This document shows, piece by piece, positions 1 through 24,000 of a DNA stretch of 24,000 bases; within the stretch, counting starts at the first letter, position 1, and every line of letters begins with the position of its first letter. Position numbers and translations under genes: made by a program. Source of the stretch: Leptolyngbya sp. SIO1E4 (GTDB lineage Bacteria; Cyanobacteriota; Cyanobacteriia; Phormidesmidales; Phormidesmidaceae); NCBI GenBank assembly GCA_010672825.2, contig JAAHFU020000006.1, positions 163,549 through 187,548 of the forward strand, written 5' to 3'. A model generated the notes under the pieces. That model did no database searches. It had not been told where the DNA came from and worked only from the letters and a program-made list of their open reading frames with translations.

Positions 1-1378
1 CAGCAATATGAGGCGACTCATCCAACGGCGTTTCATTAGCGTCCGGTTGCCCTGAATAGCGGATGTCCCTAGCCGCAATCGCGGCGTCCTGTTCGGCAGG
101 ATGGGTGAAAGAAATACCAGCATCCTCACCGTAGGCTTCGGCTAGGGCTTCGAGTTCATCATCTCTGGCGGCAATCGCGTTCGCTCTCTCGACGCCCTGC
201 TCACTCGCCACACTGTCAGCTTCGCTATAGGCGTTCATCAGTCGGGCTCGCTCACGGCCAATCGTCGTCGGGCCGTCAGGGTCAGGCCGATACGCCGAAA
301 CCTCGGGCTCAATAGTGCTATCGACCTCCCCATCAGCGGGTTTTGACTCTTCTGGCTGCCATAGGGCTTCTAGACGGTCTCGAACATCCGCCACATTAGA
401 CAAGTCCACGGAGGGAGGCAGTCCAGCCTTTTCAATCACGTCCTCGACAGAATCGGACCAGGCAAACTCAGGAATCGTTTCCCCGATGAGTTCCCGTGCT
501 TGGTCAAGATGGGTCACGGCCTCCAGACGTTGGTTACGCCCCTGCTGGATATAGCTCACCACAGCTTCGAGCCGATCCTCACTATCCATGACGACCTGGA
601 AGCGATCGCTGACGGTATAAAACTCACCACCGACCGCTTCAATCAGGTTCTGGTCGAGATAGACATCCTTTTGCTTCTTGCCTGTCTCTAGAAAATACTC
701 GCCCGAATTTTCAGCGGCCTTGATCGTGATTTGCTCGTCACTGGTTTTGATAATGCCTTCGCGGTGAGTGATTTCAAAGAACTGCCGCACATTACAAGCT
801 TCAGGTAACTCAACCGGCGACTCCGACAGCTCCTGCTGGATGTTGTAGCCGCGTGGCAACAGCATCATCGGTTCGATGCTCCCCCCCGCGACCGTGGCAT
901 TGATGACATGCCCTTGCTTGCCGTATTTCTCAGCCGCCCGGAATAGATTCCCCCGCAGCACCTGGCGCACTTCCCGCTGGCCGGTCTGCTGCTCATCAAA
1001 CTGGCTCATGATGTCTTTCCCCATCAGGGTCTGGGTGACCGGCGTGACTTCAACCGCCCCCATCCGATCGGTATTCAGCTTGGATAGGGGGATCGGAATT
1101 TCTCGGTTTGAGGCATCGGCCAGGGAGACTCGAACTTCCCACTTGGAGGCCACCACCGGATTGGCATCCCCGAATTCCCCTTTACCCTGGGAGCCTTGCC
1201 CGTCCTCCAGCAGGGAATCCAAAGAACGCCCGCGCTTACCCACCTGAGTAATCGCCCCATAGAAGATGCGTCCGTTGTCGGTGCACTCCCATAGATATTG
1301 AAGAAATCGGGAATGGCAGCTGCGCTGGCCCAGCCGGTTAAACCGTTCGTAATCCTCTGCGCCAAAGCCTTTGTCTTG
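1..1378 (-). CDS. Hypothetical protein; N-terminal ~459 codons of a long ORF that runs off the left edge; start codon unresolved
   Basis: Hand translation of the minus strand (codon first bases 1378, 1375, ...) is stop-free down to base 2. Sampled peptides: ...WECTDNGRIFYGAITQVGKRGRSLDSLLEDGQ...NATVAGGSIEPMMLLPRGYNIQQEL...IGRERARLMNAYSEADS... It is probably missing from the ORF track because it has no in-window stop. An in-frame TGA at 1379-1381 bounds it. The first in-frame GTG is at 1243 and the first ATG at 1063. No family recognised. Confidence 0.55.
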
Positions 1379-1400
1379 TCAAAGGGATATTCTTATGAGC

Positions 1401-2237
1401 TTAGACGTCTAGCTGTGCTTCGATGACATTGGGACTCAAGTCAATTCGGGTTCCATCAACCTCAATCCAAAGTCTCAAATCCACATGAACAGGGTAATCA
1501 CCACCACTACTGCCCATAACCCCAATAGATTCGCCTTGATGCAATACTTGGCCTGGCTCAACAGAATAACTTTCAGCGTGAGCGAAAGCACCAAATACAG
1601 GGTATTTTCTCCCATCAAGTTCAAAAGCAATATTGAACTTGATGTAGCATCGGTTGCCATAGCCTCTCTCTACAGCTACGTCTATTACCTCACCAGGGTA
1701 GGGAGTTCGAATTTGATGGTCGGATACAACGTAGTCTACTCCTAGGTTTCGGTTGCTAGGCGGAAGTTGGAGAACCTCAGTCGGTCGATCAGAAAACACT
1801 GCATAGGTAGTGGGTTTTGCAGAGTGGCCTTGATCTTCCATAAACCCACCAGTAATTGTGATTTCCCCAAGAACGGGAGAAACCACAGTTGGATAGTTGG
1901 GAAACCACAGTTGGGATTCAGGTAGCTTGAACCCATCAGGGAACAGAGGAATCAACTCATCTGTTGTTTTTTCTTGCTGCTCGCTGGCATAACCTTCCTC
2001 AGTCCGCAATAGATCTTTCCCATTGGTAATTAGTTCGCTGGGTAAAGTTGGCCCAACGGCTTGAGAATGAGGCACAGTATGCGTGAGTCGGTGGAGCCGA
2101 AGGGCATATGCCAGAGCAGCCCCAGAGGAAACTAGGCTAATCACGCTAGCAGCAGGACTCAGCAAAAGTAGTATGCCAAGCAAAGAGACTGGTCTTCTTG
2201 AGCGACGAATTCTCTTCCTATTATTAATCTCTTTCAT
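1401..2237 (-). CDS. LytM/peptidase-M23-like protein with an N-terminal membrane anchor; metal-ligand motifs substituted
   Basis: 278-aa ORF. The N-terminus is basic then hydrophobic (RRSRRPVSLLGILLLLSPAASVISLV). The C-terminal region aligns by eye to the M23 core (GYGNRCYIKF, FAHAES, GESIGVMGSSGG, PVHVDLRLW). The HxxxD position reads NLGVD and the HxH position reads HVD. Confidence 0.7.
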   Translation of the reverse strand: MKEINNRKRIRRSRRPVSLLGILLLLSPAASVISLVSSGAALAYALRLHRLTHTVPHSQAVGPTLPSELITNGKDLLRTEEGYASEQQEKTTDELIPLFPDGFKLPESQLWFPNYPTVVSPVLGEITITGGFMEDQGHSAKPTTYAVFSDRPTEVLQLPPSNRNLGVDYVVSDHQIRTPYPGEVIDVAVERGYGNRCYIKFNIAFELDGRKYPVFGAFAHAESYSVEPGQVLHQGESIGVMGSSGGDYPVHVDLRLWIEVDGTRIDLSPNVIEAQLDV

Positions 2238-2447
2238 TTTTGGCTTTCCTCAATGGAGTAATAGCCAAACCGGTTTGGACAGAAGTGTCGTAGGCGCTGC
2301 GCCCTTAACACCCCCATTAATTCCACAGGTGTCCCTGGCAATATGCCGACCCTCGACAAAGTGCGGCGACAAAATTGCCAGGATTTTCAAAAACTTTCTG
2401 CATTCTTTGCGGAATGGTCGTTTTGGCTTGGTAGCCTGATGCAGGTC

Positions 2448-2485
2448 TTCATTTTGTCGACAGACGACATTTTCATTTTGTCGAC
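2448..2485 (+). promoter_or_regulatory. Two copies of TTCATTTTGTCGAC (2448-2461 and 2472-2485) just upstream of the operon start; candidate operator
   Basis: Exact 14-bp direct repeat, 24 bp start to start. Each copy contains the GTCGAC palindrome. It lies 28-65 bp upstream of the GTG at 2513, in the divergent intergenic region between the M23 gene and the operon. Confidence 0.4.
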
Positions 2486-2512
2486 GGCGATCGCAGGGAT
2501 AGGGGATAGTCA

Positions 2513-3802
2513 GTGCCGCAAGAGAAATATAGGTTTACACCTAGTAAGGCGAAATACCTGAAAGCAATGCTGACCGAGCTTGGGAAGGTTGAGCCTGGTC
2601 TCAAAATCTGTAAGGTAAATGGAACAATTCGCTATGTCGGTCTAGCGGAGTGTATCCAGAGACTTTATGCAGAACTGTCCATCCCTGGTAAACCCATAGG
2701 TAGAGACAGCCTGTCTAAATTGATTGAATGTGATGTGCCCTTTAGAGGCCGAGAGCTTCAGTATTTAATTGATTTTCTAAAAGTCACCAATTTGTTGATC
2801 CAAAAAACTGCTCAAAAAGACCCAAGCTATATTGGCACTCAACTCCGAAGAAAAGGAGTAGTGCAGTTTGTCTTTCCTGAAGAACCTGAAGCTGCTGACT
2901 TTCAAGCATGGTTTGAGGTTGGTTCGGCGGGCTACAAAAAAGGTCGTTCTGAGACATCTAGATCTGTAATCCCAGCCGAAAGGCAAATTGTTCGCCAGAT
3001 AGCTGATGGCTTGTTGGCCATTAACTATTTCGACCAGGAAGCTGGTTGTCGGCAAGCGATCAAGCGTTTGGTGCCTGCCGGTGCATTGCTATGCGGTGCT
3101 CAAGACGATCGCGTTCAGCGCTGGATTGTGAAACGCATTGTGACCTGTTTTGAAACCAGCTATGCCAGCTTAAAGAATGCTAAACGGATAGAATTTTTTG
3201 CCCCTAGTCATCAGATGAATGCTGATTTTCGCTTGTTCTGGGATGACTTAGCCAAACAAATAGGGCTGCAAGAAGCAGATGAGAATCGTGTCATTGAGTC
3301 GATTTATGAACTGCTGAAAACGACTTCACTAGTGATTGCAGTCTATGGCATTGATCGACTTGCAGCCGACAAGCAACGGGACTTTATCGAGGCTTTCTGG
3401 AGCCAAGTGTGTCAAAGATTAGTGCAGGCCAGAGAGCTACGATCGCGCCCTCGGCGTCCAGGCAAGTCGCGTCTTATTTTGCTGATGACAGAGCAAGGAA
3501 AAGAAGGACAACCCCGCCCTTACCGGAGTACCTCGTCGCGGAATACCGAGCACCCTAATATTCCGGTTTTAATTGAGCCGTTAACAGACATTTCTTTGGA
3601 TGATGTGTACAGTTGGCTGGATAATCCGCATATCATTTCGCTAATGACGAAAATTGGGCAAGACCCAGAGGTTGTTTCTGACTTGTTGGAGCAGCGTCAG
3701 GTGCATTCTGAGCCAGCCGTAATGCTGGATGCCCTGTGCTGTGTTTTGAACCTGGAGCGAGGGTTGAATGAAGTGGAGGAGTACTGGAGGCTGGCAGGAT
3801 GA
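2513..3802 (+). CDS. Hypothetical protein with a degenerate (probably inactive) STAND/P-loop-like core; first gene of the MoxR-vWA operon
   Basis: 429-aa ORF with a GTG start preceded by AGGGGA. Its stop overlaps the next start (ATGA at 3799-3802). AGALLCGAQDDRVQRW sits where a Walker A would be but lacks GK[ST]. SLVIAVYGIDRL resembles the NACHT hhhhDGhDE Walker B with the first Asp lost. SRLILLMTEQ follows. Family assignment is by eye only. Confidence 0.65.
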   Translation: MPQEKYRFTPSKAKYLKAMLTELGKVEPGLKICKVNGTIRYVGLAECIQRLYAELSIPGKPIGRDSLSKLIECDVPFRGRELQYLIDFLKVTNLLIQKTAQKDPSYIGTQLRRKGVVQFVFPEEPEAADFQAWFEVGSAGYKKGRSETSRSVIPAERQIVRQIADGLLAINYFDQEAGCRQAIKRLVPAGALLCGAQDDRVQRWIVKRIVTCFETSYASLKNAKRIEFFAPSHQMNADFRLFWDDLAKQIGLQEADENRVIESIYELLKTTSLVIAVYGIDRLAADKQRDFIEAFWSQVCQRLVQARELRSRPRRPGKSRLILLMTEQGKEGQPRPYRSTSSRNTEHPNIPVLIEPLTDISLDDVYSWLDNPHIISLMTKIGQDPEVVSDLLEQRQVHSEPAVMLDALCCVLNLERGLNEVEEYWRLAG

Positions 3803-4869
3803 GTGAGGCTATGCGCTATGAGGGAACGCTGCAGCCGCCTGTTGAGGGTGCCCGGGATACAGAGCTACGTCGGTATTATCCCTATCTACCGGAACCGGGG
3901 TTGGTCGAAGCGGTGAATTTAGCGATTGACCTGCATCGCCCCTTGTTGTTGGAGGGGGAACCAGGCTGTGGCAAGACCCGTTTAGCAGGGGCTGTAGCCT
4001 ACGAGCTGACGCAGAAAGTTCGCCAGGGTACGAAGAAGGGGAATCAAGACTTTTGGTGGCCGTATTTCAGTTGGAATGTGAAATCGACCTCGCGGGTGCG
4101 GGATGGACTATATCGCTATGATGCCGTTAACCGTCTGCGGGATACGCAGATTGTGGGAGCTGATCCAGAGCGGCTGCAGGGCTTCTTAGATGAATCAGAA
4201 GCGGACAAGTTTCAAAAGCTGAGGCAAGAATTGAAGCAAGTTCTGCAGCGGTTGATGGATTGGGAGAAGGCTTATTTTAAGTGGGGGCCGTTGGGCGAAG
4301 CATTGCAATGGCAGAAGAATTATCGACCTATTTTGTTGATCGATGAGATTGACAAAGCCGACAGTGATTTTCCAAATGATCTGTTGCTAGAACTCGAAGA
4401 GTTTCGGTTTGATATTCCTGAGTTGGGTCAGTCGATCACACCGCCCCCAGAGGAACAGGAACCCATCATTTTTATCACCAGTAATCGGGAAAAGCCGCTG
4501 CCCGATCCCTTCCTGCGGCGCTGCGTTTATTACTATGTAGAGTTTCCGCAAAAAGGACACCTGACTGAGATTATTCAGCAGCGTTTTGAGTCTGTAAGCA
4601 AAAACGAAGCCAAGCTGATCAAGCTGGCAGTCGAACAATTTTATGCGATTCGCGAAATCCTAGAACCGCAGCCGGGGAGTCGGCCTCCAGGCACCAGTGA
4701 GTTTTTGGAATTCTTGACGGTGATTCTGCGTCGGGCTAAACGAACCTCGGTTGATGATACGGTCAAGGTTGTGGAGAAACTAGCAGAACATGACTCCCTG
4801 CTCGGCATATTGTTGAAGACGAAGGCCGATCAAGACCTTTACCACGACTACGTGAACCAAGATGATTGA
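3799..4869 (+). CDS. MoxR-type AAA+ ATPase
   Basis: 356-aa ORF. Walker A is LLLEGEPGCGKT (GEPGCGKT at 3955-3978). Walker B is PILLIDEIDKAD, followed by FPNDLLLELEE. The sensor-1 region is IIFITSNRE and the Arg-finger-like motif is LPDPFLRRC. It is translationally coupled on both sides. Confidence 0.85.
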   Translation: MSEAMRYEGTLQPPVEGARDTELRRYYPYLPEPGLVEAVNLAIDLHRPLLLEGEPGCGKTRLAGAVAYELTQKVRQGTKKGNQDFWWPYFSWNVKSTSRVRDGLYRYDAVNRLRDTQIVGADPERLQGFLDESEADKFQKLRQELKQVLQRLMDWEKAYFKWGPLGEALQWQKNYRPILLIDEIDKADSDFPNDLLLELEEFRFDIPELGQSITPPPEEQEPIIFITSNREKPLPDPFLRRCVYYYVEFPQKGHLTEIIQQRFESVSKNEAKLIKLAVEQFYAIREILEPQPGSRPPGTSEFLEFLTVILRRAKRTSVDDTVKVVEKLAEHDSLLGILLKTKADQDLYHDYVNQDD

Positions 4870-6040
4870 CACGCTGCAGCCATATCCTGATGGGCTTTTG
4901 CAGGCAATGTTTGAAGCTCTGCGAGAGGCTGGCTTGGAGCTAACGCTGGATCAGTACAGTTTGCTGCGTCGGGCTGTGCTGCTGGGGTATGGCGGCGGGT
5001 GGGATGATCTGAAGCGGTTGTGTCGTTTGCTATGGGTAAAGCCGAGCAGTCACTATGACGGTGACGTGTTCGATCGCGCTTTTGATGCCTTTGTTGAGCA
5101 ACATCAGCTCGTTCCAGTCAGGGATGACCTATCGCCACAATCAGAACTAATCGAGCCTCCTTTAGTATCTGAGCCGCCATCAGAATCGGCACTAGACCCG
5201 ACGATGAGTGAGCGATCGCTGCCCCAGGTGCCGCCGCGCAAGACGACATCGCAGCAATCTGATGACGCGGGTAAAGTGCCGACTGCCTTTAAGAGCAGCG
5301 ATAGCGTCCCACACATACCTTCTCAATACGCCTTTAAACTAAGACCAACGAGTCTGCCACTGCAAGCAACAACCGTTCCTGCCCAGTGGCAAGCCTTGCG
5401 GCAACCATTGCCAGTGAGTCGCGATGATGAGCTGGATTTATCAGCAACGGTCGATCAGATATTGCAGGAAGGAATCTTTAGTGATGTGGTGCTGCGGCCT
5501 GTGTTGGCGCGTCGGGCGGAACTACTATTGCTAGTGGATGATGCTAGCCCGATGATGCCGTTTCGCCCCGCCTTGCAGCCGCTGATTGATGCGATCACTG
5601 AGGATCGGATTACCCCCGCTCAGATATATCGCTTCACGCGATTTCCCGATGATTATCTTTATGATTGGCAGCGCAGCACGCGGGCGATTCCGATGACGAC
5701 TGTGCTGGAACGGGCGCATCAGAACCGAACGATTGCTCTGATTTGGAGTGACAGCGGTGCGGCTACTGACAGCATTGATGCCATCTATGAAACCAACATG
5801 TATCGCTTTCTGCGGCAGTTGGCGCTGAATGTGCGGGTGCTGTTTTGGCTAAATCCACTGCCTGCTAGCCGCTGGATGGACACCTCGGCTCAGCAGCTAG
5901 CTCGGATGTTAGATGGCCGGATGATGCCTCTGGGACAGGATATGTGGCGTGAGCTGACGCGGCAGATGTTGAATCCGCAGGGCGTTTATTTGCAGCCTTA
6001 CCTCTGTACTGAAAGTGCAGCATTTGAGGAGGTTCTGTGA
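4862..6040 (+). CDS. von Willebrand factor A (vWA)-like protein, partner of the MoxR ATPase
   Basis: 392-aa ORF whose start overlaps the previous stop (ATGATTGA at 4862-4869). It has an N-terminal helical region, a Pro/Ser-rich linker, then a vWA-like core. LLLLVDDASPMM sits at the MIDAS DxSxS position (partly degenerate) and IALIWSDSGAA comes later. Adjacency to a MoxR ATPase supports the call. Confidence 0.6.
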   Translation: MIDTLQPYPDGLLQAMFEALREAGLELTLDQYSLLRRAVLLGYGGGWDDLKRLCRLLWVKPSSHYDGDVFDRAFDAFVEQHQLVPVRDDLSPQSELIEPPLVSEPPSESALDPTMSERSLPQVPPRKTTSQQSDDAGKVPTAFKSSDSVPHIPSQYAFKLRPTSLPLQATTVPAQWQALRQPLPVSRDDELDLSATVDQILQEGIFSDVVLRPVLARRAELLLLVDDASPMMPFRPALQPLIDAITEDRITPAQIYRFTRFPDDYLYDWQRSTRAIPMTTVLERAHQNRTIALIWSDSGAATDSIDAIYETNMYRFLRQLALNVRVLFWLNPLPASRWMDTSAQQLARMLDGRMMPLGQDMWRELTRQMLNPQGVYLQPYLCTESAAFEEVL

Positions 6041-7611
6041 TGATAGCCCCCGTTCAAGACGCTCAGGATTTCTTACAAGTTGATACGTTTCGGAAGCGGT
6101 ATGGTGAAGCGGCTATGCGGTTGGCCTATCACGGAGCCTTTCCGCTGACGCTAACGACCAATCTGCTCTATTGCATCCGCGAAAACTTTGTCCCGGAAGT
6201 GCCCTGGTATGCGGTGGGGGATGTACTGTTATCGGGGTTATGCCGTCAGGTGGGGCACGACCTTTATGAGATGACTGCCGCAACGCGCAGGGGGTTATTA
6301 GAGGGGCTGAAGGATGACTTGGGCGATCAAGCCCAAGCTCGGGTGGAGCGCTTAGAGCAATTTATGTTGGCCTACGTGCAGCAGCGATTGGTCACAGAGA
6401 AGCACTACATCCAACGCATGATTGGGGACAAGCAAGTGTTTCGCTGGACGGCGCTGGCTCCGTTTCGCCCGGAGCAGGAGCTGGTGGAGGTAATTCGCCG
6501 CGATTTGGCCAACCTAGCTGCCAGAGATGATTCTGAGGAACGCTTTTGGTTAGCGCGGTTGGTGAAAAGTCAGGCAGATTGGTTGACGGATTCGGGGTAT
6601 CGAGTACTGTTGCTGGACTGGACGGAGCAAATTGCGGCGACGGGTACAATTGAGCCGAGTGTTGAAGCCGCTGCCAAAACGCTTGCTATTGGCTTGCCTG
6701 TGAAGCCGTTGGACTTTGAGGTGGTGATGCTGCGCCCTGCGGGGGCAACCGATGAGCTACAGCCCTTTGACTTTCAGGTGGTGACGGTCAATGCAAGGGG
6801 TGAGGAACTGACCCGCCAGACCCAGCAAGCGTTTAAGTTTCTGGAACCGTTGGGCGAAACAACACTGCCCCTGGAGATGGTGGCGATTCCTGGCGGTCAG
6901 TTTTTGATGGGTGCCCCCAAGGGTGAAAAAGATGCAATGAAGGCTGAACGCCCACAGCATCAGGTTACGATTACGCCTTTCTTTATGGGGCGAACGCCTG
7001 TGATACATGCTCAATGGCGATTTGTGGCAGGGTTGCCGCAAGTCAGTCAAAAGCTAAACACTGAGCTTGCCCGCTTTAAGAGCAATAACTTACCCATCGA
7101 GCAAGTGTCTTGGGATGATGCGATGGAGTTTTGTGCGCGGTTATCTAACTACACGCAGCGAGACTATCGACTGCCGACCGAGGCGGAGTGGGAATATGCT
7201 TGCCGCGCTGACACGACAACTCCGTTTCACTTTGGCGCGACGATCACGTCGAACTTAGCGAACTATTACGGCTCTGAGGTCTATCAGCAGGAGCCCAAGG
7301 GGGAATATCGTAATAAGACGACTCCCATTGATCATTTTGGGATAGCTAATGCCTTTGGCCTGAGTGACATGCATGGCAATGTATGGGAGTGGTGTTTGGA
7401 TCATTGGCATAGCAACTATAAAGGCGCACCAACAGATGGTAGCGCTTGGGGGACGGACGATAAGGATGCTTATCGCGTCCTACGCGGCGGCTCCTGGGAT
7501 AACTTTCCGAGGTCTTGCCGGTCTGCCTTTCGCTACGTCAATACACGCGTCCACCGCAACGACTTCATCGGTTTTCGTGTTGTGTGCGTTGCCCCGAGGA
7601 CTCTTCCATAA
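6037..7611 (+). CDS. Two-domain protein: unknown N-terminal domain plus C-terminal FGE-sulfatase (SUMF1/C-type-lectin fold) domain; DGR target 1
   Basis: 524-aa ORF with its start overlapping the previous stop (GTGA at 6037-6040; ATG at 6040). Classic FGE-sulfatase motifs are present: FDFQVVTVNARGEE, MVAIPGGQFLMG, YRLPTEAEWEYACRA, GLSDMHGNVWEWCLDHW, RVLRGGSW, GFRVVC. The hypervariable tract lies at the extreme 3' end. Confidence 0.85.
   Translation: MMIAPVQDAQDFLQVDTFRKRYGEAAMRLAYHGAFPLTLTTNLLYCIRENFVPEVPWYAVGDVLLSGLCRQVGHDLYEMTAATRRGLLEGLKDDLGDQAQARVERLEQFMLAYVQQRLVTEKHYIQRMIGDKQVFRWTALAPFRPEQELVEVIRRDLANLAARDDSEERFWLARLVKSQADWLTDSGYRVLLLDWTEQIAATGTIEPSVEAAAKTLAIGLPVKPLDFEVVMLRPAGATDELQPFDFQVVTVNARGEELTRQTQQAFKFLEPLGETTLPLEMVAIPGGQFLMGAPKGEKDAMKAERPQHQVTITPFFMGRTPVIHAQWRFVAGLPQVSQKLNTELARFKSNNLPIEQVSWDDAMEFCARLSNYTQRDYRLPTEAEWEYACRADTTTPFHFGATITSNLANYYGSEVYQQEPKGEYRNKTTPIDHFGIANAFGLSDMHGNVWEWCLDHWHSNYKGAPTDGSAWGTDDKDAYRVLRGGSWDNFPRSCRSAFRYVNTRVHRNDFIGFRVVCVAPRTLP
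7477..7611 (+). repeat. DGR variable region 1 (variable core 7501-7569; may start as early as 7411)
   Basis: Aligned to 9607-9741 (offset 130). There are 24 identical nt (7477-7500), then 21 mismatches in 70 nt, 20 of them at codon positions 1-2. Then come 29 identical nt, GGTTTTCGTGTTGTGTGCGTTGCCCCGAG. Confidence 0.75.
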
Positions 7612-7644
7612 CCCTTTAGCGCTTTTTACTCTCTTACTTTCTTT

Positions 7645-7657
7645 GGCGCGAAGCGCC
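7645..7657 (+). promoter_or_regulatory. Conserved GC stem-loop GGCGC-GAA-GCGCC followed by a T-run, downstream of VR1; DGR target-recognition hairpin and/or terminator
   Basis: 5-bp GC stem with a 3-nt loop, followed by TCGAATTTTTTTG. A paralogous copy downstream of VR2 keeps the stem and changes the loop. Confidence 0.45.
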
Positions 7658-7704
7658 TCGAATTTTTTTGGAAAATGGTGATTATTGTTGATTGAGCCTT
7701 TCCC

Positions 7705-8043
7705 ATGAACGATCTACCCATCATCCAGAAGACCTATGACTTGATTAAGTGGTATATACCCATTCTCAATAAGCTACCTAAAGAGCATAAGTTTACCTTG
7801 GGTGATCGCATCACCAACAGACTGTACGATTTACTCGAAGGATTGATTCAGGCCCGTTATACCCGCCAGAAACTGCCGCAACTCTATGAACTCAATCTCC
7901 AGCTTGAGCTTTTGCGTCACCAAACTCGGTTGCTGTTGGATTTTGACCTGATGTCCGCCAAACGCTATGCCTACGTTGGTCAGCAAATCAATGGGATTGG
8001 CATCGAACTCGGTGGATGGATTAAGCAGCAGAGAGAAGCATGA
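7705..8043 (+). CDS. avd: Avd-like four-helix-bundle protein (DGR accessory variability determinant)
   Basis: 112-aa ORF. It shows the motif style typical of this family: [45 protein letters not shown]. Its stop overlaps the RT start (ATGA at 8040-8043). Confidence 0.8.
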
Positions 8044-8927
8044 AACGTTACGGCAACTTCTGGCCCGACATTATTGATTTTGAAAACTTGCTGCAGGCGG
8101 CGCGGCAAGCCCAGCGCGGCAAGCGGTATCGCCCGAATGTACTGGCCTTTAACTACAACCTGGATAAGGAACTCCTGCAATTGCAGCGAGAGCTGCAGGA
8201 AAAAACGTATCGACCAGGCAAGTATCGTACTTTCAAAATTGAAGATCCTAAGCCGCGTTTAATTTCAGCCGCACCTTACCGGGACAGAGTCGTCCATCAC
8301 GCCCTGTGCAACATTATTGTGTCGCCCCTCGAACGGACATTCATAACCGATACCTATGCCAATCGTGTTGGGTATGGCACTCACCGCGCTCTGCGTCGAT
8401 TTGTTCACTTCGCTCGCACCAGTCGCTATGTGTTGCAATGTGATGTCCGCAAATACTTTCCTAGCTTGGATCATGTGATTCTCAAAACCATGATTCGACG
8501 CAAAATCAAGTGCCCAGATACCCTTTGGCTAATTGACACGATTATTGATGGCAGCAATCCTCAAGGCGAAACCATTGAGTACTTTCCTGGGGATGATCTG
8601 TTAGCACCCGTGCAACGACGTCGGGGACTTCCGATTGGCAACCTCACCAGCCAGTTCTTTGCCAACCTATATTTGAATGGGTTTGACCATTTTGTTAAAG
8701 AACAGCTCAAATCTCGTAAGTACCTAAGGTATGTTGATGATTTTGCGTGCTTTGCGGACGATCGCTCTTTTCTGGTGGATGCGCGATCGCACATCGAAGC
8801 CTATCTCAAGACCTTGCGACTGCGGCTGCATCCCGTGAAAAGCCAGTTGTTTGAAACTAGGTTTGGCGCTAATTTCGTCGGCTTTCGCGTGCTGCCCGAT
8901 CTCATTCGTGTCCGCAGAGTTTTCTAG
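8040..8927 (+). CDS. DGR-type reverse transcriptase, apparently lacking the C-terminal thumb region
   Basis: 295-aa ORF. RT motifs: [50 protein letters not shown] (8634-8678, DGR hallmark), YVDD (8730-8741), LHPVKSQ and FVGFRV. The ORF stops 8 codons after FVGFRV, where DGR RTs normally continue for tens of residues. Confidence 0.9.
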
Positions 8928-8952
8928 CCCCATCCCCTACTATCCCTTTCCC

Positions 8953-9741
8953 ATGCCTGAATTAGTTGCTCAGCGGGAACGCCGCAAAACGCTTTATGTA
9001 ACTGAACCCCTTGGCTCAAAGTTGGGGTTAGATATAGTGATCATCCCTGGCGGTAGCTTTTTAATGGGGTCTCCTGATGACGATCCTGATAGGCTCAGTA
9101 ACGGTAGTGAAGAACCCCAGTACCTCGTTACAGTGCCTACCTTTTTGATGGGACGTTATCCCGTTACTCAAGCCCAGTGGCAGTTTGTTGCAGGACTGAA
9201 GCAAAAGAAGCGAAAGCTAGATCCCAATCCGGCACATTTCAAAGGTGATGTTCGCCCGGTGGAATCGGTGTCTTGGGACGATGCAGTGGAATTCTGCGAT
9301 CGGCTCTCAATCCATAGTGGACGCGAGTATCGCCTGCCTACTGAAGCCGAATGGGAATATGCCTGCCGTGCTGGCACAACAACGCCTTATCACTTTGGTG
9401 AGAGCATCAACACTAACCTAGCTAACTATAACGGCAAATATAAGGGCACCACTGCTGTTGATCACTTTGGGATTGCCAATGCCTTTGGCCTAAGCGATAT
9501 GCATGGCAATGTATGGGAGTGGTGTTTGGATCATTGGCATGACAGTTATGAAGGAGCACCCACGGATGGTAGTACTTGGGTAAAGGACGGTGAGGATGCT
9601 TATCGAGTCCTACGCGGCGGCTCCTGGGATTGCCTTCCGTGGCATTGCCGGTCTGCCTCTCGCGACGCCTATACGAGCAACTGCCGCACCGACGACTACG
9701 GTTTTCGTGTTGTGTGCGTTGCCCCGAGAACTCTTCCGTAA
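8953..9741 (+). CDS. Stand-alone FGE-sulfatase/C-type-lectin-fold protein; DGR target 2, which looks like a 5'-truncated paralogue of target 1
   Basis: ATG at 8953 gives MPELVAQRERRKTLYVTEPLGSKLGLDIVIIPGGSFLMG... This parallels ...GEELTRQTQQAFKFLEPLGETTLPLEMVAIPGGQFLMG in target 1. It has the same FGE motifs through GFRVVCVAPRTLP. The track ORF begins at a TTG at 8851, overlapping the RT, and would add a signal-peptide-like [22 protein letters not shown]. The start is unresolved. Confidence 0.8.
   Translation: MPELVAQRERRKTLYVTEPLGSKLGLDIVIIPGGSFLMGSPDDDPDRLSNGSEEPQYLVTVPTFLMGRYPVTQAQWQFVAGLKQKKRKLDPNPAHFKGDVRPVESVSWDDAVEFCDRLSIHSGREYRLPTEAEWEYACRAGTTTPYHFGESINTNLANYNGKYKGTTAVDHFGIANAFGLSDMHGNVWEWCLDHWHDSYEGAPTDGSTWVKDGEDAYRVLRGGSWDCLPWHCRSASRDAYTSNCRTDDYGFRVVCVAPRTLP
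9607..9741 (+). repeat. DGR variable region 2 (variable core 9631-9699)
   Basis: Paralogue of 7477-7611. The flanks are identical and the core differs at 21 of 70 positions, with the differences at codon positions 1-2. Confidence 0.75.
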
Positions 9742-9774
9742 CCCTCTTGCTCTTTTTACTCTCTTACCCTCTTT

Positions 9775-9787
9775 GGCGCGGAGCGCC
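9775..9787 (+). promoter_or_regulatory. Second copy of the post-VR stem-loop (GGCGC-GGA-GCGCC) followed by a T-run
   Basis: Same position relative to the stop codon as 7645-7657. The stem is conserved and the loop reads GGA instead of GAA. It is followed by TCGAAATTTTTTG. Confidence 0.45.
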
Positions 9788-9922
9788 TCGAAATTTTTTG
9801 GGAATTTAGGGAAGGAGAAACAGCAGACAGAGCAGGGACTAGATGACGAATCTTCACGCTTCCCATTATGGCTATTTCCTTCCTCTTTTCGTTTCCCAAG
9901 ACGGGTTGTTTACAAGCATTAA

Positions 9923-9961
9923 TTAGGAAATCTGGCTGGATGTTGCAACCAGATTTCCTAA
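9923..9961. repeat. Perfect 13-bp inverted repeat TTAGGAAATCTGG / CCAGATTTCCTAA with a 13-nt spacer
   Basis: The arms are 9923-9935 and 9949-9961. It lies in the non-coding gap between the DGR block and the conjugation block. No T-run follows it, so it is not a typical intrinsic terminator. Confidence 0.6.
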
Positions 9962-9991
9962 CTCATTTAGTCTATTGAGCGTTGGCCTTAA

Positions 9992-10210
9992 TCCGACGAT
10001 CTTTGGGCATCCTGCCTCAGCAAGCTAAATATAGCAATCGCTGCCCAGTTACGACAGCGTGACGATGCCCTCCGCAACATCGTTGGGTCGGACAGTCTCC
10101 GGCAACTCAAGCGCGACCGTGTGGCCCAGCGCCGGATGGATGCCTCCGCGTATTCCTTTGCCATCACTCATGGCGGGTTGATTGCCCTACCGAACCTCTC
10201 GGAAAACTAA
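9992..10210 (+). pseudogene. Start-less open frame (72 codons) ending just before the VirB6-like gene; possible 3' remnant of a disrupted gene
   Basis: Hand translation gives SDDLWASCLSKLNIAIAAQLRQRDDALRNIVGSDSLRQLKRDRVAQRRMDASAYSFAITHGGLIALPNLSEN*. It is bounded upstream by TAA at 9989-9991. The only in-frame starts are GTG at 10121 and ATG at 10136. Confidence 0.25.
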
Positions 10211-10216
10211 GTTCCA

Positions 10217-11368
10217 TTGCACCCTCAACTCATGCTAGAAGTGCTCACAATCCTGGCTCAAACGGGTTCCCAGTCAGCCGTCTCGGTCCTGGATCAGTCC
10301 TTCCAACTGTCACGACAGGTGGAAGAGAGCTGGGATTTTATTTGGGCTACCATCACTAACCCCGCCCAGCAAAGCCTGCTGTGGGGAGCCATTGTCAATT
10401 TCTCACTGACCATTGCCGTCCTGGCTCTCCTCTATATGTTCGTTCGCTACGGCAGTGAAATCGCTCGTACCAAATACATTGGCACCGTCATTGAGATGTT
10501 TCTTTGGCCCATTGCCGTCGTCTTTTTGCTCGGCAGATTTCACTCCGGCAACGCCTTTATCCTGTCTCAAATCATTGGCCTGCTGCGAGGCGTTTGGGAA
10601 GACCAAATCAGAGAAATCGTCGTTCTGCAAATGGCTGGCATTACGCTGGGGGATGCGGTCAAGCAAGTACAGCTCAATCAGCTCGGCACGCAGCGCATTT
10701 ATCAGGTGGTCTCGGAATGCAAAGGTCTCTCCGGGGAAGCGCTACAAAACTGCCTCGATGCCAAGCAGCCAGAAATGATTTCCATTGTCGATAGCATCAG
10801 CCTCTTGGATGGTAATGTCAACACCTCGCCGCTAGAGGCGATCGCCCAGAGTGTTATTAACATCACCAATTTAGGGGCGCTGGATGCCGGGATTGATTTT
10901 TTTCAAGGGGGGTTTTCGCAGGTCTTTCAAGACAGGCTCTATCCCCTCGTTCAGTCTTTTCTCTACATTCTGCAATGGGCCTTTCTCAACCTGGTAGAAG
11001 TCGCGCTCTTCTTCACCGCACTCATCGCTCCCATCGCCGTCGCCTTATCCCTACTGCCCGTCGCCGGGAAACCCATTTGGGCCTGCCTGACGGGATTCTT
11101 GAGCCTCTATGCCCTGAAGTTGGGCTACACCCTCGTCGTGGGGGTGATCGCCGTCGTCATTGTCAATACCCAAGGGAACATCGCCGAGGTTGCACTGGGC
11201 TACGGCTTCATCCTCTTTAGTGCCGTCTTTGCCCCGGTTTTAGCCACCCTCATCGCAGGCGGTGGGGGCGTGGCACTCTATCAAGGCATTGCCCGTCGAG
11301 CAGCGGCTATGACCGGGGCCGTCAGCGGCGGCATCACCACCCTAGTTACCGGAGGGTTCTTCCGATAA
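10217..11368 (+). CDS. Polytopic membrane protein, VirB6/TrbL-like by architecture and context
   Basis: 383-aa ORF with a TTG start (ATG at 10232). It has several long hydrophobic segments, including a C-terminal cluster (ALFFTALIAPIAVALSLLPVAG, LGYTLVVGVIAVVIV, GFILFSAVFAPVLATLIAGGGG). It is the first gene of a VirB8/10/9/D4-like run. Confidence 0.55.
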   Translation: MHPQLMLEVLTILAQTGSQSAVSVLDQSFQLSRQVEESWDFIWATITNPAQQSLLWGAIVNFSLTIAVLALLYMFVRYGSEIARTKYIGTVIEMFLWPIAVVFLLGRFHSGNAFILSQIIGLLRGVWEDQIREIVVLQMAGITLGDAVKQVQLNQLGTQRIYQVVSECKGLSGEALQNCLDAKQPEMISIVDSISLLDGNVNTSPLEAIAQSVINITNLGALDAGIDFFQGGFSQVFQDRLYPLVQSFLYILQWAFLNLVEVALFFTALIAPIAVALSLLPVAGKPIWACLTGFLSLYALKLGYTLVVGVIAVVIVNTQGNIAEVALGYGFILFSAVFAPVLATLIAGGGGVALYQGIARRAAAMTGAVSGGITTLVTGGFFR

Positions 11369-11449
11369 TGTTCACGCAAAACCTCAAGCAACCCCCATCG
11401 TCGCCAGACAATCAACGGCACCGCTTGATTGGCGGATTAGTGCCCCTCC

Positions 11450-12145
11450 ATGGCGAGAGCAAGGTCCTTGGTCGCCTTATTCATTTTGGCCAGCGCCCTC
11501 GCCATTAGCCTACTGGCTAATTTGATTTTGTTATTCAATAATCGTGCCCTCGCCACACGCGGCAAAATTTACGTCCAGACACCCGATGGCTTCACCCTCC
11601 AAGCCCAAGAATTCAACCAGGAACATCGCGAAGCGAAAGTCATCAAACAAACGGTTGCCACCTGGATCCAGCTCACCTTCGAGTGGGACAACACCGTCCC
11701 TGGCAATGCCGAACTCGTGGATGAGGGCTTTGAGGTGGGAGGTGTCACCGTCCCAACCAAAGCCTACTTAGCCTCCTATCTCATGGAAGACGGCTTTCGG
11801 ACGAGTTTCCTACAACAGTTGGCCGATCTCATTCCCAGTGATGTTTACTCGGGCTCACGGAAGTCAGTCGTCCGCTTCTTTTCGGTCTCCAACCCCCGCC
11901 AAATTGCTACGGGCCGGTGGGAGGTGGATATCGTCTCCACCCGTATCGAACGAGTCAATAATGTCGAGGACAAGGAAGTCGAGTTCAACCGCACCATTAC
12001 CGTCCAAGCGGTTCCCGCCATCGATTTGGCCTTAGAAGACGACGATCCGCTGGCGTGGCGGCAGCGGGTCTATGAGCTGGCCCAGAACGGCCTCATCATC
12101 ACCGATGTGGTCCCGCTGCGACTTTCCACCCATGCACCCGAGTAG
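11450..12145 (+). CDS. Bitopic membrane protein, VirB8/TrbF-like by architecture
   Basis: 231-aa ORF with one N-terminal TM (SLVALFILASALAISLLANLILLF) followed by a ~190-aa soluble domain. It sits immediately upstream of the VirB10-like gene. The N-terminus may be longer (see findings). Confidence 0.5.
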   Translation: MARARSLVALFILASALAISLLANLILLFNNRALATRGKIYVQTPDGFTLQAQEFNQEHREAKVIKQTVATWIQLTFEWDNTVPGNAELVDEGFEVGGVTVPTKAYLASYLMEDGFRTSFLQQLADLIPSDVYSGSRKSVVRFFSVSNPRQIATGRWEVDIVSTRIERVNNVEDKEVEFNRTITVQAVPAIDLALEDDDPLAWRQRVYELAQNGLIITDVVPLRLSTHAPE

Positions 12146-12154
12146 AGGTTCCCC

Positions 12155-13873
12155 ATGACTGAATCTAACCAGCCGCCTCAATCACCCCACCCCATTGTGA
12201 CCTCGTCTTCCTTCGCAGGTGAATCATCCAACTCATTGAATGGCCATGGCTCGTCAGAGCCCACAACCGCTGCCGAATTGGCAGGGCTCCAGCTCGACGC
12301 AGAGGATAGGCTCGCCGCCTCAGAGCCACTCCCCGAAACGCCCAGCCCAACGACGAGTCGTCGCAGCATTGCCCATGCCCCCTTACCGCGAACCCTTCTC
12401 GTCGCCGGGGCACTGGGCTTCGTCGCGACCTTTACGCTCATATTTAGTCGCCTCAACAGTGGTAATCGACCGGTGGCAGACACCCCCGAAGCGCCTGAAG
12501 CCCCACCGGAAGAACCCTTTGACCAGAGCGATGTCTACCGGAGCCAACTCGCCTTAGTCGATCAGGCGGACGCTCAACAGCCTCAAGCCGCTCCCACTCC
12601 CCCCTCGGAGCCGCCACCTGTCGCCGAGGAAGACCCACCGGAAGCGCCGCCAACCGTCGCCACGGCGGCACCCTCCCCGCCGCCGAGACCGACTCCCGCC
12701 GCACAACCCGAACCGCCTCCGCGATCCGCTCCCGCCGCACAACCCGAGCCCGAACCCATCGATCCCTTCGAGCGCTGGCATACGTTGGCACAAGCGGGCA
12801 CACAAGGAGAACAGTTCGCCCTCGTGCCACCGGTTGAACCCGCGGCCCCCCTGACCGTCACGCCGGGGAACACGTCTGACACGAGTCCCCCCTCGAATCC
12901 GGTCGCGCCGATCGAGGTCGCAGCGGCCGCCGGAACCGCTGGATTCCCCGTCGCGATCATCGGCGACAATCCCATCGAGGGGATGCCACCTCCCAGCGCT
13001 CCATCCGCTGAGCCTGCCTTCTCAACACCCATACCACAGCCCCAATCCCAGGAGTCGCAGGCGTCTCTTTTAGTCTCAGCGCCACCGTCGATTCCGATTC
13101 AGACCGCCCAAACCAGTTCCCCAGGCGCACAGGGCATCCTCGAACGGCGTCCGGTCAGTGGTATTCAGACGGAACCGCAGACGATTCAGGGCAATACGCA
13201 GGTGTTACAGGTACCCATGGGCACGACAGCCGCTGCCGAACTCGCGGTCCCCATCGTCGCCTCTCGGAGTGGGGAAACCTTGGGACGCTTTGCCGTCCGC
13301 CTCAAAGACGACCTCAAAGATCCCTACGACCAGGTCGCCTTACCCGCAGGCACCCTGCTGATCACAGATGTCCTCAGCATCGATGATGATTCCTTGGCCA
13401 TTCAACAAACCGTCGTCGCACTCGTTTATGAGGACGCCCAAGGACAGATTGTACAAGAGGCCATCGCCCCGAATGTCCTCATTATTCGGGGCAGTGATGG
13501 CGGAGCCTTGATCGCGTCCCTCTCAGGCGGCGGCAATCGTCGCAACCTGTTTACCGACATCCTGGCAATTGGCGGGGCGTCAGCGCTAGCGGAAGTGGGA
13601 AGCGCCCTCAACGAGGGTGACCTCTTCACCTCCACGGCCAGCAGTTCCGATGGTGATGAGACCGAAACGACCACCACCACCGTCCGCGATAGTGATGACC
13701 CGAATGTTCTCGGGGCCGTTATGGAAGGCTTCTTTGAGTCCACGGCTGACCGGCTGCAGGGTGAAATTGAGGACGACCGGGATAATGACGAGGATCTCGA
13801 TCCCGTCCTGACCGTCACTCAGGGTCAAGACTTACAAGTCTTTGTCAACGGCATCTTGAACATCCGGAGGTAG
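12155..13873 (+). CDS. VirB10/TrbI-like protein
   Basis: 572-aa ORF with the classic VirB10 layout. It has an N-terminal cytoplasmic tail, one TM (LLVAGALGFVATFTLIF) and a long Pro-rich region (includes PPRPTPAAQPEPPPRSAPAAQPEPEP). The C-terminal domain reads LQVPMGTTAAAELAVPIVAS...GRFAVRLKDDL...LPAGTLLITDV...VLIIRGSDGGALIA. Confidence 0.65.
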   Translation: MTESNQPPQSPHPIVTSSSFAGESSNSLNGHGSSEPTTAAELAGLQLDAEDRLAASEPLPETPSPTTSRRSIAHAPLPRTLLVAGALGFVATFTLIFSRLNSGNRPVADTPEAPEAPPEEPFDQSDVYRSQLALVDQADAQQPQAAPTPPSEPPPVAEEDPPEAPPTVATAAPSPPPRPTPAAQPEPPPRSAPAAQPEPEPIDPFERWHTLAQAGTQGEQFALVPPVEPAAPLTVTPGNTSDTSPPSNPVAPIEVAAAAGTAGFPVAIIGDNPIEGMPPPSAPSAEPAFSTPIPQPQSQESQASLLVSAPPSIPIQTAQTSSPGAQGILERRPVSGIQTEPQTIQGNTQVLQVPMGTTAAAELAVPIVASRSGETLGRFAVRLKDDLKDPYDQVALPAGTLLITDVLSIDDDSLAIQQTVVALVYEDAQGQIVQEAIAPNVLIIRGSDGGALIASLSGGGNRRNLFTDILAIGGASALAEVGSALNEGDLFTSTASSSDGDETETTTTTVRDSDDPNVLGAVMEGFFESTADRLQGEIEDDRDNDEDLDPVLTVTQGQDLQVFVNGILNIRR

Positions 13874-13877
13874 ACCT

Positions 13878-14783
13878 ATGCGCCAGATTTTAAGGTCCGT
13901 CATGCTTTCTTTTGTGCCCTTCGTTGCAGCCATCCCCATCATCAGTACACCAGCTCCGGCGATCGCTCAGGTCTTACCGTCCGTAGATTCTGAATTTCTG
14001 CCACCGCTGCGGCACGCCCAGCAATCGGTCGCCTTTGTCAGTCAAGAGCGGGCCTATCGCTATGCCACCCCGATTCGTCTCTATCCAGGCCGCAGTGAGA
14101 TGATTGACTTCCGAACCGATGAAGTCATCACCTACATCCAACTCTCGGATCTCTCGGGCATTGTCTATCAGACCAATGCTCCCTTGGAGTCCGGCCAAGC
14201 GAAGCTGATTGCCTTGCGTCGGATCGAGGAGCTGGACTTCCCTGGCCAAACCGAAAGTCCGGTCCCCAACTTACTGGTGACCACCATCGACCCCCAAGGC
14301 GAACAACGCACCTACACCTTCAACCTGATATCTCACAACCGACAACCGCAAGCCGATGACACCAATGGCGTTGCCATCGTCACCGCCGCCGAAGCCCAGA
14401 CAGAGCGGCTCAATATGCGACGCAATGAGGGTCACCTCACGGGGGAAACCACCCTCACCGTCGATACCTTGCAAACCGCTTTGGGGCTCGCCGATATTGA
14501 TGACCTGGTCGTGGGCCTCGATACCGCGATCGCCTTGGGCTATACCCCAGCCAACGATCCAGTCGTCGCTCAAACCCAAACGGTCATTGATCTAGTTGAA
14601 GCGGGCACCCCCTTACGGCAGGCCATTCAAGACGCAGGGCTGCCTATCGAGGTGGCGATCGCGCTCGGTGAAATCGGTCTGAGGAGTGCATTCTTCCCGA
14701 TTGATGGCCCAGAACCCCCAGCTGAAGTACCGGCTGAAGACATCGAGCCCCGTAGCGAGGAGGAGCCGGATGTCGCCCCTTAA
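13878..14783 (+). CDS. Secreted VirB9/TrbG-like protein
   Basis: 301-aa ORF with a signal peptide (MRQILRSVMLSFVPFVAAIPIISTPAPAIAQ). The N-terminal domain pattern is IRLYPGRSEMIDFRTDEVITYIQLSD...AKLIALRRIE...NLLVTTID...RTYTFNLI. It lies between the VirB10-like and VirD4-like genes. Confidence 0.55.
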   Translation: MRQILRSVMLSFVPFVAAIPIISTPAPAIAQVLPSVDSEFLPPLRHAQQSVAFVSQERAYRYATPIRLYPGRSEMIDFRTDEVITYIQLSDLSGIVYQTNAPLESGQAKLIALRRIEELDFPGQTESPVPNLLVTTIDPQGEQRTYTFNLISHNRQPQADDTNGVAIVTAAEAQTERLNMRRNEGHLTGETTLTVDTLQTALGLADIDDLVVGLDTAIALGYTPANDPVVAQTQTVIDLVEAGTPLRQAIQDAGLPIEVAIALGEIGLRSAFFPIDGPEPPAEVPAEDIEPRSEEEPDVAP

Positions 14784-16593
14784 TCGCGATCCGCTGGCAC
14801 AGATAGAGCAGGCAGAACAGACGACGGAAGAGCCGCCCCTCTGGATGGAGCCGATCGCAACCACCTGGGACACAATATCCGCGATGCTATTCAATGCACA
14901 GGGCCTAGCACTGATTAGCATTTTTGCCGTCCTGATGATTCTGCAACTGTTTGCCCGCAAACGCGGCGACTTGACTTCGGCCCGGTGGGCCAGAGGACGT
15001 GAGAAGGGCCAAGCCCGCAAACGAGCCCAGAAGCAACTTAAGAGCAACCGCATCAACGACGTGACGCTGTGGTGCGGCACGCCCAACACATCATCGACGC
15101 TCTATATTCCCGATGCCAATCAAAGTATCGTCGTCATTGGGCGACCGAAGTCTGGTAAAACCTTCAGCGTCATCAATCCGCTGCTCAAATCCGCGATCGA
15201 GCAACAGATGGCCCTGTGCCTCTATGACTACAAGGCCGATGACCAGGGCTTAGGCGGACAGATGGCCTACATTGCGACCTTGGCCGCTCGGCATGACTAC
15301 AAGGTGAATGTCTTTGCCCCAGGGCGGCCCTATAGTTGTGTCATCAATCCCCTCGATTTTCTGGAAGACGAGAATGACGACACCACTGCCGCCGTCCTCG
15401 CTGAGGTGTTCCACAAAAATCTGAAGGGGGACAAGGGACGGGGGGATGACTTCTTCGGCCCCGCTGGACAACGCTTGATTCAAGCCTTATTCCAGTTTGC
15501 GAAATCGACGCCATATCCCGATATCGCCATGGCCTTCAGTATCGCTCGATTGACTCATTTACCCGAGCGATTGATTTATGCCGACCAGCAGGGACGCTTA
15601 CCGCTAGCCGTTCGCATTGCCTTTTCTCAGCTGATGCAAACAGCGGGGGCTGAGAAAACCACCTCTGGCATTACAGCCACGGCCAGTGATGTGCTAACCC
15701 GCTTCATGAGTCAGCGCATCCTGCCCTCGCTCATGGGCAAAACCAACATCAGCATTGAACTGGGGCAGAAAGAACTCATCGTTTTTCAGAGCGATATCTT
15801 TCGGCAAGCCGTTGTCAACCCCTTACTGGCCGCCCTCATCAACGTCATCATCGACCGGAATTTCTCGATTCAGCGAACGGTCCCCTTAGTCTTTAGTGCC
15901 GATGAATTTCCCACCCTGTATCTTCCAAAGTGTCCCACTTGGCCCAACGAGCATCGCTCCAAAGGCTTTGTCGGCATCTTTGGCTTCCAGTCCTTCCCCC
16001 AGATTCGCGACACCTATGGTCGGGAAAAGACCGATATCTTACTGTCCGGGGTCGGTACTCATTTCTGGTTCAATCCCGGCAACCGGGATACCGCCAAAGC
16101 CTATTCTGACTACATCGGGGAGACCGAAATCACGATTCGCAATACCTCCTGGTCAAGGCAGCGCGGCGACGACCGGGGGCGCAACCGCACGATATCCGAG
16201 CAGACCCGCACCCGGCCTCTGATTCTAGCCGACGATATCACCCGCTTTGATGTTGGGGAATGTATCGTGATCAATCCGGCTTACCGCAATCAAAAGCAAG
16301 CCAACTTGCCCCAACACGTCAATCAGATTCGCATTTCTGAGGCCGATCAAACCCTGGAAAAGCACTGCGAACAGCTCTGGCAAGAAAAGATCAGGCCGCA
16401 GCTCATTCAACGCGAACAGCGACGACGACCCGACCTCGACATTGAGGCCCAGCTCCAGCTTCGCATCGACGAAGCCGAGCGGCGATTACCCCTGCCTCCC
16501 GACAAGGCAGAAGACTCCGGTGGAACACCCCCGGCTCTCGCCAATCACAAACAGACTCCCGCTGCGGTGGGACGCTTTATCCCTGACCTATAA
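14770..16593 (+). CDS. Type IV coupling protein (VirD4/TraG/TraD family ATPase)
   Basis: ATG at 14770 is preceded by GAGGAGGAG and overlaps the previous gene's end; the track ORF begins earlier at 14686. It has an N-terminal TM (GLALISIFAVLMILQLF). Walker A is VVIGRPKSGKTF (GRPKSGKT at 15139-15162). Walker-B-like is LVFSADEFPTLY. GIFGFQSFPQIRDTYG is typical of T4CPs. Confidence 0.85.
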   Translation: MSPLNRDPLAQIEQAEQTTEEPPLWMEPIATTWDTISAMLFNAQGLALISIFAVLMILQLFARKRGDLTSARWARGREKGQARKRAQKQLKSNRINDVTLWCGTPNTSSTLYIPDANQSIVVIGRPKSGKTFSVINPLLKSAIEQQMALCLYDYKADDQGLGGQMAYIATLAARHDYKVNVFAPGRPYSCVINPLDFLEDENDDTTAAVLAEVFHKNLKGDKGRGDDFFGPAGQRLIQALFQFAKSTPYPDIAMAFSIARLTHLPERLIYADQQGRLPLAVRIAFSQLMQTAGAEKTTSGITATASDVLTRFMSQRILPSLMGKTNISIELGQKELIVFQSDIFRQAVVNPLLAALINVIIDRNFSIQRTVPLVFSADEFPTLYLPKCPTWPNEHRSKGFVGIFGFQSFPQIRDTYGREKTDILLSGVGTHFWFNPGNRDTAKAYSDYIGETEITIRNTSWSRQRGDDRGRNRTISEQTRTRPLILADDITRFDVGECIVINPAYRNQKQANLPQHVNQIRISEADQTLEKHCEQLWQEKIRPQLIQREQRRRPDLDIEAQLQLRIDEAERRLPLPPDKAEDSGGTPPALANHKQTPAAVGRFIPDL

Positions 16594-16660
16594 CTGAAAG
16601 CACAACTCGAACAACTCGAACAAGCTTGGGCGTTACAACGTCAACTGGACAATAACGATT

Positions 16661-16795
16661 GTGGAGTATGCACTCAAAGACTCCGACAAACCTCTTGGGG
16701 TTGCGACCTACAGGCTTGTCTCCACATTGCCACAAGAGCTGCAGGAACAATTACCGAGTCCAGAAGACATCAGCAAGATCCTGGAAACTTTGTGA
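16661..16795 (+). other. Short open frame (44 codons) that looks like the C-terminal tail of a larger protein; probable gene remnant
   Basis: From GTG at 16661: VEYALKDSDKPLGVATYRLVSTLPQELQEQLPSPEDISKILETL*. The preceding coiled-coil-like LKAQLEQLEQAWALQRQLD is in a different frame, which suggests decay. Confidence 0.25.
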
Positions 16796-17259
16796 GGTCT
16801 GTTTTCAGGAGAGGATCCACTGCTGAAGTAAGTGGGAGCTGAATAGAGTGGGAGTGTGCCAGTTGGTGCAAATGACTGGCCTAGAAATGGACTGCTGAAG
16901 ATCCTTAAAGGTGTGTGCCAGTTGTCCGAAACCCTTGAATTCTCGTTGAATGCCGATCAGAGGGTGAAAACAGGTGCGATCGCCTACGTCATCTGGGATT
17001 GACACCCTCACCCGTGGAGTGAATAGTTGCGGCGTTGCAAACACTCAACCCTTAACGACCAAAATTTTTCCAACTATATACAGAGCCAAGATCCGCGACG
17101 ATGTCGATGACTAATAAAACAACCATTTTTCCGTGGTGTTCTTTTAAAACTCCGTAAAATTACAAGTACTTGTTGTTTAACAAAGAGTTCAGCGACATCT
17201 GTATAGTCTCTCGCATCAGTAAAACTTGATACCATTACGAGATTTATGTTGATCTATGG

Positions 17260-20200
17260 ATGGTATTAACTTTGCTGGGGATTTCAGTCAAGCTGCTTTT
17301 ATTAACTAAAAGTATGGAAGAGTCCAGAGCTGTTTCTCTCCTCCGGGAACTGTTAGATGCCACAAGCTTGAGTGACTTGCAGGAAGATATTTTTCGTCGT
17401 TCGTGGCGGGGACTTTCTTACTCTCAAATATCTGTCGAGCTTGGATACGATACCGGTTATGTCAGGGTTGTTGGATTTCAGCTTTGGCAAGCACTTTCTG
17501 GCGTTTTAGGGCAACCTGTTACCAAGAAAAACCTGCGCTCTAGTTTTGAGCAGTATGGTCAACAGCTTGCCGCACCATCGCCAAGATCAAGTGCAGCGAT
17601 AACGCCAACTGACGTCGCAGCCGCCTGCCCTCAAGATTGGGGCGATCGCCCTGACCTGACTAGCCTCTACGGTCGCGAGTCTGAGCTAGCCCTATTGCGA
17701 GACTGGATTCGGCGCGATCGCTGTCGGCTCATTGGGATTTTTGGCATCGGCGGCATTGGCAAAACGGTGATTGCGGCTCACTGTGCCCAGCAGCTTCAGG
17801 ATGAGTTTCAGTATGTGTTTTGGCGATCGCTGCGCAATGCGCCTCCCCCGGATCAATTTTTGGTAGAGGCTATTCAGTTTTTATCCGATCAGCAAGAAAT
17901 TGCCCAAAACCTGCCGCTAGACGTGGCCGATCGCATTGACCACTTGCTGGGATATCTCAAACGGCAACGGTGCTTGGTCATCCTCGATAATGCGGAGGCG
18001 ATCTTACAGAGCGGCGCATATACGGGGCGCTATCGGCCTGGTTATGAAACCTACGGCAGCCTACTGCAGCAAATGGGAGAAGAACACCATCAAAGTTGTG
18101 TGTTGCTCACCAGCCGGGAAAAGAGCCGCGAGTTCGTACGGCTGGCGGGTGACCAGTTACCCGTGCGAGCACTGCAATTAGGTGGTCTGGCTGCCGCCGA
18201 AGGACAGGCAGTGATGGAGCAAGCCGGGACGTTTGCGGCGACCCCTGCGGTGTGGCAACAGCTAGTGGATTTCTACGTGGGCAATCCCCTGGCGTTACGG
18301 ATTGCGGGGGCGGCGATTCAAGAACTCTTTGCCGGTGAAGTGGCGCGCTTTTTGGACTATTCGGTGTATGTCTTTGACGACATTAATGATTTGCTGGACG
18401 AGCAGTTCAGCCGACTGTCAGCGTTGGAGCAGCAGGTCATGTATTGGCTGGCGATCGAGCGCGAGCCCGTGACCATCGAAACCCTGGCAGCCAACATTTT
18501 GGAGTCCGTGGCCAAACGGGACCTTATGGAAGCGCTGAAATCTCTCGTGCGGCGATCGCTGATTTACCCGGCGGCGATGGGCTTTACCCAGCAACCTGTG
18601 GTCATGGAATATCTCGTCGAACGGTTGCGGGTGCAAATGCAGCAGGAGATTATCTCTCAGAGTCCCAACCTGCTGATTAGCCATGCCCTGATCAAAAACC
18701 AAGCCAAGGAATATGTCAAAACCAGTCAGCAGCGGGTATTAGTCGATCCGCTCGGTCGGGCGCTGTTGGATGAACTTGGCAGTCTGGCGGCGCTGGCCGA
18801 CCAGCTACAACAGTTGACGGACTTGTTGCGATCGGGTTGGGCCGAACGCGCTGGCTATGCTGCCGGTAACATTCTCTATTTGCTGCAGCAGTGCAGGCTA
18901 GATTTGCAGAACTACGACCTGTCGCAGTTGCCTTTGCGTCAAGTTGACCTGCAAATGACGGCTCTGCCAGGGGTCAACCTACAAGGGGCAGTGCTAGATC
19001 AGACGGTGTTTGCTAACAACCTGGACTATTACATGTCAGTCGCCATCTCACCAAACCAGCGGTACATTGCCGTCGGCAGCACTGAAGGCGACGTTATTCT
19101 GTGGGACTTTCCCGAAATGAGGTCTCACCGAGTCCTGCGGGGGCATGGGCCGATGTTTGTGGTTTGGTTGGCCTTTAGCGCTGATGGTCAGTATCTGGCC
19201 AGTGCTGGGTTTGATCACGCAGTCAAGGTTTGGCATATCGAGACGGCAACCTGTGTGGCGACCTTACAGGCGCATCGCGGGCCGGTCGGCGCTGTCGTTT
19301 TTACGCCTGATGGCAGCCAGTTGATTTCTAGCAGTCACGATGGCCAAATCATCTTTTGGGAAACGACGAACTGGACCTGTGTGCAAGCGATCCAGGCCGA
19401 CCCAGGACAGGTGGCCGCGATCGCCCTCAGTCCCGACGGCAGGACGTTACTGAGTGGCCACGAGCTGGGCCAGATTGAGTTACGGGATTTATCTACCGGC
19501 GATCGCCGGGTCAGCCACGAGCATCACAACGCTTACATTTGGGCGGCAGTCTACCCCACCACGGGTAACCAGGTCTTCTCCGCGAGCCATGACCAAACGA
19601 TCCGGGCGTGGAATGTGGAGACTGGCGAGTGCCTATTTACCCTCACAGGCCATCAAGGTGAAATATCGGGTCTCGCCTGTACTCCCGACGGGCGCATCTT
19701 AGCCAGTGCGTGTCACGACCAAACAGTCCGCTTATGGGATGCGCAAACGGGAAAATGTCTGAATGTTTTGCAAGGGCATCAGGGGATCGTTTGGGATGTT
19801 GATATCAGCCCAGATGGTGAAATCCTCACCAGCGTAGGGTTTGATCGCAGCGTGCGGCTGTGGGAAATCAAAACGGGACGACCGCTAAAAACCCTGCAGG
19901 GCAGTTATAAAGCGCTTTGGTCAGTGATATTTAGCCCCGATGGCCGAACGCTGATCAGCGGCGGCGAAGATCGGCGTATCTGGTTATGGGATTTTGAACG
20001 GCGAACGTATACCCATCAGTGGACGGCCCACACGTATGAAATTACGGCGATCGCCATTCACCCTCAAGGCCAGATACTGGCGACCGGTGGTGGCGATGGC
20101 ACGGTTAAATTGTGGGACCTAGACACCGGCCAATGTTTACACACCCTGGTTGACTATCAGGCTTGGCTCTGGGCGATCGCCTTTAGTCCCGATGGGCGCT

Positions 20201-20886
20201 GGGTCGCGGGCACCGGCCATCGCTACAGCACCTGTGTTTGGGATGTGTATACGGGGCAATGCGTCGCCACCCTAGACGAGCACCATCAAAATTTGGTCTG
20301 GAGTCTGGCTTTCAGCCACGATGGTCAATACATGGTCACAGGCTGTCACGATCTCACACTGAGATTATGGCACCTCGAAACTTGGGACTGCTTTGCCGCG
20401 TTGTCCGGACAGATCAAGGGATACATCAACAGTGTCGATTGCAGCCCCAATAGTCACCTCATCGCCTGCGGCGGTTACGACGCTCAGGTTTACATCTGGG
20501 ATGCGGAGGCCCAGACTTGTCTGCACGTTTTACCCGGACATCAAGGCGTGATCTGGAACGTGAAATTTAGTCCGACGGGCGATCGCATTGCCAGTACCAG
20601 TTTTGACGGCACCGTGCGGGTGTGGGATGTGCAGACGGGGGAATGTTTGCAGACGCTAGCGGGTCACCAGAGCTTTGTGAACTCCGCCTGCTTCCATCCC
20701 CACGACAACATTTTGGTCAGCGCTAGTCGCGACGGCACTCTAAAAGTGTGGGACTTGGCGACGGGCGATTGTACCGCCACCCTCAGCCCACCCAAAATGT
20801 ACGAGGGGCTGAACATCACGGGCGTGCGGGGACTCGACCCCGTGCAGCGAGAAATGCTGTTGGCCCTGGGCGCGATCGAGCATTAA
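17260..20886 (+). CDS. STAND NTPase: N-terminal sigma-r4/LuxR-like HTH, NB-ARC-type P-loop NTPase, 14 WD40 repeats
   Basis: 1208-aa ORF; the more likely start is ATG at 17314 (MEESRAV...). The HTH-like segment is LSDLQEDIFRRSWRGLSYSQISVELGYDTGYVRVVGFQLWQAL. Walker A is LIGIFGIGGIGKT (17743-17766) and Walker B is CLVILDNAE. Fourteen WD repeats span ~19030-20770. The tail YEGLNITGVRGLDPVQREMLLALGA is typical of cyanobacterial WD40 proteins. Confidence 0.9.
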   Translation: MVLTLLGISVKLLLLTKSMEESRAVSLLRELLDATSLSDLQEDIFRRSWRGLSYSQISVELGYDTGYVRVVGFQLWQALSGVLGQPVTKKNLRSSFEQYGQQLAAPSPRSSAAITPTDVAAACPQDWGDRPDLTSLYGRESELALLRDWIRRDRCRLIGIFGIGGIGKTVIAAHCAQQLQDEFQYVFWRSLRNAPPPDQFLVEAIQFLSDQQEIAQNLPLDVADRIDHLLGYLKRQRCLVILDNAEAILQSGAYTGRYRPGYETYGSLLQQMGEEHHQSCVLLTSREKSREFVRLAGDQLPVRALQLGGLAAAEGQAVMEQAGTFAATPAVWQQLVDFYVGNPLALRIAGAAIQELFAGEVARFLDYSVYVFDDINDLLDEQFSRLSALEQQVMYWLAIEREPVTIETLAANILESVAKRDLMEALKSLVRRSLIYPAAMGFTQQPVVMEYLVERLRVQMQQEIISQSPNLLISHALIKNQAKEYVKTSQQRVLVDPLGRALLDELGSLAALADQLQQLTDLLRSGWAERAGYAAGNILYLLQQCRLDLQNYDLSQLPLRQVDLQMTALPGVNLQGAVLDQTVFANNLDYYMSVAISPNQRYIAVGSTEGDVILWDFPEMRSHRVLRGHGPMFVVWLAFSADGQYLASAGFDHAVKVWHIETATCVATLQAHRGPVGAVVFTPDGSQLISSSHDGQIIFWETTNWTCVQAIQADPGQVAAIALSPDGRTLLSGHELGQIELRDLSTGDRRVSHEHHNAYIWAAVYPTTGNQVFSASHDQTIRAWNVETGECLFTLTGHQGEISGLACTPDGRILASACHDQTVRLWDAQTGKCLNVLQGHQGIVWDVDISPDGEILTSVGFDRSVRLWEIKTGRPLKTLQGSYKALWSVIFSPDGRTLISGGEDRRIWLWDFERRTYTHQWTAHTYEITAIAIHPQGQILATGGGDGTVKLWDLDTGQCLHTLVDYQAWLWAIAFSPDGRWVAGTGHRYSTCVWDVYTGQCVATLDEHHQNLVWSLAFSHDGQYMVTGCHDLTLRLWHLETWDCFAALSGQIKGYINSVDCSPNSHLIACGGYDAQVYIWDAEAQTCLHVLPGHQGVIWNVKFSPTGDRIASTSFDGTVRVWDVQTGECLQTLAGHQSFVNSACFHPHDNILVSASRDGTLKVWDLATGDCTATLSPPKMYEGLNITGVRGLDPVQREMLLALGAIEH

Positions 20887-21157
20887 GCGCCCGTTTCAAA
20901 ATTGATTTAATCCGAGTCGTTGGCTCTCTTCAGTCCAGCGACTTTAGCATGTTTTTATATTTTCGGTGTCATTAGACGCGTTTAAATAACTTTCTATAAC
21001 ATTTTCAAGCTTGTGCCTTTAAGTTAGCTCGAATACCATCGAATCGTCTCATTCATCAAGTCAAAAATATAAGTTTTTTTGTCTTAGGAGACAGCAAATA
21101 AGCCCTGAAAAAGCTTTCAGCCAAGAGAGCTTTTTCCTCAATTTACTGAGAGAAGAT

Positions 21158-21919
21158 ATGACCAGCTTTCGAGATGTTCAAAAACAAATAGACAGAATAC
21201 TTGCTGAGCTTGAAGCCAGAAATGCTGAGATCGAAAAGGATTTTGATCCTCATAGAGATGAAATTGCCTTGCGTATTACATCTCTAACAATGCTGAAAAA
21301 CACCGATTGGCCGAAGAAGATTATGAAAATTTTTCCTGTAATTACTATAGTTACAGGAGCTTCTGACGGGTCACAGCTAAGAATCCTAACTCAGGCTGGT
21401 GAGTCACCGCTTTTCGCTGTCAAGAAAAATGAACCGCTGCAATTCGAGCGACCATTCGTTTTGTACGGACCGGATAATCCTGGAGAGACGATAGATTGGC
21501 GCATCGATTTCTTTGACGATGATCGTCAAGTTCGTAATGTTGCCAAAAGTATCGCCAAGCTGACTAAAGATCCGAGTTACCAGAAGAAGCTTGATGACTT
21601 TACTAAATCGTTCAACTCTCAGCAGTTGGAAGCTGGAGCAGCGTTGGTTAACTTTGTTGGTGGTTTTATCGCGGATGAAGTTTCTAAGTCAAAAGATAAG
21701 CATCTGGGGACTTTTACAGGTACATTGCTGCGTGACGAACCGCGTCTCGGAACCTATGGCCTCAAAGATCCATATTGGACAGAAAGAAACGCTTACTTAA
21801 AAGTGAACTTTCGAGTGGAGCCCATCATGAAAGATGACCCCGCTGACAAGCTTCGCGGAGCCACTCTCACTAAAATTACTGACACCGTTCGGTTTAAGCC
21901 GACTGTTGTGCGTCCCTAG
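21158..21919 (+). CDS. Hypothetical protein in an AT-rich islet; no family recognised
   Basis: 253-aa ORF preceded by GAGAGAAG. It starts with an N-terminal coiled-coil-like helix (RDVQKQIDRILAELEARNAEIEKDF). I found no motifs I can assign and no TM segments. Confidence 0.6.
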   Translation: MTSFRDVQKQIDRILAELEARNAEIEKDFDPHRDEIALRITSLTMLKNTDWPKKIMKIFPVITIVTGASDGSQLRILTQAGESPLFAVKKNEPLQFERPFVLYGPDNPGETIDWRIDFFDDDRQVRNVAKSIAKLTKDPSYQKKLDDFTKSFNSQQLEAGAALVNFVGGFIADEVSKSKDKHLGTFTGTLLRDEPRLGTYGLKDPYWTERNAYLKVNFRVEPIMKDDPADKLRGATLTKITDTVRFKPTVVRP

Positions 21920-22108
21920 GCAATCCGATTAGGGATTCCCTAACTCTGTTGACTGCATTTGTCGCGATCGCTGTCTGCACTCTCTAGCCTCCATACTCGC
22001 TCTTGATCGCTGGTTTGGGGTCAGGCTCGGACTCACAGTTGGGACAGCGATCGCTTTTTTTGAAAAATTGATGAGTGATTGCGATCTCCCACCAACAGCG
22101 AATGACCT

Positions 22109-22174
22109 TTCCCGATAAACCGAATTACCAAAATTATTCAGTTCCCGATAAACTGCATTACCAAAATTATTCAG
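22109..22174. repeat. Tandem 33-bp direct repeat, 2 copies, 31/33 identical
   Basis: TTCCCGATAAACCGAATTACCAAAATTATTCAG (22109-22141) is immediately followed by TTCCCGATAAACTGCATTACCAAAATTATTCAG (22142-22174). It lies ~240 bp upstream of the TIR gene start. Confidence 0.8.
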
Positions 22175-22411
22175 TGGGGTAGATAACGCATCGAGTCACT
22201 ACCTGAGCTGGCGATATCAATCAATTGAACCTAGAGACGGAAAAAGTTGCAGGCTGTGTTTGTTCGCGATCGCGTGACATCAACCCTTTTTGGTCCGAGA
22301 TACTGTCAAAATGGCCTGAAGTGAACGATGGCCAACGGTCAACGGGTCTCGCCAGGAGGCTGTTTGCCGTGGTGCCTGGTTGCCCTGCCCCTGCCGCTGC
22401 TAACGATTGCC

Positions 22412-24000
22412 ATGCCGACTTTTCAAAACGCCTTCATCTCCTACGGCCGTGCCGACAGCAAAGCCTTTGCTGCCCAACTGAACGATCGCTTGATGGCCGC
22501 CGGCCTCACTGTCTGGTTCGACTTTGAGGACATTCCCCTGGGGGTGAATTACCAAAAGCAAATCGACAACGGCGTCGAGAAAGCCGACAACTTTCTGTTT
22601 TTGATCTCGCCCCACTCCATCAACTCCCCCTACTGCGGCCTGGAGTTGGAACTAGCACTGAAACGAGGCAAACGCATCATTCCCATCTTGCATGTAGAGG
22701 AAATTAGTCGGGAGACCTGGCAAGAGCGCAACCCTGGCGGGACGGACGCGCAGTGGGCGGAGTATCAAGCAACGGGCAAGCATTCCAGCTTTGCCAACAT
22801 GCACCCCGCCATCAGCAAAATCAACTGGGTCTACTTTCGTGACGGCATCGACGATTTTGAAGCCGGGTTGCAGGGGCTGCTCGACATCTTTGCGCGACAG
22901 CAAGATTACGTCCGGCAGCACACCGAACTGCTCGCCGCCGCTCTCACCTGGGAGCAAAACCAAAAGCGCACGCAATATTTGCTCACGGGTCAAGCCCGCC
23001 AACAGGCCGAAGACTGGCTGCAAGTTCGGTTCCCGGAGGCACAGCCGCCCTGTGTGCCCACCGATTTGCACTGCGAATACATCACCGAAAGCATCAAAAA
23101 CGCCCACAACTTGATGACCCAGGTGTTTTTGGCCCATGCCGAGGCTGACGCTGAGGTGATGCAGCAGATTCGCCGTTGCTTACAGCGGGAAGGGATTACG
23201 GTGTGGACGAGCGCCACCGACATTCGCTCGGGGGAAGACTTTCAGCAGGCCATCCGGCGCGGCATTGAGCAGGCGGATAATTTGGTGTATTTGCTATCGC
23301 CCGCCGCGATCGCCTCCGAATTTTGCCAGCAAGAGTTGGACTATGCCCTGTCATTGCACAAGCGCATCATTCCGGTGCTCGTCAGTGAAACGGATGCAGC
23401 CAATATTCCCGAAGCGCTGCAGGGATTGCAATATATCGAGTGGCTACCGTCTGAAGACGAGGCAGAACAGGCAGAGCGAGATCGCCCCCTGCTGAAAGCC
23501 CTCAAAGACGATGCCGCCTACTTTAACGAGCACAAAGTTCTGCTCACTCAAGCGCTGAAGTGGGAGCACCAGCAGCGTAACCCCAGTGTGTTGCTGCGGG
23601 GCTATAACCTGCGCCATGCCGAAGCGTGGCTGAAGGTGTCCCAAACTAGAACCCGCCACCAACCCACCACCCTGCAAACAGAGTTTTTACAGGAAAGTCT
23701 GCGCCAGCCCCCGGCCCCGTCGCTAGATGTATTCATTTCTTACTCGCGGGTGGATTCGGACTTTGCCCGGAGGCTGAACGATCGCTTGCAAATGCAGGGC
23801 AAGCTCACCTGGTTTGACCAGGAAAGCATCGCTTCGGGGGTAGACTTTCAGCAGGAAATCTATCGCGGCATCGAAACGTCGGATCACTTTCTGTTCATCC
23901 TCTCGCCGGAGGCGGTGAATTCGCCCTACTGCGCCGATGAGGTGGAATATGCCCACAAGCTGAACAAGCGAGTGGTGACGGTGCGCCATCGCCCGGTGGA
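22412..24000 (+). CDS. Multi-TIR-domain protein (at least three tandem TIR domains); partial, runs off the right edge
   Basis: Hand translation from ATG at 22412 (alternative ATG at 22328) is stop-free to 24000. TIR1 is MPTFQNAFISYGRADSKAF...LFLISPHSINSPYCGLELELA. TIR2 (from ~23123) is VFLAHAEADAEV...VYLLSPAAIASEFCQQELDYA. TIR3 (from ~23726) is DVFISYSRVDSDFA...LFILSPEAVNSPYCADEVEYA. It is probably missing from the ORF track because it has no in-window stop. Confidence 0.85.
   Translation, partial: MPTFQNAFISYGRADSKAFAAQLNDRLMAAGLTVWFDFEDIPLGVNYQKQIDNGVEKADNFLFLISPHSINSPYCGLELELALKRGKRIIPILHVEEISRETWQERNPGGTDAQWAEYQATGKHSSFANMHPAISKINWVYFRDGIDDFEAGLQGLLDIFARQQDYVRQHTELLAAALTWEQNQKRTQYLLTGQARQQAEDWLQVRFPEAQPPCVPTDLHCEYITESIKNAHNLMTQVFLAHAEADAEVMQQIRRCLQREGITVWTSATDIRSGEDFQQAIRRGIEQADNLVYLLSPAAIASEFCQQELDYALSLHKRIIPVLVSETDAANIPEALQGLQYIEWLPSEDEAEQAERDRPLLKALKDDAAYFNEHKVLLTQALKWEHQQRNPSVLLRGYNLRHAEAWLKVSQTRTRHQPTTLQTEFLQESLRQPPAPSLDVFISYSRVDSDFARRLNDRLQMQGKLTWFDQESIASGVDFQQEIYRGIETSDHFLFILSPEAVNSPYCADEVEYAHKLNKRVVTVRHRPV

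Follow-up and report, generated by a model that had tools for sequence, protein, structure and literature searches.

The closest described relatives of the present locus are the iSTAND ternary systems, which are concentrated in filamentous cyanobacteria, have FGS/FGE as their commonest variable domain (about 22%) and use the iSTAND N-terminus as the fusion site for effectors and EADs (Kaur, Burroughs, Iyer and Aravind, eLife 2020; PMC7159879). Ternary or "antigen sensor" loci diversified by a diversity-generating retroelement (DGR) have been described from multicellular bacteria, cyanobacteria included (Doré et al., PNAS 2024; PMC10907252), and co-expression as well as ongoing A-mutagenesis were measured for the CHAT / MoxR / VWA / target1 / target2 / Avd / RT locus of Nostoc punctiforme (mBio 2025; PMC12691664).

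The locus analyzed here, contained in a 24-kb window (the whole stretch of DNA under analysis), is a cyanobacterial copy of this already-described operon of iSTAND, MoxR, vWA and lectin-sensor genes. We consider it likely that it represents an iSTAND-class MoxR-vWA ternary conflict system with a formerly linked DGR that is now crippled by a recent deletion. The first-pass annotation of this DNA had suggested that novelty might lie in the specific architecture; this architecture is already published (PMC7159879), as is its DGR link (PMC10907252), which was partly tested in N. punctiforme (PMC12691664). The published picture of ternary systems is unchanged by this locus, which places such a system beside type IV secretion genes.

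With the systems of Kaur et al., the locus shares a third component of the inactive-STAND type, a CoxE-type vWA, an FGE variable domain and an AAA+ ATPase, putatively MoxR-like, that lacks VMAP-type extensions. It differs from them in that the vWA and FGE proteins of this clade are encoded by separate overlapping genes, resulting in four genes instead of a single vWA-effector polypeptide, and in that the iSTAND N-terminus in the window holds an orphan domain and no catalogued effector or EAD. The MoxR-vWA module, a long FGE target followed by a short lectin-only one, adjacent avd and RT genes and adenine-type variation in the variable regions (VRs) are held in common with the loci of Doré et al. 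and N. punctiforme; however, those loci possess a template repeat (TR) and a full-length RT, whereas the window copy lacks a TR and has a truncated RT. A VMAP-type locus of Nodosilinea (L004; TIR, VMAP, AAA, an 865-aa vWA-FGE protein, avd, RT, TR and a short FGE gene) carries the same DGR cassette lineage, with an RT 83% identical, an FGE module 62% identical to residues 234–524 of the long sensor, and a shared VR 3′ end and hairpin. In contrast to the window, its third component is VMAP and not iSTAND, its vWA is fused to FGE, and BLASTP shows no relationship between the N-terminal parts. Finally, like the DGR remnant of Anabaena sp. 90 (PMC7517822), the locus has a partial cassette without essential parts in a mobile-element-rich context but, unlike that remnant, of which only the RT is left, it keeps avd, the greater part of the RT and both targets, and its deletion can be mapped exactly.

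Organization and conservation of the sensor operon

The features of the locus are as follows.

2513–3802, + strand: iSTAND protein, 429 aa from GTG 2513 (Pfam iSTAND)
3799–4869, + strand: MoxR-like AAA+ ATPase, 356 aa (Pfam AAA_5 and AAA; Walker A and B intact)
4862–6040, + strand: stand-alone CoxE-type vWA protein, 392 aa (VWA_CoxE matches of homologues)
6037–7611, + strand: long sensor protein, 524 aa, with an FGE/C-type-lectin domain carrying VR1 (FGE-sulfatase)
7482–7598, + strand: VR1 core (alignment to the template repeat of relative L001)
7645–7657, + strand: GC hairpin GGCGC-GAA-GCGCC, followed by a T-run (kept after the VRs of relatives)
7705–8043, + strand: avd, 112 aa, intact (NCBIfam DivGenRetAVD)
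8040–8927, + strand: DGR reverse transcriptase, 295 aa, C-terminally truncated (RVT_1, motifs)
8911–8925, + strand: deletion junction, near 8917 (comparison with L001)
8953–9741, + strand: short lectin-only FGE protein with VR2, 262 aa from ATG 8953 (FGE-sulfatase)
9612–9728, + strand: VR2 core (VR1/VR2 and L001 TR comparison)
9775–9787, + strand: second GC hairpin GGCGC-GGA-GCGCC, 3′ of VR2 (sequence, fold)

All ORFs from the iSTAND gene to the RT were found as first annotated, as were the start/stop overlaps of 4 to 8 nt and the 93-nt gap before avd; T4SS-type genes follow downstream. The second FGE module is likewise present; its start, however, is most likely ATG 8953 and not the TTG of the ORF beginning at 8851. 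The TTG-started ORF overlaps the RT, and the ATG lies in frame with the 8851 ORF.

The proposed domain assignments are supported, with HMM searches matching iSTAND, AAA, FGE, Avd and RT models. The first ORF matches Pfam PF19995 (iSTAND; 8.4e-13, 49.5 bits against a cut-off of 24) over aa 167–303; its inactive STAND core extends from about aa 167, the P-loop region is degenerate in translation (CGAQDDRVQRW), and a KYRFT motif that homologues conserve at their N-termini supports the GTG start. The second ORF matches Pfam AAA_5 (6e-09, 36.5 bits, cut-off 22) and AAA (7.9e-08), and its Walker A (GEPGCGKT) and Walker B (ILLIDEID) motifs could be read from the translation. Its nearest solved relatives are midasin AAA modules, and the profile search matched no model specific to MoxR (such as AAA_3); on the basis of context and literature, it is a putative MoxR-clade ATPase.

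The third ORF itself matched nothing in Pfam, even at E<1; it matches NCBIfam SAV_2336_NTERM (1.2e-07) and has an imperfect MIDAS-like motif (VDDASPM). It is 36–62% identical to stand-alone proteins, 35 of 37 of which match VWA_CoxE (best 4.8e-12), and all of its homologues measure 350–410 aa; via these matches of homologues, its designation as a putative vWA protein holds indirectly. A paralogous vWA gene (P0143) is located on another contig of the same metagenome-assembled genome (MAG). In the long sensor, a conserved N-terminal domain (~230 aa) is followed by a beta extension and the FGE/C-type-lectin domain (FGE-sulfatase, 3.1e-55 over aa 280–516), while the short FGE protein (FGE-sulfatase, 1.3e-53) is a second target of the kind typical of related loci.

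A neighbourhood survey comprised 79 genome loci, with subsets having enough upstream sequence (60) or at least 6 kb of downstream sequence (42, FGE-bearing 35). The AAA gene adjoins the vWA gene on its upstream side in 59 of 60 loci, and the gene preceding AAA is a Pfam iSTAND in 47 of these 60; downstream, the sensor N-domain comes after the vWA in 42/42. L008/L009, the closest relatives, and a Nostocales locus (L010) have the same gene order and overlaps. As to the co-conservation of the four genes with the DGR that the earlier reading required, the four genes are kept together across many cyanobacteria, but avd-RT varies as a neighbour, with a local RT in only 11 of the 35 FGE-bearing loci. 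Seen alongside the related loci, this locus shows that it is the sensor operon that is conserved and that the mutagenic cassette is an accessory that comes and goes.

Variable regions and the truncated retroelement

The 3′ ends of both FGE genes form an 83% repeat (7318–7617 and 9448–9747), in which every VR1/VR2 mismatch within 7498–7570 sits at codon position 1 or 2. The variable codons of VR1 lie at 7501–7568, with possible further variable positions at 7411–7462. When the TR of relative L001 was used as a proxy, VR1 and VR2 differed at 17 of 30 TR-adenine sites compared with 4 of 87 other sites (p=3.5e-9). Given that the differences fall at adenines of a relative's TR, a DGR did act on both FGE ends, and the 3′ end of the FGE gene shows, as proposed earlier, a DGR variable region with an adenine-type pattern on codon positions 1 and 2. 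A hypervariable lectin-fold sensor joined to an AAA+/vWA/iSTAND module is likewise supported, in agreement with published predictions (PMC7159879, PMC10907252).

A 5-bp GC hairpin and a GC-rich 3′ end follow both VRs, as well as the VRs of L001 and L004. The first hairpin, which starts 34 nt past the VR1 stop codon, was recovered both in a terminator-like scan and as the centroid fold, this fold being no better than those of shuffles; it is a likely candidate for a DGR target-recognition hairpin and terminator.

With regard to the retroelement, Avd matches bAvd (1.8e-21) and NCBIfam NF033474 DivGenRetAVD (3.6e-42, 142.9 bits, cut-off 80) over 104/104 positions. The RT matches RVT_1 (3.4e-17) and contains the IGNLTSQ and YVDD motifs; its homology stops at aa 292 of 295, while full-length relatives (74–89% identity) mostly have 352–390 aa, and the conserved C-terminal ~65–78 residues (tail NDNLRR...WEAHLxHGDT) are missing. 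No remnant of this tail was detected in the window, and no template repeat was found in the 24 kb by blastn (word 7), by an adenine-tolerant ungapped scan or with a relative's TR and spacer as query. In the intact relatives L001, L002 and L004, the TR lies directly 3′ of the RT, an arrangement present in 8 of the 11 RT-bearing loci.

Comparison with L001 allowed the loss to be mapped. Window positions 7591–8916 correspond to L001 1–1326 without gaps, and L001 1327 to about 1878 is absent, so that ~550 nt are missing, covering the 3′ end of the RT together with TR and spacer, with microhomology CCG(C/A)A at the junction. The dN/dS values relative to L001 are 0.053 for avd and 0.055 for RT codons 1–292, with no internal stops, and these values of ~0.05 indicate that the deletion is recent. 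This is a cleanly mapped DGR death, in which a single microhomology-flanked deletion removes the template and the RT tail and spares both hypervariable targets. The deletion is known from one MAG assembly (Leptolyngbya sp. SIO1E4) and could be a minority variant of the sampled population.

A complete DGR at the locus is not confirmed by these results. As for the coupling of sensor and retroelement, it stands for the past, when the DGR acted on the sensors, and is not demonstrably current, the local TR and RT C-terminus having been deleted. The retroelement can probably no longer rewrite the sensor from its own locus and, with the TR and the RT tail lost, both receptor specificities would now be frozen, unless another DGR in the genome acts in trans.

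Such an action in trans is a possible reading, if a somewhat unlikely one: an intact DGR at a second genomic site would supply TR-RNA and RT, the local avd and RT would be dispensable remnants, and the sensors would still be hypervariable. It is consistent with the retention of the GC-rich 3′ end and downstream hairpin at both VRs, with VR 3′ ends that are nearly identical across genera, with the presence in 22 of the 35 related loci of FGE genes that have no avd or RT within 10 kb, and with the paralogous vWA gene on another contig. In addition, cyanobacteria have documented cases of remote targets (PMC7517822), and TRs "elsewhere in the genome" were reported by Kaur et al. (PMC7159879). However, no such TR or full-length RT was observed in the 24 kb covered, a TR acting in trans would have to match these VRs, and the nearest relatives have another sequence in place of the VR-specific stretch GTGTGCGTTGCCCCGAG.

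The orphan N-terminal domain and a proposed model for the system

The sole local novelty is an orphan domain of ~145 aa at the effector position of the iSTAND protein (about aa 1–146; 2513–2950). This domain has no match in Pfam, PDB or BFVD, and its AF2 model has a pLDDT of 75.8. In relatives, the iSTAND N-terminus is the effector position and is occupied by caspase (11), trypsin (7), CHAT (2), TIR (1) and several EADs. The earlier statement that no effector was recognisable in the operon was correct, but the position that one would occupy can be named as the iSTAND N-terminus, where the orphan domain lies. A homologue of the domain occurs in P0189 as a fusion with EAD1, next to a further FGE gene, in line with the effector-module fusion pattern described in PMC7159879. 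The locus flags one uncharacterised domain where such systems normally hold a protease or TIR effector.

Under the reading of the locus as a ternary conflict system, and by analogy with the family literature, the variable lectin surface would bind an invader-derived ligand, and the conserved N-domain of the sensor would relay the signal to the vWA/MoxR co-chaperone pair. ATP-driven remodelling might then allow the inactive-STAND scaffold to assemble, and this assembly would activate the module at the iSTAND N-terminus, here the orphan ~145-aa domain. A linked DGR (avd, RT and TR) formerly rewrote both FGE genes through adenine mutagenesis, until the recent ~550-nt deletion took the RT C-terminus together with the template repeat. 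A tentative extension, which we hold to be unlikely, is that the orphan domain, with its conserved KYRFT motif, may represent an effector or signalling domain not yet catalogued for ternary conflict systems, and that the removal of the TR and RT tail may have been adaptive, as a "lock-in" that fixed two useful receptor specificities on a conjugative element, and not mere decay.

The operon could alternatively be a signal-transduction or regulatory module for environmental or cell-cell cues, with no anti-invader role, in which the DGR tunes ligand specificity. Vallota-Eastman et al. (2020; PMC7517822) read cyanobacterial DGR targets, VWA-CoxE ones included, as signalling proteins, no toxic effector can be recognised in the window copy, and the operon proteins match no PADLOC defence model, with the exception of weak P-loop matches. 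We nevertheless regard this reading as quite improbable, given that the domains at the iSTAND N-termini of relatives are typical abortive-infection or cell-death effectors and that the family, which shows a statistical enrichment in multicellular bacteria, has been classed among conflict systems (PMC7159879, PMC10907252).

That the missing TR and RT tail are a MAG assembly artefact, and the real locus a complete ordinary DGR, is highly improbable: the source is indeed a metagenome-assembled genome, and the remaining avd and RT are under strong purifying selection with no other lesions, but the junction microhomology of only about 5 nt is far under assembler k-mer sizes, the breakpoints lie outside the TR/VR repeats, the place where collapse would be expected, the join gives a clean ORF end three codons on, and the DGR has decayed independently at related loci (L043 and L085 keep avd fragments only, and in L008/L009 transposases replace avd-RT).

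As regards the genomic surroundings of the iSTAND-class operon, the closest plasmid-borne relatives of the neighbouring T4SS genes sit on large cyanobacterial plasmids.

Gene order and domain content of the operon

The gene coordinates and overlaps of the first-pass annotation were all reproduced in our ORF list:

2513-3802, + strand: iSTAND gene (ORF1), overlapping ORF2 at ATGA
3799-4869, + strand: AAA+ gene (ORF2), overlapping ORF3 at ATGATTGA
4862-6040, + strand: vWA gene (ORF3), overlapping ORF4 at GTGA
6037-7611: long FGE sensor gene (ORF4)
7705-8043, + strand: avd, after a 93-nt gap, overlapping the reverse transcriptase (RT) gene at ATGA
8040-8927, + strand: RT gene
8953: likeliest start (ATG) of the second, short FGE gene, 26 nt past the RT stop

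In line with the domain identities proposed earlier, model matches were found for ORF1 (Pfam iSTAND, 8.4e-13), for ORF4 and the ORF after the RT gene (FGE-sulfatase, 3e-55 and 1e-53, respectively), for Avd (bAvd, 1.8e-21; NCBIfam DGR Avd model, 3.6e-42) and for the RT (RVT_1, 3.4e-17). The AAA+ member of the proposed MoxR-vWA pair was likewise supported, as ORF2 matched AAA_5 and AAA in the Pfam search, its translation has both the Walker A (GEPGCGKT) and Walker B (ILLIDEID) motifs intact, and its closest solved relatives are midasin AAA modules. This contrasted with ORF3, which had no Pfam match of its own, even at E<1, and whose vWA identity came from its homologues. Since these are stand-alone proteins of approximately 350–410 aa, of which 35 out of 37 matched VWA_CoxE, we assign ORF3 as a CoxE-type vWA protein, the type reported for iSTAND systems by Kaur et al. 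(PMC7159879). A MIDAS-like motif at 5534-5554 (aa 225-231) reads VDDASPM, the family consensus being VDDSNAM and the canonical form DxSxS, and this non-canonical motif may alter metal-dependent ligand binding by the vWA domain.

The NCBIfam model SAV_2336_NTERM aligned with ORF3 over profile positions 38-281 and with the start of ORF4 over positions 369-454. That both ORFs might represent one frameshifted vWA-FGE gene was rejected, given that 64 of 64 ORF3 homologues are stand-alone proteins of about 350–410 aa and that vWA and FGE are also called as separate genes in L008, one of the nearest operon relatives, and in L010, a Nostocales locus. Profile searches against the PDB with the sensor N-domain of ORF4 and with the vWA family returned nothing meaningful, a PADLOC scan gave only generic P-loop and RT matches, and Rfam and tRNA scans were empty. 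Upstream of the operon, the 14-nt motif TTCATTTTGTCGAC, with a GTCGAC palindrome inside each copy, occurs twice on the + strand (2448-2461 and 2472-2485), 24 nt apart and 28-65 nt 5' of the iSTAND start. The motif was found in 0 of the 90 fetched loci, and the pair could be a candidate operator or promoter element.

Variable regions and the state of the retroelement

The FGE 3' ends of ORF4 and of the short FGE gene form an 83% repeat and constitute the variable regions VR1 (core 7482-7598) and VR2 (core 9612-9728). All mismatches within 7498-7570 are at codon position 1 or 2 (AAC/TGC, TAC/GAC, GTC/AAC and so on), whereas the differences flanking this segment affect the third position for the most part. 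As a proxy template, we aligned both variable regions to the template repeat (TR) of L001, the nearest relative (RT 89% identical). VR1 and VR2 differ from each other at 17 of the 30 adenine positions of this TR and at 4 of the 87 others (Fisher p=3.5e-9); the variable regions of L001 differ from their own TR at adenine positions only (15/30 versus 0/87). Downstream of both VR1 and VR2 come a conserved GC-rich end and a GGCGC-GNA-GCGCC hairpin, common to relatives. Taken together, the codon-position bias, the TR-adenine bias and these conserved 3' elements indicate that a DGR has acted on both FGE genes.

The observations of the first-pass annotation largely stood, and so did part of its interpretation; the coupling of the sensor to a DGR reads as historical rather than demonstrably current, as the window lacks a TR and the RT is cut at 295 aa. 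VR1 and VR2 were the only repeat copies in the 24 kb, with no third copy as TR. The copy at 9448-9747 was considered for this role and rejected: adenine at mismatches falls on either copy and both copies lie within full FGE ORFs, so neither can be the TR. An adenine-tolerant scan for a TR on both strands of the window found nothing, and a query comprising the L001 RT 3' end, TR and spacer matched only VR1 and VR2 in the window. The exact VR 3'-end pattern had no match in the genome contig collection, to which the SIO1E4 genome does not belong.

The RT length compares with 352–390 aa in nearly all of 119 listed homologues (74–89% identity). In the alignment, homology stops at RT residue 292, and the protein does not have the conserved C-terminal tail (NDNLRR...LQxDY...WEAHLxHGDT...). 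In a nucleotide comparison, window 7591-8916 aligned without gaps to L001 1-1326, while L001 1327 to approximately 1878 is missing from the window. This stretch comprises the final 197 nt of the RT gene, the TR (1629-1753) and the downstream spacer; past the junction, the window continues with the sequence just 5' of the short FGE gene. A TR directly 3' of the RT gene was present in the intact relatives L001, L002 and L004 and in 8 of 11 RT-bearing genome loci. An assembly artefact of this metagenome-assembled genome is an unlikely source of the missing TR and RT tail, considering that the microhomology at the junction (CCG(C/A)A) is just 5 nt and that the breakpoints are outside the repeats. 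Because the dN/dS against L001 is 0.05 for avd and RT codons 1-292, and neither has internal lesions, the deletion appears recent relative to the divergence from L001. Read from its sequence, the DGR of this copy is recently disabled.

Conservation, the iSTAND N-terminus and known systems

A vWA-protein profile retrieved 79 loci, nearly all of them cyanobacterial, from species-representative genomes. The AAA gene was 5' of the vWA gene in 59 of the 60 loci with enough upstream sequence, Pfam iSTAND was the gene upstream of AAA in 47 of 60, and wherever 6 kb or more of downstream sequence was available (42 loci), the sensor N-domain came after vWA. One or more complete FGE domains were present in 35 of these 42, and two in 25. 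An RT within 10 kb was present in only 11 of the 35 FGE-bearing loci; an avd fragment alone was present in two (L043, L085) and neither in 22. The closest operon relatives, L008 and L009 (45–72% identity over the four proteins), carry IS630-type transposase genes between their two FGE genes, with no avd and no RT. Based on these counts and on L008/L009, the conserved unit is the four-gene set, and the DGR cassette is accessory and often remote, lost or decayed; co-conservation held for the four genes, with avd-RT as a variable neighbour.

In L008, the IS630-type transposase genes (12732-15373) occupy the expected avd-RT place. What is left of the cassette in L043 (12762-13170) is avd residues 1-56 and a TR-like fragment, and in L085 (12862-13020) it is avd residues 1-53 alone. 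These three loci are independent cases of DGR decay.

The iSTAND N-terminal modules of related loci were diverse, and their range matches that of Kaur et al.

N-terminal modules of iSTAND proteins in related loci
Caspase: 11 loci
Trypsin_2: 7 loci
CHAT: 2 loci
TIR: 1 locus
PNP: 1 locus
EAD1/2/4/7/8/9: 11 loci in total
HTH: 1 locus

The corresponding domain of the window protein (~145 aa) had no Pfam match, and when this orphan domain was searched exhaustively with HMMER against 1.8 billion representative proteins, only five other proteins were found, including homologues fused to EAD1 (P0189, which is followed by an FGE gene) and to iSTAND (P0190). Among the fetched loci, it was confined to the window, L008/L009 and L090. 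The last encodes a protein of 295 aa (orphan domain plus EAD1) with an FGE-sulfatase gene immediately after it (162-1533), and the domain thus turns up again beside lectin-type sensors in a setting other than iSTAND proteins. The AF2 model of the domain from six sequences was usable (pLDDT 75.8, pTM 0.73); Foldseek matched it to nothing in PDB or BFVD, and the domain had no profile match to PDB sequences. The full-length iSTAND model from three sequences reached a pLDDT of 42. The fusion pattern is that of a putative effector or signalling module. Public annotation gives the iSTAND protein 411 aa, starting 18 codons past GTG 2513 (window 2513-2566). Homologues conserve the KYRFT motif at their very N-terminus, which supports the longer predicted form.

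The window has the same architecture as the iSTAND subsystem of MoxR-vWA ternary systems, in which FGS is the commonest variable domain; a DGR link is documented for ternary systems (PMC7159879). Ternary sensors that a DGR diversifies, with two lectin targets of which one is long and one short, have been described in many multicellular bacteria, and a cyanobacterial RT clade is among them (PMC10907252); a CHAT / MoxR / VWA / target / RT locus of Nostoc punctiforme is co-expressed, with adenine mutagenesis measured in both targets (PMC12691664). Degraded DGR cassettes are also on record in cyanobacteria (PMC7517822). The system is thus of a known kind, in a copy with a recently disabled DGR. 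The local differences are the separate vWA and sensor genes (a property of the window's whole clade), the orphan domain at the iSTAND N-terminus and a mappable DGR lesion.

In the Nodosilinea VMAP-type locus L004, the FGE module and beta extension of a fused vWA-FGE protein (8554-9429) are 62% identical to aa 234-524 of the window sensor (6736-7611), while the N-terminal parts have no BLASTP similarity, which suggests that the FGE sensor module was exchanged between iSTAND-type and VMAP-type systems.

Following family literature throughout and the sensor-first order of Doré et al. (PMC10907252), ligand would be bound by the variable lectin surface, the conserved N-domain of the sensor would engage the vWA/MoxR pair, ATP-dependent remodelling would permit iSTAND scaffold assembly, and assembly would switch on the N-terminal module. 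The window data fit equally well the original proposal, with VMAP or iSTAND as the sensor.

Genomic neighbourhood

The following genes flank the sensor system:

1401-2237, - strand: M23 peptidase gene (Pfam 1.7e-08), just upstream of the operon
12155-16593, + strand: T4SS-type cluster (TrbI/VirB10-like, CagX/VirB9-like, VirD4/TraG coupling protein)
17260-20886, + strand: STAND NTPase of 1208 aa (NB-ARC 4e-08, NACHT 1.4e-06 at aa 136-353)

Within the T4SS-type cluster, the TrbI/VirB10-like match was below the Pfam cut-off, the CagX/VirB9-like match was weak and the coupling protein was clear, with its best plasmid matches (38–43% identity) on cyanobacterial plasmids of 120–470 kb. In view of these downstream genes and plasmid matches, the placement of the operon among conjugation genes was fair, and the source contig (343 kb) may itself be a megaplasmid or carry an integrative element. 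The RT, vWA and iSTAND proteins of the window are 100% identical to proteins annotated on that contig (343,755 bp) of the SIO1E4 metagenome-assembled genome, and a paralogous vWA gene lies on another of its contigs, of 963 kb. Inside the TrbI-like gene, the segment 12001-13000 combines a G+C content of 65%, compared to about 50–55% elsewhere, with a strongly negative GC skew, and may encode a Pro/Gly/Ala-rich linker. The 1208-aa protein, with an N-terminal region of ~135 aa lacking an assignment and approximately 13 WD40 repeats after the NTPase domain, is by its predicted domains a second NLR-like, conflict-type gene product of the window. Instead of to the sensor system, the M23 peptidase may belong to a set of genes for transfer or cell-wall remodelling.

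Follow-up and report, generated by a model that had tools for sequence, protein, structure and literature searches.

Two variable repeats of a probably inactivated cyanobacterial DGR in Leptolyngbya sp. SIO1E4

Two paralogous 3′ gene ends in Leptolyngbya sp. SIO1E4 are very probably the variable repeats (VR1 and VR2) of a single chromosomal diversity-generating retroelement (DGR) of a cyanobacterial clade, the cassette of which was apparently disabled by a deletion of ~0.56 kb that probably left both repeats frozen. Unless a second DGR elsewhere in the genome acts in trans, the locus is a recently inactivated member of a known cyanobacterial DGR clade. The following features were identified in the window, i.e., the whole stretch of 24,000 nucleotides that was analyzed.

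2513-3802, + strand: iSTAND-domain protein (PF19995 iSTAND, E = 8e-13)
3799-4869, + strand: AAA ATPase (AAA_5/AAA; MadB-like AAA, the latter match assigned to the neighborhood 2513..6040 of three upstream genes)
4862-6040, + strand: SAV_2336-N-terminal-like protein (NF041121, E = 1e-7, below cut-off, likewise assigned to the neighborhood 2513..6040)
6037..7611, + strand: target gene 1, the long target, 524 aa if counted from the earliest possible start; start codon uncertain
7482..7598, + strand: VR1, with boundaries from the TR/VR homology of the relative L002 (template repeat, TR, at L002 1899-2015); invariant 5′ part 7482-7500, diversified core 7501-7568, invariant 3′ part 7569-7598
7645..7657, + strand: GC hairpin GGCGC-GAA-GCGCC followed by a T-run, 34 nt past the target 1 stop codon
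7705..8043, + strand: avd (accessory variability determinant), 112 aa, intact
8040..8927, + strand: 3′-truncated DGR reverse transcriptase (RT), 295 aa, ending just past motif 7, without thumb
8916..8917, + strand: probable deletion junction; homology to L001/L002 ends at 8916
8953..9741, + strand: target gene 2, the short target (CLec domain only), 262 aa, intact, MBE7385780.1
9612..9728, + strand: VR2, diversified core 9631-9698
9775..9787, + strand: GC hairpin GGCGC-GGA-GCGCC followed by a T-run, 34 nt past the target 2 stop codon

The two gene ends differ in an unusual manner. In the pairwise alignment of 7477-7611 with 9607-9741 (a true offset of 2130; the 130 given in the original prediction is apparently a slip), 24 nucleotides free of mismatches (7477-7500) are followed by 21 mismatches between 7501-7570 and 9631-9700, of which 11 affect first, 9 second, and 1 (aca/acg, at 7545) third codon positions, in agreement with what had been described. 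The first mismatch 3′ of the core is at 7599, after 30 identical nucleotides rather than the 29 first counted, and the remaining two differences (7599 and 7608) are both at third codon positions. The proportion of core mismatches at codon positions 1 and 2 (20 of 21) exceeds the expected two thirds (P = 0.0023, binomial test), and it also differs from the paralog divergence at 7318-7476, where 11 changes fall at positions 1 and 2 and 15 at position 3 (P = 1.4e-4, Fisher's test). The dN/dS ratio is 7.7 for 7501-7569 (dN 0.52, dS 0.07; NG86), whereas it is 0.12 for 7318-7476 just upstream of the core (NG86). The mixed pattern noticed earlier in 7411-7476 is likewise evident (16 mismatches, with 4, 5, and 7 at codon positions 1, 2, and 3), and its reading as ordinary drift gains support from the relatives, in which TR/VR homology begins at the equivalent of 7482. 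At 7 of the 21 differing sites A is absent from both copies, so neither VR could have served as the template of the other, as had been argued. When A is placed at every differing site, the core contains 7 AAC and 2 AAT codons, the same count as reported before.

Both target genes end in an FGE-sulfatase/CLec-fold domain. In target 1, PF03781 covers residues 280-516 (E = 3e-55); its N-terminal extension of 280 aa has no Pfam match, and the exact ORF is absent from the protein collection. Target 2 also matches PF03781 (E = 8e-54) and is 63% identical to the J06559_3 ortholog P0138 over 100% of its own length. The VRs make up the last ~43 codons of the targets, and the PF03781 matches extend into them, reaching residue 516 of 524 in target 1 and residue 254 of 262 in target 2; the VRs are located at the 3′ ends of CLec/FGE-fold target genes, as in other DGRs. 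No population variants of the VRs were found in the protein collection, where the clusters of target 2, Avd, and RT are singletons. The stops and starts of the three genes upstream of target 1 (2513..6040) overlap, and these genes and target 1 apparently constitute one operon. A similar gene context has been described for cyanobacterial clade 5E DGRs (PMC10907252).

Each VR is followed by a GC hairpin, and a hairpin after the VR is conserved in the relatives L002 and L004. The hairpins in the window have a 5-bp stem and a 3-nt loop, which is shorter than the published DGR target hairpin with a 7-10 bp stem and a GRNA loop (PMC3240598), and an Rfam scan of the window returned no match. The hairpin 3′ of target 1 may serve as a DGR target hairpin, as a terminator, or in both roles; the hairpins after each VR are equally well described as terminators.

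Two genes that the original prediction did not mention, avd and an RT gene whose start is overlapped by avd, sit between the two VR copies and support the DGR reading. Avd scores 142.9 bits against NF033474 DivGenRetAVD (cut-off 80), also matches PF22296 bAvd, and is named DGR Avd by NCBI; it is identical to the L002 Avd at 99 of 112 residues (dN/dS 0.05). DGR RTs are reportedly marked by [I/L/V]GxxxSQ instead of the QGxxxSP of group II introns, and YxDD is also expected in this lineage. The RT in the window retains IGNLTSQ and YVDD, and its homologs, 70-89% identical, are located beside adenine-biased TR/VR pairs. It is, however, not full-length, with 295 aa, whereas the RTs of 78 relatives are 305-424 aa long (median 353). 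The missing part is a conserved C-terminal block of ~55 residues, which aligns to about residues 274-315 of Bordetella bRT (8ub7), a structure matched by the full-length relative P0002 at E = 1e-46. The bRT thumb touches the template:primer duplex and the "Thumb Ring" of the spacer RNA (bioRxiv 10.1101/2023.10.23.563531). Judging from this structure and from general knowledge of polymerases, the thumb-less RT of 295 aa would be inactive. The RT fragment and avd are nevertheless uninterrupted, both with dN/dS of about 0.05 relative to L002, so that the loss is young compared with the divergence from the L002 lineage.

The closest intact relatives are L001 and L002 (RT 89% identical), and they stay the closest because the best relative in metagenomes is only 82% identical. 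The gene order in L001/L002 and in L004-L006 is target-avd-RT-TR-(DUF29)-target, and mismatches between the TR and its own VR in the intact relatives are found at adenines only (12 of 12 and 10 of 10). Among related loci overall, 1275 of 1445 TR/VR mismatches are at TR adenines; an adenine-biased TR is present within 700 nt past the RT stop in 58 of 75 loci, and in 55 of these 58 it lies within 100 nt of the stop (median 22 nt). The orthologous TR of L002 agrees well with the variable sites in the window, as 17 of the 21 sites are A in that TR (hypergeometric P = 3.5e-9). The proposal of an A at every differing site is supported for these 17 and is insecure at 7545, 7546, 7549, and 7568, which are not A in the L002 TR. 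The A-filled reconstruction is identical to the orthologous TR at 103 of 117 positions, compared with 96 and 90 for the VRs themselves. Between the two VR copies, the non-adenine positions are still identical, except possibly at four.

The template that the original prediction hoped to find is absent from the window, and its expected site after the RT falls in the stretch that appears to be deleted. Neither a search for direct repeats nor a search with both flanking motifs, mismatches allowed, found a third VR/TR copy in the 24 kb, and no TR differing from the VRs at adenines was detected there by blastn-short with VR1, VR2, and the reconstructed template or by a scan for AAC/AAT codon density. 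A degenerate VR/TR pattern, which the VRs of the window themselves fit, gave 0 matches in genome_contigs and 0 in metagenome_contigs, neither of which contains the source genome. Homology to L001/L002 is lost after 8916 and resumes at 8917, which corresponds to L002 2155 (score 21 versus 13.3±2.5 for shuffled sequences, 5 of 500 of which reach 21), and the right breakpoint is approximate. Relative to L002, ~558 bp (L002 1597-2154) are absent; this segment holds ~60-65 C-terminal RT codons, the entire TR, and the spacer that follows it. The junction joins unique RT coding sequence to unique target 2 leader and does not lie at a VR/TR repeat boundary, and collapse of repeats during assembly is for this reason thought unlikely. 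We infer that the gap is a real deletion; as the source assembly is a metagenome bin, it may instead reflect misassembly or a deletion allele present in only a minority.

These observations can be accommodated in one scenario. The ancestral order would have been long target (VR1), avd, RT, TR, and short target (VR2). The RT-Avd complex would have copied a TR-bearing RNA into cDNA, misincorporating nucleotides opposite template adenines, and this cDNA would then have replaced both VRs. Such homing would keep the non-adenine positions identical in both copies while AAC and AAT codons were randomized, which would explain why the differences are confined to codon positions 1 and 2. A later deletion of ~0.56 kb would have taken the RT thumb, the whole TR, and the downstream spacer RNA, so that the local cassette could no longer make cDNA, and VR1 and VR2 would be frozen records of the last homing events. 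As it stands, the local cassette appears to be inactive, with both variants probably frozen. This presumes that VR1 and VR2 are served by no other DGR of the genome, which seems probable.

An unlikely alternative to such freezing is that both VRs are still diversified in trans by a second intact DGR elsewhere in SIO1E4, which would provide an RT and a compatible TR-spacer RNA and might use the local Avd. Several closely related DGR RTs are often carried by multicellular cyanobacteria (PMC10907252), and the two VRs with their downstream hairpins, the two target ORFs, and avd have all remained intact, with almost no drift between the copies at invariant VR positions. The near-identity of the non-adenine VR positions fits very recent loss and ongoing homing equally. 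However, the TR directly follows its own RT in 55 of the 58 resolved loci of this clade, and this site is deleted here. Furthermore, the truncated RT is the only one from SIO1E4 among the best 120 RT homologs (to ~74% identity), a weak negative given an incomplete bin, and no other SIO1E4 target is found among the listed matches to target 2. The 120 best matches to the VR-bearing C-terminal 80 aa of target 2 include no short TR-like ORF from SIO1E4, also a weak negative, which concerns short proteins only and comes from a list that lacks the parent protein of the query. It is somewhat less probable still that loss of the TR and the thumb was a selected "lock-in" of two useful receptor specificities, with the targets as sensors of an iSTAND/AAA conflict system, or that the locus belongs to a split multi-locus DGR in which Avd and the targets are served in trans.

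We regard it as quite improbable that the RT 3′ end and the TR were lost only in assembly of the metagenome bin and that the organism itself has an ordinary DGR with all its parts. Assemblies can indeed suffer from VR/TR repeats: in L002 a stretch of N comes immediately 3′ of VR1, and many related contigs terminate at the cassette or close to it. Yet the junction at 8916/8917 is in unique sequence and not at the VR/TR boundary, where a collapse would be expected, the source contig is 343,755 bp long, and similar natural decay is found in the independent relative L048 (Nostoc sp. P2164 bin 3), in which the RT is cut at 305 aa and no TR is present. Ordinary paralog divergence under diversifying selection, or patchy gene conversion, in the absence of a retroelement is hardly credible: the mismatch pattern alone would allow it, any difference being compatible with a template A, but this reading is already effectively refuted by the Avd match and the coincidence of variable sites with orthologous TR adenines (P = 3.5e-9), together with the DGR RT between the copies and the sharp edges of the variable block at the TR boundaries of the relatives.

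This locus leaves knowledge of the DGR mechanism unchanged and, as an instance of DGR decay, is nothing out of the ordinary. The adenine-mutagenesis pattern of a DGR can nonetheless be recognized from two VRs alone after the template has been lost, and an orthologous TR can be used to validate the inferred template. The locus would represent a clean early stage of DGR switch-off, in which one deletion removes the RT thumb and the TR while sparing avd, the targets, and the VRs. It bears on surveys in which "active" DGRs are counted, and finders that require a TR/VR pair would miss it.

The locus most resembles the cyanobacterial DGRs of clade 5E (Doré et al. 2024, PMC10907252; Vallota-Eastman et al. 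2020, PMC7517822), whose RTs are 70-89% identical to that in the window. Shared features are the overlap of avd with the RT start, one long and one short CLec/FGE target, VRs at the extreme C-terminus, and an AAA ATPase with conflict-type neighbors (iSTAND here; TIR, VMAP, and AAA_5 in L004). The window locus differs in lacking the TR, which in the relatives lies at a median of 22 nt past the RT stop, and the C-terminal ~60 residues of the RT. It also shares with the prototype, Bordetella phage BPP-1 (mtd-avd-TR-brt), the same inferred adenine-specific mutagenic retrohoming, an RT with Avd, a CLec-fold target C-terminus, and a GC hairpin after each VR, with a 5-bp stem and 3-nt loop here versus 8 bp and GAAA in BPP-1. 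In BPP-1, however, the TR is placed between avd and the RT, whereas in the clade of the window locus it follows the RT, and the window locus, unlike BPP-1, is chromosomal, has two targets, and is apparently disabled. Degraded remnants are known from Anabaena sp. 90, with an RT only (PMC7517822), and from L048, which has lost the TR and the RT beyond about residue 305. In contrast to these remnants, the window locus keeps avd, both targets, and both VRs intact, and its RT fragment bears no further damage; this is apparently decay at its first step, with the mutagenesis pattern still clean.

The two paralogous gene ends at 7477-7611 and 9607-9741 align base by base at an offset of 2130, so the offset of 130 in the original prediction is a slip. 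The leading 24 nt show no differences, and the next 70 nt (7501-7570) carry 21 mismatches, distributed over codon positions 1, 2 and 3 as 11, 9 and 1; the total and the single third-position change are as had been counted. The identical stretch 3′ of this variable block is also present, at 30 nt instead of the predicted 29, and two third-position differences (7599 and 7608) are located directly 5′ of the TAA common to both genes. In the upstream region (7411-7476), 16 differing sites are spread across all three codon positions. The codon-position bias in the core is not due to chance, either against the 2/3 expectation (P = 0.0023, binomial test) or against the paralogue divergence at 7318-7476 (P = 1.4×10−4, Fisher's exact test), and dN/dS is 7.7 in the core vs 0.12 immediately upstream. 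At 7 of the 21 differences A is absent from both copies, which rules out one copy as the template of the other and agrees with the earlier claim that neither templates the other.

The machinery of a diversity-generating retroelement (DGR), namely a reverse transcriptase (RT) and the accessory variability determinant (Avd), is located between the two gene ends and had been overlooked. The NCBI annotation already calls this Avd a DGR protein. The source, Leptolyngbya sp. SIO1E4, is a metagenome bin. The features, including those following the two variable repeats (VR1, 7482-7598; VR2, 9612-9728), are:

6037-7611, target 1, with an FGE-sulfatase/CLec-fold C-terminus (PF03781, E = 3e-55)
7645-7657, short GC hairpin and T-run after VR1, kept in close relatives
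7705-8043, Avd (PF22296; NCBIfam "diversity-generating retroelement protein Avd", 142.9 bits, cut-off 80)
8040-8927, RT (RVT_1; IGNLTSQ and YVDD)
8953-9741, target 2, a short protein with the FGE-sulfatase domain only
9775-9787, short GC hairpin and T-run after VR2, kept in close relatives

Both hairpins fall short of the published DGR target hairpin in length, and each hairpin with its T-run may be just a terminator. Three genes whose stop and start codons overlap lie 5′ of target 1; they encode an iSTAND-domain protein, an AAA ATPase and a SAV_2336-N-terminal-like protein. At 9925-9959, ~185 nt 3′ of target 2, there is an 11-bp inverted repeat without mismatches (AGGAAATCTGG ... CCAGATTTCCT, 13-nt loop). 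Further downstream on the forward strand, a TrbI-like protein (under the Pfam cut-off) and a VirD4/TraG-type coupling protein are encoded at 12155-16593, which suggests a conjugative or integrative element adjoining the DGR locus; the TrbI-like ORF contains a tandem duplication (12670-12741, 36 nt ×2, 78% identity). The same strand encodes a 1208-aa protein at 17260-20886, with WD40 repeats in its C-terminal half (Pfam, ~residues 590-1175), and, at 23102-24000, two tandem TIR domains (TIR_2, E = 1e-53) in a gene cut by the window end; these two domains correspond to paired repeats of 81 nt (23228, 23834). Another tandem duplication (33 nt ×2, 94% identity) is at 22109-22174.

No third repeat copy or template repeat (TR) was found in the 24-kb window by repeat finding, with both flanking motifs (mismatches allowed), by blastn-short using either VR or the reconstruction of the template, or in a search for frames rich in AAC/AAT. 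The intact relatives nearest to the window are L001 and L002 of Cyanobacteria bacterium J06559_3 (RT 89% identical, 357 aa) and L004-L006 of Nodosilinea (83% identical, 370 aa), all ordered long target, avd, RT, TR, (DUF29), short target. In L002, the TR at 1899-2015 has 12 mismatches to one VR and 10 to the other, every one at a TR adenine. A survey covered 80 related loci, all from species-representative genomes; 75 of them were testable, having an RT and sufficient flanking sequence downstream, and 58 of these have an adenine-biased TR within 700 nt past the RT stop (within 100 nt in 55 of the 58; median 22 nt). TR adenines account for 1275 of the 1445 TR/VR mismatches in the survey, and the loci with no detectable TR/VR pair are mostly on short contigs. 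An N run at 193-292 of L002 starts directly after the VR1 stop codon and several related contigs terminate at the cassette; evidently, short-read assemblies are broken by VR/TR repeats.

Both window VRs align colinearly with the TR of L002, which carries adenine at 17 of the 21 variable sites (30 of its 117 nt are A; P = 3.5×10−9, hypergeometric test). Together with Avd and RT between the copies, this supports the DGR reading originally made. Filling A at every differing site gives 103/117 identity to the L002 TR, compared with 96 for VR1 and 90 for VR2; the rule agrees with that TR at those 17 sites and is less secure at 7545, 7546, 7549 and 7568, where the TR reads G, C, G and T. At each of these four sites (and +2130), A in one window VR stands against the L002 base in the other, suggesting a lineage-specific TR with gained adenines and VRs rewritten at different times or, alternatively, ordinary substitutions to A after homing. 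TR/VR homology in relatives starts at the equivalent of 7482 and stops near 7598; the differences at 7411-7476 fall outside it and are thus ordinary drift, as had been guessed.

The window RT is 295 aa long, compared with 305-424 aa (median 353) in 78 measurable relatives, and in the alignment it ends just after motif 7 and lacks a conserved ~55-residue block, NxNLRRAR...SWEAHLxHGDT, which aligns to ~residues 274-315 of Bordetella bRT (8ub7). In cryo-EM work on bRT-Avd-RNA, the thumb makes contact both with the template:primer duplex and with the "Thumb Ring" of the spacer, and cDNA synthesis requires the spacer RNA flanking the TR (bioRxiv 10.1101/2023.10.23.563531). DNA homology to L001/L002 ends at 8916 and restarts at 8917, equivalent to L002 2155 (the right breakpoint is approximate), so ~558 bp are absent relative to L002, comprising the RT 3′ end, the entire TR and its spacer. 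Past the junction, the RT frame runs for three further codons to a stop 25 nt 5′ of the target 2 ATG. This loss looks recent relative to the divergence from the J06559_3 lineage of L002, because the RT fragment and avd contain no frameshift or stop (dN/dS ~0.05 each vs L002) and VR1 equals VR2 at every position that is non-adenine in the orthologous TR, bar 7545, 7546, 7549 and 7568.

Probably, a single TR would once have rewritten both VRs by adenine-specific mutagenic retrohoming, after which a deletion would have disabled the local cassette and left the two VR variants frozen. It is unlikely that both VRs are still served by another DGR elsewhere in the genome, given weak negatives among the best RT homologues and the best matches listed for the VR-bearing C-terminus. 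It is very unlikely that the missing RT end and TR are an assembly artefact, since the junction sits in unique sequence with no repeat boundary. Divergence with no DGR at all is scarcely credible, being contradicted by the Avd profile match (142.9 bits) and by the coincidence of the variable sites with L002 TR adenines.

The locus belongs to the cyanobacterial DGR clade of Vallota-Eastman et al. 2020 (PMC7517822) and Doré et al. 2024 (PMC10907252), in which a long and a short CLec target lie beside AAA/MoxR-type conflict-system genes. It has the RT lineage, Avd and target/VR of a DGR, lacks a TR and full-length RT, and is best classed as a DGR that was inactivated recently. Degraded DGRs were known earlier, e.g., in Anabaena sp. 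90 (PMC7517822). An independent decayed DGR of the same clade is found in Nostoc sp. P2164 bin 3 (L048 971-4357, NZ_JBALDU010000057.1), in which Avd is shortened to 80 aa, the RT is cut at 305 aa and a TR is lacking; its target is caspase-like/FGE with a VR-like C-terminus, and dnaA follows on the opposite strand. The window locus is an element of known kind, and its added interest lies only in a clean early stage of inactivation through loss of the TR and the RT thumb.

Follow-up and report, generated by a model that had tools for sequence, protein, structure and literature searches.

In Leptolyngbya sp. SIO1E4 we find what is very probably the remnant of a DGR of the cyanobacterial type with FGE-fold targets, from which one deletion of about 0.5 kb removed the thumb of the reverse transcriptase (RT), the template repeat (TR) and the spacer, leaving the VRs frozen. 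The locus is a DGR by the clade of its RT, its Avd partner, the fold of its targets, the signature in its VRs and its hairpins; the requirements of a working DGR that fail here are the TR, the spacer and a complete RT. The window (by which we mean the whole stretch of 24,000 nucleotides that was analysed) lies on a 344-kb contig, C2, of an 8.22-Mb assembly that comprises 12 contigs and is 99.99% complete. Two relatives in which the corresponding locus is intact served as comparators, namely, L002 (GCA_038533715.1, a "Cyanobacteria bacterium J06559_3"-type MAG, whose RT is P0002) and L016 (GCA_050330755.1, Nodosilinea sp., whose RT is P0003). The ancestral state is inferred from these two, with avd-RT DNA that is only 73 to 82% identical to that of the window; the genomes available from the same genus are MAGs that are 59 to 76% complete and carry different DGR lineages. 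The features of the locus are as follows.

6037..7611, + strand: target gene 1, 524 aa, with Pfam PF03781 (FGE-sulfatase) at residues 280-516 (E=3.1e-55)
~7482-7606, + strand: VR1, at the 3' end of target 1, matching the L002 TR
7645..7657, + strand: GC hairpin GGCGC-GAA-GCGCC, folded, -7.5 kcal/mol, z = -2.1
7705..8043, + strand: avd, 112 aa, intact, matching NF033474 and Pfam bAvd
8040..8927, + strand: DGR reverse transcriptase, 295 aa, C-terminally truncated
8915..8916, no strand: deletion junction, from alignment to L002 and L016
8916..8952, + strand: remnant of the spacer 3' end plus the target 2 leader, AGAGTTTTCTAGCCCC..., matching AGAGTTGTCTGGCCCC of L002 and AGAGTTGGCTGG of L016
8953..9741, + strand: target gene 2, 262 aa, with Pfam PF03781 (E=1.3e-53)
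~9612-9736, + strand: VR2, at the 3' end of target 2
9775..9787, + strand: GC hairpin GGCGC-GGA-GCGCC, folded, -7.0 kcal/mol

Target 1 combines an N-terminal domain with a C-terminal FGE-sulfatase/C-type-lectin-fold domain, and target 2 consists of the FGE-sulfatase fold alone. Between target 1 and avd is a gap of 93 nt that contains the first hairpin. The avd product scores 142.9 bits against NF033474 (DivGenRetAVD; cut-off of 80) and matches PF22296 with E=1.8e-21. Its stop codon and the start of the RT gene share an ATGA overlap which, as an earlier reading made from the letters of the window (the sequence-only reading) had pointed out, leaves no room for a TR between the two genes. The same reading had target 2 begin 25 nt after the RT; the 25-nt gap between the RT stop codon (8925-8927) and the target 2 start stands, but the ATG is at 8953-8955 and not at 8955. 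Past the stop codon of each target, at a distance of 34 to 35 nt, is a GGCGC-NNN-GCGCC stem, and alignment and folding indicate that both copies are conserved. We regard them as putative stem-loops of the DGR target-recognition type, and hairpins of this kind also stand beside other VR-like cassettes of the same genome. On its upstream side, target 1 closes an operon (window 2513-7611) with a MoxR-type AAA ATPase (3799-4869; PF07728); the ORF at 4862-6040 gave no match in a Pfam search.

The RT ORF ends early, as had been claimed, and the part that is gone is the thumb. The best match of the protein in the PDB is the Bordetella enzyme, bRT (8ub7; E=4.4e-43), and the alignment covers only residues 3 to 269 of 328, whereas P0002, the 357-aa homologue, can be aligned to bRT up to residue 315 and so across the thumb, which identifies the missing piece. 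The NTE, fingers and palm are retained, together with the I/LGxxxSQ-type motif and YVDD, and the alignment to P0002 ends at residue 292. Thousands of cyanobacterial DGR RTs were recovered from among 5.8 billion proteins; in the best 120 homologues (74 to 89% identical), from which our statistics are drawn, the median length is 369.5 aa (5th to 95th percentile, 352 to 381), compared with 295 aa in the window. At 75 to 89% identity, the window RT has hundreds of counterparts among cyanobacterial DGR RTs, and homologues in this range measure 350 to 390 aa and continue RIRVRNDNLRRAR...SWEAHL.HGDT. Alignment against full-length DGR RTs puts the missing C terminus at about 65 aa: all the full-length homologues run on past ...LPDRIRVR into a thumb of that size (NDNLRRAR...LVQRLQSWEAHL.HGDT...), and the window protein reads ...LPDLIRVR, then RVF and a stop. 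The few homologues of less than 335 aa come from contigs of 1 to 6 kb and end arbitrarily, within or just before the thumb region, without a stop-derived tail. A naturally short RT variant was rejected accordingly, as P0024, P0066, P0006 and P0108, the short homologues, were cut off where their contigs end. The sequence-only reading had seen no thumb-like continuation in any frame downstream, a result that now extends to the entire genome; tblastn with six homologous thumbs found no thumb-coding sequence in any frame of the genome, except for the first 14 residues at the known site, and nothing else rose above noise. This search rules out both a frameshift that would restore a longer RT and a split RT with its thumb encoded elsewhere.

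Both relatives have the intact order target1-avd-RT-TR-spacer-target2, and the window RT is 89% identical to that of L002 and 83% identical to that of L016. In L002, the end of target 1 is followed by avd, the RT gene (357 aa), a noncoding stretch with the TR (1899-2022) and a 271-aa FGE-fold target 2. In L016, the order is TIR, VMAP, MoxR-AAA, an 865-aa FGE-fold target, avd, RT (370 aa), TR (9144-9267), DUF29 and a 261-aa target 2. The TRs of both are AAC-rich and are mismatched to their own VRs at 10 to 14 of 31 A sites, versus 1 to 3 of about 93 other sites; for L002, the two VRs differ from the TR at 10/31 and 12/31 adenines and at 1/93 other positions. The ca. 150 nt that lie 3' of the TR are conserved between the relatives (L002 2023-2175 versus L016 9267-9412; 111 identical positions) and, by analogy with Bordetella, are probably the cyanobacterial DGR spacer RNA that primes cDNA synthesis; no Rfam family for such a spacer RNA matched in the window or in L002.

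The window shares with these relatives a MoxR-operon target with a C-terminal FGE fold, an avd that overlaps the RT gene, a short second FGE-fold target, the VR scaffold RGGSW...CRSA.R...GFRVV and a GC hairpin after each VR. What the relatives possess and the window does not are RTs of the lengths given above, a 124-nt AAC-rich TR and the ca. 150-nt spacer; L016 differs further in having the extra DUF29 gene ahead of target 2. The L016 cassette at 1620-7429 (TIR, VMAP-M1/VMAP-C, MoxR AAA and the 865-aa FGE-fold target) is a vWA-MoxR-associated (VMAP) system, with the DGR target as its sensor end.

Window positions 8840-8915 align with positions 1520-1595 of L002, and window positions 8916-8934 align with positions 2154-2172, where the conserved spacer finishes; the window has no equivalent of the 558 nt of L002 in between. 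L016 agrees on the breakpoints (8877 and ~9389), with ca. 511 nt missing by comparison. The junction, 8915|8916, is fixed to within 1 nt, an A being common to both sides. On its left is RT codon 292 (...IRVR), and on its right are the last ca. 20 nt of the post-TR spacer (8916-8934), which are all that is left in the window of this conserved element; the last three RT codons and the stop (RVF*) come from this spacer-derived flank. The lost DNA thus comprises about 65 RT codons (the thumb), the gap between RT and TR, the whole TR and nearly all of the spacer. Because the flanks have only CCG-N-A in common as microhomology, the sequence of the junction points to illegitimate recombination or slippage rather than to a repeat-mediated event.

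The junction, as read from the assembly, had no exact match in the metagenome and genome collections searched, the avd and target 2 proteins were found on none of the other public contigs searched, and the 295-aa RT is on record from this assembly only. All of this would agree with an assembly or consensus artefact, or with a deletion carried by part of the sequenced population, such that the organism (or most of its cells) has an intact RT-TR segment. We consider this improbable. Both breakpoints fall within unique sequence (RT codon 292 and the spacer end) and not in the TR/VR repeats where assemblers collapse, which argues against assembly collapse; moreover, a TR-VR collapse would produce another junction, the contig is 344 kb long in an assembly of only 12, nearly complete, and the reading frame closes neatly 3 codons past the junction.

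A single deletion had been proposed to explain a truncated RT, a missing TR and a second target deprived of its N-terminal part. The thumb and the TR were indeed lost at one junction, as judged against both L002 and L016, but the 5' part of target 2 was not taken. On the right, the deletion stops about 38 nt short of the target 2 ATG, and the alignment of target 2 with the complete L002 protein begins at the first Met, where MPELVAQRERRKTLYVTEPLGSKLGLD pairs with MSKLTLQKTKKQVRYFTEPLTPEVGLD. Both second-target orthologues (271 aa in L002 and 261 aa in L016) start at the position aligned with MPELVAQR... of the window. An N-terminal truncation of target 2 is ruled out by this orthologue alignment and by the naturally short second targets of L002 and L016. 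The ORF listed from 8851 is the target 2 frame read back over the 3' end of the RT gene, and the resemblance of target 2 to the linker of target 1 would reflect the paralogy of FGE modules, not a break.

The earlier failure to find a TR copy in the 24 kb holds for the window and for the genome as a whole: the TR is absent from the 8.2-Mb assembly by all types of search. These comprised blastn with both VRs, blastn with the TR-plus-spacer segment of L002, fuzzy searches with the VR flanks (17- to 18-mers) and a six-frame scan for AAY-rich stretches of 30 codons; apart from VR1 and VR2, all that they matched were 3' ends belonging to other FGE-fold genes. A remote TR was rejected on the basis of the negative blastn, fuzzy-flank and AAY-codon scans, the lone Asn-rich match (C11:881766) being the VR that ends a long target ORF. 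A TR in an unassembled gap between the 12 contigs is a formal possibility, although the assembly is 99.99% complete. No other DGR RT is present in the genome; the sole other RVT_1 gene, on C12, is of the retron type, and a second RT acting in trans was rejected on that ground. This gene (C12:244017-245117) encodes a 364-aa protein that matches the TIR anti-phage retron RT and the Ec67 family best in NCBIfam, in each case with a score under the equivalog cut-off.

The VRs themselves record past activity. With the L002 TR as a proxy, VR1 and VR2 differ from each other at 17 of 31 TR-A sites versus 5 of 94 other sites (Fisher p = 9e-9), and VR1 is 82% identical to this TR over 125 nt, with mismatches at 15/31 TR-A sites and 7/94 others. 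Each of the few "non-A" VR differences could be accounted for by an adenine in the lost TR of this lineage itself. In the interval 7498-7570, 20 of the 21 differences between VR1 and VR2 fall at codon positions 1 and 2. The flanks of the VR core are nearly identical in the two targets (29 of 30 positions in 7468-7497, compared with 22 to 23 of 30 in gene parts further upstream), which is the expected result if both VRs were overwritten from one TR. The DGR would, then, have served both targets until fairly recently, and either the deletion is young or the remainder of the locus is still under constraint. Of the two, we favor the former; the 291 surviving RT codons contain no stops and deviate at only 2 of the 143 columns that are at least 95% conserved (family median, 1; maximum, 5), and since they show no excess of damaging changes, the deletion is probably recent.

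We propose that an ancestral locus with the order target1(VR1)-avd-RT-TR-spacer-target2(VR2) suffered one illegitimate deletion of ca. 0.5 kb (8915|8916), which would have taken the last ca. 65 RT codons, the entire TR and almost all of the priming spacer RNA. Mutagenic retrohoming would have been lost with them, and VR1 and VR2 would have been frozen at their last diversified states, with both targets and avd left intact and target 2 sitting 25 nt behind a shortened RT ORF. In bRT-Avd-RNA structures from Bordetella, the thumb is seen in contact with the template:primer duplex, and reverse transcription primed in cis depends on the "Thumb Ring" and on the stem of the spacer that binds bRT, as well as on the spacer RNA 3' of the TR (bioRxiv 10.1101/2023.10.23.563531). 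By analogy with the Bordetella structure, a thumbless DGR RT would be inactive. Because the template, the priming spacer and the thumb are all missing, with no replacement in the genome, the locus presumably cannot make TR cDNA. That the VRs are frozen had been suggested from the sequence, and a genome without a TR should indeed be unable to rewrite them.

The same deletion might have been selected rather than neutral, the removal of the diversifier serving to keep useful specificities of the lectin-fold pair locked. Only the mutagenic core is lost, with the two targets, avd and the hairpin of each VR all intact, and the genome contains many orphan VR-like FGE genes as well as a second DGR remnant (described below), all of which one might expect from such locking. 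However, selection and drift give the same picture, a recent neutral deletion predicts it equally well, and the event is seen in a single genome only; we judge selection to be highly unlikely as the cause. Slightly less far-fetched, albeit still quite improbable, is a wider speculation: either selected locking fixed the ligand specificities of a MoxR-operon sensor beside conjugation-type genes, with Avd and the thumbless RT being kept, or the pair of Avd and thumbless RT retains an RNA-binding role. Selected locking, if true, would mean that the host removed the mutagenic core and kept both diversified lectin-fold proteins. Finally, the notion that the DGR is still active, its short RT being a functional natural variant that uses a remote TR (an alternative that the sequence-only reading had left standing), has almost no chance of being correct and is already largely refuted, for although avd and the fingers and palm of the RT are undamaged and well conserved and both VRs bear a clear diversification signature, there is no TR-like sequence in 8.2 Mb, this is not a natural end point for any of the 120 closest homologues, the priming spacer RNA has been lost too, and the TR of the relatives falls exactly in the missing interval.

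Read as a DGR disabled by a single deletion, the locus is a case of ordinary retroelement decay, a phenomenon that is already known and is well resolved here. Previous reports from cyanobacteria include degraded DGR cassettes and orphan variable proteins, among them an RT-only remnant in Anabaena sp. 90 and Nostoc all3226, which has remnant TR-VR homology (Vallota-Eastman et al. 2020, PMC7517822). As in those cases, the DGR core is partly lost and variable-protein genes persist; unlike in those cases, the deletion, its breakpoints and the prior architecture can be reconstructed from relatives, and both targets lie beside the remnant. The locus likewise resembles the DGR of Bordetella phage BPP-1 (mtd-avd-TR-brt; 8ub7 and following) in its RT clade, its Avd partner, a C-terminal VR in a lectin-type fold and a post-VR hairpin. 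The two differ in gene order (the TR is downstream of the RT in the cyanobacterial relatives) and in their targets; that of BPP-1 is Mtd, whereas the window has two targets, both of the FGE-sulfatase fold, and its thumb, TR and spacer are deleted.

A second DGR remnant is found in the same genome at C11:880500-882633. It consists of a target 1 paralogue (with the same N-terminal domain, the FGE fold and an Asn-rich VR, ...CRNNNNPGFRYVVIGFRVV) followed by an avd stub of about 60 of the 112 residues (57% identical), and directly next to the stub, on the opposite strand, is a C-terminal piece of an IS21 helper ATPase (IstB); this remnant contains no RT and no TR. At least eight further FGE genes have VR-like 3' ends (C1:1580483; C7:9314, 10282 and 11199; C4:413565; and C2:255490-265840, where three copies lie on the minus strand), and at least three of these ends (C1, C7:11199 and C4:413565) are followed by a DGR-style GC hairpin, e.g., GGCGCGGAGCGCC at C1. 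Because they differ from the L002 TR at 14 to 28 of 94 non-A sites, these ends are not targets of the TR of this element; no cognate TR or RT for them was found in the genome. Outside this genome, in L014 (G003:C54, from the same genus), only RT residues ~291-350 (the thumb, 65% identical) are left at 4914-5093 on the minus strand, inverted between FGE-fold targets. This thumb fragment adjoins a 50-nt spacer piece on the other strand, forming a mirror-image remnant, and it is probably a coincidence that the L014 break lies within a few codons of the breakpoint in the window.

For annotation purposes, the appropriate label is that of a DGR remnant in which the RT gene is a truncated pseudogene, the TR is missing and both targets, once diversified, are intact; surveys should not include the locus among active DGRs. 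With its breakpoints resolved to the base and two undamaged comparators, it provides a clean case of a DGR that was switched off while its targets persist. The second remnant and the many orphan VR-like genes, in a genome without any TR, fit a picture in which cyanobacteria repeatedly acquire, use and discard diversifiers.

Follow-up and report, generated by a model that had tools for sequence, protein, structure and literature searches.

A triple-TIR protein with a predicted transmembrane WD40 sensor belongs to a large bacterial family with two alternating TIR subtypes

We describe here a gene of Leptolyngbya sp. SIO1E4 which starts near the end of the 24,000-nucleotide stretch of DNA that was analysed (the window) and encodes an intact protein of 1431 aa, in which three TIR domains, each followed by a helical linker, precede one transmembrane (TM) helix, a helical stalk and 16 WD40 blades. 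The TIR-linker units are of two kinds, A and B, which alternate along the chain, and the protein fits an unnamed family of the layout (TIR-linker)n-TM-sensor, with at least three units in the order A-(B-A)n, a TM helix and a variable sensor. The single parts, that is an enzymatic-type TIR, WD40 and a TM helix, are known; however their combination, namely at least three TIRs of two alternating subtypes, a dedicated linker, one TM helix and an exchangeable sensor, without an NTPase, is not described in the literature that was searched. TIR enzymes of animals, plants and bacteria are active only when several TIRs line up, and the control of this line-up is a central question. The family described here hard-wires three to eight TIRs of two alternating kinds in one chain, together with a membrane helix and an interchangeable sensor predicted to lie outside.

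The gene and its three TIR-linker units

According to the ORF listing, the reading frame is open from position 22325 and runs off the end of the window. The ATG at 22412 was taken as the start because, in an alignment with 70 homologues, all of them begin with MxxFx[DN]AFISYGRADS. The initial annotation, made from the window only, had stated that the protein continues past its end, and had named a downstream stop or frameshift as the sign of a decayed gene. When the downstream contig DNA was read, the ORF was found to be uninterrupted over 1431 aa, up to a position equivalent to 26707 of the window, and with neither a stop nor a frameshift the gene is therefore intact and not decayed. The part beyond the window consists of linker 3, one TM helix, the helical stalk and the 16 WD40 blades (Table 1).

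Table 1. Location of the triple-TIR gene, the features of its product and a neighbouring gene
Feature	Residues	Position in window	Strand	Basis or remark
Triple-TIR gene, whole		contig positions 185960-190255	+	ORF and homologue alignment
Triple-TIR gene, 5' 1589 nt	1-529	22412..24000	+	ORF; rest beyond window
TIR1 (type A)	2-164	22415..22903	+	TIR_2, PDB alignment, family alignment
Linker 1	165-232	22904..23107	+	Unit alignment, AlphaFold2; no Pfam family
TIR2 (type B)	233-368	23108..23515	+	TIR_2, PDB and family alignments
Linker 2	369-436	23516..23719	+	Unit alignment, AlphaFold2
TIR3 (type A)	437-568	23720..24000 (window ends at aa 529)	+	TIR_2, alignments
Linker 3	569-640	beyond window	+	
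TM segment	~645-663	beyond window	+	Hydrophobic segment
Stalk helices	665-732	beyond window	+	AlphaFold2
16 WD40 blades	~737-1400	beyond window	+	Pfam, repeat count
C-terminal tail with two family-conserved Cys	~1401-1431	beyond window	+	
STAND-WD40 gene		17260-20886		No hydrophobic segment seen

The three TIR modules with a candidate catalytic Glu that had been read from the letters of the window are borne out by Pfam TIR_2 (PF13676), which matches three separate stretches with E=7e-81 on the window part and 3.4e-85 on the full protein; the score of 283 bits for the latter, against a cut-off of 28, places the protein in the TIR superfamily. The motifs and linker sequences quoted in the initial annotation are present in the protein exactly as given, and the helical linker, which had been noticed after TIR1 and TIR2, was found by segment alignment to follow TIR3 as well. 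The protein thus contains three TIR+linker units of about 200 aa each, which are 32-40% identical pairwise, far beyond chance, and unit 1 carries a specific insertion of 28 aa at about aa 95-122 of TIR1.

AlphaFold2 modelled each linker as three helices; in linker 1 these are residues 164-182, 193-203 and 218-231, and its invariant residues are H170, W180, L190-L191 and W202. The first helix of linker 2 carries the type B signature 'HK' (K375). Comparison of the linker with Pfam gave nothing at E<=10 beyond noise, and a homology search with the linker, TM helix and stalk as query returned almost only TIR proteins. For these two reasons we treat the linker as a TIR-specific extension and not as a general connector or a known domain.

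The AlphaFold2 model of aa 1-640, built with 71 sequences, has a mean pLDDT of 89 and a pTM of 0.84. Such a pTM over 640 residues indicates a fixed array, and the three units are accordingly predicted to be held in a defined mutual arrangement, which makes a covalent TIR concatemer with fixed geometry plausible. When compared with the PDB using Foldseek, the model matched single TIR domains only (TMt 0.7-0.85, TMq <=0.19), and no solved structure in the PDB resembles the whole array.

Alternating TIR subtypes and the NADase pocket

When key positions were tabulated by unit rank, odd units were found to read FISYxRxD...WFD and even units F[SAC][YH]x[ED]xD...WT[NSH]. A tree was built from 116 units of 24 proteins, and in it all 46 of the 46 even units form one clade (support 0.996); within one protein units of the same parity are 46% identical as compared with 31% for units of different parity. 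Six columns separate A from B (R13/E244, F36/T266, D37/S267, H94/V324, V167/F371 and T171/K375, in the numbering of the protein described here), among which the R13/E244 and D37/S267 columns correspond to the pocket residues N10 and D33 of Cat1. The divergent first strand of TIR2, which the initial annotation had set apart, is therefore not decay but a signature of type B that is conserved throughout the family.

Subtype HMMs were then applied to 118 representatives that are N-terminally complete and independent of the training set; the unit 1 insertion splits the HMM match, and collinear fragments were merged before the units were typed. The order A(BA)n was found in 106 of these, 97 being ABA and nine ABABA, and the membrane-proximal end of the array is a type A unit in nearly all. 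The protein described here is A-B-A with margins of about 100 bits; all five triple-TIR paralogues of its genome share this order, while the unit of the single-unit protein is of type A. From this alternation it follows that the amplified repeat is probably a B-A pair, and an A-(B-A)n build fits the predominance of three, five and seven units: counted with HMMs built from the query, three units are present in 50 relatives, five in 51, seven in eight, six in four and eight in one, with a linker after essentially every TIR. Our literature search found no paper on an A/B alternation of TIRs.

A sequence search of the PDB gave the TIR domains of Cat1, AbTir and SARM1 as the best solved relatives of each TIR. 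In pairwise alignments E78, E308 and E510 each pair with the Glu of Cat1 'WCWDELE', and in the alignments printed for TIR1 and TIR3 the Glu of AbTir 'WTNYELD' pairs with E78 and E510. In the Cat1 paper this Glu is E74, among the residues lining the NADase site, and seven cis pocket residues are defined, including S7, N10, D33, S68 and E74, the alanine mutants of which are defective. Misalignment of the glutamates, one of the two doubts attached to the first reading of the window, was hence not found, as all three align with Cat1 E74, the position in helix alpha-C that marks TIR domains of the enzymatic (NADase) type. At the positions of Cat1 S7, N10, D33, S68 and E74, TIR1 and TIR3 have S, R, D, S and E, which are S10, R13, D37, S72 and E78 (22643-22645) in TIR1 and S443, R446, D469, S504 and E510 (23939-23941) in TIR3. 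TIR2 keeps S302 and E308 (23333-23335), whereas A241, E244 and S267 replace the Ser, Arg and Asp of type A. All three Glu codons are GAG.

Judged by these residues, the type A pocket appears compatible with activity and the type B pocket appears altered: units of type B keep the Glu but have a changed pocket, with Arg replaced by Glu or Asp and Asp by Asn or Ser. Of the seven cis pocket residues known from Cat1, three are missing from TIR2 (A241, E244 and S267 standing in their place), and it may therefore be that only some of the three TIRs are active. Across 71 three-unit proteins neither E78 nor E510 varies, and the conservation of E308 is 90% or more; in the tabulation by unit rank the Glu is kept in 50 of 50 sequences in each unit. 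In two paralogues of the source genome it has been lost from the third TIR, in one case to Leu and in the other to Gly, while the protein described here keeps all three.

The family, its predicted topology and its genomic setting

With aa 1-720 as query, at least 1722 of 8000 scored candidates matched. These relatives, which come mostly from filamentous cyanobacteria and Candidatus Parabeggiatoa, are annotated merely as 'TIR domain-containing protein' or 'WD40 repeat protein'. An exhaustive search of 1.84 billion representatives with a unit profile returned 5,496 at E<=1e-30, the best 150 of which all have three to seven units. Of 301 genomes sampled from the phylum, 10 (in 9 of the 132 genera) contain a complete match to the three units, frequently more than one, and since at most four candidates were scored per genome these copy numbers are lower bounds. 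Five triple-TIR paralogues are encoded in the source genome; four of them carry WD40, the fifth has a multi-TM C-terminus, and there is in addition a single-unit TIR-linker-TM-WD40 gene on contig C12. The triple-TIR design had been called unusual at the outset, which is true when it is set against characterised systems but not in the sense of rare, as it belongs to a large family with three to eight units per protein. Literature searches found neither a report on multi-TIR bacterial proteins, TIR-WD40 or TIR-CHASE2 proteins (subscription-only papers being outside their scope) nor a biochemical or genetic study of any family member.

The segment between TIR3 and the WD40 part is made up of the linker, the TM helix and the helical stalk, and no NTPase family was among the Pfam matches listed for the protein. 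A single TM helix about 15 aa after the last linker is present in most of 121 relatives; in the 112 relatives with a TM helix after the array it starts at a median of 15 aa past the last linker, and the TM start of the protein described here, aa 645, was counted as 15 aa after the linker. In the same 112 relatives the 15 residues before the TM helix contain on average 4.7 K+R and the 15 residues after it 2.1, from which the N-terminus is predicted to be inside. The C-terminal parts of relatives are of the WD40 or CHASE2 type and rarely of the dCache or FGE-sulfatase type, and CHASE2 and dCache, which can occupy the position of WD40, are canonical extracytoplasmic sensor domains, while WD40 propellers of well-studied proteins are mostly cytoplasmic. 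The positive-inside rule and the analogy with these swapped domains are the two grounds on which we predict a cytoplasmic TIR array and a C-terminal part that lies outside, with the periplasm as its most likely location. AlphaFold2 modelled aa 560-1100 with a pLDDT of 88.8, and in this model one helix of residues 621-661 covers both the third linker helix and the TM segment and is followed by three stalk helices and the propeller. The 16 WD40 blades have a period of 41 aa and a mean pairwise identity of 37%, and correspond to a double propeller; this identity rules out an extreme homogenisation of the repeats.

Upstream of the triple-TIR gene are a TrbI-like gene, a type IV coupling protein, the STAND-WD40 gene and an orphan gene of 253 aa, and downstream of it an IS110 transposase and GmrSD, the orphan gene and the transposase being its neighbours. 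Close orthologues are found among unrelated housekeeping genes and not in defence islands. As the neighbourhoods of the orthologues are unrelated, no partner gene is conserved, and no conserved operon partner of the WD40-type gene was seen at this locus or beside close orthologues. Compared with the closest orthologue, the TIR and linker regions are 82-99% identical and the two WD40 halves 69% and 59%. The faster divergence of the WD40 part is the pattern expected of a conserved output coupled to a diversifying sensor. It was also observed that so strong a conservation of the TIR array is less typical of arms-race proteins.

Proposed function and comparison with known systems

With moderate confidence we favour the view that the protein is a stand-alone, single-pass inner-membrane receptor in which an outside sensor controls a cytoplasmic TIR NADase array, with a role in conflict and defence or in cell death. 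What we infer about enzymatic activity, orientation in the membrane, mode of activation, trigger and biological role would combine as follows. The N-terminal 640 residues would form a rigid cytoplasmic A-B-A array of TIR+linker units, the third helix of the last linker would run unbroken into the TM helix, and the three-helix stalk and the 16-blade double WD40 propeller would be located across the membrane, the periplasm being the most likely compartment. A binding or clustering event at the WD40 end, the part that evolves fast, would be passed on through the continuous helix, upon which the packing of the TIR array may change, either within one chain or between neighbouring chains, and composite NAD+-cleaving sites would be completed, as in SARM1, AbTir, TIR-SAVED and Cat1. 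The output may be NAD+ depletion or a signal derived from ADP-ribose, which would stop the growth of the affected cell in the filament or kill it, a role in conflict or defence. If the array is active, it would be a natural model of TIR assembly with defined stoichiometry, and a receptor through which a bacterium connects what happens outside its cytoplasm with NAD+ chemistry within. As the family is large in filamentous cyanobacteria and Beggiatoa-like bacteria, it provides a whole class of receptor candidates, for immunity or cell death, in multicellular bacteria.

A bolder and rather doubtful proposal takes the A-(B-A)n array for a hetero-TIR protofilament pre-built in covalent form, in which type B units serve mainly as partners that complete or gate the type A sites and an outside ligand, acting through the continuous linker-TM helix, switches on the whole array. 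Were this true, it would constitute a new mode of TIR control, with assembly that is intramolecular rather than driven by concentration, and the bacterial receptor so controlled would span the membrane and sense the periplasm of a multicellular filament.

The nature of the output bears on another explanation, which we regard as unlikely though it deserves attention, namely that the protein is a Thoeris-like signal producer whose ADP-ribose-derived messenger is read in trans by a separate effector such as the SLOG (LSDAT_prok) protein of the genome. The genome has a single LSDAT_prok gene, which on contig C12 lies immediately upstream of the single-unit paralogue, TIR(A)-linker-TM-WD40. Beside a CHASE2-type relative with five TIRs there is an LSDAT gene of 45% identity together with a DUF4231/SLATT gene; the 449-aa protein encoded upstream of the C12 SLOG gene shows no similarity to SLATT and is ruled out as its counterpart. 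In three further genomes an LSDAT gene is found 1-4.3 kb from a triple-TIR gene. The Thoeris types I-XI combine a ThsB TIR with a signal-activated effector, type III having several TIR proteins and a SLOG effector and type VII using SLATT (bioRxiv 10.64898/2025.12.03.692087). However, the gene described here and its closest orthologues have no such LSDAT neighbour, LSDAT is present in 70 of 251 genomes and hence more widely than triple-TIR genes, and the best NCBIfam Thoeris model, that for the type III protein ThcB4 (NF058526), gives 110.3 bits against a cut-off of 220. Among 30 LSDAT loci sampled in other genomes, a TIR-linker unit is present within 1.5 kb in four and absent from this distance in 26, which rules out adjacency of SLOG and TIR-linker genes as a general rule. 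The SLOG association is thus partial and absent at this locus, and it keeps a signalling output open beside NAD+ depletion.

The location of the sensor and the biological role can likewise be read differently. WD40 sensors of characterised bacterial and eukaryotic immune proteins are cytoplasmic, and no hydrophobic segment was seen in the adjacent STAND-WD40 protein; the hydrophobic segment might therefore merely anchor a fully cytoplasmic sensor to the membrane, with the WD40 part binding phage or cellular proteins in the manner of STAND/NLR-type proteins. This is quite improbable in our view, as a single TM helix with a clear positive-inside bias places the two ends on opposite sides, CHASE2 and dCache stand in for WD40 at the equivalent position, and the two nearly invariant cysteines of the C-terminal tail are compatible with a periplasmic disulfide. 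A physiological role outside immunity, with the TIR array as an enzyme or assembly scaffold in envelope-stress, cell-cell or developmental signalling of filamentous bacteria, would agree with the housekeeping neighbourhoods of the orthologues, the high conservation of the TIR and linker parts, the concentration of the family in filamentous, multicellular lineages and the use of CHASE2, a general signalling sensor, in relatives. On the other hand the catalytic Glu is invariant (E308 at least 90%), the distribution is patchy and multi-copy with a sensor end that diverges fast, the neighbours at this locus are mobile and conflict-type genes, and to our knowledge every characterised bacterial TIR protein with a catalytic Glu acts in conflict, and we hold such a role to be improbable.

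The protein belongs to none of the Thoeris, STAND and TLR groups. With Thoeris it shares TIRs with a catalytic Glu, domain-level matches to ThsB models and, beside some family members, SLOG; however, it carries its TIRs and a membrane sensor on a single polypeptide, whereas the TIR proteins of Thoeris are separate and soluble, and no Thoeris-type effector gene was found in a conserved operon at this locus or beside close orthologues. TIR-STAND-repeat conflict proteins (Kaur et al. 2020, 2021; PMC7159879, PMC8195603) also occur in filamentous cyanobacteria and also join a TIR effector to a repeat sensor, including WD40, but they have an NTPase switch where the protein described here has a membrane helix and a TIR array, and TIR arrays are not described in these two papers. 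Toll-like receptors likewise combine a repeat-domain sensor, a single TM helix and a TIR on the cytoplasmic side, the latter being a prediction here; in the present protein, by contrast, the TIR part is N-terminal and the polarity thus reversed, the sensor is WD40 and not LRR, and the enzymatic Glu is kept, so that the resemblance is in layout only, with no homology beyond the TIR fold. Two tandem TIRs are present in Tolls of molluscs (PMC4929906) and in TirE of Dictyostelium (bioRxiv 10.64898/2026.04.30.722052), as compared with at least three units with A/B alternation here. The TIR fold itself is common to the assembly-activated TIR NADases (Cat1, 9mud; AbTir, 7uwg/7uxu; SARM1; TIR-SAVED; TIR-STING; SPARTA TIR-APAZ), with which the catalytic Glu aligns and type A units also share the Ser, Asp and Ser pocket residues. 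TIR NADases such as Cat1 need ordered TIR-TIR contacts for the composite site, and in these enzymes identical TIRs on separate chains assemble after ligand binding, whereas in the family described here a dedicated three-helix linker connects three and up to eight TIRs, alternately of the two subtypes, within one covalent chain, and the array is coupled to a predicted transmembrane sensor.

Conserved features and catalytic residues of the TIR units

The first TIR-linker unit of the 1431 aa protein carries a 28-aa insertion, which is found in unit 1 throughout the family and in none of the later units, and within which W103 and W115 are nearly invariant. Nearly invariant across the family are also the two cysteines of the C-terminal tail (consensus GCxW...SDRxLCDxI); were this tail located in the periplasm, a disulfide bond between them would be possible. 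In two of the five triple-TIR paralogues of the genome the catalytic glutamate of TIR3 is gone, being replaced by leucine in one and by glycine in the other, while both proteins retain this residue in TIR1 and TIR2.

Coordinates of the features discussed (G000, source genome; C1, C4 and C12, its contigs; L006, extracted locus that includes the C-terminal end of the main gene and downstream DNA; L010 and L011, other extracted loci)
Feature	Position	Remarks
28-aa insertion in unit 1	window 22694-22777	aa ~95-122; EEISRETWQERNPGGTDAQWAEYQATGK
C-terminal tail with two Cys	L006:4612-4704	aa ~1401-1431; beyond the window
Triple-TIR paralogue, TIR3 Glu to Leu	G000:C4:1740830-1745038	
Triple-TIR paralogue, TIR3 Glu to Gly	G000:C1:554495-557689	
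Conjugation block (TrbI-like gene, type IV coupling protein) and STAND-WD40 gene	window 12155-16593, 17260-20886	upstream of triple-TIR gene
IS110 transposase and GmrSD endonuclease	L006:7406-10468	downstream of triple-TIR gene
CHASE2-type five-TIR gene cluster	L010:1-18491	Leptolyngbya sp. Heron Island J contig
LSDAT_prok (SLOG) and single-unit TIR-linker-TM-WD40 genes	G000:C12:175981-179883 (L011:3982-8016)	minus strand

Size and architecture of the relatives

Extreme relatives are P0011 (2500 aa), P0055 (1986 aa) and P0029 (1883 aa). Among them are a protein with eight TIR units, another in which six to seven units are fused to a domain of FGE-sulfatase/C-type-lectin-like type, a fold that diversity-generating retroelements usually target, and a third in which seven units are fused to dCache.

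Genomic surroundings

The triple-TIR-WD40 gene lies on a 344-kb contig, which may be a plasmid or an integrated element. The Heron Island J locus is a dense grouping of cell-death-type domains; DUF4231/SLATT and LSDAT genes lie to one side of the five-TIR gene, and TPR, TPS-CHAT and a second multi-TIR-WD40 gene to the other.

Directly 5' of the single-unit gene, whose TIR is of type A, lies the sole LSDAT_prok (SLOG) gene of the genome. In other genomes, members of the SLOG family adjoin some multi-TIR genes, within 1.5 kb at four of 30 loci and within about 4 kb in three further cases. The SLOG and TIR-linker gene pair may represent a Thoeris-like pairing.
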